Part shown: one piece after another, positions 1-64,000 of the stretch
Numbering within the stretch: position 1 is the first letter of the stretch
How the letters are laid out: each line of letters opens with the position of its first letter
Position numbers and translations under genes: made by a program
The notes under the pieces: model-generated
Told to the model about the DNA's origin: nothing
Database searches by the model: none
The model's input: only the letters and a program-made list of their open reading frames with translations
Origin: an uncultured Gemmatimonadota bacterium
Lineage (GTDB): Bacteria; GCA-2686955
Length of the DNA stretch: 64,000 bases
Direction of reading: 5' to 3'
NCBI GenBank assembly: GCA_964490075.1
Contig: CAZBBK010000002.1
Span: 50,105-114,104, forward strand

Positions 1-46
1 CGGGCACCGGGGCTCAAGGAGCGCGAGAAGATGTGGAGGTTCGCGC

Positions 47-1246
47 ATGCGCTGGCCGGATGAGCGGGGCTGGTTCGGAGAGTTCGGCGGGCGCTTTGTG
101 CCCGAAACGCTGGTGCCGGCCTGCGAAGAGCTGGAGCGGGAGTGGCGGCGCTCGGCCGGCGATGCCGACTTCCAGGCCGAGCTCTCGACCTGCCTGCGCG
201 AGTACGTCGGGCGCCCGACGCCGCTGACGCCGGCGCGGCGCCTGGGGGACGCGCTGGGCGGCCGGGCGCTCTACTTGAAGCGCGAGGACCTGAATCACAC
301 CGGCTCGCACAAGATCAACAACACCGTCGGCCAGGCGCTGCTGGCGCGGCGCATGGGCAAGAAGCGGATCATCGCCGAGACCGGCGCCGGGCAGCACGGG
401 GTCGCCACCGCCACGGTCTGTGCGCTGCTGGGGCTGGAGTGCGTGGTCTACATGGGCCAGGAGGACGCCCGCCGCCAGGCGCTGAATCTCTTTCGCATGC
501 GCCTCCTGGGGGCGAGAGTGGTGGCGGTCGAATCGGGAACCCGCACCCTGAAGGACGCCACCAGCGAGGCGATTCGCGACTGGGTGACCAACGTCGAGAG
601 CACCCACTACATCATCGGTTCGGTGGTGGGACCGCACCCCTATCCGGCCATGGTGCGCGACTTCCAGCGCGTCATCGGCGTCGAGACGCGGCGTCAAATC
701 CTCGCGGCCGAGGGCGCGCTGCCGGCACTGGTGGCGGCCTGCGTGGGCGGCGGATCGAACGCGATCGGCATCTTCTCCGCGTTCGTCGATGACGCGAAAA
801 CGCGCCTGGTCGGGGTCGAGGCGGCCGGGGAAGGGCTCGATACGACGCGTCATGCGGCGTCGATCGGCCGCGGCGCGGCGGGTGTGCTGCACGGCAGCCG
901 CTCGCTCCTGATCCAGGACCAGGAGGGCCAGGTGGCGCCGGTGCACTCGATCTCGGCGGGGCTCGATTACCCGGGAGTCGGCCCAGAGCATGCCGCGCTG
1001 GCCGCGTGCGGGCGGGCGCGTTACGAAGCGGTGAGCGACTCCGAGGCGCTCGCGGCCTTTCGACGCGTGGGCGAGCTGGAGGGGATCCTGCCGGCCCTGG
1101 AGACCGCGCACGCCTTCGCCTGGCTCTTCCGGGCTCGCGACGAGCTGCCCGAAGACGGACCGATCGTGGTCAATGTCTCCGGGCGGGGCGACAAGGATGT
1201 GGCGGAGATCGAGAAGCTCCTGGAGGAGGGGGAGGACGCGTCATGA
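47..1246 (+). CDS. trpB: tryptophan synthase beta chain
   Basis: N-term [13 protein letters not shown] and the PLP-lysine motif GSHKINN; 399 aa; GGAGG RBS 7 nt upstream; stop overlaps the next start (ATGA). Confidence 0.93.
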
Positions 1247-2043
1247 GCCTGGCCGGGCGCTTCGAGCGGATTCATGACGCGGGGCGCGCCGCCTTCTGCC
1301 CCTATTTCGCGGTCGGCTACCCGACGCTCGAGCTCTCCAGCCGGCTGGTGGCGCGGGCCTCCGCGGGCGGGGCCGATGTGATCGAAGTGGGGGTGCCCTT
1401 CAGCGATCCCTTGGCCGACGGGCCGACGATTCAGGCGGCGACGCAGCAGGCCCTGGCAGCTGGGACGCGCCTCGATGACGCGTTCGACCTGGCACGGGCG
1501 ATCCGCGCCGCCGGCGACGCGGCCCCGGTGCTGATGAGCTACTACAACCCGATCCACCGCCGCGGACTGGAGCGCTTCGTCGAGCAGGCGGCCGCCGCCG
1601 GAGCCGCGGGACTGATCGTGCCCGATCTGCCCCACGAGGAGAGCGGTCCCTTGCGCGCGCTGCTGCTCGGGAGCGGCATCGAGCTGGTGCCGCTGATTGC
1701 GCCGACCACGCCGCCCGGACGCATCGGCGAGATCGCCCATCAGGCGTGCGGCTTCCTCTACTTGGTGGCAGTGACCGGAGTGACCGGCGCCCGGGCGCGC
1801 GTCGAGGAGGGGCTCGAGGCCTATGTGGCCAGAGTGCGGGCCGAGACCGATCTGCCCCTCTGTGTCGGCTTCGGCATCTCCACGCCCGAGCAGGCGCGGG
1901 CAGTGGCGCGGCTCGCCGACGGCTTCATCGTCGGGAGCGCGCTGGTGGCGCGCATCGGCGCCGCCTGGGAGCAGGGCGAGCAGGCCTGCCTCGAGGCCCT
2001 CGACGCGGAGCTCTGCGCCTACCTGGAAGCGAGCCGGCGATGA
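1243..2043 (+). CDS. trpA: tryptophan synthase alpha chain
   Basis: internal ATG at 1243 of the 1006..2043 ORF; [27 protein letters not shown]...[15 protein letters not shown] typical TrpA; ATGA overlap with trpB stop and with the aroA start. Confidence 0.88.
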
Positions 2044-3338
2044 GCGCTGCGCTGCGCGTCGAGGGGCGCGCTCCTTTCGTCGCCGGAAGCGCGGTGCCGG
2101 GAGACAAGTCGATCACCCATCGGGCCTTCCTGCTCTCGGCTCTGGCCGCGCGGCCGGTGCGGATCGAAGGGGCCCTGCGGGCGGCCGATACGCGCTCGAG
2201 CCTGGCCGCCATCGAGGCGCTGGGCAGCGCGGTGCGGCAGGGCGCGAGTGGCGTGGTGGAGATCGCGCCCGCGCCTTGGCGACCGCCGGCGGATGCCATC
2301 GACTGCGGCAATTCCGGCACCACGATGCGACTCCTGAGCGGGCTGCTGGCCGCCACTCCCGGCGAGGTGGTGCTGACCGGCGACGAGTCGCTCAGGCGCC
2401 GGCCGATGCGACGCATCACCCGCCCTCTGGAGCAGATGGGCGCGAGCATCGAGAGCCACGCCGGATGCGCCCCTCTGCGCGTGCGCGGCGGGCCCCTGCG
2501 CGAGGGCACTCGCCATCGCCTCGAGGTGGCATCGGCGCAGGTCAAGTCGGCGATTCTCCTGGCCGCGCTGCGCGCCGGAGTGGGGGTGGCGCTGCACGAG
2601 CCGGGACCGGCCCGCGACCACACCGAGCGCATGTTGGCGGCGGCCGGGCGCGCGGTGCGGCGGAACAACGATGGCTGGTTGGAGCTCGATGCGGGCCCCG
2701 CCACCCTGGCGCTGCCCGCCACCCTGGTGGTGCCGGGCGATCTCTCGTCGGCGGCCTTTCTCTTCGTGGCCGCGGCGATCACCGCGGGGCGGGTTCGGGT
2801 GCCGGGCGTGGGGATCAATCCCACCCGCGCCGGAGTGCTCGAGGCGCTGCGCCGGGCCGGGGCGCGGGTCGTGGTCGAAGCGGCCGGCGAGATGGCCGGA
2901 GAGCCGGTGGCGACGGTCACGGTCGAAGGGGGGGAGCTGCGCCCCTTCGAGCTCGCCGGGGACGAGGTGGTGCGCTCGATCGACGAGCTGCCCGCGCTGG
3001 CGGTGCTGGCCGCGGTCGCGCCGGGCTGCTCGGAGATCCGCGACGCGGCCGAGCTGCGCGTCAAAGAGAGCGATCGGATCGCCGGCATCTGCGCCGGGCT
3101 GAGCGCCTTCGGGGCGGCGATCGAGGAGCGTCCCGACGGGTTCGTGGTGCGGGGTGGGAGAAAGCTGCGCGGTGCGACCGTCGATCCGCGCGGCGACCAC
3201 CGGCTGGCCATGGCCTTCGCGGTGGCGGGATTGGCGGCCCGGGGAGAGACTCATGTGCGGGACGCGGAGTGCATCGATGTCTCCTTTCCCGGCTTCGGAG
3301 AGCGGGTCGGCGCCGTGACGCAAGAGGGGGAGCGATGA
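2040..3338 (+). CDS. aroA: 3-phosphoshikimate 1-carboxyvinyltransferase (EPSP synthase)
   Basis: start ATG 2040 (MSAALRVEG...); VPGDKSITHRAFLLSALA and DCGNSGTTMRLLSG motifs; about 432 aa. Confidence 0.88.
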   Translation: MSAALRVEGRAPFVAGSAVPGDKSITHRAFLLSALAARPVRIEGALRAADTRSSLAAIEALGSAVRQGASGVVEIAPAPWRPPADAIDCGNSGTTMRLLSGLLAATPGEVVLTGDESLRRRPMRRITRPLEQMGASIESHAGCAPLRVRGGPLREGTRHRLEVASAQVKSAILLAALRAGVGVALHEPGPARDHTERMLAAAGRAVRRNNDGWLELDAGPATLALPATLVVPGDLSSAAFLFVAAAITAGRVRVPGVGINPTRAGVLEALRRAGARVVVEAAGEMAGEPVATVTVEGGELRPFELAGDEVVRSIDELPALAVLAAVAPGCSEIRDAAELRVKESDRIAGICAGLSAFGAAIEERPDGFVVRGGRKLRGATVDPRGDHRLAMAFAVAGLAARGETHVRDAECIDVSFPGFGERVGAVTQEGER

Positions 3339-4240
3339 GCGCACCTCTGGCCCTCGGCGTTCTGGGCGATCCGATCGCGCACTCCCTCTCGCCGGCGCTG
3401 CACGCCACGATGATCCGCCACTGGGGGCTCGACGCGATCTACCTGCCCTTCCGGGTGGCGCCCGAAGGCCTGGCCGGCGCCCTGGGCGGAGTGCGCGCGC
3501 TCGGCATCCGAGGCGTCAACCTCACCTTGCCGCACAAGGTGGCCGCGGCCGCCCTGGTCGATCGGCTGGAGGGCGACGCGCGAATCCTGGAGGCGGTCAA
3601 TACCGTGCGTCTGGAGGCCGATTCCACGCTCGGCGGCCACAACACCGATGCCCGCGGACTGGAGCTGGCGCTGCGCCACGCCCCGGGCGGCCCGTGCGCC
3701 AACCAGCCGAAGCGCGGCCCCGGAGCCGCGCTGATCCTCGGTGCCGGGGGAGCGGCGCGGGCCGCGGTCCTGGCTCTGGCGCGGCTGCGTTTCGACCCGA
3801 TCGCCCTCGCCGCCCGACGGACCGAGCAGGCCGAGGAGCTGTGCCGCGCTTTGCGCGCTGCACTCCCGCCCGGCACCTCGCTGCTGCCGGCGCTCCTGCA
3901 GTCGGAGCCGCTGCGCTCATCCCTGCAAAATCTGGGAGAGCCGGCGCTGATCGTGCAGGCAACCCCCTGCGGAGTCGGCAGACAGGCGGAGGAGGACCCC
4001 TGGCCGGCCGGGCTGCCCCTGCCGGCGGACGCCGCCTGCCTCGACCTGGTCTACCGGAGCGAGCCGAGCCCCTTCTTGCGCCGGGCGGCCGGCCGCTGGT
4101 GCGCCGACGGTCTGGCGATGCTGGTCTGGCAGGGCGCACTGGCGCTGCGCATCTTCTGCGGCGCGCCCCTTCCCCCGGCGCAGCAGGCGCGCGCCTGGGA
4201 GCAGGCGCTGCGCGCGCAGCGCTCGACGGAGGACGCCTGA
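3335..4240 (+). CDS. aroE: shikimate dehydrogenase
   Basis: MSAPLALGVLGDPIAHSLSPALH...GVNLTLPHK...NTD; internal start in the 1823..4240 frame; ATGA overlap with aroA. Confidence 0.85.
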   Translation: MSAPLALGVLGDPIAHSLSPALHATMIRHWGLDAIYLPFRVAPEGLAGALGGVRALGIRGVNLTLPHKVAAAALVDRLEGDARILEAVNTVRLEADSTLGGHNTDARGLELALRHAPGGPCANQPKRGPGAALILGAGGAARAAVLALARLRFDPIALAARRTEQAEELCRALRAALPPGTSLLPALLQSEPLRSSLQNLGEPALIVQATPCGVGRQAEEDPWPAGLPLPADAACLDLVYRSEPSPFLRRAAGRWCADGLAMLVWQGALALRIFCGAPLPPAQQARAWEQALRAQRSTEDA

Positions 4241-5889
4241 TGCGAGTGCTGATCGGCGGCTTCATGGGCAGCGGCAAGACCGTCGTAGGTCGTGCCCTGG
4301 CAGGGGCTCTGGGGACGGAGTTCATCGATCTCGACGAGCGGATCGAGGCGGCGGCGGGCGCCCCGATTCGAAGCCTCTTCGAGAGCCGCGGCGAGGCGGC
4401 CTTCCGCGCCCTGGAGCGCGAGCAGCTGACCCGCATTCTGGCCCGCCCCGGCCCCTTGGTGCTGGCCACCGGCGGCGGCGCGCTGCTCGACCCCCGGAGC
4501 GCCGCGTTGGCGCTGGCCGAATGCCACGTCTTTCGTCTGAGCGCCTCGCCAGCCGAGCTGGCCCGCCGCCTCTCCGGCTCCTCGGAGCGGCCGCTGCTGG
4601 ACCGCCCGCCCGGCGAGGACCTCGAGCAACACATCGCCGCCCTGGCCGCGGCCCGCGAATCGGCCTACCGCCGCTGCGGCATCTCGCTCAGCACCGAGGG
4701 GCGCACGCCGGCCGAAGTGGTGACGCTGCTCCGGGCCTTCCTCGGTCTGGCGCCCTTGCCGGTCGAGCACGGACCGGGCCGCCGCTATCAGGTGATCGCC
4801 GAGCCCGCCGCGCTCGACAAGCTCGGTTCGCTGCTGCGCCAGGCCTGGAAACACGGCGACGGCATCCTGGGCCGCGGACTGCCGCTGCCGCCCGGGGCGC
4901 CGGTGGTGGTGATCGCCGACCGCCGCGCCTGGAAGCTGCACGGCGAACGGCTCGAAGCGGCGCTGCGCGCCGTCGATCTGCGGCCGATGGTGCGCCCGGT
5001 GGCGGGCGGCGAACGCAGCAAATCGCGCGCGATGCTGGCCCGGATCCAGGACTTCCTGCTCGAGCGCGGCGTCGAGCGCGGCACGCCGGTGGTCGCCTTC
5101 GGCGGAGGCGTGATCGGCGATCTGGCGGGCTTCGCGGCGGCCACGGTGCTGCGCGGGTTGCCGGTGGTGCAGGTCCCAACCACCCTGCTGGCCCAGGTCG
5201 ACTCGTCGATCGGGGGAAAGGTGGCGGTCGATCATCCGCGCGGCAAGAACCTGTTGGGCGCCTTCCATCCGCCCAGCCTGGTGGTGGCTGATCCGGAGCT
5301 GCTCGCCACGCTGCCGCCGCGCGAGCGACGCTGCGGCCTGGCGGAGATCGTCAAGATGGCCCTGCTCGGCTCGCCGGGGCTTTTCGGGGCGCTCGAGGCG
5401 GCCGGAGGCGAGCCCGGCCCCGAGCTGCTGGGTCGGGCGATCCGCGAATCGATCGCCCTGAAGGCGGAGGTGGTGCGCGCCGATCCCGAGGAGGCCGGGA
5501 TGCGCCGAATCCTGAACCTCGGGCACACCCTGGGACACGCCATCGAACGCTGCAGCGAGTCCTGGCGCGCGTCGCACGGCGAGGCGGTGGCGGTCGGGCT
5601 GATCGGGGCGCTGCGCCTCGGTGCGCGCACGGGGCTCACCCCCGCGGCCCTCGATGCTAGAGTCGGCGCCTGTCTGCGGGCGCTGGGGCTGCCGGTGACC
5701 GTGCCCAACCTGCGGCCGGAGGCGATCGTCGCCGCACTGGCCCTCGACAAGAAGCGAAGCGAGGGGCGCATCGCCTGGGTGCTGCTGCGCGAGCTCGGCG
5801 AGCCGGCGATCAGATCCGATGTCCGCGCGCAGGATGTCGCCGCCGTCGCCGCCGACCTGACCGGCACCGAGGAGAAGGGCGCCTCATGA
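4240..5889 (+). CDS. aroKB: bifunctional shikimate kinase / 3-dehydroquinate synthase (AroK-AroB fusion)
   Basis: ATG 4240 overlapping the aroE TGA; N-terminal P-loop GFMGSGKTVVGRALA (shikimate kinase) runs through a short linker into DHQ synthase (GGGVIGDLAGFAAATVLRG...VDSSIGGKVAV...NLGHTLGHAIE) with no stop between them; about 549 aa. Confidence 0.85.
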   Translation: MRVLIGGFMGSGKTVVGRALAGALGTEFIDLDERIEAAAGAPIRSLFESRGEAAFRALEREQLTRILARPGPLVLATGGGALLDPRSAALALAECHVFRLSASPAELARRLSGSSERPLLDRPPGEDLEQHIAALAAARESAYRRCGISLSTEGRTPAEVVTLLRAFLGLAPLPVEHGPGRRYQVIAEPAALDKLGSLLRQAWKHGDGILGRGLPLPPGAPVVVIADRRAWKLHGERLEAALRAVDLRPMVRPVAGGERSKSRAMLARIQDFLLERGVERGTPVVAFGGGVIGDLAGFAAATVLRGLPVVQVPTTLLAQVDSSIGGKVAVDHPRGKNLLGAFHPPSLVVADPELLATLPPRERRCGLAEIVKMALLGSPGLFGALEAAGGEPGPELLGRAIRESIALKAEVVRADPEEAGMRRILNLGHTLGHAIERCSESWRASHGEAVAVGLIGALRLGARTGLTPAALDARVGACLRALGLPVTVPNLRPEAIVAALALDKKRSEGRIAWVLLRELGEPAIRSDVRAQDVAAVAADLTGTEEKGAS

Positions 5890-6368
5890 CCGCGAAACGC
5901 AAGATCCTGGTCCTGAACGGACCCAATCTCGACCTCCTGGGGAAGCGAGAGCCGGAGATCTACGGCACGCTGAGCCTGGCGGATATCGAGAACAAGATCG
6001 AAGCGCACGCCCGCGCCCGAAGCGCCGCGGTCGAGTGCCGCCAGTCCAATCACTCGGGGCAGCTGATCGAGTGGCTCCACGAGGTCGAGGGGGTACTGGG
6101 AGTCGTGCTCAACGCCGGTGGACTGACCCATTTCGACGTGGCGCTGCGCGACGCGGTGGCCGCGCTGGAGCGACCGCTGGTCGAGGTGCACATCTCCAAC
6201 ATCCACGCCCGCGAGCGCTTTCGACGACGCTCGCTGATCGCGGCGGTCGCCGTTGCCCAGATCTCCGGGCTCGGCTGGCGCGGCTACCTGTCCGCGGTCG
6301 ATTTCCTGATCGACGAGTTCGGCGCCAAGAGCGACCTCGGATTCCGCGCGGGGGCGGCGCCCTCGTGA
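5886..6368 (+). CDS. aroQ: type II 3-dehydroquinate dehydratase
   Basis: KILVLNGPNLDLLGKREPEIYG...HISNIHAREXFR signature; 160 aa; ATGA overlap with the upstream gene. Confidence 0.9.
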   Translation: MTAKRKILVLNGPNLDLLGKREPEIYGTLSLADIENKIEAHARARSAAVECRQSNHSGQLIEWLHEVEGVLGVVLNAGGLTHFDVALRDAVAALERPLVEVHISNIHARERFRRRSLIAAVAVAQISGLGWRGYLSAVDFLIDEFGAKSDLGFRAGAAPS

Positions 6369-7243
6369 GCGCCGAGGAGCGCTCTTCGAACGAGCACCCC
6401 CCGGGCCGCTTCGCCTCGCTGGCGCCCCGCGCGGGGGTGGCGGTGGTGCTGGTCCCGATCCTGATCTGGGCCGGCATCCGCGCCTCGTGGGAGATCTGGC
6501 TGATCGTCAACCTCAGCTTCGCAATCGCGATCGGCGAGTGGCGAGGCCTGGCCCGTGCGCGCGGCCGCCGCATTCCACTGCCGCTCTTCGCCGCGGCGGT
6601 GCTGCTGGCGGTCAACACCGGGTTCTGTCCCGATCCCGCCGCGCCGCTCTTCGCCCTGACGCTGGCGCTGATGCTGCTCGCGATCGAACGCACCTTGCGG
6701 CCGCCGGTGGAGGGGATGGCGGCCGATCTCGGCACCACTTTGACCGGCCTCCTCTACCTGGGCCTGCTCGGCTCCTTCATCCCCAAGCTGCTGCTGATCA
6801 CGGTCCCCGGACACCCGTCACCATCTTATATGTCAATTGGCTCTGCCTCTTTCTTCATCCTCTTCATCACCACCTGGGCGACCGATACGGCGGCCTACTT
6901 CTCCGGCCTGCTGCTGGGCCGGCACGCGCTCTTCCCCGCGGTCAGCCCCAAGAAGACGGTGGAGGGACTGGTGGGCGGGGTGCTGGGGGCGGCGTTGGCC
7001 GGATGGATCGCGTCGCAGAGCTTCGCCCCCTTCCTGCGGCCCTGGGACGGCATCGGCCTGGGCGCGGCCCTGGCCTTGATCGGGCAGCTCGGCGACCTGG
7101 TCGAGAGCTCGCTGAAGCGCGATGCGGGGGTGAAGGACGCGTCCAGCATTCTGCCGGGACACGGCGGGATGCTCGATCGCCTCGACTCGTTGCTCTTCAC
7201 CGCCCCCTGCGCCTATCTCTATCTGCGCATCGTGCTCGGGTGA
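6365..7243 (+). CDS. cdsA: phosphatidate cytidylyltransferase
   Basis: GTG 6365 overlapping the aroQ stop; multi-TM protein; C-terminal KRDAGVKDASSILPGHGGMLDRLDSLLF CdsA signature; start codon uncertain. Confidence 0.78.
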   Translation: MSAEERSSNEHPPGRFASLAPRAGVAVVLVPILIWAGIRASWEIWLIVNLSFAIAIGEWRGLARARGRRIPLPLFAAAVLLAVNTGFCPDPAAPLFALTLALMLLAIERTLRPPVEGMAADLGTTLTGLLYLGLLGSFIPKLLLITVPGHPSPSYMSIGSASFFILFITTWATDTAAYFSGLLLGRHALFPAVSPKKTVEGLVGGVLGAALAGWIASQSFAPFLRPWDGIGLGAALALIGQLGDLVESSLKRDAGVKDASSILPGHGGMLDRLDSLLFTAPCAYLYLRIVLG

Positions 7244-7301
7244 ATCTGCCGATGTCAATGAAAGACAACTACTTCCGGCGTTCTCAGCGATCCCGCCGAG
7301 C

Positions 7302-7330
7302 TTGCTCTCGCAGGCGGCCGCCCCTATATT
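7302..7330 (+). promoter_or_regulatory. sigma70-like promoter candidate upstream of rseP (TTGCTC - 17 nt - TATATT)
   Basis: sits in the only AT-richer 120 bp gap of the plus-strand array, about 35 nt upstream of the rseP ATG; GTGAGGA RBS follows. Confidence 0.35.
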
Positions 7331-7363
7331 GCTCTGCGCACCGTGACACCGCCGTGAGGACCC

Positions 7364-8728
7364 ATGGCTGACCTCTTCGCACCCGGCCTGAGCTTCGTCG
7401 AGGACGCGCTCGTCTTCATCCTCAGCCTGGGCCTGATGATTTTCTTCCACGAGCTTGGCCACTTCGCCGTCGCCAAGTGGTGTGACGTGCGCGTGCGGAC
7501 TTTCTCGATCGGGATGGGACGCAAGATCCTGCGCTACCAGCCGGGGGAGACCGAGTACGCGATCAGCGCCATCCCTTTCGGCGGCTACGTCAAGATGTCG
7601 GGCGAAACGCCCGAGGATCTGCGCGGCGGCGACGGGCGCGATTTCGCCTCGAAAGGGCTCGCCGCGCGCGCGGCCATCGTGCTCGCCGGTCCGGCCATGA
7701 ACGTGGTCCTGGCCTTCGTGATCCACTATGGCCTCTGCCTCGCGTTGGGAATCGAGGGGCCGCGCCCGGTCGGGATCCAGATGGTTCAGCCCGGATCGGC
7801 CGCCTTCGATGCCGGCCTGCAGGTGGGCGATCGCATCGCGCGCATCGACGGCGTGGAGATGGGATCGCCGCTGGACGTCGTCGAGGCGGTGCGCGGCGGC
7901 CCTCGGGGCGCGGCGTTGGCGCTGGAGATCGCGCGCGAGGACCAACATTTGAGCCTGCGCGTGACGCCGCGATTCGACGACTCTCTGGGCGTGCCCTTGC
8001 TCGGCGTGCGCACTCAGGCGATCCTGGAGCCGGTGGTCGGTTCGGTGAAGCGCGGAGGCACGGGCGAGGAAGCCGGTTTCCGCGAAGGGGATCGAGTGCT
8101 AACGGTGGCCGACGACCCGGTCGAGTGCTGGCGCGATGTGCAGGTGGCACTCTCCGACGCCATCGATCGCGAGATCGAGGTCGCGGTGCTGCGCGCGGGG
8201 GAGCGACACCCGCTGACCCTGATGCCCACGACCAACCCATTGGCACCGGAACGTCCCGACGGCACGCCGCTGGCCGATGTCGGGATGGTGCCGCAGGAGC
8301 TGCGCATCCAGGTGTCGTGGATCGGCGCGCTCGATGCGGCGCTGGTCGCCACCTGGCACGACAGCGTCTACCTCTTGGAGAGCCTGCGCCAGATCCTGAC
8401 CTTCCAGGTCGGCCGCGAAAGCGTCGCGGGACCGGTCGGGATCGCCACCGTGATCGCCGAGACCTACGCCTACGGGTTCGATCGGTTGCTCCGTCTGGTG
8501 GCCCTGATCAGCGTCAACCTGGCGGTGATCAACCTCTTTCCCTTCCCGGTGCTGGACGGCGGGCAACTGGTCTTCTTCACCATCGAAGCGGTGACGCGGC
8601 GCCCTCTGAACGAGCGGGTGATGATCATCGCCAATCAGATCGGAGTCGTGGTGCTGCTCCTGCTCTTCGTCTTCCTGACCCTCAACGACATCGATCGGAT
8701 TCTGCCCTTCTCGATCCTCGGGGGCTAG
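7364..8728 (+). CDS. rseP: RIP site-2 zinc metalloprotease (M50, RseP-like) with PDZ domains
   Basis: HELGHF zinc motif in TM1, PDZ region, and LDGG motif (NLFPFPVLDGGQLVFF); 454 aa. Confidence 0.88.
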   Translation: MADLFAPGLSFVEDALVFILSLGLMIFFHELGHFAVAKWCDVRVRTFSIGMGRKILRYQPGETEYAISAIPFGGYVKMSGETPEDLRGGDGRDFASKGLAARAAIVLAGPAMNVVLAFVIHYGLCLALGIEGPRPVGIQMVQPGSAAFDAGLQVGDRIARIDGVEMGSPLDVVEAVRGGPRGAALALEIAREDQHLSLRVTPRFDDSLGVPLLGVRTQAILEPVVGSVKRGGTGEEAGFREGDRVLTVADDPVECWRDVQVALSDAIDREIEVAVLRAGERHPLTLMPTTNPLAPERPDGTPLADVGMVPQELRIQVSWIGALDAALVATWHDSVYLLESLRQILTFQVGRESVAGPVGIATVIAETYAYGFDRLLRLVALISVNLAVINLFPFPVLDGGQLVFFTIEAVTRRPLNERVMIIANQIGVVVLLLLFVFLTLNDIDRILPFSILGG

Positions 8729-8734
8729 CGGACG

Positions 8735-9322
8735 ATGCGCATCATCGCTTCCTCGGCGCTGGTGGCCGCGATCGCGCTGGCCGGCTGCACCCCGGCGCCG
8801 CCGCTCGATCCGGACGATGGTGGTCCCCAGTCCTGGATCCTGACCCGCGCTTCGCATCCGACCGGTTTCGGGCGGTCCGACTGCTTCAGCGCCGGTTGCC
8901 ACGCCGAGGCCGGCTTTGGCTACGACGCCGGCTCCGACGAGCATCTGCTCCCCGAGCTCTCGTGCGTCGCCGGCGACTGCCACGGCGACAACGGCATTTT
9001 CGAGCAGAGCCTGGTCACCGGAAAGGTCTACGCCGACGCCGGCGGCGGCGAGGTGGAGCAGGGAATCGTGGTGATCGCCGAAGAGGCCGGCAATCCTCAG
9101 AACAGCGTGGAGGCCGCCCCCAGCGACAGCGACGGGCAGTTCAGCCTGGTGCTGCCGCAGATCGGCACTTACGACTTCGTGCTCCGCGACCGCAACGACG
9201 CCACCACTCGCTCGATCGACCACGGCATGAGCAGCCTGACGATCGGCGGCGACCCGGAGCGCTCCCTCGACTGCGGCGAGTGCCATGGACGCAGCGCCGG
9301 CTTCCTGGCGCCGGTCCGCTAG
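8735..9322 (+). CDS. lipoprotein with one CXXCH and two CX4CH motifs (possible c-type heme- or metal-binding lipoprotein)
   Basis: signal peptide plus lipobox LAGC; motifs CFSAGCH, CVAGDCH, CGECH; lies between rseP and the Omp85 gene. Confidence 0.55.
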   Translation: MRIIASSALVAAIALAGCTPAPPLDPDDGGPQSWILTRASHPTGFGRSDCFSAGCHAEAGFGYDAGSDEHLLPELSCVAGDCHGDNGIFEQSLVTGKVYADAGGGEVEQGIVVIAEEAGNPQNSVEAAPSDSDGQFSLVLPQIGTYDFVLRDRNDATTRSIDHGMSSLTIGGDPERSLDCGECHGRSAGFLAPVR

Positions 9323-9383
9323 GAGGCTGTTGCGCATAGGCTTTCGATTTCGATCGGTGGCTCCGAGGCCGTAGACTGGCGCC

Positions 9384-11270
9384 GTGGTGTTTCGCTCTTC
9401 TCGGCCCGTTCCCCCCCCCGCCGTGCTCCTGTTGCTGCTCGCCTGCCTCCTCGTGTCGGCAGGCGCCGGGCGGGCGCGGGCGGCTTGGAGCGACGAGCAG
9501 CCGCCGCTCGCCATCCGCTCGATCCGCTTCGAGGGCAACCGCGAGCTCTCGCGCGCCTCCCTGCTCGACGCGATGCAGCTCTCCGAGGCCACCACGTGGC
9601 GCCGCACCCTCGGCCTGGAAGATATCGAGTTCGATCCGCTCAAGTACCAGATGGACGTGCGCGCGATTCGCTATCGCTACCAGCGCCAGGGCTTCGTACG
9701 CGCCGCCGTGAAGGCCGAGCGGGTGCGCGTCGACTCGCTGGCTCAAGCGGTCGACCTGGTGATCAACATCGAGGAGGGGCCCCGCTACCGCTTCGGACGG
9801 GTATCGGTGCAGGGCGCCGCGCTGATCGATCCCGAGAATATCTGGCCGCTGCTCGGCACCCGCCCGGGCGAGCCGGCCAACCTGCACCAGGTGAAAGCCG
9901 ACGCCGGCACGGTGCGCACCCACTACCGCAACCGCGGCTTCGTGCGCGCCCGGGTCGACTTTGAGAACACGATTCGTGAGGACGATTGGAGCGTCGATAC
10001 CGTCTTCCAAATCAACGAAGAGCAGCCCTACACGATCGGCAAGGTCTACACCCGAGGCAATCTCGAAACCCGTGACGCGATCGTGCTCCGCGAGATCGCC
10101 ACGCGAGGGGGTCAGCTCTACAACCTCGAGACGGTCCTATCCGACGAGCGCAATCTCTACAACACCGGGCTCTTTTCCGGCGTCAAGGTCAGCGAATCGG
10201 CGCTCGACTCGATCCGCCACACCGTGAACCTGCGGGTCGAGGTGATCGAGCGCAGCCCGCGCTGGATCTCCTTCGCGCTCGGTTCGAGCACCGATGAACG
10301 CGAAAACGTGCGCCTCTCCGCCGATTGGGGCCACAAGAACCTCTTCGGCACCGCCCGCCTGGTGACCCTGCGCGGCCTCGCCACCTGGCAGTTCAGCCGC
10401 TTCTTCGACAAGCGCAAGCTCGACCCGATCGCCAGCCGGGTCGAGATCGCCTATCTGCAGCCCTGGATCTTCGGCTACCGGATCAGCGTCGGAGGCACGG
10501 TGTTCAGCGCCCAGGAGATCCCCCTCGGGCGCCAGGACCGGCTCAGCACCCACGGCATCACCGCCCGGCTCCTGCGCCGCATCGGCACCGAGGCCGAGCT
10601 CTACCTCGAGCCGAAGCTGCAGTGGGCCAACGAGTCGACCGAGGATCGCATCCTCGACCGCGACATCAGCCAGACCAAGAGCGTCACCCTTGCCTATCGC
10701 CGCGACTCGCGCCTCAACGTCTTCGCGCCGCGCCGCGGCACCGCCACCAGTCTCACATTGACCCACGCCGGCGGGGTGCTCGGCGGCGACTTCGATTTCC
10801 GCCGCGCCACCGCCAGCCATGCCCGCTTCCTCGACCTGGGCGACGGCAGCGTCGCCGCGGCGCGCCTCTCCTGCGGCGCCGCGGCCCCCTTCGACGACTC
10901 GGACGAAATCCCCCTCGACCAGGTCTTCACGGCCGGCGGCGCCAGCACGGTGCGCGGCTACCTGGAAGGGGGGCTCGGCACCGCCGACACGCCCGAAGAG
11001 GGGGGACGGGTGCTGCTCCTGGCCAACCTGGAGCTGCGCCAGCGCATCGCCGGCTACTTGGGCATCGCCCCCTTCCTCGACGGCGCTCAGGTCTGGCCCT
11101 ACCTCTCGGCGCTCCGACCGGTGGCCGATATGCGATGGAGCACCGGCGCCGAGCTGCGCTACCAGACCCCGATCGGACCCTTGCGCATCGGCTACGGAGT
11201 GAAGCTCAACCCGGCCGCCGGAGATCCCCATCCGGGATCGTGGTTCTTCGGTTTCGGGCAGGTGTTCTGA
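9384..11270 (+). CDS. bamA: Omp85-family outer membrane protein assembly factor (BamA/TamA-like)
   Basis: signal peptide, POTRA-like repeats, C-terminal beta-barrel ending in an aromatic residue (...GFGQVF); sits in the cdsA-rseP-bamA context and directly upstream of tamB. Confidence 0.78.
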   Translation: MVFRSSRPVPPPAVLLLLLACLLVSAGAGRARAAWSDEQPPLAIRSIRFEGNRELSRASLLDAMQLSEATTWRRTLGLEDIEFDPLKYQMDVRAIRYRYQRQGFVRAAVKAERVRVDSLAQAVDLVINIEEGPRYRFGRVSVQGAALIDPENIWPLLGTRPGEPANLHQVKADAGTVRTHYRNRGFVRARVDFENTIREDDWSVDTVFQINEEQPYTIGKVYTRGNLETRDAIVLREIATRGGQLYNLETVLSDERNLYNTGLFSGVKVSESALDSIRHTVNLRVEVIERSPRWISFALGSSTDERENVRLSADWGHKNLFGTARLVTLRGLATWQFSRFFDKRKLDPIASRVEIAYLQPWIFGYRISVGGTVFSAQEIPLGRQDRLSTHGITARLLRRIGTEAELYLEPKLQWANESTEDRILDRDISQTKSVTLAYRRDSRLNVFAPRRGTATSLTLTHAGGVLGGDFDFRRATASHARFLDLGDGSVAAARLSCGAAAPFDDSDEIPLDQVFTAGGASTVRGYLEGGLGTADTPEEGGRVLLLANLELRQRIAGYLGIAPFLDGAQVWPYLSALRPVADMRWSTGAELRYQTPIGPLRIGYGVKLNPAAGDPHPGSWFFGFGQVF

Positions 11271-14200
11271 TGCGCCGCAGACGACGCATCGCCTGGCGCG
11301 TGCTGCTCGCGGTGGCGGCGCTCGGACTGCTGGTGGGCATCGTGTTCCGGGTCGGCGCCGGCTGGCCCATGACCCGCGCCCTGCTCAACGCCACGCTGCT
11401 GGAGCCCTTCGATTGTGAGCTGGCCGGCGGTCGCGTGCGCTGGTCGCTGGTGCCGCGGGTGCGGATCGACGCCCGCGACGTTTCGCTGCTGGGGGCTGGA
11501 TTCACGGCCTCGGTGGGACGCTTCCATGCCCAGCTCTCGGGTGTCGAGCTGCTGGCCGGAAAGCTGGCCCTCTCCGAGCTGCACGCCGAAAAAGTGCGCA
11601 TCGACCTGGCGGCGGGACAGGGAGGCGCGGAGACGCCGCAGCTCCCCGATCCGGCCGCGCTCGCCCTGCCCCTGACGCGGCTGCGCTGCGAGAGCATCGC
11701 GCTGGAGGATCTGCTCCTGACCCGGGAAGGCTCATCGGCCGACTTCGAGCTGGCGGTGCTCAGCGGCAGCCTCGATCGCCGCCCCGAGGGTCCGACCCTG
11801 GCGATCGACACCCTCGCCGCCTTGGTCGAGCTGCCCCAACCCTTGATTCTGCGCGCGGCGGGCGCGGAGCTCGTGGCCTGGCCCGAACGCTTCCAGGCGC
11901 GCAAGCTCTGCGCCGAGATCGGCACCGGAAGGCTCGAAGGCGACGCCGGCCTGTGGCCGGGGGCGCAGGGTCCCGCCTGGGAGCTCGAGCTCGACTTCGA
12001 CCGCTTCTCGCTGCAAGCCATCCGCGGCCTGGTCGACGCCACGCTGACCCGCGCCGAGAGCCGCCTGAGCGGCCATCTGCAGGCGCGCGGCGAGGCCGAC
12101 ACCATCCACTTCGCGGGTCGCGTGCAGGGATTCGTCGATCCGATCGAGATCGATGCCGAGGCGGTCGCCGGCTGGTGGGACGGCACCGAGCTGGTGCTGG
12201 CGCAGGGGCGCGGGCTCGTCGAAGAGATCGGGATCGACGTGGCCAGCGCGGCGATCGATCCGCGCACTCAGGACTACCGGCTGCAAGGGATCGTGAGCGA
12301 CTTCGACCTGGAGCCCCATCTCGACTTCATGGCCGGCACCGTGCTGAGCGGGCCGGTGGAGCTGGAAGGCTCGCATTTCGGCGGCGAGGAGCTCTGGATC
12401 GACGCCCGGGCAGCGCGGCTGCAGGGCTCGGTGTTCGGACTTGCGCTGGAAGGAGGCGCCCTGGACCTGCGCTACGCCGATCAGCACTTCGCCTTCGACA
12501 GCCTGAGGGTCGGCTGGCCGGGCGCCGCCGTGGCCGCGCGCGGCACGGTCGACCTCGACAGCGAGCGCATGCGCTGGGACGGCCATCTGGCGCTGCGGCC
12601 GGAATCCCCCTTCTTCGCCAGCTTCGTGCCGGTCGAGGGGCTGCGCTGTGCGCTGCGGGCCGACGGGCGTCTTGGCGGTCCCCTGGAAACTCCCCGCCTG
12701 ACCGCCACCTACGCCGGCGGGCACCTCGAGTACGGCGCCCTGCTGCTGGACGAGCTGCGCGGCGAGGTCGATCTCGATTCGGTGTTCCATCGGCCGACCG
12801 GCCGAGCCGCGCTGCGCGGCGCGGGCGCTCTCGGCGTGCTGCCGATCACCATCGACGAGAGCGCGCTGGTGGTGCGCGGACGCGAGCTCTTCCTCACGGA
12901 GCTCTTGGCCCACCAGGAGCGGCGCCGGATTCGCGCCAGCGGCCCGCTGCGAATCGACCAGGGGTTGTCCGGAGACCTCGGCGAGCTGGCCCTCGACTCG
13001 CCCTTCGGTGGGGCGGTGGCGGGCGACACGGTGCACTTCGCGAGCGATTCGATCGCCTTCCACCTCGCGCCCACCACGATCCACCTGGCCGGCGGCGACC
13101 TGAGCCTGGAGGGTCGCTGGAGCGGGGAAGAGGGGCTGGACATGGGCTTCGCCTGTGAGCGCATCGATCTCGAGCGCCTGGTGCGCCTCGGGGGCGGCGC
13201 GGCGCGCAGCGCGGCGGGGCGGCTGAGCGGCCAGGGACGAATCAAGGGCACTTTCGAGGATCCCGGCGTCAGCGGCGAGTGGCGCGTGGAGGGACTCCAG
13301 GTCGGGCCGGCGCACCTAGGCGAGCTGCGCGCGGGAGCCGCCCTGCGGCACGGGCGGATCCACGTCGATCACCTCAGAGCCCAGCACCGCGGCTCGACGC
13401 TGCGCGCCTTCGGGGACTATCCGCTCGGACCTCAGCTCGGCTGGCATCCCCTTCCAGGCGCGCCCGACAGCGTCTTCCTCAACCTGGAGCTGGAGGAGTG
13501 GAGCCTGGCCGAGCTGGGAGCGCTGGTGGCACTCGATTCGCTGGGCGGCCAGGTCGACGCGCACGCACGGCTCTCGGGCACCCTGGCCGCACCGCAGCTC
13601 GCCCTCTCGGCCGACGCCTTCGCGCTGACGGTGCTGGGGGACGACTACGGCGAGCTCAGCCTCGAGACCGAGTTCCAGGCCGGCCGGCTACACCTCCGGG
13701 CCCGCGACCAGGCCGGTTCCCAGGCTCGCGGCACGGTACCCTTCGACTTCACACTGGCGCCGCCCGCCTTCGCCCCGGGGGACGATTCGCTGAGCGTCGA
13801 GCTCAGCCTGCGAGAGATCGACGCCGCCTTCCTGCGCCATCTGGTTCCCGACATCGACTCGGCCGGCGGCCCTTTGAGCTTCGAAGGGCGTCTCGGAGGG
13901 CAGCTGCCCTGGCCCGACGCCTATGGCGAGCTGCGGGCCCGGCAGGGGAGGGTGCGCCTGATCTGGATGGACGTGCCGCTGCACGCGATCTCGGGCAGGG
14001 TGCGAGTCGACGGAACGCGGGCACGGGTCGAGCGGGCCACCGGCCGCATGGGGGCCGAGGGGCGCTTCGAGGCTGCCGGGTTGGTGCGCCTCGACGACTT
14101 CGTGCCGGTCGACTACGACCTGGAGGTGAGCGGCAAGGCGCTGCCGATCGGCTGGATTCCCGATCTGCGTGCGGTGGTGGACGCCGATCTGCGCTTTGCC

Positions 14201-15121
14201 GACAACGTCCACATCAGCGGCGACGTCCAGGTGCACGAGGCGGTCTACAGCCGCGCCTTCGGCGAGGAGCCGGAGCCGATTCCGCCGCCCGCCTTGCCGG
14301 GCGAGGAGCTGCCCTTCGCGCTCAGCTACGACTTGATGCTCGAAGGCGATCGCAACATCTGGCTGCGCAACACCGAAGCGGAGATGGAGCTGCGCGGCAA
14401 GGCGCACCTGCAGAGTCTGGCCGAGTACGACGAGCTGCCCTTCACCATCCAGGGCGAGCTCGAGGTGATCCGCGGCACCTATACCCTGCTGGGCAAGAAC
14501 TCGTTCGAGATCGAGCGCGGCACGATCCGCATGCTCGATCCCTCGGTCCTCGATCCGGAGATGGAGGTCGAGGCGCGGGCCACCTTGCGTGAGCGGGTGC
14601 GCGACGAACAGGGCCGCTACCAGAGCCGCTCCGTGCCGATCCATCTCTCCCTCACCGGGGAGTTCTTTTCCGACCTGACCTACCAGTTCACCGATCTGTC
14701 GCAAGGCCACGCCCCGATCCCGATCGAGGACATGGTCCTGCTGCTCACCTTCGGGCGGCGCCGCGCGGCCATCGATCAAGGCGGTCTCTACGACCAGAGC
14801 ACGGCCGCCGCCGACGCCAGCGCCATCACCGCCCAGCTGCTGGAGACCCGGGTCAGCGAGCTGCTCGATATCTCGCTCGACATCAGCACCGGCAGCAGCT
14901 CCCCCCTGGAGTCGCTCGACGAGACCTACGTGGGACTCGGCAAGTATCTGAATCCGAAGCTCTTCGTCTACTACAGCCAGTACCTCTCCGCCGACCCGCG
15001 GCGGCGCCTGGGCGTGGAGTACGCCTTCACCGACCAGGTGCTGGTCGCCGGCGAGCTCGACGAGACCGATCCCAACGCCTCGCGCTACAACGTCGATCTG
15101 CGCTACCGGCTGGAGTACTGA
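11270..15121 (+). CDS. tamB: translocation and assembly module protein TamB (AsmA-like, DUF490 C-terminus)
   Basis: ATG 11270 overlaps the bamA stop; N-terminal signal-anchor MRRRRRIAWRVLLAVAALGLLVGIV; about 1283 aa; C-terminus ...LGKYLNPKLFVYYSQYL...NVDLRYRLEY typical of TamB. Confidence 0.8.
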   Translation: MRRRRRIAWRVLLAVAALGLLVGIVFRVGAGWPMTRALLNATLLEPFDCELAGGRVRWSLVPRVRIDARDVSLLGAGFTASVGRFHAQLSGVELLAGKLALSELHAEKVRIDLAAGQGGAETPQLPDPAALALPLTRLRCESIALEDLLLTREGSSADFELAVLSGSLDRRPEGPTLAIDTLAALVELPQPLILRAAGAELVAWPERFQARKLCAEIGTGRLEGDAGLWPGAQGPAWELELDFDRFSLQAIRGLVDATLTRAESRLSGHLQARGEADTIHFAGRVQGFVDPIEIDAEAVAGWWDGTELVLAQGRGLVEEIGIDVASAAIDPRTQDYRLQGIVSDFDLEPHLDFMAGTVLSGPVELEGSHFGGEELWIDARAARLQGSVFGLALEGGALDLRYADQHFAFDSLRVGWPGAAVAARGTVDLDSERMRWDGHLALRPESPFFASFVPVEGLRCALRADGRLGGPLETPRLTATYAGGHLEYGALLLDELRGEVDLDSVFHRPTGRAALRGAGALGVLPITIDESALVVRGRELFLTELLAHQERRRIRASGPLRIDQGLSGDLGELALDSPFGGAVAGDTVHFASDSIAFHLAPTTIHLAGGDLSLEGRWSGEEGLDMGFACERIDLERLVRLGGGAARSAAGRLSGQGRIKGTFEDPGVSGEWRVEGLQVGPAHLGELRAGAALRHGRIHVDHLRAQHRGSTLRAFGDYPLGPQLGWHPLPGAPDSVFLNLELEEWSLAELGALVALDSLGGQVDAHARLSGTLAAPQLALSADAFALTVLGDDYGELSLETEFQAGRLHLRARDQAGSQARGTVPFDFTLAPPAFAPGDDSLSVELSLREIDAAFLRHLVPDIDSAGGPLSFEGRLGGQLPWPDAYGELRARQGRVRLIWMDVPLHAISGRVRVDGTRARVERATGRMGAEGRFEAAGLVRLDDFVPVDYDLEVSGKALPIGWIPDLRAVVDADLRFADNVHISGDVQVHEAVYSRAFGEEPEPIPPPALPGEELPFALSYDLMLEGDRNIWLRNTEAEMELRGKAHLQSLAEYDELPFTIQGELEVIRGTYTLLGKNSFEIERGTIRMLDPSVLDPEMEVEARATLRERVRDEQGRYQSRSVPIHLSLTGEFFSDLTYQFTDLSQGHAPIPIEDMVLLLTFGRRRAAIDQGGLYDQSTAAADASAITAQLLETRVSELLDISLDISTGSSSPLESLDETYVGLGKYLNPKLFVYYSQYLSADPRRRLGVEYAFTDQVLVAGELDETDPNASRYNVDLRYRLEY

Positions 15122-16332
15122 TGCGAGCCTTCGGTCGCAAGCTGCCGCCGCTCTCGTCGACCCTCTTGATGGTCTACGTGCTCCTCGGCGCGGTGCTCGC
15201 CACCGGCGGCGCATTCCTCTACGTCCACGGTCTGCTGCGCGCCCTCAAGCAGGACGCGCAGGTGGTGAGCGAGGTCTACGGGCGTTTTTGCACCATTGCC
15301 GGCGATCCCGACGGCGACGCCGAGGCGCTCGACGTGATCTTCGACCATGTCATCCGGCGCATCGACTTCCCGGTGATCATCACCGACGCCGAAGGGGTGC
15401 CGCGCCACTGGGTCAACGTCGGCCTGGCCCCCGATGCCGACGATCCAGCACGCCTGCTCTCGATGATCGACGAGATGGATCGCCGTGCGGCGCCGATCGA
15501 TGTGCGGGTCGGACGCGAGGGACCGCTGATCAGCCGCGTCCACTTCGCCGAGTCCGATCGGATCAAGGACCTGCGCCGGATCCCTTTCATTCTGGTCGGC
15601 GTGATCCTGCTCTTCTTCGGGGTCGGGCTGTGGATCATCTACCTGCTGCGCGAGCAGGAACATCGGGCGCTCTGGGTCGGATTGGCGCGCGAGACCGCTC
15701 ACCAGCTCGGCACCCCGCTCTCCGGCCTGGCCGGATGGGTCGAGCTGCTCGGCGAGGGCAGTCTCGGCCCCGAGGCGGCCGCGGCGGAGATGACGGTGGA
15801 GCTCACCCGCCTGGAGGCGGTGGCGTCGCGTTTCAGCCGCATCGGTTCGCGGCCGCAGCTCGATGCCGTCGATCTGGGCGCGGTGGTGGGCGAGGTGATC
15901 GAGCGTTTTCGGCGCCGCTCCAGCTCCTCGGTGGTGCGCTTCGAGGAGGCGCACGATTCCGACGCCGTGGTGCGCGGCGACCGCCAGCTGCTGGCCTGGG
16001 TGGTCGAGAACCTGGTCGGCAACGCCGTCGACGCCTGCCGTGCGGGCGGCGATCATGGCACCATCTCGGTGCGCTGCGCGATCGACGCCGAGGCCGGCCG
16101 CATCCGCCTCCAGGTGGGCGACGACGGCCGCGGCATGACACTGAACGAGGCCCGCCGCGCCTTTCGCCCCGGCCACACCACCAAGGCAACCGGCTGGGGA
16201 CTGGGACTGGCGCTGGCGCGTAGAATCGTGGAGGACGATCATGGCGGGCGCATCTTCTGCGCCCGAACCCGCCCCGGCGAGGGCACCACCATCGAGGTGC
16301 AGCTACCGCTCCACCTGTCGCATCCGAGCTGA
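15121..16332 (+). CDS. two-TM sensor histidine kinase (PorY-like architecture)
   Basis: start overlaps the tamB stop; two TM helices, H-box HQLGTPLS, HATPase_c (GNAVDA...DDGRGM...GWGLGLALA). Confidence 0.8.
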   Translation: MRAFGRKLPPLSSTLLMVYVLLGAVLATGGAFLYVHGLLRALKQDAQVVSEVYGRFCTIAGDPDGDAEALDVIFDHVIRRIDFPVIITDAEGVPRHWVNVGLAPDADDPARLLSMIDEMDRRAAPIDVRVGREGPLISRVHFAESDRIKDLRRIPFILVGVILLFFGVGLWIIYLLREQEHRALWVGLARETAHQLGTPLSGLAGWVELLGEGSLGPEAAAAEMTVELTRLEAVASRFSRIGSRPQLDAVDLGAVVGEVIERFRRRSSSSVVRFEEAHDSDAVVRGDRQLLAWVVENLVGNAVDACRAGGDHGTISVRCAIDAEAGRIRLQVGDDGRGMTLNEARRAFRPGHTTKATGWGLGLALARRIVEDDHGGRIFCARTRPGEGTTIEVQLPLHLSHPS

Positions 16333-16334
16333 TC

Positions 16335-17885
16335 ATGCCCAGTCCCGCACACATCCTCTGGGTCGACGACGAGATCGACAGCCTGCGCTCGCTCCTGGTG
16401 TCGCTGGAGAGCGCCGGCCACCGCGTCACGGCGGTCACCAACGGCGACGACGCGATTCAGCATCTGCGCCGCGGCGGGATCGACCTGGTGCTGCTCGACG
16501 AGATGATGACCGGCCTCGACGGGATCGCGACGCTGGTCGCGATGCGCGAGATCGACCCCGCGGTCCCGGTGGTGATGGTGACCAAGATCGAGGAAGAGGA
16601 GCTGATGAACCGCGCCTACGAGGCGCGCGCCGACGACTACCTGATCAAGCCGGTGCGCCCCTCGCAGGTGCGGGCCGTGATCAAGAAGCTGCTCGACTCC
16701 GAGCGCATCGTGGGGGAGGGGATCCGGCGCAACTACGGTCGCGAGATGGCGCGCGTCGGCGCCGAGCTTTCCGAAGGGCTCGATGCCGAGGGCTGGATCG
16801 AGACCGCGCACTGGCTCTTTCGGCGCCAGATCGAGCTGGAGCGGCTGCGCGATGCGGTGCTGCTCGACACCCACGCCGGCCTGCGCCGGGATGCCAACCG
16901 CGCCTTCTTCCGCCACCTGGCGGCGGCCTATCCGAGCTGGCTCGAAGAGGGGGGACCGCTGCTCTCGCACCGCGTCGTGGAGCGCAAGGTGGTGCCGCAT
17001 CTGCGCCAGGGCGAGCGGGTGCTCTTCCTGGTGCTCGATTGCGTGCGCGCCGACCAGTGGATGGCGCTGGAGCCGCACCTGCGCCGGCTCTTCGCGGTGG
17101 AGCCGGCCTTCGGCCTTTCGCTCTTGCCGACCGCCACCCCCTTTGCCCGCAACGCGCTTTTCGCGGGCCAGCTTCCGGCGCAGATTCGCCGTCTCCATCC
17201 CGCGCTCTGGGAGGACGATTTCTCCGTGGAGAGCTCGCTGAACCGCCACGAGAAGGAGCTCTTGCGCCTGGCCCTGCGCGAGCACGGCCTCGGCGGCTGC
17301 TCGTTTCGCTACGAGCGGGTCGACGGTGGCGCGGCGGCCCAGCAGCTGGCGCAGCGCCTGGCTTCGGCCTCCGACGTGCAGCTCTACGCGGTGGTCTACG
17401 GCTTCGTCGACATCCTGGTGCACAAACGCAGCGAGTCGGAGGTGATCCAGGAGATCACCGCCACCGAGGCGGCCTACCGCGCCCTGACCGCCACCTGGTT
17501 CGCCCACTCGCCGCTGCGCGCCGTGCTGGCGGCCGCCGCCAAGGCGGGTCGCACGGTGGTGCTCACCTCCGACCACGGCTCGGTCACCGTGCAGCGCCGC
17601 GCCGGGGTGGTCGGCGATCGCCGCACCACCACCGCGGTGCGCTACAAGATCGGCCGCAATATCCACGCCGATCCCCGCCACGCCCTCGACATCCGCGATC
17701 CCGAGCGCTGGGGCCTGCCGACGCCCTCGATCAACAGCAACTACCTGGTCGCCTCGGAGGACCATTTCTTCGTCTATCCGAACCAGCAGCGGGCCTACGA
17801 GCGGCGCCTGACGGGCACCCTGCAGCACGGCGGCGCCAGTCTCGAGGAGATGGTGGTCCCGGTGGCCACCCTGAGGCCGCGATGA
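16335..17885 (+). CDS. response regulator with receiver domain fused to an alkaline-phosphatase-superfamily (PglZ-like) domain (PorX-like architecture)
   Basis: N-terminal CheY-like REC (ILWVDDE...DLVLLDEMM...LIKP); C-terminal about 350 aa with a VVLTSDHGSV metal-site motif; 516 aa, which is the size of PorX. Confidence 0.65.
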   Translation: MPSPAHILWVDDEIDSLRSLLVSLESAGHRVTAVTNGDDAIQHLRRGGIDLVLLDEMMTGLDGIATLVAMREIDPAVPVVMVTKIEEEELMNRAYEARADDYLIKPVRPSQVRAVIKKLLDSERIVGEGIRRNYGREMARVGAELSEGLDAEGWIETAHWLFRRQIELERLRDAVLLDTHAGLRRDANRAFFRHLAAAYPSWLEEGGPLLSHRVVERKVVPHLRQGERVLFLVLDCVRADQWMALEPHLRRLFAVEPAFGLSLLPTATPFARNALFAGQLPAQIRRLHPALWEDDFSVESSLNRHEKELLRLALREHGLGGCSFRYERVDGGAAAQQLAQRLASASDVQLYAVVYGFVDILVHKRSESEVIQEITATEAAYRALTATWFAHSPLRAVLAAAAKAGRTVVLTSDHGSVTVQRRAGVVGDRRTTTAVRYKIGRNIHADPRHALDIRDPERWGLPTPSINSNYLVASEDHFFVYPNQQRAYERRLTGTLQHGGASLEEMVVPVATLRPR

Positions 17886-18367
17886 GCACCTGGATGAGCC
17901 GCTCGGTCGGCGCCACGCGGCGTCTGGGCGAGGCGCTCGGTCGCGCCGCCGAGCCGGGCGACTGCCTCTTGCTGCGCGGGCCGCTGGGCGCGGGCAAGAC
18001 CGAGCTGGTGCGCGGGCTGGCGCGCGGGCTCGGCTGCACGGCGCGGGTGCGCTCGCCCACCTTCAACCTGGTGCACCGCCTGGAAGGGGGGCGGCTGGTC
18101 CTGCACCACCTCGATCTCTACCGGATCGAGGATCCGCGCGAGCTGCGCGAGCTGGGACTGGAGGAGGCGCTGGGGGGGGAAGGGGTGGCGGCGGTCGAGT
18201 GGAGCGAACGACTGGGGGGGCACGCTCCCGCGGCGGCGCTTACTTGCGATCTGGCGCTCGAAGGCGAGAGCCGGCGCAGCATCCGCCTGGAGGCGCGTGG
18301 CGAGCATTGCGCGCGTTGGCTGCATGCCGCGCGCCGGGAGGGCTGGGATGAAGATCCTGGGTATTGA
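17882..18367 (+). CDS. tsaE: tRNA t6A37 biosynthesis ATPase TsaE
   Basis: internal ATG overlapping the RR stop; Walker A GPLGAGKTELVRGLARGLG; about 161 aa. Confidence 0.8.
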   Translation: MSTWMSRSVGATRRLGEALGRAAEPGDCLLLRGPLGAGKTELVRGLARGLGCTARVRSPTFNLVHRLEGGRLVLHHLDLYRIEDPRELRELGLEEALGGEGVAAVEWSERLGGHAPAAALTCDLALEGESRRSIRLEARGEHCARWLHAARREGWDEDPGY

Positions 18368-19049
18368 AGCGTCGGGCGCCATCAGCGGCGCGGCGCTGCT
18401 CATCGATGAGCACGGACCCAGCACCGTGGAGCTGGCCGGGCGCGGGCGCCACGCGCGAAGCGTGAGCGAGGCGGTGGCGATGCTGCTACAGAGCCTCGAC
18501 CTGGAGCCGAGCGCCGTCGACCTGGTCGCGGTCGGCCGCGGACCCGGCTCATTCACCGGCGTGCGGGTGGCGATGGGAGTGGCGAAGGGCTTCGCCGTGG
18601 GCCGCGGGATCGAGATCGTCGGGGTGTCGTCGCTAGCGGCGATCGCGGCGTCGGCCTGTGTCGAAGGCTCGGTGGTGCTGGCGGCCGCCGACGCCCGGCG
18701 CGGCGAAATCTACGCCGGCCTCTTCGCGCCCGATCCGACCGCGCTCTTGCCCCTGCCGCTGAGCGAAGAGGTCGCCATCGGCCTGCCGCGGCTCGGCGGC
18801 TGGCTGCGCGCCGGGCTGCCCAAGGGGCTCGCTCTCACGGTCGCCGGCGATGGGGCCGAGAAGGCGGCCGCGGCGCTGCTGGACGATCCCGAGCTGGAGC
18901 TCCCGGTGCGCCTCGCGGCACCGGAGGCACGCCGCTCGGCCGCGCCGGGATGCGTCGCTCGTCTCGGCCTGGCCCGCCACCGCGCCGACGGCGCCGATGA
19001 TCCCGAAGCCCTCGATCCGGTCTACATCCGGCCGGGGGTGGGAGGATGA
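18348..19049 (+). CDS. tsaB: tRNA t6A37 biosynthesis protein TsaB (YeaZ)
   Basis: MKILGIEASGAISGAALL...GRGPGSFTGVRV; placed in a tsaE-tsaB-rimI arrangement. Confidence 0.8.
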   Translation: MKILGIEASGAISGAALLIDEHGPSTVELAGRGRHARSVSEAVAMLLQSLDLEPSAVDLVAVGRGPGSFTGVRVAMGVAKGFAVGRGIEIVGVSSLAAIAASACVEGSVVLAAADARRGEIYAGLFAPDPTALLPLPLSEEVAIGLPRLGGWLRAGLPKGLALTVAGDGAEKAAAALLDDPELELPVRLAAPEARRSAAPGCVARLGLARHRADGADDPEALDPVYIRPGVGG

Positions 19050-19519
19050 AGACCCGCCGCGCCTTCGCCACCGACCTGCCGCGCCTGCTCGAGCTGGAGC
19101 GGCGCATCTTTCCCGATCCCTGGTCGCGGGAGATGTTCCTCGAGCAGATGGCGGAGGGGCTGGTGCTGGTCGCCTCGCTGGAGACGCGGTCCCCGATATT
19201 CGGCTACGTCGCCGCGGTGCGCGAGTATCGACGGGTTCACATCACCAACCTGGCGGTCGAGCGGGGCGAACGGCGGCGGGGGAGCGGTCGCCGGCTGCTC
19301 GATGCCGTGCTCGACGCCGGCCGCAGAGACGGCGCGCGCAGTGCTCTCTTGGAGGTGAGAGCGTCCAACGCGGCGGCCGCCGCCCTGTATACTGCGGCCG
19401 GATTTCGCCCGGTCGGCCGCCGCGCGGGCTTCTACCCGCGCGATCTCATCGGAGCCCGCGAGGATGCCGTGGTCTATCGCCTCGAGCTGCATCCGCTATC
19501 GAACCAGAGCAGTCCATGA
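19046..19519 (+). CDS. rimI: ribosomal-protein-alanine N-acetyltransferase (GNAT)
   Basis: GNAT motif ITNLAVERGERRRGSGRRLL; conserved position after tsaB. Confidence 0.75.
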   Translation: MKTRRAFATDLPRLLELERRIFPDPWSREMFLEQMAEGLVLVASLETRSPIFGYVAAVREYRRVHITNLAVERGERRRGSGRRLLDAVLDAGRRDGARSALLEVRASNAAAAALYTAAGFRPVGRRAGFYPRDLIGAREDAVVYRLELHPLSNQSSP

Positions 19520-40549: not shown

Positions 40550-40620
40550 GAGCTGATCATGGAGGCGCTTCCGGGACCCGTCAACTCCCCGCCTTCAACG
40601 CGACGTCGAAGTCGGCGATC

Positions 40621-40650
40621 CAGGGTCCCGGCGACTTTGCCGGGACCCTG
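40621..40650. repeat. perfect 12-bp inverted repeat CAGGGTCCCGGC-gacttt-GCCGGGACCCTG in the divergent mntA/vapB intergenic region
   Basis: read directly from the sequence; candidate operator or RNA hairpin. Confidence 0.6.
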
Positions 40651-40668
40651 GTCGGCGGTCGGCGAACA

Positions 40669-40697
40669 TTGACATCAGCAAAATGATGTCATAGGCT
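40669..40697 (+). promoter_or_regulatory. vapBC promoter candidate with embedded operator palindrome (TTGACA - TGACATCA gcaaaa TGATGTCA - TAGGCT)
   Basis: -35 TTGACA, 17-nt spacer, -10 TAGGCT; perfect 8-bp inverted repeat spans the spacer; about 40 nt upstream of the vapB GTG with a GGAGA RBS. Confidence 0.5.
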
Positions 40698-40739
40698 TCA
40701 GATGGCGCCTTCACTCGGCCTGGGAACGCGGAGACTCCA

Positions 40740-40991
40740 GTGAGACAGCTAACCGTACGCAACGTGCCGGCGGATCTGGCCCGCGCCCTCAAAGCCGAGC
40801 GCAGCGCTCGAGGCATCTCTTTGAATCAGACCGTGATCGAGCTGCTGCGCCGCGCCTTGGGGCTGACGCCTGGCGCAGCCTATGACAACGGCCTGGGCGA
40901 TATGGCCGGCACCTGGAGCGCCGCCGACCTGGCGGAGTTCGAGCGCAACGTGCGGGTGTTCGAGCAGGTGGACGAGGAGCTGTGGCGCTGA
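40740..40991 (+). CDS. vapB: RHH-type antitoxin (VapB/FitA-like)
   Basis: MRQLTVRNVPADLARALK N-terminus typical of RHH/FitA antitoxins; GTG start; 10-nt overlap with vapC. Confidence 0.7.
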   Translation: MRQLTVRNVPADLARALKAERSARGISLNQTVIELLRRALGLTPGAAYDNGLGDMAGTWSAADLAEFERNVRVFEQVDEELWR

Positions 40992-41389
40992 CACGCATCT
41001 GTCTCGACACCTCGGCCTACAGCCACTACAAGAGGGGCGACGCTCGGGCCGTCGAGGTGCTGAGCCGAGCGACCCGTGTCGGGATCCCCGCCGTGGTGCT
41101 GGGCGAGCTCAGAGCGGGATTCCGTCGCGGTGGCCGAGCCGAGCGCAACGAGCGCGAGCTGCTGGAGTTCTTGCGCCATCCGCTCGTGGAGATGCTGCCG
41201 ATCGATGATGAGGTAGCTTCGATCTACGCGGATATCGTCATCGACCTCCGGCGCGGGGGCACCCCGATCCCCACCAACGACGTGTGGATCGCGGCGCTCG
41301 CGGCTCGCGACGGATCGGTCGTCGTGACCTACGACGCGCACTTCGAGCAGATCGCGAGGATCGGGACGAAGGTGCTTTCGACCGAGTAG
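40982..41389 (+). CDS. vapC: PIN-domain ribonuclease toxin VapC
   Basis: ICLDTSAY (conserved Asp), further acidic residues (D94, D115 regions); 135 aa. Confidence 0.75.
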   Translation: MALTRICLDTSAYSHYKRGDARAVEVLSRATRVGIPAVVLGELRAGFRRGGRAERNERELLEFLRHPLVEMLPIDDEVASIYADIVIDLRRGGTPIPTNDVWIAALAARDGSVVVTYDAHFEQIARIGTKVLSTE

Positions 41390-41657
41390 GGATGGCGAAC
41401 CAGCTGCTACCGACTGGTCGCCGACGGCGACTGGCTCTGCGGCGCGCCCGGCGCTACACGCGGCGACTTCCTTCACGTCATGCGGATCGACTCCGGCGGC
41501 TGCGTGCGAGAGGTCGGCCGGCACGACGTTTTCGGGCGTCCCCTTTGCTTCACGGCGAGATCCGGGCGCCTGGTGCTCGGCGGCTTCTTCGGCTTCGGCT
41601 GGTTCGTCGACGACACCCGCCCCACCTCCCTGGAGCCTTGGCCGGTCGAGGACTGAG

Positions 41658-42398
41658 CTACCAGCAGAGGGTCTCACCCTGCTCGGCCCAGCCAACCCGC
41701 CCTTCCTTGCCGTGGCAGGGCCGGCGGTCCGCGCAGCGGTGGGTGAGAAGCACCCGCCTCGCTCCGGCCGCCAGCGCCGCCTCCGCCCCCGCCTCGGGCT
41801 CCACGTGCAGGGCATCGATGACCGCCAGGTCGACGCCCGCGGCGTCGCGCCGCACCTCGGCCGCGTCGGCCAGATCGCCGGAAACGTAAAGATGATGCTC
41901 TTGGTGCGAGAACAGAAACGAGTAGCTGCGCGTGAGCGCCGGTGCGTCTCCCGCCGGCAGATGGGCGTTCGGAAGCGCCCGCAGCCGCAATCCACCCGGC
42001 AAGTCGTGCGGTCGCCCGGTCTCCAGGGGGCGGGCGCCGACCACGCCTTCGATCCGCCGCCGGTCCATTCCGAAGAAGCGCAGCATGGCGTGGAGCTCGG
42101 GCAGCGCCTCGTCAGGCACCAGCAAAGGCACGGCCGCCCGCTTGCCCTCGCCGGCCAGCCGCAGTCTCTGCACCAGGCCCGGCAGCCCTCCCGCGTGGTC
42201 GGCGTGCAGGTGGCTGACCACGATCGCCCCCAACTCGAAATCGCCGTGCCCCGCTTCAGCCAGCGCCCGGGAGACTCCGTCGCCGGCGTCGACCAGGATC
42301 GGCGCGGCCCCCACCACCCGCACCAGCAACGAGGCGTGGGGGCGGCCGGTGGGGCTCAGCGCGCAGCCGCTGCCGAGCACCGTGATCGAGCGCGTCAT
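41658..42398 (-). CDS. MBL-fold metallo-hydrolase
   Basis: HxHxDH motif (SHLHADHAGG); last gene of the minus-strand glycan operon. Confidence 0.7.
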   Translation of the reverse strand: MTRSITVLGSGCALSPTGRPHASLLVRVVGAAPILVDAGDGVSRALAEAGHGDFELGAIVVSHLHADHAGGLPGLVQRLRLAGEGKRAAVPLLVPDEALPELHAMLRFFGMDRRRIEGVVGARPLETGRPHDLPGGLRLRALPNAHLPAGDAPALTRSYSFLFSHQEHHLYVSGDLADAAEVRRDAAGVDLAVIDALHVEPEAGAEAALAAGARRVLLTHRCADRRPCHGKEGRVGWAEQGETLCW

Positions 42399-43657
42399 CG
42401 ATGCCCCACCGCGGACGCGTCGCGGCGCTCCCGCAGGGTGTCGACCAGGAGCTGCTCGATCTCGTCGACCATCTGCTCCTCGCGGAAGCTGGTCCGAATC
42501 AACGTCCGCGCCGCCCTGCCCAGGCGCTCCCGCAGCGCGGGATCGTCGGCCAGGCGAAGCAGCGCCCGTGCGCAGCCCCGCGCGTCCTCGGCCTCGAAGA
42601 CCAGGGCGTTCTCGCCATCCTCCAGGATCTCCGCCGAACCGCCCCGGGTGGTGCCGGCCACCGCGATGCCGGTCGACATCGCCTCCATCAGGACCACCGA
42701 GAAAGGCTCGGCCCAGATCGAGGGCAGCACCAGCACGTCGCGGGTGAGCAAGAGCTCCGCCACCTCGGCGCGCCCCACCCGGGGGCGGATGCGCACCACC
42801 CGCTCCAGGTCGGCACTTCGAATCGTCTCGCGAAGTCCTTCCAAATACTCGGGCTGAGAGGGTCCCACGATCTCCAACTCGATGTCGCCGCGGCGCGGCT
42901 CCGCGTCCTTGCCGGCGATCCGGACCAGGGCTTCGACGGCGGTGTGCACCCCTTTGTGCGGCAGCACCTGGCCCAGATAGAGAACCCGCAGCCGGCCATC
43001 CGTGCTGCGCCGCGGCTCGCCCTCGAAGGAGGCGATCGGCACCCGGTTGTAGATCACCCGTGGCTGGCGCAAGCGCACCCCCGCCGCCCGGTGCTGCTCC
43101 AGCAAGGCGCGGCTGACGAAGCTCGCGTGGGCGATCTCGATGTCACCCCCGGCACAGGTCGGGATCCGCGCCAGGAGCGGCCGCAGGGAGCGCTTCGCCC
43201 GGCGTTTCCAGGGGCTCGCGGGCAGCGCGTCGATCCACGAATCGAGCGGCTTGTGCAGCACCCAGTCGTCGGACAGGTAGAAGGCGGTCTTCCAGGGTTT
43301 GCCGGGCGCCTGGGCCGCCTGGATCAGCGAGTGGGTGAGGTTGCCCATGTTCCAGAAGAACACCACCTCGGGCGCGAATTCGGCGGCGGCGGCATGGAAG
43401 ACCCGGAGCGAGCGCCACTCACGGAGGTTCTTGGCGACGAATCCGTGACGCCGCGGATGGTGGAAATCGGGGGTCTCGAGGGTCAGAGCTCGCCACACAT
43501 GCCCCTCGATGGTCGGTCGCTGGACGCCGTGCGTGGAGGTCAGCACACGCAGCTCGTGACCCCGCTCCAGCAGCCCCTTCACGGCACCGATACAGAGCTC
43601 CTCGTAGCCCCCGAGCGCCAGCGGCGGGTAGACGTTGGAGACCACCAGGACCCTCAT
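42395..43657 (-). CDS. glycosyltransferase family 4 (group 1)
   Basis: start MRVLVVSNVYPP; C-terminal GT4 EX7E region (...VLPSIWAEPFSVVLMEAMSTGIAV); 4-nt overlap with the downstream gene. Confidence 0.75.
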   Translation of the reverse strand: MRVLVVSNVYPPLALGGYEELCIGAVKGLLERGHELRVLTSTHGVQRPTIEGHVWRALTLETPDFHHPRRHGFVAKNLREWRSLRVFHAAAAEFAPEVVFFWNMGNLTHSLIQAAQAPGKPWKTAFYLSDDWVLHKPLDSWIDALPASPWKRRAKRSLRPLLARIPTCAGGDIEIAHASFVSRALLEQHRAAGVRLRQPRVIYNRVPIASFEGEPRRSTDGRLRVLYLGQVLPHKGVHTAVEALVRIAGKDAEPRRGDIELEIVGPSQPEYLEGLRETIRSADLERVVRIRPRVGRAEVAELLLTRDVLVLPSIWAEPFSVVLMEAMSTGIAVAGTTRGGSAEILEDGENALVFEAEDARGCARALLRLADDPALRERLGRAARTLIRTSFREEQMVDEIEQLLVDTLRERRDASAVGHR

Positions 43658-45228
43658 TGCGAGGGCACCCAGCGGCGCACCCACGGCACCCGCGCGGCCA
43701 GGCGCAGATCGTCGGCGTCGATGTAGCGGGCGACCAGCACGCCGCCCAGGAATACCACGGCGATCACCGTCCCTCCGACACCGAGCTTCAGCGCGTGCTC
43801 GATCCGGGTGCTGGCGATGGCGGCACCCGGCATCAGCATCAGCGCCCCCGCGGCGGCCACGCCGGCCGCGACCGCGATGGCCACCGGCTTGGCCAGCACG
43901 TCGACCCAGTAGTCGCGGACCGAGATGTCGAGATAGGCGGTCGATTTCGCCACCAGGATCATGTTGGCGGCGATCAGCGACAGGATCGTACCGACCGCGA
44001 TCCCCCCCGGATAGCCCCCTTCCGGTCCGCCGAGCAGGTAGAAGAAGCCGATCGAGCAGGGCAGATTCAGCACCATCCCCACGATCGCCGCCAGCATCTG
44101 CCACTCGGGCCGCCCGAGCCCGGCGCCGAACACCGTGCAGGGGTAGGAGAAGACGTTGGAGAGGTAGCCGACGGTCAGGATCAAGAGGATCGGAACCGCC
44201 GCCCCGAAGCCTTCGCCCATGTAGGCGCCCACCAGGTTCGGTGCACACACGAAGAGCAGCGCGGCGATCGGCATCACCGCCAGCGCCAGGTATTTCACGG
44301 CGCGCAGGTAGAGCCGGCGCAGGTAAGGCCGCTCACCGAGCGCCTCCAGCTCCGACACCGCGGGGAAGATCGCGCTGGTCATCACGCCGGGCAGCGAGCG
44401 CAGGATTCCCGTGACCCGGGTCGCCAGGTCGTAGTAGGTGACGTACTCCAGCGAGAGCAGCCAGGCGACCAGCAGCTTGTCGGTCTGGAAGATCACCAGC
44501 ACCGCCAGCTTCTCGACCTGGAGCTTGAGGCCGAAGCCGAAGAAGAGGCGCAGGGTGCCGAGATCGGCGCGCCAGGGCCGGAAACGCAGCCAGGGAGCGA
44601 TGCGATAGGTCATGACCATGCGCGCCGCCAGAGTGAGCACGAAGACCGCGGCGTTGTTCAGCACCAGCCCGCGCAACCCGTAGCCGCTCTCGATCACCCA
44701 GACCGTGCCGCCCAGCGACACCAGCTGCATCGCGATGGCGATCTTGTTCCAGACATCGAGCCGCTGCAGACCCTGCTGGATCGCTCCGAAGGCCGCGGTA
44801 GCGTTCGCCGAGAGCAGAATGGCGAAGGTGACGCGGATCATGAAGCGGGCGTCGGCGTAGAGCTCCGGCTGCGGCACGAAGACCCCGATCAGGGGATCGA
44901 TCACCAGGCCCACCAGGGGCCAGAGCGCGAGCGCCAGGAGCGCGAAGAAGGCGAAGGAGGTATTGAGGACCGAGGAGATCCGGTCGAGCTGGCCCTTGGC
45001 CTCGAACTCGCTGACGTACTTCACATAGGCCGATCCGAACCCGAGGTCGACCAGTCCGAAGTAGCCGCTCAGGGCGCCCACCACCGCCCAGACTCCGAAG
45101 GCCTCGGTCCCCAGGCGCGCCACCAAGTAGGGGAAGAGGATCAGGTTGCCGAGCGCCGCCGCCACCCTTCCGGCGGTGTTGAAGGCGGTGTTGCGCAGGA
45201 TCTTCGCCGCCGTCGAGCTGCGCTTCAT
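43654..45228 (-). CDS. Wzx-like polysaccharide flippase (MOP superfamily)
   Basis: MKRSSTAAKILRNTAFNTAGRV N-terminus; about 12 predicted TM helices; 524 aa. Confidence 0.7.
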   Translation of the reverse strand: MKRSSTAAKILRNTAFNTAGRVAAALGNLILFPYLVARLGTEAFGVWAVVGALSGYFGLVDLGFGSAYVKYVSEFEAKGQLDRISSVLNTSFAFFALLALALWPLVGLVIDPLIGVFVPQPELYADARFMIRVTFAILLSANATAAFGAIQQGLQRLDVWNKIAIAMQLVSLGGTVWVIESGYGLRGLVLNNAAVFVLTLAARMVMTYRIAPWLRFRPWRADLGTLRLFFGFGLKLQVEKLAVLVIFQTDKLLVAWLLSLEYVTYYDLATRVTGILRSLPGVMTSAIFPAVSELEALGERPYLRRLYLRAVKYLALAVMPIAALLFVCAPNLVGAYMGEGFGAAVPILLILTVGYLSNVFSYPCTVFGAGLGRPEWQMLAAIVGMVLNLPCSIGFFYLLGGPEGGYPGGIAVGTILSLIAANMILVAKSTAYLDISVRDYWVDVLAKPVAIAVAAGVAAAGALMLMPGAAIASTRIEHALKLGVGGTVIAVVFLGGVLVARYIDADDLRLAARVPWVRRWVPSQ

Positions 45229-46418
45229 CCGCGCTCGGCCTCGGCGCCCGCCGATCCGGCCCCCACCTTGGGCGGCTCGGAAGGCTTCGAGTGCACCTGC
45301 CTGGAGCTGCCGAGGCGCATGATCACCGCCACCAGAGCCATCAGGCAGAGCGCCTGGAGTGCGACGATCACCCCTTCCAGGGTGGTGACGTTGCGCAGAA
45401 TGGTGGCGTTGATCCCGAGGCAGAAGGTGAGCAGGTAGACCATCTGCACCGCCTGCGCCTGGCTCGCGCCGAGGTCGACCAGGCGGTGCGAGAGGTGGCA
45501 TTTGTCGCCCCGGTAGATCGGTCGTCCCTCCCGGATCCGGATCCAGACCACGCTGGCCGTGTCGAAGAGCGGCAAGCTGAGGATGATCAGCGGCATCAGC
45601 ACGCCCAGGATCGAGCTCTCGCCGAAGGTGACATAGCTCTGCAAGAGCGCCAAAGCCCCCAGGATGTAGCCGATGAAGAGCGATCCGGCGTCGCCCAGGA
45701 AGATGGTCGAGGGGTAGATGTTGTGGCGCAGGAAGCCGAGCAGCGAGCCGGAGAAGGCGCACAGGATCAAGGCAACGAAGAACTGGCCCGACTGAATCGC
45801 CACGAAAGCGAGAATGGAGCTGGCGATCAGCGCCACGCCGGAGACCAGTCCATCCATGTTGTCGAGGAGGTTGAAGGCGTTGGTGAAACCGACCAACCAG
45901 AGCAGGGTTAGCACGCTGTTGTGCAGATCGTAGGGCAGCGCATCGGGCCACAGGCTGGTGCGCACTCCCGCCGACATCAGCACCAGCGCCCCGAAGACCT
46001 GACCGGCCAGCTTCAAGAGCACCGGGAAACGCTCGCCGAAGAAATCGTCGAGCAGGCCTGTGACGAAGATCACCGAGGCGCCGATGGTGAGGCCGAAGAG
46101 CTGGCTCCTGACCGCACCGATGCCGGTCGCCAGGTCGAAGATATCGGTCAGTCGCGATTCCAGGAGCGGCGAGTGCTTGGCGTAGCGGAAGGCCAGGAAG
46201 TTCAGCGCGATGGTCGCCAGGAAGGCGACGTAGACCGCGAAGCCGCCCAGCAGCGGCTTGGCGCATGCGTGCACCTTGCGCTCCCCCGGGTGGTCGACGA
46301 TTCCCCAGCGCAGCGCGATCCACTTGGCGCAGGGCACCAGCATGAGCGCGATGAAGGCGCCGCAGCTCAGCACCCACCAGGACGCGACCACGCGTTGGGC
46401 TTCGGGCGCCAGATTCAT
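45225..46418 (-). CDS. WecA/MraY-family polyprenyl-phosphate hexose-1-phosphate transferase (initiating transferase)
   Basis: NAFNLLDNMDGL motif; multi-TM; 397 aa. Confidence 0.75.
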   Translation of the reverse strand: MNLAPEAQRVVASWWVLSCGAFIALMLVPCAKWIALRWGIVDHPGERKVHACAKPLLGGFAVYVAFLATIALNFLAFRYAKHSPLLESRLTDIFDLATGIGAVRSQLFGLTIGASVIFVTGLLDDFFGERFPVLLKLAGQVFGALVLMSAGVRTSLWPDALPYDLHNSVLTLLWLVGFTNAFNLLDNMDGLVSGVALIASSILAFVAIQSGQFFVALILCAFSGSLLGFLRHNIYPSTIFLGDAGSLFIGYILGALALLQSYVTFGESSILGVLMPLIILSLPLFDTASVVWIRIREGRPIYRGDKCHLSHRLVDLGASQAQAVQMVYLLTFCLGINATILRNVTTLEGVIVALQALCLMALVAVIMRLGSSRQVHSKPSEPPKVGAGSAGAEAERG

Positions 46419-47572
46419 GCCCCTCGGGCCTCCGCCAGCAGCTCGCGGTAGAAGTGGTCGTAGCGCGCCACCACCGTGTCGAGCTCGTAGCTCATGAATA
46501 TCCTCTCACGGCCCGCCGCACCGAATCTCCGGCGCCGGAGCGGATCGCGCCGCAAGCTCTCGATGGCCCCGGCCAGAGCGCCGGGGTCTCCGGGTGGGAC
46601 CAGAACTCCGCTTTGGTCGTCGGCGACCAGATCCGGCACGCCTCCGACCGCGGCGGCGACCACCGGGATCCCGGCCGCCATCGCCTCCATGATCGCCACC
46701 GGCGATCCTTCGTTGCGGCTGCAGAGCACGAGCAGATCGAGGTCAGCATAGATCGTCTGCAGATCGTCGCGAAACCCGAGAAATCGAAGGCGTTCCGGGC
46801 CGAGTCCAAGGCCCCGGGCCAGTTCCTCCATCGCGGCTCGCAGCTCGCCGTCTCCGACGATCAAGAAGCACGCCTCGGCATCCTGCTCGGCGACCCTGGC
46901 GGCGGCACGAATGAAGTCGCCCACATTCTTGATCGGCACCAGACGCGCCACCAGGCCAACCAGAAAGCGGCCTTCCAGGCCCAGCTCGCGCCGCAGTCGG
47001 CCGCGAAACTCCTCGAGCTGCCGGTAGGGGGTCAGATCCATCCCCAGGGGCAGGGCGATCACCGATCCGCCGATCCCCAGTCCGACGATCTCGCGGCGCT
47101 GGCTCTCGGTCAGGGTGATGATGCGGCTGGTGATGCGCGCCAGGGCGCGCTCGATCGCCAGGAAGAGCCTGCTCTTACGGGCCGAGAAGTAGCCGGCCAG
47201 CACGTGGCCGTGGAAGGTGTGGACCACGATCTTCACGCCGGCCAGGCGGGCCGCGATGCGCCCCAGGGTCCCCGCTTTGGCGGTGTGGGTGTGGACGATG
47301 TCCGGGCGCAGGCGGCGCAGCAGCCGCACCAGCCGCCACAGCGTTCGTGCATCGCCCAGCGGCGAGATCTCGCGCCCCAGCTCCGGCAGCTCGATCGGCT
47401 CGACCCCCCAGTCGGCCGCCATCTCCAGCATGTCCCCCTCGCTCGCCGACTCCTTGCCCTTGATCACCGTGACCTGGTGTCCGCGGCGCGCCAGGTGGTG
47501 GGACATCTGGATCACATGGATCGCGGGTCCTCCCACGTTCAGACGCGCGATCACATGAACGATTCTGGCCAC
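46415..47572 (-). CDS. glycosyltransferase family 4
   Basis: MARIVHVIARLNVGGP N-terminus; C-terminal GT4 motif; 385 aa. Confidence 0.75.
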   Translation of the reverse strand: MARIVHVIARLNVGGPAIHVIQMSHHLARRGHQVTVIKGKESASEGDMLEMAADWGVEPIELPELGREISPLGDARTLWRLVRLLRRLRPDIVHTHTAKAGTLGRIAARLAGVKIVVHTFHGHVLAGYFSARKSRLFLAIERALARITSRIITLTESQRREIVGLGIGGSVIALPLGMDLTPYRQLEEFRGRLRRELGLEGRFLVGLVARLVPIKNVGDFIRAAARVAEQDAEACFLIVGDGELRAAMEELARGLGLGPERLRFLGFRDDLQTIYADLDLLVLCSRNEGSPVAIMEAMAAGIPVVAAAVGGVPDLVADDQSGVLVPPGDPGALAGAIESLRRDPLRRRRFGAAGRERIFMSYELDTVVARYDHFYRELLAEARGA

Positions 47573-47585
47573 GGCCGGGTACCGC

Positions 47586-48284
47586 TCAAGGCCGCGCCGC
47601 GAAGCGCAGGATGTGATAGACGGCGGCGATCCCGTCGCGCCAGGTGATCTTCTTGCCCTCGACGTAATCGCGGCCGTAGTAGGAGATCGGCACCTCGTAG
47701 ATCCGGCAGCGCAGGCGGGCGATGCGGGCGGTGATCTCGGGCTCGACGCCGAAGCGGTCCGACTCGATCCGAATCCGCTGCAGCACGTCGCTGCGAAACA
47801 CCTTGTAGCAGGTCTCCATGTCGGTGAGGTTCAGATTGGTGGTCATATTCGAGAGCAGGGTCAGCGCCCGATTGGCCACGTAGTGCCAGAACAGGTGGAC
47901 GCGATGCGGGCCGCCGAGGAAGCGCGAGCCGTAGACCGCGTCGGCCTGCCCCTCGAGGATCGGCTGCAGCAGCTTCGGGTAGTCGCGGGGGTCGTACTCG
48001 AGGTCGGCGTCCTGGACGATCACCACCTGCCCGCGCGCCTGGGCGAAGCCGGTGCGCAGCGCGGCCCCCTTGCCGCGGTTGACGCCGTGGCGCAGCACCC
48101 GGTGCCCGGCCGCCTCGAGCTGGTTCAGAATCGCATCGGTGCCGTCGCTGGAGCCGTCGTCGACCAGGATCAGCTCGCGCTCCAGCGGCTCGGGGAGGGG
48201 GGCACGCAGCACGCTCTCGACCAGAGGCTGGAGGGTGCGCACCTCGTTGTAGACCGGGATGACGATCGATACCAGCTTGATCAA
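47586..48284 (-). CDS. GT2 polyprenyl-phosphate sugar synthase (DPM1/GtrB/ArnC-like, soluble form)
   Basis: SIVIPVYNE...VDDGSSDGT...QDADLEYDP (DxD); 232 aa; TTG start with GAGGGAG RBS proposed; 4-nt overlap with the upstream gene. Confidence 0.65.
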
Positions 48285-49492
48285 ACTCTTGCTCCCTCTC
48301 GTTCGTTGGGGCCCGCGCCCACGCCGGCGGCTCCCTGCCCGCGGGAGGCCACGCGCACGTAGGTGGAATAGAAGAGGCGGCGATGCCAGCCGAGATCGCG
48401 GATGCGCATGCCGGGGGGCAGGTCGCGGCTGGCATGCGCATGGTAGTAGATGTTGTGGCTGGAACCCTGCCGCCTCTGGAAGTCGGCGTGGTCGCGGTTC
48501 ACGGAGTAGTAGAGCGGCGCCAGCGAGACGCCGATCCGACTGCCCTTCAGCACCCGCTCCATCAGCTCCGGCAGCGCCGGCCGGCCCTTCAGCACCGGCG
48601 ATTCGGCCACCATGTGCAGCTCGCCGTGGGGTGTGAGGAGTGCATCGAGCCCGCTCAGGATGCGCTCCACGATCTCCAGCCCCAGCGCGCCCCCATAGCC
48701 GTCCCGATTGCGGGTGCGCTCCGCCTCCGGCATCCACACGTAGGGGGGATTGGCGACCACCAGGTCGTAGCGGCCCGCGCCGGCGGCCAGGTCGGCCACC
48801 CGGAAGGTCGGAGCGGAGGGGGCGCCGCTCAGGCGCGCGTTGAGCTCGGCGAAGGCGATCGCCCGGGGATTGATATCGCTGCCCTCGACGCTGCCCGCCC
48901 ACGGCGCCACGGTCAGCGCCTGAACGCCGCAGCCGCAGCAGAGGTCGAGCGCGCGCTCGAAGCGGCGCCCGCCCAGGTGGCGTCGCAGCAGATCGGAGAA
49001 GAGCGCCGAATCGCGGCCCAGGTAGACGAAGTCGGGAATCGAGCGATCGTTGCGATCGGTCACCAGCAGCGCGCCGGAGAGCGGCACGAAGCGCAAGCGC
49101 GAGCGGATCCCGGCTTCGTCCTCGGCGAGGATCTCCAGCTCCAGCAGGCGCTCGAGGGGGGGGCACTCGGGCAGCTGGGCCAGGCTGCGCGACCAGAGCG
49201 CGCGGGGTGCGGCCTCGTTCAGGAAGAAATGGCCCAGCAGGCGGGCTTGCAGCGGATGGTGCAGCCCGAAAAAGTCGCGGTGCAGCCGCGGCGCCACCGA
49301 ATGCTCCATCAGGCGCCGCCCGCCGCCCCCCAGAGCGGCGCGCAGATTCGACCATTCCAGTGGCCACGCGAAAGGGTTCGCCGCCGTCGGCACGCGCTCG
49401 ATGGCACGGTAGCGGGCCCGGCCCAGGGCACGGTGCAGGGCGCCCACCGCCTCGTTCCAGGCGCCGCTGCCGGGCGGCGCTGCGCTGCTCAC
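48281..49492 (-). CDS. class I SAM-dependent methyltransferase with NPPY motif (HemK/PrmC/RsmC-like amino-methyltransferase fold)
   Basis: [12 protein letters not shown]-binding motif I and LVVANPPY motif IV; GTG start inferred from a 4-nt overlap with the carbamoyltransferase stop. Confidence 0.55.
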
Positions 49493-59218: not shown

Positions 59219-59881
59219 TTGCGGCGATGGCGAAGGGGACCCCGCACCCCGCCGGAGCGGCGGAAGGGGAGCATCTTGTCCAGGGCCAAATCCGACTCGA
59301 ACAAGGGCAACGGCACCCAGGTCTACACCACTGTCGAGGTGGCCAAGCTCTGCAACGTGACCCAGCGCGCGGTGATCTACTGGATCGAGCAGGGGCGGCT
59401 GAGCGCCTACCGCACGCCGGGCGGTCACCGGCGCATCACCGAGGACGACCTGAAGACCTTCATGGATGCCTACCGGATCCCGGTCGGCGACGACTCCGAT
59501 CCGCGCCGCCGGCGTCGCATCCTGGTGGTCGACGATTCCGCGGAGTTCGTCGACATGATCCGGCGCATGATCCGGCTGATCGACGATCGCTACGAGGTGG
59601 CGACCGCTGGCTCCGGTTTCGACGCCGGGGTCATGGTCTGCCGCTGGCAGCCGGAGCTGATCGTGCTCGACGTGCTGCTGCCCGAGATGGACGGCTACGA
59701 AGTTTGCCGCACCCTGAAATCCGACGATTCGACCCGCGGTATCATCGTGGTGGCGATCTCGGGGAGCCCGGATCCGGAGATGCGCCGCCGAATCCTCGCC
59801 TGCGGCGCCGACGAATTCGTGGCCAAGCCGCTGGACGCCGGCGCGCTGCGCGAGCTGCTCGGGCGCTACGTGCCGGTCTGA
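59219..59881 (+). CDS. response regulator with N-terminal excisionase/MerR-type HTH and C-terminal receiver domain
   Basis: HTH TTVEVAKLCNVTQRAVIYWIEQGRL; REC RILVVDDS...LIVLDVLLPEMDG...FVAKP; start uncertain (may be shorter). Confidence 0.6.
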   Translation: MRRWRRGPRTPPERRKGSILSRAKSDSNKGNGTQVYTTVEVAKLCNVTQRAVIYWIEQGRLSAYRTPGGHRRITEDDLKTFMDAYRIPVGDDSDPRRRRRILVVDDSAEFVDMIRRMIRLIDDRYEVATAGSGFDAGVMVCRWQPELIVLDVLLPEMDGYEVCRTLKSDDSTRGIIVVAISGSPDPEMRRRILACGADEFVAKPLDAGALRELLGRYVPV

Positions 59882-59927
59882 TGCCGCGACGGATGCTCCC
59901 AACGCCGGCTCGCTGAAGGTCTGCGAC

Positions 59928-60812
59928 GTGGCAAGAAAGAGCGCCCCCAGGATCGCCTTCGTCGCCTCGGGCGGCGGCGGCAAGGGGCTGGCCCACGTCG
60001 GTGTGCTGCGCGCCTGCGAGGAGGCCCGGCTCGACCTCGACGTGTTGGTGGGAACCAGCGCCGGGGCCTTCGCCTGCGCCCTGATCGCCGCCGGCGTCGA
60101 CTCGGAGTCGCTGGTGGCCCCCTTTCGCTCCTCGCGGGGTGCCCGCCGCTGGGGCGATTTCCGCTCGCCCTTGCCGATCTTCAGCCGCCCCAACCTGGAG
60201 CGGCTGAGCGGCAGCTTCAGCCGCACCCGCGGTTTGTGGCGCGCCGACGGGATCGAGACATTCTTGCGCAAGGCGCTGCCGGCCAACGACTTTTCGGATC
60301 TGGAGCGGGAGCTCCACGTGGTCACCACCGACCTGGCCTCGTCCAACCGGGTGGTGTTCGACGCCACGCGCGAGGCGCCGGTCTCGAAGGCGGTGGCCGC
60401 CTCGATGTGCGTGCCGGTGGTGTTTCGTCCTTTTCGGGTCGACGGGCGCGAGTACGTCGACGGCTCGATCAGCCGCTCGTTGTCGCTCGACGTGGCCTGC
60501 GCCGCCGGCGCCGAGCTGATCATCGCCTCGATGGTCCACTCGCCCTACCAGGAGGAGGAGGACGCCTTCCCGCATCGCGGCATGATTCGCATCGTCAACC
60601 AGGCGATCAACACCATGGCCCGCACCCGCGCCTACATGGAGCTCGACCTCTGCCGGCACCAGCATCCCGACGTGCGCGTGGTGCTGGTGGAGCCGGTGCG
60701 CAAGGACCCGGGAATGGTCAACGCTTTCAGTCCCCACGAGGCCTGGAACGTGATCGTCACCGGCTACGCGGCGGCGCGCCGGTCGCTACGCGAGGCCGGT
60801 CTGCTCTCGTGA
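59928..60812 (+). CDS. patatin-like phospholipase (RssA-like)
   Basis: GGGGKG oxyanion motif, GTSAG (GxSxG), DGS catalytic Asp; 294 aa. Confidence 0.8.
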   Translation: MARKSAPRIAFVASGGGGKGLAHVGVLRACEEARLDLDVLVGTSAGAFACALIAAGVDSESLVAPFRSSRGARRWGDFRSPLPIFSRPNLERLSGSFSRTRGLWRADGIETFLRKALPANDFSDLERELHVVTTDLASSNRVVFDATREAPVSKAVAASMCVPVVFRPFRVDGREYVDGSISRSLSLDVACAAGAELIIASMVHSPYQEEEDAFPHRGMIRIVNQAINTMARTRAYMELDLCRHQHPDVRVVLVEPVRKDPGMVNAFSPHEAWNVIVTGYAAARRSLREAGLLS

Positions 60813-61711
60813 GCCGATCCGCCGCCGGCGCCGCTCCCCAGCTGCGCGCCTTCGTCGACTACTTGAGCAGCGAGCGCCAGCTCGCGGCGCCGACGATCGA
60901 GGCCTACCGCCGCGACCTGGAGCGCTACGCCGGCTACCTGGCCGGCCGCGGCCTCGACCCCCAGGGCGCGTCCGGCGCCGACGCCCGGGCCTACCTGCGG
61001 CTGCTCACCGAGCTCCACCTTGCGCCCGCGTCGGTGGCGCGCAATCTGTCGGCGATCAAGACCTTCTACCGCTTCATGGTGCTCGAGAAGGCGCTCGAGA
61101 ACGACCCGGTGGCGGCGCTGGCGACCCCACGCAAGGAGCGCCGGCTGCCGCGCATCCTCAGCGCCGTGGAGGCGGGCGCCCTGTGCCAGGCTCCCGACCC
61201 GAGCACCCCGCTGGGGCAGCGCGACCGGGCGGTCTTCGAGCTGCTCTACGGCGCCGGGCTGCGGGTCAGCGAGCTCACCGGGCTCACCCTCGCTTGCGTC
61301 GACTTCGACGGCGCCAGCCTGCGCGTCGACGGCAAGGGGGGGAGGATGCGCTTGATCCCGATCGGCCGCGCGGCTCTCGGCGCCGCCCGGCGCTGGGCCG
61401 AAGAGGGTCGGGCGGCGCTGGCGCGCCCGGGCGTCGCCGAGCTGATCCTGAGCGTGCGCGGCCGGGCCATCAGCCGCATGGGACTGTGGAAGATGATCCG
61501 CCGCCACGCGCTGCCGCTGGGGCTGGCGGAGCGCGTCTCGCCCCACGTGCTGCGTCACTGTTTCGCCACCCACCTGCTCGAGGGCGGCGCCGACCTGCGC
61601 GTGGTTCAGGAGCTGCTCGGCCACCGCGACATCTCCACCACCCAGATCTACACCCACCTCGATCGCTCCTACCTGCGCGAGGTGCACCGCACTTTTCATC
61701 CGCGGGCGTAG
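60809..61711 (+). CDS. xerD: site-specific tyrosine recombinase XerD
   Basis: GTG start overlapping the patatin stop; R..HxxR..Y catalytic residues; C-terminus LLGHRDISTTQIYTHL...HPRA is XerD-like. Confidence 0.8.
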   Translation: MSRSAAGAAPQLRAFVDYLSSERQLAAPTIEAYRRDLERYAGYLAGRGLDPQGASGADARAYLRLLTELHLAPASVARNLSAIKTFYRFMVLEKALENDPVAALATPRKERRLPRILSAVEAGALCQAPDPSTPLGQRDRAVFELLYGAGLRVSELTGLTLACVDFDGASLRVDGKGGRMRLIPIGRAALGAARRWAEEGRAALARPGVAELILSVRGRAISRMGLWKMIRRHALPLGLAERVSPHVLRHCFATHLLEGGADLRVVQELLGHRDISTTQIYTHLDRSYLREVHRTFHPRA

Positions 61712-61722
61712 CGGCCAGCGCC

Positions 61723-63714
61723 TCAGACCCGCGCCTCCACCTCCCGCGCCACCCGCTCGACGCTGAATCCGAGCGCGGCCATCGCCTCGGCTCCCGGTGC
61801 CGAGGTGCCGAAGCGGTCGAGCCCGAGCACCACGCCTCGCTCTCCCACCCAGCGCCGCCAGCCCTGGCTCACTCCGGCCTCGATGGCCACCTTGAGCTCG
61901 ATCTCGGGCGCCAGAACGGCGCGCCGGTAGGCCTCGTCTTGAGCCTCGAAGAGCTCCCAGGAGGGCATCGAGACCACCCGCGCGGCGATGCCCCGCTCGG
62001 CCAGGCGGACCTGGGCGTCGAGCGCCAGCGACACTTCGGAGCCGGTGGCCAGGAGCAGCGCGCGCGGCGTTTCGGGTGCATCCGAGAGCACGTAGGCGCC
62101 GCGGCCTACGCCCTCGGGCGACGCACCGGCCAGCACCGGCAGCGCCTGGCGCGAGAGGATCAGCGCCGTCGGTCCTTCGCGCCGGGCCAGGGCGAGCTGC
62201 CAGGCGGCCGCGGTCTCGGTGGCGTCGGCGGGGCGGATCACGGTCAGACCGGGCAGGGCGCGCAGGCTCGCCAGCTGCTCCACCGGCTGGTGGGTGGGGC
62301 CGTCCTCGCCGAGGCCGATCGAGTCGTGGCTCCAGAGGTAGATCACCGGCAGCCCGCCCATCGCAGCCAGGCGCAGGGCGGGCCGCATGTAGTCCGAGAA
62401 GACCAGGAAAGTGCCGACGTAGGGCCGCATGCCGCCGTGCAGGGCGATGCCGTTGGCGATCGCGCCCATGGCGTGCTCGCGGATTCCGAAGTGGAGGTTG
62501 CGACCGGCCCCGGTGGCGGCGTCGAAGTCGGCTTCGCCCTCGAGGCGGGTCAGCACCGAGGCCGCCAGATCGGCGCTGCCGCCGGCCAGCCAGGGGATAT
62601 GCGCGGCCAGCGCGTTGAGCGTGTCGCGCGAGGCCTTGCGGGTCGCGATCGCGGCACCGGGCGCGGCGTGGGGGAGGAGCTCCTCGACCCCATCCGGAAT
62701 CCGGCCATTGCGCATATCGTCCCACATTAGAGCAAGATCCGGGTGCTCCTTAGACCAGGACTCGAAGTCGTCGCGCCAGCGCGCGTGGGCCGCGCGGCCG
62801 CGCTCGGTGGCAGCGGCGAAGTGGGTTCTGGCCGCCTCGGGCACCGCGAGAGGCGCGGCCTCGGTCCAGCCCAGCGCCTGCTTGGTGCGCTGCAGCTCTT
62901 CGTCACCGAGCGGGCTGCCGTGGACCTTGGGGGTGTTGGCGCGGTTCGGGGATCCGAAGCCGATGGTGGTGCGGATCAGGATGATCGAGGGGCGCTTCCG
63001 CTCGGCCCGGGCGGCGCTGATCGCGGCATCGATCGCATCGATGTCGCGGTCGCCGTCCTCGACCCGCACTACATGCCAGCCGTAGGCGGCGAAGCGCGCC
63101 GCGACATCCTCACCCGCGAAGGCGAGCGAGGTGTCGCCGTCGATGGTGATGCGGTTGTCGTCGTAGAGCCAGATCAGCTTGCCCAGCCCCAGGTGTCCGG
63201 CCAGCGACGCCGCCTCGGCCGTCACCCCCTCCATCAGGTCGCCGTCCGAGACCAGGGCATAGCTGTGGTGACCGACGATCTCGTGCCCCGGTCGGTTGAA
63301 GAGATGCGCCAGCATGCGCTCGGCGATCGCCATCCCGACCGAGCTGGCGGCACCCTGACCGAGCGGTCCGGTGGTCGCCTCGACCCCATCCGTCCAGCCC
63401 TGCTCGGGATGGCCGGGAGTGCGGCTGCCGAGCTGCCGGAAGGCGCGCAGGTCGTCGAGCTCGAGCCGGTAGCCGCTCGAGTGCAGCAGCGCGTAGAGCA
63501 GCGCGCTGCCGTGCCCGGCCGAGAGCACGAAGCGGTCGCGATCGGGCCAGTCGGAGGCCGCGGGATCGTGGCGCAGGTGGCGCTGCCACAGCACGTAGGC
63601 CATCGGCGCGGCCCCCAGCGGCAGCCCCGGGTGGCCGGAGCGCGCGGCCTGGATGGTGTCGATGGCCAGGGTGCGGAGGGTGTCGATGCAGAGCTGGTCG
63701 AGCGATGTCGGCAC
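61723..63714 (-). CDS. tkt: transketolase
   Basis: SGHPG, GDG...EG ThDP motifs; GTG start proposed at VPTSLDQL (tool ORF extends to 63765); about 663 aa. Confidence 0.85.
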
Positions 63715-63815
63715 GGTTGGGGCTCCGGAGTTGGCAGCGCGGGGTGGGGGAGAGGCGCCGCGCAAGCTATCCGATGCGGTGGCGGCGGAGGCGGTGGATG
63801 GGTCCGCGTGGATCT

Positions 63816-64000
63816 CTATAGCTGCTCATAGCCGCGTTCGATCAGAGCCCGAAAGCGGTGACCGATCCGGTTCCAATCGACGAGGTCGACCCGAAAGCGC
63901 AGCTCCGATTCCTCGAAGTCCTCCTTCAGGAGCCAGAGTATCCGCCGGGGGATCGGCTCGTCTCCGACCAGCGCGAGATCGAGGTCCGAATAGGCGCGGG
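63816..64000 (-). CDS. partial gene (3-prime end) of a Pol-beta-superfamily nucleotidyltransferase-like protein; runs past the window edge
   Basis: revcomp translation ...[56 protein letters not shown] ending at TAG 63816..63818. Confidence 0.3.

Follow-up and report, generated by a model that had tools for sequence, protein, structure and literature searches.

Several described systems resemble parts of the locus reported here. In Escherichia coli, bamA lies in the locus ispU-cdsA-rseP-bamA-skp-lpxD, and the tamA and tamB genes overlap by 4 nt. Operons of bamA and tamB without tamA or tamL are documented in other diderms, and Heinz et al. 2015 proposed the BamA-TamB arrangement as ancestral (PMC4494059). 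In F. johnsoniae, some T9SS-domain proteins change in abundance on depletion of TamL (PMC12045153). The pairing of porX with ubK1 (tsaE) was described in 81 strains of P. gingivalis by Saran et al., JBC 2026; in vitro, PorX is phosphorylated by UbK1, a TsaE homologue, at Tyr79, which is not broadly conserved and whose mutation had no effect on T9SS-mediated export (PMC13241743).

The window, the whole 64-kb stretch of DNA that was analysed, carries on its + strand, in this order, cdsA, rseP, a lipoprotein gene, an Omp85 gene, tamB, and genes for a histidine kinase and a REC-PglZ regulator, followed by tsaE, tsaB and a RimI-like gene. Sequence and profile searches found all genes named in the original prediction in place and on the + strand. 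The region probably combines three known modules, mosaic-like, in a single compacted array of co-directional genes; the first module stands upstream of a block of the FCB superphylum in this lineage only. Module 1 would serve envelope biogenesis (rseP, a lipoprotein with haem motifs, Omp85 and tamB), module 2 would comprise a PorY-type kinase and PorX, the two-component system controlling type IX secretion in Bacteroidota, and module 3 would be housekeeping, from tsaE, tsaB and the rimI-like gene to accD and folC. Modules 2 and 3 together would represent a block of ancient synteny in the FCB superphylum, and module 1 would have come to sit directly 5' of them only in the marine lineage of the window. 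The genes are of known kinds, with familiar modules as neighbours in a very compact genome.

From cdsA to the RimI-like gene, neighbouring genes overlap by 1-20 nt or stand 2-61 nt apart, except for the 120 nt ahead of rseP, the widest of these gaps. The array had been delimited by aroQ/cdsA and rimI but is longer in both directions: it runs from trpE (approximately 4.5 kb before the start of the window) through trpGDCFBA-aroA-aroE-aroKB-aroQ-cdsA, with aroQ (5886-6368, + strand) overlapping cdsA by 4 nt, and continues past rimI through genes for a secreted protein, purine-nucleoside phosphorylase, accD, folC, WbqC, an ABC ATPase and an LptD-like protein, ending at 28837. The coding density of the window is about 96%, and 26 of its 44 co-directional gene pairs overlap (19/33 outside the cdsA-rimI region, 7/11 inside); the trp and aro genes ahead of the region, which are unrelated, overlap as well. 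With such overlaps between unrelated genes across the genome, an overlap alone cannot signal purposeful co-regulation. Translational coupling is likely at the TGATG and ATGA junctions, and genome compaction probably accounts for the array more than a purpose-built regulatory circuit does.

The phosphatidate cytidylyltransferase gene cdsA (6365..7243, + strand; Pfam CTP_transf_1, 197 bits) is the final gene of the upstream overlapped trp/aro/cdsA array. In the gap of 120 nt that follows (7244..7363, + strand) lies the region's one good -10 element of sigma-70-like type, TATATT at 7325, with TTGCTC 17 nt upstream and the rseP start 39 nt downstream; it is the best promoter-like element and stands before rseP as originally noted, and a strict consensus promoter scan found no promoter. 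The sequence CTATATTGC from this gap was also found in the relative L093, and the gap is the widest in all four lineage members (120-311 nt). As far as gene spacing indicates, the gap is probably the start of a rseP...rimI transcription unit, from which transcription would read through the array. A -10-like TAGAAT within the kinase gene, 114 nt ahead of porX, could supply the porX-tsaE block with a separate promoter. The product of rseP (7364..8728, + strand) is a site-2 intramembrane metalloprotease with PDZ domains (TIGR00054, 302 bits, cut-off 148; Pfam Peptidase_M50 and PDZ).

The next gene (8735..9322, + strand), 61 nt ahead of the Omp85 gene, encodes a putative, lineage-restricted lipoprotein with a lipobox and, around a small beta-sandwich (AF2 model, pLDDT 44), three haem-c-type motifs, CX4CH at 50-56, CX4CH at 77-83 and CXXCH at 180-184. 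Cys18 of the lipobox shows no variation across four lineage members, nor do the three Cys/His motifs. Pfam and NCBIfam profile searches gave no above-threshold family match, and five homologues were found among 5.8 billion proteins.

The Omp85-family insertase (9384..11270, + strand) has 628 aa, or 615 aa with the start at 9423 chosen by another gene caller, and carries a signal peptide and, according to Pfam, three POTRA stretches and an Omp85 domain. In the AF2 model (pLDDT 81), residues 43-130, 136-211 and 217-289 fold as POTRA domains and residues 293-625 hold 16 strands. Conservation extends to the VRGY loop motif but not to the Cys of the signal peptide, and there is no conserved lipobox cysteine to anchor the protein to lipid. 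Three POTRA domains had been proposed to mark a TamA-like protein and five a BamA-like one, and the architecture of three plus a 16-strand barrel is TamA-like. The sequence lies nearer to BamA: the best profile and pairwise matches cover BamA POTRA3-5 and the barrel rather than TamA, with 259.5 bits against the BamA model TIGR03303 (profile positions 148-732; under the cut-off of 297), 91 bits against the TamA family NF047950 (cut-off 625) and 93 bits against TamL NF052279 (cut-off 400). Pairwise scores were 87 bits with E. coli BamA and 63 with TamA, and the top PDB sequence match is N. gonorrhoeae BamA. Its closest relatives comprise short proteins of about 600 aa and longer, TamB-linked ones of about 900 aa; all of the four nearest outgroup Omp85s examined are adjacent to TamB.

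These matches, the position of the gene after cdsA-rseP as for E. coli bamA, the lack of another Omp85 in the 64-kb window, for which alone the original 'sole Omp85' holds, and the precedent of bamA-tamB operons without tamA or tamL (PMC4494059) would fit a protein that is the only Omp85 of the organism, a reduced three-POTRA BamA performing both BAM and TAM functions. This is unlikely. The three POTRA domains, instead of five, make a single BamA doing double duty less well supported, the score falls under the BamA equivalog cut-off, and skp-lpxD-fabZ-lpxA are absent downstream. Moreover, the TamB-linked relatives of about 900 aa resemble the 'duplicated BamA' of Acidobacteria, which coexists with a canonical BamA (PMC4494059), and the 64-kb window is a small fraction of the genome. 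As modelled, the Omp85 is most likely the partner of TamB and a functional analogue of TamA.

The tamB gene (11270..15121, + strand) encodes 1283 aa with an N-terminal signal anchor, a single hydrophobic segment at 6-33, and the C-terminal TamB/DUF490 domain at residues 922-1283 (Pfam TamB, 130 bits). The tight coupling to the Omp85 gene that had been proposed is present as a 1-nt TGATG overlap of stop and start, which is kept in the window and in the relatives L092 and L093. From this conserved overlap and the domain architecture, the Omp85 most likely joins TamB, which is anchored in the inner membrane, in a trans-envelope complex of TAM type; in this complex the C-terminus of TamB would dock on the Omp85 barrel.

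A second 1-nt TGATG overlap joins tamB to the sensor histidine kinase gene (15121..16332, + strand; Pfam HATPase_c, HisKA). The kinase has two transmembrane segments at about 13-36 and 153-178 and a periplasmic domain of about 115 aa. It shares a conserved sensor domain with the kinases encoded immediately 5' of PorX in Eisenbacteria, Ignavibacteria and Zixibacteria, and a full-length orthologue lies directly 5' of PorX in 12 of 74 loci, none of the 12 in Bacteroidota. The regulator (16335..17885, + strand) is a REC-PglZ response regulator/phosphodiesterase that matches PorX of the type IX secretion regulatory system over its full length (NCBIfam NF052313, 550.8 bits, cut-off 300) and the P. 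gingivalis PorX structure 7PV7 over residues 4-516 (399 bits). Residues D11, D12, D55, T83 and K105 of the receiver and D235, T268, D359, H363, D413, H414 and H498 of the PglZ domain are invariant in 84 homologues. The pair had been described as a two-component system; the class was right, and the regulator can be specified as PorX and the kinase, on sequence grounds, as its predicted PorY-type partner. The kinase would phosphorylate Asp55 of PorX, whose PglZ phosphodiesterase site is intact. Neither a type IX secretion core gene nor SigP was seen in the 64-kb window. Overlaps had been predicted along this stretch, and those of tamB/kinase and regulator/tsaE are present, while kinase and regulator are separated by a gap of 2 nt.

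The porX gene overlaps tsaE (17882..18367, + strand; YjeE/UbK family P-loop ATPase/kinase, TIGR00150, 106.9 bits, cut-off 60) by 4 nt (ATGA). The translation contains Walker A (GPLGAGKT), SPT, HLDLYR and EW, with the UbK motifs defined as in PMC13241743. A 20-nt overlap leads to tsaB (18348..19049, + strand; t6A complex dimerisation subunit, TIGR03725, 124 bits, cut-off 69) and a 4-nt ATGA overlap to the RimI-like GNAT acetyltransferase gene (19046..19519, + strand; Pfam Acetyltransf_1), whose score against TIGR01575 rimI, 82.8 bits, is slightly below the cut-off of 86.4. In 55 of 76 informative species-representative genomes of the FCB superphylum, with at least 10 phylum-level labels, tsaE lies directly 3' of porX, and tsaB is next in 31/71. 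Precomputed Pfam matches show the same porX-tsaE adjacency in three metagenome contigs. The block porX-tsaE-tsaB-rimI-accD-folC recurs in Ignavibacteria, Eisenbacteria, Zixibacteria, KSB1 and Marinimicrobia, and the adjacency is lost in Chitinophagales (kept in 1/8) and Rhodothermales (0/2). Judging from gene order, the link is an ancestral, widely conserved arrangement across FCB phyla, and it has been published for P. gingivalis (PMC13241743); the coupling of regulator and tsaE is not unusual.

It is conceivable, as a tentative reading, that porX and tsaE encode a conserved signalling pair in which TsaE, a UbK-type kinase, modifies PorX, a protein-protein link beyond inherited gene order. 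The adjacency is conserved across phyla despite differing upstream flanks, the TsaE of the window carries all UbK motifs, UbK1 acts on PorX in P. gingivalis in vitro (PMC13241743), and the ATGA overlaps of porX/tsaE that the window shares with L092 and L093 point to translational coupling. However, the position of P. gingivalis Tyr79 is Ala76 in the window and highly variable across 84 homologues, the Tyr79 mutant is unaffected in export (PMC13241743), tsaE followed by tsaB and a rimI-like gene is the usual t6A context, and the adjacency was lost in the two groups named above.

Downstream, g17 (19516..21411, + strand) overlaps rimI by 4 nt; its insertion between rimI and accD is specific to the lineage. 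It encodes a secreted protein with a signal peptide, HELQH (HExxH) at residue 254 and a weak match to the MXAN_6640 metalloprotease family. The C-terminal 100 aa match FlgD_ig (E 3e-4) and the orthologue in L005 matches CHU_C (E 8e-5), both below cut-off; with this sub-threshold T9SS-type C-terminal tail, g17 is a possible type IX cargo. The block found across FCB phyla ends downstream with accD-folC (22290..24484, + strand; Pfam Carboxyl_trans, Zn_ribbon_ACC and Mur_ligase domains), with folC matching TIGR01499 at 301 bits.

Among the loci sampled, tamB adjoins the kinase or PorX only in the uncultured marine lineage of the window; elsewhere the adjacency was found in 0 of 74 PorX-centred and 0 of 42 kinase-centred loci. 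One MAG of this lineage is labelled 'Gemmatimonadetes bacterium'. The tamB/kinase TGATG is identical in the window, L092 and L093 (PorX identity 67-100%), and its retention could reflect selection for coupling and not chance; L005 keeps the gene order with spacers of 70-134 nt at tamB/kinase, kinase/porX and porX/tsaE. As to the unusual regulatory coupling originally predicted, the regulator-tsaE link is widespread and overlaps are the norm genome-wide; among the links of the array only tamB-kinase is new, a junction restricted to one lineage. That PorY/PorX belong to a TAM operon, sensing or controlling outer membrane assembly through functional co-transcription, is quite unlikely. On this reading the large type IX barrels could depend on TAM, for example, or the operon could be under autoregulation by PorXY; the TGATG conserved in three lineage members, the gene order conserved in four, the possible cargo gene g17 in the same array and the shift of some T9SS-domain proteins on TamL depletion (PMC12045153) would agree with this. 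Against it, the adjacency is missing in all other sampled lineages, similar overlaps join unrelated genes (aroQ/cdsA, rimI/g17, PNP/accD), L005 has lost the overlaps, and PorX has no known DNA target here.

Compared with the E. coli bamA locus, the order cdsA-rseP-Omp85 on one strand is shared, as originally noted; the upstream gene here is aroQ and not uppS, a lineage-specific lipoprotein gene is inserted ahead of Omp85, and tamB replaces skp-lpxD-fabZ-lpxA downstream. Like proteobacterial TamA-TamB, the locus combines a three-POTRA, 16-strand Omp85 (TM-score 0.76 to TamA 4C00, normalised to TamA) with a directly following, overlapping tamB of about 1280 aa that has an N-terminal anchor and C-terminal DUF490. 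In contrast to that system, the Omp85 is outside the TamA family by sequence, its POTRA domains resemble BamA POTRA3-5, and the pair is embedded between cdsA-rseP and porYX. With the BamA-TamB operons and the 'duplicated BamA' described for diderms other than proteobacteria (PMC4494059), the locus shares a BamA-like Omp85 adjoining tamB; the window yielded no Omp85 of the TamA or TamL family, and the nearest relatives are likewise TamB-linked; those cases and the relatives of about 900 aa have five to seven POTRA domains, against three here. TamL-TamB of Bacteroidota/Chlorobiota (PMC12045153) belongs to the same superphylum and also pairs a three-POTRA Omp85 with TamB, but the Omp85 here lacks the conserved lipobox cysteine and matches NF052279 under the cut-off, and its gene overlaps tamB, whereas tamL and tamB of Bacteroidota are reported as not sharing an operon (PMC12045153). 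P. gingivalis PorX/PorY (PGN_1019/PGN_2001) share the full-length PorX with all receiver and PglZ catalytic residues and the kinase layout of two transmembrane segments plus HisKA/HATPase; Tyr79 is absent here, and porX and porY are orphans there, whereas here, as in several FCB lineages outside Bacteroidota, the kinase gene adjoins that of the regulator. As in the porX-ubK1 neighbourhood of P. gingivalis, tsaE/ubK lies directly 3' of porX on the same strand, the phospho-acceptor Tyr79 not being conserved; the pairing, described there in one species and 81 strains (PMC13241743), here spans the FCB superphylum (55/76) and extends to tsaB-rimI-accD-folC.

The window has a G+C content of about 70% and carries an unbroken array of genes on the + strand at 47-28837. 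A plain ORF listing was crowded with spurious frames; the gene map was built on codon usage instead and checked against Pfam and NCBIfam. Ten kb upstream of the window were read in a matching metagenome contig (JGI 3300009128, 162-185 kb). The array opens with trpB, trpA, aroA, aroE, aroK-aroB and aroQ (47-6368) and continues with cdsA (6365-7243), rseP (7364-8728, after a 120-nt gap), a gene for a 195-aa lipoprotein (8735-9322), an Omp85 gene (9384-11270, after a 61-nt gap), tamB (11270-15121), a histidine kinase gene (15121-16332), the REC-PglZ regulator gene porX (16335-17885), tsaE (17882-18367), tsaB (18348-19049), a RimI-like GNAT gene (19046-19519) and g17, the gene of a secreted 631-aa protein (19516-21411), all on the + strand. 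Purine-nucleoside phosphorylase, accD, folC, WbqC, ABC ATPase and LptD-like genes follow on the same strand up to 28837.

According to the original prediction, the envelope genes run without interruption into the two-component system and tsaE-tsaB-rimI. The overlaps were confirmed in the sequence: Omp85/tamB and tamB/kinase are both joined by TGATG, ATGA forms the junctions regulator/tsaE, tsaB/rimI and rimI/g17, and the overlap of tsaE with tsaB is 20 nt long. Between the kinase and regulator genes there is a 2-nt gap instead.

At its upstream end, trpEGDCFBA with aroA, aroE, the aroK-aroB fusion and aroQ forms one overlapped + strand array leading into cdsA (window 47-6368; 5523-10017 in locus L090); trpE-G-D-C-F, upstream of the window on the same strand, overlap as well. 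At its downstream end, 24563-28837 (+) encodes a WbqC-like protein, a MalK-type ABC ATPase with TOBE domains and a 778-aa outer-membrane protein of the LptD_2 family, all envelope-related; the ABC ATPase and LptD-like genes also share one strand in the relatives L005 and L093.

Tight packing had been taken as a sign of regulatory coupling, and in this respect the array is not special. Co-directional neighbours overlap in 26 of 44 pairs in the window (19/33 outside the stretch of the original prediction, 6365-19519, vs 7/11 inside it), the coding density is about 96%, and ATGA or TGATG also joins unrelated genes (aroQ/cdsA, rimI/g17, nucleoside phosphorylase/accD). Because overlaps are common throughout the genome and link unrelated genes in the same manner, they are no evidence here of designed co-regulation, and the "supercluster" is best read as genome compaction. 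On the opposite strand, the gene map has a run of 13 mostly overlapping genes at 41658-56839.

Over 4000-24600, the + strand contains three promoter-like hexamers that match TATAAT in at least 5 of 6 positions. The best -10-like hexamer, TATATT at 7325, precedes rseP by 39 nt and has TTGCTC 17 nt upstream of it; CTATATTGC is found at the corresponding place in the relative L093. The second, TAGAAT (16221-16226), falls within the 3' end of the kinase gene, 114 nt ahead of porX, where it might act as an internal promoter for porX-tsaE. The third, TATACT (19388), is located within the rimI-like gene, 128 nt ahead of g17. The prediction of promoter-like sequence before rseP holds weakly: the best hexamer is there, such hexamers also occur inside the kinase and rimI-like genes, and a strict sigma-70 consensus scan returned no promoters. 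The cdsA-rseP gap is the largest gap in all four lineage members (120-311 nt). The terminator scan gave no excess (5 terminator-like sites against 5.4 expected by shuffling), and neither the Rfam nor the tRNA scan gave a hit anywhere in the window.

The regulator has the Pfam architecture Response_reg plus PglZ and matches the NCBIfam PorX model NF052313 with 550.8 bits (cut-off 300) over profile positions 2-513 of 513; the sequence of the P. gingivalis PorX crystal structure (7PV7) matches with 399 bits over residues 4-516. The receiver residues D11, D12, D55, T83 and K105 and the PglZ residues D235, T268, D359, H363, D413, H414 and H498 are invariant in 84 homologues, and D55 aligns with P. 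gingivalis D58. PorX is known to regulate secretion and, as a phosphodiesterase, to act on oligonucleotides both cyclic and linear (PMC9757075), and it is phosphorylated by PorY (PMC4800418). The kinase has two transmembrane segments around a periplasmic domain of about 115 aa, followed by HisKA and HATPase_c (Pfam), which is the layout given for PorY in PMC4800418. Its sensor residues F74, F83, P84, D89, P94, W97, L151, R152 and P155 are invariant and are shared with the Eisenbacteria, Ignavibacteria and Zixibacteria kinases whose genes immediately precede porX. An NCBIfam scan of the kinase returned no PorY model among its matches, and a PDB search with it gave generic catalytic-core matches only. 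On domain content and conserved residues, the two-component system is assigned as PorX with a PorY-type kinase. None of the scanned window proteins was recognised as a core component of the T9SS.

Among the matches listed, 12 of 74 loci have a full-length kinase orthologue directly before porX, and none of the 12 is from Bacteroidota; in the kinase-centred metagenome scan, porX is next after the kinase in 6 of 61 loci among the matches listed, which is consistent with the "orphan" state described for both genes in P. gingivalis (PMC4800418). The neighbourhood of kinase and regulator in several non-Bacteroidota phyla may be the ancestral arrangement.

The PorX alignment was scanned against one genome per species and gave at least 80 loci, labelled KSB1, Ignavibacteria, Eisenbacteria, Zixibacteria, Latescibacterota, Marinimicrobia, Cloacimonadota, Calditrichota, Chlorobiota, Balneolaceae, Rhodothermales and many Bacteroidota. 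To count adjacencies, six-frame ORFs of the loci were searched locally with the window proteins by phmmer and hmmsearch. Among the matches listed, 55 of 76 informative loci, from several phyla, have tsaE as the next gene after porX in the same orientation, and tsaB is next after tsaE in 31 of 71. The coupling of regulator and tsaE, originally regarded as unusual, is therefore widespread, and the link between the two genes is, on this distribution, judged ancient. Several phyla share the order porX-tsaE-tsaB-rimI-accD-folC, and contigs with precomputed Pfam annotation gave the same porX-tsaE pattern. Adjacency is mostly lost in Chitinophagales (1/8) and Rhodothermales (0/2), again among the matches listed. 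In two Rhodothermales loci (L016, L017) folC directly follows porX with tsaE absent between them, as if tsaE-tsaB-rimI-accD had been cut out of the conserved block. Four PorX contigs (L023, L032, L049, L060) bear the labels Limnocylindria, Chromatiales and "Methanobacteriota archaeon"; these non-FCB labels, together with a typical FCB porX-tsaE context, suggest mis-binned or mislabelled MAG contigs.

The window TsaE scores 106.9 with TIGR00150 (cut-off 60.1), and its translation contains the Walker A motif GPLGAGKT, SPT, HLDLYR (HxDxYR) and EW from the UbK motif list of PMC13241743. TsaB scores 124.2 with TIGR03725 (cut-off 69.3). The product of the rimI-like gene remains below the cut-off of TIGR01575 (82.8 vs 86.4) and is a GNAT acetyltransferase by Pfam; on these scores it is best called RimI-like. 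In P. gingivalis, ubK1 (YjeE/TsaE family) lies just downstream of porX in 81 strains, and UbK1 phosphorylates PorX Tyr79 in vitro (PMC13241743, 2026); in the literature searched, this paper alone deals with PorX together with TsaE or YjeE. The equivalent of Tyr79 is Ala76 in the window PorX and is highly variable across homologues of the superphylum, so the porX-tsaE neighbourhood is far more conserved than the sole described phospho-site. The authors of PMC13241743 likewise remark that Tyr79 is not broadly conserved.

The junction of tamB and the kinase gene is a separate matter, as TamB, Omp85 or rseP beside kinase-porX was seen only in the window's own lineage among the matches listed. The relatives L092, L093 and L005 (PorX identity to the window 70%, 67% and 63%) keep the order cdsA-rseP-lipoprotein-Omp85-tamB-kinase-porX-tsaE-tsaB-GNAT-secreted protein-...-accD-folC. 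The TGATG and ATGA overlaps are identical in L092 and L093; in L005, spacers measuring 70, 91 and 134 nt take their place. Elsewhere, adjacency of TamB, Omp85 or rseP was found in 0/74 PorX-centred and 0/42 kinase-centred loci among the matches listed, the closest of which were at 46% (PorX, genome contigs) and 40% identity (kinase, metagenomes), none from the window's lineage.

Two further members of the array are confined to this lineage, either as genes or in their position. The 195-aa lipoprotein has 5 homologues in 5.8 billion proteins, all from the window lineage, and no family match above threshold; its structure model is poor (pLDDT 44). Its lipobox Cys and the motifs CX4CH, CX4CH and CXXCH are all invariant, and because of these three motifs the protein may bind three haems. 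Genes for System II cytochrome c maturation (ResB, CcsA) are located 8-9 kb upstream of trpB. The g17 product has a signal peptide and a HELQH metalloprotease-like motif; its gene overlaps rimI by 4 nt and is inserted between rimI and accD in the window lineage only. Its C-terminal tail has a weak likeness to T9SS sorting domains (FlgD_ig and CHU_C), sub-threshold in both cases.

Downstream of the array, two paralogous secreted BNR/sortilin-like proteins (30574-31986 and 32190-33590) share nearly the same N-terminal sequence (...AQYPWGP...) and have acidic C-termini, with a subtilase gene (28915-30177) on the opposite strand. Two N-acetylmuramoyl-L-alanine amidases are encoded at 33669-35957 (-) and 36944-38713 (+); one has two Amidase_3 stretches and the other is fused to a TPR/YbgF- or BamD-like N-terminus and an AMIN domain. 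Small toxin-antitoxin-like gene pairs occur at 39858-41389, at 63816-63998 and at 276-991 of locus L091, where an NTP_transf_2 nucleotidyltransferase/NTase_sub_bind pair lies just past the window end.

The Omp85 protein has three POTRA stretches and an Omp85 barrel (146 bits) by Pfam. In an AlphaFold2 model from 14 sequences (mean pLDDT 81), POTRA units of the form beta-alpha-alpha-beta-beta are at 43-130, 136-211 and 217-289, and a barrel of 16 strands spans residues 293-625. The loop-6 VRGY/F motif reads STVRGY and is conserved in the alignment. The original prediction proposed the POTRA count as the deciding feature, and the count of three, which does not match the canonical five of BamA, falls on the TamA-like side, but the sequence itself is nearer to BamA: with TIGR03303 (BamA) it scores 259.5 bits (below the 297.15 cut-off; profile positions 148-732 of 741), with NF047950 (TamA) 91.2 bits against a cut-off of 625, and with NF052279 (TamL) 93.5 bits against 400. 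E. coli BamA matches with 87 bits over POTRA3-5 and the barrel, starting from BamA residue 177, and E. coli TamA with 63 bits. Foldseek searches of the model against the PDB were strong for BamA (E 1.8e-40) as well as for full-length TamA (E 1.5e-33, TM-score 0.76, TamA-normalised) and do not separate the two. BamA is the best NCBIfam model for all 57 Omp85 relatives scanned. A TamL-type lipid anchor was rejected, because the signal-peptide Cys is not conserved and is absent from the orthologues P0129, P0131 and P0132; cleavage sites of the orthologues are of the A-x-A type.

Omp85 and tamB overlap by 1 nt in the window, L092 and L093, and are 1 nt apart in L005. Seven near homologues of Omp85 share 54-100% identity, one of them labelled "Gemmatimonadetes bacterium". 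The nearest outgroups with a contig read are TamB-adjacent in 4/4 cases, one with rseP upstream. The best 150 representatives of an exhaustive HMMER search with Omp85 include two size classes, of about 590-690 and 880-950 aa; the roughly 330 extra N-terminal residues of the longer class would hold about four more POTRA domains. In a crude NJ tree without support values, the window Omp85 falls among the short forms, with the TamA and BamA of Proteobacteria outside. TamB (1283 aa) has a single hydrophobic segment at 6-33, which is an N-terminal signal anchor, and a C-terminal TamB/DUF490 domain (PF04357, residues 922-1283, 130 bits vs a cut-off of 22.4); its 62 bits with the proteobacterial equivalog NF047952 are below the cut-off of 825, as expected of a distant, non-proteobacterial TamB. 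RseP scores 301.9 bits with TIGR00054 (cut-off 147.55) and has Peptidase_M50 and PDZ domains. One Omp85 gene only was found in the 64-kb window, and it is unlikely that its product is the sole Omp85 of the genome.

As a whole, the array is a TAM-type module set beside an ancestral FCB block of porY-porX-tsaE-tsaB-rimI...accD-folC, with overlapping neighbours as the rule of the genome. In the mechanism proposed, a promoter before rseP would give read-through transcription of the array, Omp85 and TamB would form a TAM-like complex, and the PorY-type kinase would feed a phosphorelay to PorX; PorX would also stand in a conserved relationship to TsaE. A wider reading joins several claims, and we rate its chances lower still than those of a sole Omp85. 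It holds that porX-tsaE(-tsaB-rimI-accD-folC) is an ancient selected unit across FCB, that PorX and TsaE/UbK are a conserved signalling pair acting through a site or mechanism other than Tyr79, that PorXY is primarily a regulator of envelope or translation homeostasis and not a dedicated T9SS switch, and that in the marine lineage the pair was recruited into the transcription unit of a reduced, three-POTRA, BamA-derived TAM, maybe with the sole Omp85.

Current understanding is not overturned by these data; their use is in annotation and in hypotheses on two systems. The first is PorY/PorX. Work on it has so far dealt with Bacteroidota (P. gingivalis, F. johnsoniae), and here it is placed in an uncultured, high-GC marine FCB lineage; the kinase and regulator, which are orphans in P. 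gingivalis, stand next to each other in several non-Bacteroidota phyla. The porX-ubK1/tsaE neighbourhood, described in a single species, is found here across most of the superphylum among the matches listed, and the unconserved phospho-site sharpens the question of what links PorX and TsaE. The second is the TAM. Like TamA, the window Omp85 has three POTRA domains, a 16-strand barrel and no lipid anchor, and is encoded directly upstream of tamB on the same strand. It is a putative TamA-like protein in its working, yet a member of neither TamA nor TamL nor, by the curated cut-off, BamA. With its tamB it agrees with the scheme of Heinz et al. (PMC4494059), where TamB has BamA-derived partners outside the clades of TamA and TamL, and it adds a short, non-lipidated, BamA-like partner with three POTRA domains to the known TamB partners TamA, TamL and BamA.

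Follow-up and report, generated by a model that had tools for sequence, protein, structure and literature searches.

A predicted triheme c-type cytochrome lipoprotein encoded between rseP and a shortened Omp85 gene in uncultured Gemmatimonadota-like bacteria

What kind of protein is encoded by the small gene that lies between rseP and an Omp85 gene in an uncultured Gemmatimonadota bacterium, and what does this position say about its function? The question is raised by a stretch of 64,000 nucleotides of DNA, called the window here, in which an open reading frame of 195 codons plus stop occupies exactly positions 8735..9322 of the + strand. An earlier note on this DNA had described the product as a 195-aa lipoprotein with the motifs CFSAGCH, CVAGDCH and CGECH, and the open reading frame and the motifs were found as written. 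This gene and its product are referred to as X, homologues obtained in the searches carry P-numbers, and loci carry L-numbers. The features of X are the following:

8735..9322, + strand: X, predicted triheme c-type cytochrome lipoprotein, stop included (open reading frame, translation, GC3 of 0.89, family alignment)
8735..8788, + strand: predicted lipoprotein signal peptide (residues 1-17) and lipobox L-A-G-C18; Cys18 is invariant in 13 of 13 members
8855..8857, + strand: His41, candidate distal heme ligand, located 9 residues ahead of site 1; invariant in all 13 members
8882..8902, + strand: predicted heme site 1, C50-FSAG-C55-H56, CX4CH (CFSAGCH, residues 50-56); C50, C55 and H56 are invariant
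8942..8944, + strand: His70, candidate distal heme ligand between sites 1 and 2; a His is found there in every member
8963..8983, + strand: predicted heme site 2, C77-VAGD-C82-H83, CX4CH (CVAGDCH, residues 77-83), followed by a conserved G-x-N-G; C82, H83, G84 and N86 are invariant
9005..9244, + strand: central transthyretin-like or CarboxypepD_reg-like beta-sandwich, approximately residues 91-170
9227..9229, + strand: Met165, the sole internal Met, candidate distal (His/Met) ligand; conserved in 12 of 12 sequences that reach this column
9272..9286, + strand: predicted heme site 3, C180-GE-C183-H184, CXXCH (CGECH, residues 180-184); present in 12 of 12 full-length members, with the frameshift of P0010 corrected

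The N-terminus of X consists of MRIIASSALVAAIALAG followed by C18, with a predicted cleavage site between LAG and C18. The lipobox L15-A16-G17-C18 stands after the hydrophobic stretch IIASSALVAAIA and fits the pattern [LVI][ASTVI][GAS]C; it is directly followed by a Pro-rich tether, TPAPPLDP, and one family member gives a weak match to LPAM_1. Export, which c-type cytochromes require, can be predicted for X from the sequence of its signal peptide and lipobox. The protein contains seven cysteines in total, namely the lipobox Cys18 and six that lie within the CXnCH motifs, and the third motif is placed 11 residues from the C-terminus.

High-GC DNA yields many long spurious open reading frames, with which the window is filled, and 49 open reading frames of at least 50 aa overlap its 5-14 kb region. 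X might accordingly not be a real gene, or its motifs might have arisen by chance in a GC-rich frame. This explanation is extremely improbable. The codon-position GC of X (0.68/0.53/0.89) is like that of real genes in the 70% GC window, and homologues with the same motifs occur in genomes of 50-54% GC. Three C-x(2-4)-CH motifs were obtained in none of 500,000 shuffles of mature X (two motifs in 23 of 500,000), and such motifs are absent from the other likely genes of the window. Because the family of X is conserved, the idea of a spurious open reading frame is effectively refuted. The internal repeat that the earlier note had read into the motifs and their Gly-rich surroundings fared less well. 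A short likeness around the motifs does exist (shuffle p of approximately 0.0005 for motif 2 against motif 3, and 0.016 for motif 1 against motif 2), but motif 1 against motif 3 is not significant, and because the likeness extends over no more than 11-17 residues at the motifs, a repeat is weakly supported at best.

X belongs to a tiny and previously undescribed family of about 13 distinct sequences. A word-indexed search of 5.8 billion proteins returned five close relatives, and 1.84 billion cluster representatives, searched exhaustively with an HMMER profile, yielded eight full-length matches (186-213 aa), together with a 108-aa fragment (P0005) and a 91-aa N-terminal module (P0017). A second profile search added one further member. 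The homologues share 30-72% identity and are under selection, and they come from marine metagenomes and from metagenome-assembled genomes labelled Gemmatimonadota or Gemmatimonadetes; a search for related loci with the first alignment retrieved only three contigs, from genomes with these two labels. Five other matches (P0013-P0016 and P0018) were rejected as spurious because their sequences contain no CXXCH. These are repeat-rich proteins matched via Ig-like repeats, and P0013 and P0014 are giant proteins.

The lipobox Cys, H41, C50/C55/H56, C77/C82/H83 with the G-x-N-G, M165 and C180/C183/H184 are invariant or nearly so, even in members with as little as 30% identity. Three CXnCH sites are present in 12 of 12 full-length members, so that the motif-less homologues which the earlier note had named as evidence against its reading were not found, and at each of the three sites the second Cys is followed by a His in every member. 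The spacing within the motifs is more flexible. Site 1 is CX4CH in most members, CXXCH in P0017, CX5CH in P0010 and P0011, and CX6CH in P0008, and site 2 is a canonical CXXCH in P0008, P0012 and P0017. P0010 at first appeared to be a homologue without the third motif. Its database protein is wrong at the C-terminus, because a frameshift within a G homopolymer (L105, 1340..1360; coverage 2.4x) hides the third CXXCH; the adjacent frame reads GGQACSECHGNSPDTEKIWF and then a stop, and supplies CSECH.

These conserved features suggest that X is a lipid-anchored, periplasm-exposed triheme c-type cytochrome that founds a new family and acts as a periplasmic electron relay, and we regard this as the probable explanation. 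CX4CH is a described heme motif (PMC11492766), and CX5CH and CX6CH, which are seen at site 1 of some members, are outside the heme motif list of the same paper; a literature search on the CXnCH spacings that maturation systems tolerate gave nothing usable. The switching between CX4CH and CXXCH, combined with a constant His after the second Cys, is what true heme c sites would show. In addition, the number of further conserved ligand candidates is exactly three, namely H41, the His near position 70 (6-9 residues ahead of site 2 in most members) and M165. Three sites with three extra candidates fit three six-coordinate hemes, with a putative ligand assignment suggested by conservation.

Cytochrome c maturation genes provide a second line of evidence, as the earlier note had proposed their absence from the genome as a reason to abandon a cytochrome. 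Elsewhere in the window, no cytochromes, CXXCH proteins or ccm/ccs genes were found. On the contig that carries the window (Ga0118727_1000086, L104), the 10 kb beyond the left end of the window were also examined, and these contain a System II synthetase pair at L104 1245..4246, approximately 5.7-8.7 kb left of the window start, on the same strand as X and 14.4 kb upstream of it. The first gene of the pair encodes a ResB-like protein of 375 aa (PF05140, 71 bits) and the next one, directly after it, a CcsA/ResC-type protein of 625 aa (PF01578, 81 bits) with the WWD motif WGRFWGWDPKEN. The latter has an N-terminal extension of approximately 350 residues and scores 122 bits against TIGR03144, below the cut-off of 187.6. 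With ResB and CcsA on the contig, the genes for a System II cytochrome c synthetase are present in the organism. More generally, caa3- and cbb3-type oxidases have been reported in 74% and 50%, respectively, of 326 Gemmatimonadota genomes (PMC9426454), and both oxidases contain heme c subunits. The small periplasmic (multi)heme cytochrome first proposed from the motifs thus gains support from motif conservation and from the synthetase genes, and it stays a prediction from sequence. The same contig carries a fused shikimate kinase and 3-dehydroquinate synthase of 549 aa (L104 14194..15843, corresponding to approximately 4240..5889 of the window), and this fusion is kept in all related loci that cover the gene.

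A possible route from precursor to functional protein can be outlined. The X precursor would be exported, cleaved and acylated at Cys18, after which ResB/CcsA would attach heme to C50-X4-C55-H56, C77-X4-C82-H83 and C180-XX-C183-H184, with the His of each motif as the proximal ligand. H41, H70 and M165 may serve as distal ligands, which would result in two bis-His hemes and one His/Met heme, as judged from their conservation and exact number. Sites 1 and 2 lie in a Gly-rich segment of approximately 55 residues, arranged much as in cytochromes c7 and c3 (His-8-CXnCH-~13-His-~6-CXnCH), and the C-terminal third site would fold back onto this pair. The transthyretin-like sandwich between sites 2 and 3 could then act as a scaffold or docking surface, and X would form a short, membrane-tethered electron relay between redox partners in the periplasm or the membrane.

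The surroundings of two relatives are consistent with such a role. P0017, which is the diheme module of 91 aa alone, lies amid genes with faint matches to multiheme cytochromes, and P0012 adjoins SCO1, COX4 and COX3. Near X itself no redox partner genes were found, and its neighbors are envelope-biogenesis genes.

An alternative is that X is an exported lipoprotein without heme, in which each Cys pair closes a short disulfide loop, three in all, or the Cys and His residues jointly bind zinc, copper or iron. Comparisons with databases leave some room for this, since all family models score below their thresholds: Pfam and NCBIfam gave nothing above threshold for X, with no NCBIfam match at all. 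The only matches were to CarboxypepD_reg (PF13620; E of 0.006, 17.3 bits against a gathering cut-off of 32.3) and Cytochrome_C7 (PF14522; E of 0.023, 14.9 bits against a cut-off of 24.8), the latter originating from site 3. The best family member reached an E of 0.0014 with Cytochrome_C7, and because the score of X is below the Pfam cut-off, X is not filed under the cytochrome c7 family. Single members also match Anti-TRAP (E of 0.025) and DnaJ_CXXCXGXG (E of 0.61), the CHG at sites 2 and 3 resembles CXXCXG, and a variability from CX2C to CX6C would be easier to tolerate in a disulfide loop. On the other hand, the invariant His after the second Cys is accounted for neither by disulfides nor by zinc sites of the Cys4 type, and six Cys cannot form whole Cys4 sites. 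In DnaJ-type and zinc-ribbon proteins Cys4 sites arise from CXXC pairs, whereas the three pairs of the X family are each followed by His and have X4 spacing in most members. The match in number between sites and extra ligands fits heme, as do the synthetase on the contig and the relatives found among cytochrome and oxidase genes. Moreover, most weak family matches are to cytochromes: those of the members are nearly all to cytochrome c models (C7 in 6 of 13 members, CBB3 in 4, c3_2 in 3), and further ones are to Paired_CXXCH, MtrC II/IV and GSu_C4xC__C2xCH. A lipoprotein without heme is consequently considered unlikely.

Structural modelling covers the center of the protein best. An AlphaFold2 (AF2) model from 5 sequences had a pLDDT of 44, and one from 13 sequences a mean pLDDT of 69, in which residues 91-170 form a beta-sandwich at pLDDT 82-93 and the heme-bearing segments reach 54-64. 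The low values of these segments are as expected, because the model is an apo-model built from a shallow alignment, and they are the reason why the fold search matched the sandwich alone. The modelled sandwich has the seven strands of the prealbumin-like fold, and the carboxypeptidase-regulatory-like domain guessed earlier from the sequence accordingly appears in the predicted model as a transthyretin-like sandwich. A profile search of PDB sequences with the X family produced only chance-level matches (E of at least 0.6) to beta-sandwich modules, and hhalign of the family against an approximate PpcA sequence aligned one column and was uninformative.

Several known cytochromes can be compared with X read as a triheme lipoprotein. 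Cytochrome c7 (PpcA family, PF14522) and tetraheme cytochrome c3 (class III) share with X the packing of approximately three hemes into little polypeptide and, as predicted, the layout His...CXnCH...His...CXnCH...C-terminal CXXCH. The PpcA sequence also ends in CGECH, and cytochrome c3 has CX4CH at two of its sites. X differs from both in its sandwich of approximately 80 residues between sites 2 and 3, its lipid anchor and its apparent His/Met heme, whereas c7 and c3 are soluble and bis-His, and it reaches the membership threshold of neither family. PF09698 (GSu_C4xC__C2xCH) has the same pairing of CX4CH and CXXCH as X and matches one member at a sub-threshold E of 0.012; it comes, by its Pfam name, from multiheme proteins of Geobacter, and X is a 195-aa lipoprotein.

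PgcA of Geobacter sulfurreducens is a triheme c-type cytochrome located outside the cytoplasmic membrane (PMC5732950). It is, like X, small and triheme, but no sequence similarity between the two was found in any search. PgcA is a predicted lipoprotein as well; it is built from monoheme domains that Pro-Thr repeats connect, and it lacks a beta-sandwich. MtrC and OmcA are lipoproteins that, like X, combine multiheme segments with beta-sheet domains, and two X family members give weak matches to the MtrC/MtrF II-IV domain. MtrC and OmcA are decaheme proteins of approximately 650-750 aa, with split beta-barrel domains and MtrAB partners. X has no significant similarity to them, and no porin-cytochrome genes are found nearby.

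The position of X is as distinctive as its motifs. The placement between rseP and the Omp85 gene that the earlier note had given is confirmed by family models of both neighbors:

7364..8728, + strand: rseP, site-2 metalloprotease, M50 with two PDZ domains (TIGR00054, 302 bits; PF02163, E of 1.7e-62)
9423..11270, alternative start 9384, + strand: Omp85 protein with three POTRA domains, in the usual bamA position (PF01103 and three POTRA matches)
11270..15121, + strand: TamB-like protein of 1283 aa (PF04357, 130 bits); the same gene follows in related loci

The rseP stop is 6 nt upstream of the X start, and no terminator-like site or unusually stable hairpin was found between X and the Omp85 gene; X would be co-transcribed with rseP, the shortened Omp85 gene and tamB. 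The Omp85 protein scores 259 bits against the BamA model TIGR03303, below the cut-off of 297, and covers model positions 148-732 only. It is a shortened, 3-POTRA form followed by TamB, and not an enterobacterial-type BamA. TamB-like proteins are the subject of a distribution study (PMC4494059), and a TamB-BamA interaction in Borrelia is the topic of another paper (PMC5582053).

The order rseP-X-Omp85(3 POTRA)-TamB is kept in 10 of the 12 members examined. It is seen around P0002, P0003, P0004, P0007, P0011 and P0019, and on short contigs P0008 and P0010 each lie between the 3' end of rseP and an Omp85 gene, and P0009 stands after rseP at a contig end. These loci include that of P0011 (L010), where RseP is 36% and Omp85 32% identical to those of the window and GC is 50% versus 70%. 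The divergence of X is about equal to that of its neighbors, and X is inherited vertically. Two members are exceptions: P0012 is solitary and convergent with a SCO1-ferredoxin-SOD-COX4-COX3 cluster, and P0017 is located beside a Cus/Czc-type efflux system.

A metagenome scan with the Omp85 protein gave no matches at first, and a second scan provided 80 distant Omp85 loci, at most 29% identical, as negative controls. None of these 80 loci contains an X homologue or, among six-frame open reading frames, one with two or more CXnCH motifs. In the 35 distant loci linked to rseP, the Omp85 gene directly follows rseP, with no open reading frame of at least 60 aa in between. The earlier remark that nothing equivalent sits in the enterobacterial rseP-bamA interval therefore holds more widely, namely in 35 of 35 metagenomic loci. 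Most of the 35 rseP-linked Omp85 frames are approximately 750-790 codons long from stop to stop, which fits five POTRA domains. Four loci (L024, L025, L030 and L036) have a shorter Omp85 directly after rseP and no X, and tamB is next in L030. Because the order rseP-X-Omp85 is found in the X family and is absent from the control loci, X is a lineage-specific insertion into an ancient operon.

Such a conserved address could also mean that X mainly serves the shortened Omp85 and TamB, as an accessory lipoprotein of the machine that they would form for outer-membrane assembly, and that its hemes, if present, are structural or sensing. The gene order of 10 of 12 members, the divergent L010 included, points in this direction, and so do the tight gene spacing without a detected terminator and the three POTRA domains of the window Omp85 as compared with the longer Omp85 proteins of most X-less loci. 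BAM complexes normally include lipoproteins, and the BAM/TAM accessory lipoproteins resemble X in being encoded by a small lipoprotein gene beside Omp85 and tamB. Against this, P0012 and P0017 are found outside the operon, beside cox genes and multiheme genes, and the four loci with a short Omp85 after rseP lack X even where tamB is present (L030). X also shows no similarity to BamB-E or to any NCBIfam model. To our knowledge, heme has no role in outer-membrane protein assembly, and we know of no Bam or Tam component with heme motifs such as those that X carries. Since the adjacency of rseP and bamA is ancient, an inserted gene would stay in place without a functional link, and hitch-hiking in a highly stable cluster explains the placement of X equally well. 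An accessory role in assembly is for these reasons given a low probability, and the narrower idea that X is a lineage-specific, heme-bearing lipoprotein subunit of a 3-POTRA Omp85 and TamB machine is thought slightly less probable still. If this last idea were true, X would be the first component with a redox cofactor in any BAM/TAM-type system. For the triheme electron relay, which is preferred, the operon position is taken as an inherited placement rather than proof of shared function.

Other genes of the window are recorded here as separate observations. After tamB, a histidine kinase (403 aa) and a response regulator-PglZ fusion (516 aa) occupy 15121..17885, and the pair is found at the same place in the closer loci L001, L004 and L013. 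An 853-aa open reading frame at 18850..21411 has coding-like GC3 and no Pfam match at E <= 0.001. Envelope-gene regions at 26441..28837 and 33669..38713 include an LptD-like protein (PF19838) and two Amidase_3 proteins, one of which is fused to TPR/YfiO(BamD)-like and AMIN parts (36944..38713). Adjacent paralogues of 497 and 466 aa at 30493..33590 have weak, sub-threshold Sortilin-Vps10/BNR-type matches, and an S8 subtilase on the opposite strand (28915..30234) adjoins them. Apparent toxin-antitoxin pairs are located at 39858..41389, with a nucleotidyltransferase (40235..40549) and its substrate-binding HEPN-like partner (39858..40247), and a PIN-domain protein (40982..41389) with a small open reading frame ahead of it (40740..40991). 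A large polysaccharide biosynthesis cluster on the - strand (42395..56975) contains several GT4 and GT2 glycosyltransferases, a flippase-like Polysacc_synt protein, a carbamoyltransferase, a methyltransferase and a PMT_2-like protein.

X represents a tiny, undescribed family of a well-known kind of protein, and it is unusual in its architecture, its motif spacings and its genomic address. If the triheme reading is correct, the family would be a new compact multiheme family that places three hemes on approximately 178 residues around a transthyretin-like sandwich, with no detectable homology to catalogued cytochrome families. It would also offer a natural series of spacings (CX2, CX4, CX5 and CX6) at one homologous site in a System II host, which could help to examine how much variation CcsBA tolerates in its substrates, and site 1, if loaded with heme, would be a case of natural heme c attachment at CX5CH and CX6CH. 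Motif counts based on CXXCH only would score X as monoheme. For the organisms themselves, X may be either a redox protein in the envelope biogenesis of uncultured marine Gemmatimonadota-like bacteria or an electron carrier trapped in a very stable operon.

What the first reader, a model, noticed from the sequence alone, without database searches (positions are those of the whole stretch)
15121..17885. PorY/PorX-like two-component pair (small 2-TM kinase plus REC-PglZ regulator) fused to the tamB operon
The 516-aa regulator has a CheY-like receiver and, instead of a DNA-binding output, an alkaline-phosphatase-superfamily PglZ-like domain (VVLTSDHGSV metal site). That is the architecture of PorX, the regulator of type IX secretion in Bacteroidota; the upstream small kinase resembles PorY. 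The same array also holds a secreted protease with a T9SS-type C-terminal domain, so the organism may run a T9SS-like secretion/regulation circuit. Outside Bacteroidota this is poorly characterised.
Basis: partly seen in the sequence, partly recalled or inferred. Interest (0 to 1): 0.6.

Follow-up and report, generated by a model that had tools for sequence, protein, structure and literature searches.

The report
PorY/PorX sensor pair outside Bacteroidota
The two genes are clear orthologues of PorY and PorX, the sensor kinase and enzyme-type response regulator known from type IX secretion in Bacteroidota, found here as one operon in an uncultured marine bacterium; this is a correct but largely expected annotation.

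Summary
ORF 15121-16332 is a 403-aa, two-transmembrane histidine kinase. ORF 16335-17885 is a 516-aa REC + PglZ response regulator.

- **Regulator:** a PorX orthologue. It scores 551 bits on the NCBIfam PorX equivalog (cut-off 300). It aligns end to end with the P. gingivalis PorX structure 7PV7 (E 3e-118). All catalytic and phospho-acceptor residues are conserved.
- **Kinase:** a PorY orthologue. It aligns over its whole length, sensor region included, with Bacteroidota PorY (170-219 bits; sensor-only profile E 6e-13).
- **Linkage:** porY and porX are unlinked "orphans" in P. gingivalis. Here they are adjacent and translationally coupled. The same linkage occurs in 14 of 45 non-Bacteroidota FCB loci and 0 of 28 Bacteroidota loci.
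- **Neighbours:** porX-tsaE adjacency is conserved across the FCB group. The tamAB junction is specific to this lineage.
- **Cargo:** the neighbouring 631-aa HExxH protein has a C-terminal domain that fails curated thresholds on its own. By profile and predicted fold it matches the T9SS C-terminal domains of PorZ and PorU.
- **Gap:** no T9SS core gene was seen in the 73 kb examined, and the rest of the genome could not be searched.

Verdict: a new member of a known kind, of modest interest.

The parts
9423..11270 (+). tamA-like Omp85/POTRA outer-membrane protein (615 aa), upstream in the same co-directional array
   Evidence: Omp85 E 3e-42, POTRA E 9e-33
11270..15121 (+). tamB (1283 aa). Its stop codon overlaps the porY start by 1 nt.
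   Evidence: PF04357 TamB E 1.7e-37; junction TGATG
15121..16332 (+). porY orthologue: 403-aa sensor histidine kinase. Layout is TM1 (about aa 12-37), periplasmic alpha/beta domain (about aa 38-152), TM2 (about aa 153-177) running straight into the DHp helix (H194, codon 15700-15702), then the CA domain (aa 286-398).
   Evidence: 170-219 bits to 10 Bacteroidota PorY, alignment 1-395; sensor-only HMM 43.9 bits, best shuffle 2.2
15232..15576 (+). Periplasmic sensor domain of the kinase (about aa 38-152)
   Evidence: Lies between the two hydrophobic segments. AF2 model order is H-H-E-E-H-E-E-H, pLDDT about 85-95. Homologous to PorY N-termini.
16335..17885 (+). porX orthologue: 516-aa response regulator with REC (aa 7-116, D55), a helical linker and a PglZ/alkaline-phosphatase-superfamily phosphodiesterase domain (aa about 227-516). 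Catalytic residues are D235, T268, D359, H363, D413 and H414.
   Evidence: NF052313, 551 bits; 7PV7 E 3e-118; 8TED E 1e-104; catalytic residues conserved 80/80
17882..18367 (+). tsaE (UbK/YjeE family ATPase), start overlapping the porX stop by 4 nt
   Evidence: PF02367 E 2e-34; PDB TsaE 5NP9 E 3e-25 with Walker A, SPTF, HLDLYR and EW motifs; junction
18348..19049 (+). tsaB
   Evidence: PF00814 E 9e-23
19046..19519 (+). rimI-like GNAT acetyltransferase
   Evidence: Acetyltransf_1 E 1.5e-15
19516..21411 (+). 631-aa secreted HExxH protein (putative metalloprotease) and candidate T9SS cargo
   Evidence: Signal peptide and AHELQH motif; weak MXAN_6640_HExxH match E 7e-4; conserved at this position in lineage relatives
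21133..21408 (+). C-terminal Ig-like sorting domain (CTD) of the 631-aa protein
   Evidence: - Alone it is sub-threshold: FlgD_ig 21 bits against a cut-off of 27.
- Family profile hits the PorZ CTD at E 7.6e-12, the PorU CTD at 1e-6 and cargo CTD 8GLJ at 0.002.
- 14 of 24 sequence neighbours match TIGR04183.
- AF2 pLDDT is 91 with seven strands; top Foldseek hits are PorZ, PorU and T9SS cargo CTDs.

Best explanation
The two genes encode the orthologues of PorY (sensor kinase) and PorX (response regulator) of the Fibrobacteres-Chlorobi-Bacteroidetes (FCB) group. The host is an uncultured marine bacterium whose nearest named relative is labelled Gemmatimonadota.

Shown by sequence:
- The kinase has the PorY size, topology, sensor domain and H-box.
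- The regulator has the PorX three-part architecture, with the phospho-acceptor Asp and all six metal/nucleophile residues of the phosphodiesterase site intact.
- The two genes are adjacent and translationally coupled inside one co-directional array: tamA-tamB-porY-porX-tsaE-tsaB-rimI.

Inferred from the P. gingivalis and F. johnsoniae work:
- A periplasmic or envelope signal triggers autophosphorylation at H194.
- The phosphoryl group passes to D55 of the regulator.
- The regulator dimerises and its Zn-dependent PglZ site (T268 nucleophile) cleaves cyclic or linear oligonucleotides.
- Its REC domain may also contact partner proteins such as a PorL/GldL motor subunit or an ECF sigma factor, tuning type IX secretion.

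The neighbouring secreted HExxH protein carries a T9SS-type C-terminal domain. This suggests, but does not prove, that the organism has a T9SS to regulate.
For: Regulator:
- NCBIfam PorX equivalog 550.8 bits against a cut-off of 300, full length.
- PDB PorX 7PV7 E 3.4e-118 and F. johnsoniae PorX 8TED E 1.4e-104, end to end.
- D55, D235, T268, D359, H363, D413 and H414 are invariant in a 21-sequence alignment and in 80 of 80 genomic loci. Residue roles come from PMC9757075.

Kinase:
- 27-34% identity and 170-219 bits to ten Bacteroidota PorY sequences over residues 1-395. The window's other kinase reaches only 51-74 bits, on the core alone.
- The best non-PorY families also cover only the core: AtoS 95 bits and ZraS 81 bits.
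- A PorY sensor-only profile scores 43.9 bits against 2.2 for the best of 500 shuffles.
- Length, transmembrane positions and histidine position match P. gingivalis PorY.

Linkage:
- Overlapping or abutting stop and start codons, with no promoter- or terminator-like sites between the genes.
- The pair is conserved in lineage relatives.
- A PorY-type kinase lies directly upstream of porX in 14 of 45 evaluable non-Bacteroidota loci.

Cargo CTD.

Literature: T9SS may occur in Gemmatimonadetes and other FCB phyla (PMC11285876).
Against: - No T9SS core gene (porK/L/M/N, sov/sprA, porV, porU, porZ, porT) and no ECF sigma factor was found in the 64-kb window or the 9 kb upstream.
- The rest of the genome could not be searched.
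- The CTD of the window protein does not by itself reach any curated T9SS model.
- Even in P. gingivalis the in vivo substrate of PorX is unsettled, and a porY deletion does not abolish secretion (PMC11320123).
- The gene neighbourhood is housekeeping (t6A enzymes, accD, folC, and serS in other phyla). It gives no direct T9SS link.
- Taxonomic placement rests on the NCBI label of one 77-80% identical MAG.
Confidence: 0.8

Rival explanations
1. The pair is a genuine PorY/PorX orthologue, but in this lineage its output is not type IX secretion. It acts instead as a general envelope or oligonucleotide-signalling module, perhaps tied to outer-membrane biogenesis (TamAB, LptD, RseP in the same array) or to the t6A/TsaE genes that always follow porX.
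For: - Translational coupling to tamB.
- The array is rich in envelope genes: cdsA, rseP, tamA, tamB and lptD_2.
- The arrangement is conserved in relatives down to 63% PorX identity.
- porX-tsaE adjacency holds in 58 of 76 loci across the FCB group.
- UbK1/TsaE phosphorylates PorX in P. gingivalis without affecting T9SS output (PMC13241743).
- No T9SS core gene was seen nearby.
Against: - tamAB lies upstream only in this lineage. Six linked loci from four other groups have serS there instead, so the adjacency looks like rearrangement within a housekeeping block.
- The UbK1 target Tyr79 is Ala here and Tyr in only 1 of 80 loci.
- A T9SS-type cargo protein sits four genes downstream.
- PorX family members are confined to FCB-group lineages in the loci retrieved, as is the T9SS.
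Confidence: 0.15
2. The REC-PglZ protein is a phage-defence (BREX-type) PglZ phosphatase, not a secretion regulator.
For: The PglZ domain also matches the BREX-2 and BREX-3 PglZ models (E 6e-21 and 4.5e-19).
Against: - Those hits score 68-74 bits against cut-offs of 200-250. The PorX model scores 551 bits.
- BREX PglZ proteins lack a REC domain.
- No BREX partner genes appear anywhere in the window.
- The gene sits in a conserved housekeeping block rather than a defence island.
Confidence: 0.01
3. The pair was recently acquired by horizontal transfer from a Bacteroidota donor and says nothing about the host lineage.
For: The PeerJ study reports some incongruent T9SS gene trees within Bacteroidota.
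Against: - Codon usage and GC match the host.
- Identity to Bacteroidota PorX is only 37-42%, lower than to other FCB phyla at 43-46%.
- In a neighbour-joining tree the lineage forms its own deep branch outside the Bacteroidota clade.
- Synteny is conserved across relatives at 61-80% identity.
- The linked porY-porX arrangement is absent from Bacteroidota.
Confidence: 0.03

Closest known systems
PorX of Porphyromonas gingivalis (PGN_1019; PDB 7PV7/7PVA/7PVK) and PorX-Fj of Flavobacterium johnsoniae (PDB 8TED, 8P6F)
   Same: - Same length (516 against 518 aa) and the same REC, helical-bundle and PglZ/alkaline-phosphatase architecture.
- 39% identity to P. gingivalis PorX over the full length.
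- The phospho-acceptor Asp and all Zn-ligand and nucleophile residues are conserved.
- Followed by tsaE/ubK as in P. gingivalis.
   Different: - Encoded directly after its kinase rather than as an orphan.
- The UbK1 phosphosite Tyr79 is Ala76 here.
- The host is outside Bacteroidota.
- No experimental data exist, and partner proteins (SigP, PorL/GldL) were not identified.
PorY of P. gingivalis (PGN_2001) and Bacteroidota homologues
   Same: - About 400 aa, with two transmembrane segments at the same positions.
- A roughly 115-aa periplasmic domain homologous to PorY's. The H-box ETAHQLGTP is identical, and there is no HAMP domain.
- The histidine is at 194 against 193 in PorY.
   Different: - Only 27-34% identity.
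- Genetically linked to porX, whereas P. gingivalis porY is elsewhere on the chromosome and no Bacteroidota locus had it within 10 kb of porX.
- The ligand is unknown. PorA is proposed in P. gingivalis (PMC12152298).
BREX PglZ phosphatases
   Same: They share the PglZ/alkaline-phosphatase-superfamily catalytic domain.
   Different: BREX PglZ proteins have no REC domain and a different context. Scores are far below the family cut-offs.
T9SS type A C-terminal sorting domains (TIGR04183 / PF18962; CTDs of PorZ 5M11, PorU 6ZA2, RgpB 5HFS, cargo in 8GLJ/8GLK)
   Same: - The 92-aa C-terminal domain of the neighbouring 631-aa protein is a seven-stranded Ig-like sandwich located at the extreme C-terminus.
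- It carries PNP, W-DG-ND-G and G-Y motifs and a basic hydrophobic last strand.
- Both profile and fold searches put T9SS CTDs on top.
   Different: - The sequence alone does not reach TIGR04183 or PF18962. It sits in the FlgD-Ig-like subgroup.
- Secretion through a T9SS has not been shown.

Membership tests
PorX (NCBIfam NF052313, T9SS response regulator signal transducer) | Full-length match above the curated equivalog cut-off | tested here: met
   550.8 bits against a cut-off of 300, E 3e-165, residues 6-516 on model positions 2-513
PorX | N-terminal CheY-like receiver with the phospho-acceptor Asp (D58 in P. gingivalis) | tested here: met
   Response_reg E 6e-23. D55 aligns with D58 and is invariant in 80 of 80 loci. 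D11, D12, T83 and K105 are also invariant.
PorX | PglZ/alkaline-phosphatase domain with the bimetal site and Thr nucleophile (D239, T272, D361, H365, D415, H416) | tested here: met
   D235, T268, D359, H363, D413 and H414 are all present and invariant.
PorX | Phosphodiesterase activity on oligonucleotides, and phosphorylation-induced dimerisation | not testable with these tools
   Biochemical property, inferred only from residue conservation and 39% identity to characterised PorX
PorX | Functional association with a T9SS (core genes in the genome; interaction with PorL/GldL or SigP) | tested here: inconclusive
   No core T9SS gene or ECF sigma factor lies in the window or the 9 kb upstream. 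One T9SS-type cargo protein lies nearby.
PorY (T9SS-associated sensor histidine kinase) | Homology to PorY over the sensor region, not only the kinase core | tested here: met
   blastp alignments span residues 1-395. The sensor-only HMM scores E 5.6e-13 and 43.9 bits, against at most 2.2 bits for shuffles.
PorY | About 395 aa; two transmembrane segments flanking a short periplasmic domain; DHp histidine near residue 193; HATPase_c | tested here: met
   403 aa, hydrophobic segments at about 12-37 and 153-177, H194, HATPase_c at 286-398
PorY | Phosphotransfer to PorX | not testable with these tools
   Supported indirectly by adjacency and translational coupling and by recurrence of the linkage in 14 other loci
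T9SS type A C-terminal sorting domain (TIGR04183 / PF18962) | Match to the curated HMM | tested here: not met
   The window CTD alone gets FlgD_ig 21 bits (cut-off 27), CHU_C E 0.32 and no TIGR04183 hit.
T9SS type A C-terminal sorting domain | Homology to experimentally established T9SS CTDs at profile level | tested here: met
   The profile of the window CTD plus 20 relatives hits the PorZ CTD (5M11 residues 671-758, E 7.6e-12), the PorU CTD (E 1e-6), cargo CTD 8GLJ_D (E 0.002) and RgpB (E 0.014). 14 of 24 neighbours match TIGR04183.
T9SS type A C-terminal sorting domain | Seven-stranded Ig-like beta-sandwich at the extreme C-terminus of a Sec-exported protein | tested here: met
   AF2 pLDDT 91.3 with seven strands. 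Top Foldseek hits are PorZ (TM 0.74), PorU, NucA CTD 8GLK_D (TMt 0.80) and mirolase CTD. An N-terminal signal peptide is present.
BREX PglZ | Match above the BREX PglZ cut-offs, with BREX partner genes nearby | tested here: not met
   74 and 68 bits against cut-offs of 200 and 250. No BREX genes appear in the window.

The most novel reading that the evidence does not exclude
PorY and PorX were ancestrally one operon, embedded in a housekeeping block (serS-porY-porX-tsaE-tsaB-rimI-accD-folC) in the common ancestor of the FCB group. Bacteroidota later split the pair. The near-universal porX-tsaE adjacency reflects a real functional coupling between PorX and the TsaE/UbK ATPase that works through a site other than Tyr79. 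In this marine lineage the pair has additionally been wired, by translational coupling, to the TamAB outer-membrane assembly genes. PorXY would then report on, or control, outer-membrane biogenesis as well as type IX secretion.
Probability: 0.25. Interest if true: 0.5.

Novelty: new member of a known kind. Interest (0 to 1): 0.3.

Why it matters
PorX/PorY has been studied almost only in P. gingivalis. There the two genes are unlinked, the kinase is dispensable for secretion, and the cognate pairing is still debated.

This window and 14 loci from other FCB lineages (labelled Eisenbacteria, Zixibacteria, Latescibacterota, Ignavibacteriales, Fibrobacteraceae and Poribacteria, plus two unclassified MAGs) have a PorY-type kinase directly upstream of porX. 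That gives independent comparative-genomic support for a true cognate pair. It also offers simpler, operon-encoded systems in which to look for the signal.

The data further show that the porX-tsaE neighbourhood, recently used to propose PorX as a UbK1 substrate, is ancient. The reported phosphosite, however, is not conserved.

For annotation, the result is routine. Current NCBI models already name this regulator.

Tried and rejected
- **Genome-contig scan.** The host genome therefore could not be searched for T9SS core genes.
- **Extending the window.** Going downstream through the transketolase gene gave only a 5-kb contig. Going upstream gave cytochrome c biogenesis and trp genes only.
- **Naming the organism.** Exact-sequence cluster look-ups returned no names. 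A transketolase search confirmed only the single 'Gemmatimonadetes bacterium' label, with otherwise uninformative hits.
- **CTD by single-sequence HMM.** Pfam and NCBIfam scans of the CTD were sub-threshold. No other window protein shares the CTD.
- **Kinase sensor fold.** Foldseek of the full kinase model returned only kinase cores and PAS-kinase chimeras. The sensor fold stays 'PDC/PAS-like by order of elements', unverified.
- **The 631-aa protein.** A PDB sequence search gave nothing significant, so 'protease' is presumptive.
- **Non-coding RNA.** Rfam and tRNA scans of the window were empty.
- **Rejected readings.** The BREX and recent-HGT readings were considered and rejected (see rivals). 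The antisense ORFs over the two genes were dismissed as high-GC artefacts.
- **Literature.** Searches found no paper in the held library discussing PorX/PorY outside Bacteroidota.
Full report
**Observation**

The window is 70% GC. A codon model trained on it genes. A + strand array without a strand switch runs from position 47 to 28837.

The kinase start shares one base with the tamB stop (TGATG). The regulator ATG follows the kinase stop after 2 nt. The tsaE start overlaps the regulator stop by 4 nt. No sigma-70-like promoter or intrinsic-terminator-like site lies between these genes. One transcription unit is therefore likely, though this is an inference.

**The regulator is PorX**

- Pfam finds Response_reg (E 6e-23) and PglZ (E 1.3e-16).
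- NCBIfam's equivalog model NF052313, 'T9SS response regulator signal transducer PorX', matches over the full length at 550.8 bits against a cut-off of 300. BREX PglZ models reach only 68-74 bits against cut-offs of 200-250.
- Against PDB sequences, the top hits are P. gingivalis PorX (7PV7, E 3.4e-118, residues 4-516) and F. johnsoniae PorX (8TED, E 1.4e-104). The next hits are plain receiver domains at E 1e-13.
- I used the residue roles described for P. gingivalis PorX (PMC9757075). The phospho-acceptor D58, Zn ligands D239, D361, H365, D415 and H416, and nucleophile T272 correspond to D55, D235, D359, H363, D413, H414 and T268 here.
- These residues are invariant in a 21-sequence alignment that includes P. 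gingivalis PorX, and in all 80 genomic loci retrieved.
- The enzyme site therefore looks intact. F. johnsoniae PorX, with the same conserved site, has phosphodiesterase activity (PMC10951265).

**The kinase is PorY**

- Pfam sees only the kinase core. The best curated families (AtoS 95 bits; ZraS 81 bits in the PDB) also cover only residues about 186-400.
- I took ten Bacteroidota PorY sequences from the supplement of PMC7323717.
- blastp gives 170-219 bits and 27-34% identity, with alignments from residue 1 to 395. The window's other kinase (57293-59140) reaches 51-74 bits on the core only.
- A profile built from the PorY N-terminal regions alone (TM1, periplasmic domain, TM2) scores the window's first 178 residues at 43.9 bits (E 5.6e-13). 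The best of 500 shuffles scores 2.2 bits.
- Both proteins have two hydrophobic segments at the same places. The H-box histidine is at 194 here and 193 in PorY, in an identical ETAHQLGTP motif. P. gingivalis PorY has 394-395 residues and its kinase core starts near residue 179.
- An AF2 model (pLDDT 84.7) shows a small alpha/beta periplasmic domain, and TM2 continues directly into the DHp helix. A fold search could not name the sensor fold.

**Organism and relatives**

- The exact proteins occur on a 162-185 kb contig from marine metagenomes.
- The nearest named relative, at 80% PorX identity and 77% transketolase identity, is labelled 'Gemmatimonadetes/Gemmatimonadota bacterium'.
- After six relatives at 61-80% identity, PorX similarity drops to about 46%. 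The hits there are KSB1, Eisenbacteria, Latescibacteria and Zixibacteria.
- In a rough neighbour-joining tree the lineage is a deep branch of its own, outside the Bacteroidota clade. This argues against recent transfer from Bacteroidota.

**Synteny**

- Three relatives keep the whole array: cdsA-rseP-(small lipoprotein)-tamA-tamB-porY-porX-tsaE-tsaB-rimI-(about 645-aa secreted protein)-accD-folC.
- I examined 80 loci from GTDB species representatives, using tblastn with the window's proteins.
- A full-length PorY-type kinase lies within 300 nt upstream of porX in 14 of 45 evaluable non-Bacteroidota loci.
  - By record label these are Eisenbacteria, Zixibacteria, Latescibacterota, Ignavibacteriales, Fibrobacteraceae and Poribacteria, plus two MAGs labelled only 'bacterium'.
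  - Three further non-Bacteroidota loci have such a kinase 0.9-5.5 kb upstream.
- None of the 28 evaluable Bacteroidota loci has such a kinase upstream.
- Searching with Bacteroidota PorY as query gives the same picture. The PorY sensor profile hits these upstream kinases.
- This contrasts with P. gingivalis, where porX and porY are described as orphans outside a common operon (PMC11320123).
- tsaE follows porX in 58 of 76 loci, including Bacteroidota. In many non-Bacteroidota loci the block continues with tsaB, rimI, accD and folC.
- In six linked loci, labelled Ignavibacteriales, Eisenbacteria, Zixibacteria, Fibrobacteraceae and one unclassified 'bacterium', the gene before porY is serS.
- tamA and tamB were found upstream only in the window's own lineage. 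The 'fusion to the tamB operon' is therefore real but local, and should not carry much functional weight.

**TsaE/UbK**

A 2026 paper used the porX-ubK1 neighbourhood in 81 P. gingivalis strains to propose PorX as a UbK1 substrate, phosphorylated at Tyr79 (PMC13241743). The window's TsaE is canonical, with all four UbK motifs present. The residue aligned with Tyr79 is Ala76 here, and it is Tyr in only 1 of 80 loci.

**The neighbouring secreted protein**

- ORF 19516-21411 has a signal peptide and an AHELQH motif.
- Its only similarities to metalloproteases are weak.
- Its last 92 residues alone give a sub-threshold FlgD_ig hit and no T9SS model.
- An exhaustive phmmer search found 86 relatives. 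Many carry the domain at the extreme C-terminus of proteins ranging from 100 to 1770 aa.
- Of 24 such proteins, 14 match TIGR04183 (T9SS type A sorting domain). Seventeen match the PorZ model, one of them at E 4.6e-116.
- A profile of the window CTD plus 20 relatives hits the CTDs of P. gingivalis PorZ (E 7.6e-12), PorU (E 1e-6), a cargo CTD in the translocon structure 8GLJ (E 0.002) and RgpB (E 0.014).
- The AF2 model has pLDDT 91.3 and seven strands. Its best PDB matches are PorZ, PorU, the NucA CTD in 8GLK, and the mirolase and RgpB CTDs.
- The domain is conserved in the lineage orthologues.
- I therefore accept it as a T9SS-type CTD of the FlgD-Ig-like subgroup.

**What is not shown**

No T9SS core gene and no ECF sigma factor appear in the 64-kb window or the 9 kb upstream. 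Reviews state that T9SS may occur in Gemmatimonadetes and other FCB phyla (PMC11285876).

**Verdict**

This is a new member of a known family, which current NCBI models already name. The modest added value has three parts:
- the operon linkage of porY and porX outside Bacteroidota;
- the deep conservation of the porX-tsaE block;
- the non-conservation of the UbK1 phosphosite.

Noticed in passing
L006, L008, L012, L031, L038, L079 (upstream of the porY homologue); compare window 9423-15121: In six linked loci (labelled Ignavibacteriales, Eisenbacteria, Zixibacteria, Fibrobacteraceae and one unclassified 'bacterium') the gene directly before porY is seryl-tRNA synthetase. This gives a conserved block serS-porY-porX-tsaE-tsaB-rimI-accD-folC. 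The window's lineage has tamA-tamB in that position instead.
   Followed up: partly
window 16560-16562 (PorX residue A76): The tyrosine (Y79) reported as the UbK1/TsaE phosphosite in P. gingivalis PorX is alanine here, and tyrosine in only 1 of 80 PorX loci. The porX-tsaE adjacency itself is conserved in 58 of 76 loci.
   Followed up: yes
window 8735-9322 (+): A 195-aa predicted lipoprotein with no family hit lies between rseP and tamA. It has one CxxCH motif (CGECH) near the C-terminus and is conserved at this position in all three lineage relatives examined.
   Followed up: no
window 30574-31986 and 32190-33590 (+): Two tandem paralogous secreted BNR/sortilin-like proteins (470 and 466 aa). 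Both have acidic C-terminal tails, ending in ...DDDDGIYMLPAP and ...DDSDDGVYLLPPPTD. They do not carry the T9SS-type CTD, and the tail may be a different sorting signal.
   Followed up: no
window 39858-40549 (-) and 40764-41389 (+): Two small toxin-antitoxin-like modules sit side by side: a nucleotidyltransferase/substrate-binding (MNT/HEPN-type) pair, and a PIN-domain protein preceded by a 75-aa ORF.
   Followed up: no
window 41658-56839 (-): A 15-kb polysaccharide biosynthesis cluster on the minus strand. It holds seven glycosyltransferases, a Wzx-like flippase, a carbamoyltransferase, two methyltransferases and a PMT_2-like membrane protein.
   Followed up: no
window 57293-59140 and 59276-59881 (+): A second signalling pair: a REC-PAS-histidine kinase hybrid followed by a MerR-type HTH + REC regulator. 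It is unrelated to PorY/PorX and was used as the negative control.
   Followed up: partly
L085 1-10000 plus window 47-28837 (+): A co-directional housekeeping array of about 38 kb with mostly overlapping or abutting genes. The order is ccsB-ccsA-LTD-trpEGDCFBA-aroA-aroE-aroKB-aroQ-cdsA-rseP-tamAB-porYX-tsaEB-rimI-...-accD-folC-wbqC-ABC-lptD_2.
   Followed up: partly
window 33669-35906 (-) and 37007-38713 (+): Two cell-wall amidases sit close together. One is a 745-aa protein with two Amidase_3 regions. The other is an AmiC-like protein with N-terminal TPR/YbgF-like repeats and an AMIN domain.
   Followed up: no
L020, L028, L046, L055: Several PorX-bearing MAG contigs carry NCBI labels outside the FCB group (Limnocylindria, Chromatiales, 'Methanobacteriota archaeon'). 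Their PorX sequences and synteny look FCB-like, which suggests mis-binning or mislabelling.
   Followed up: no
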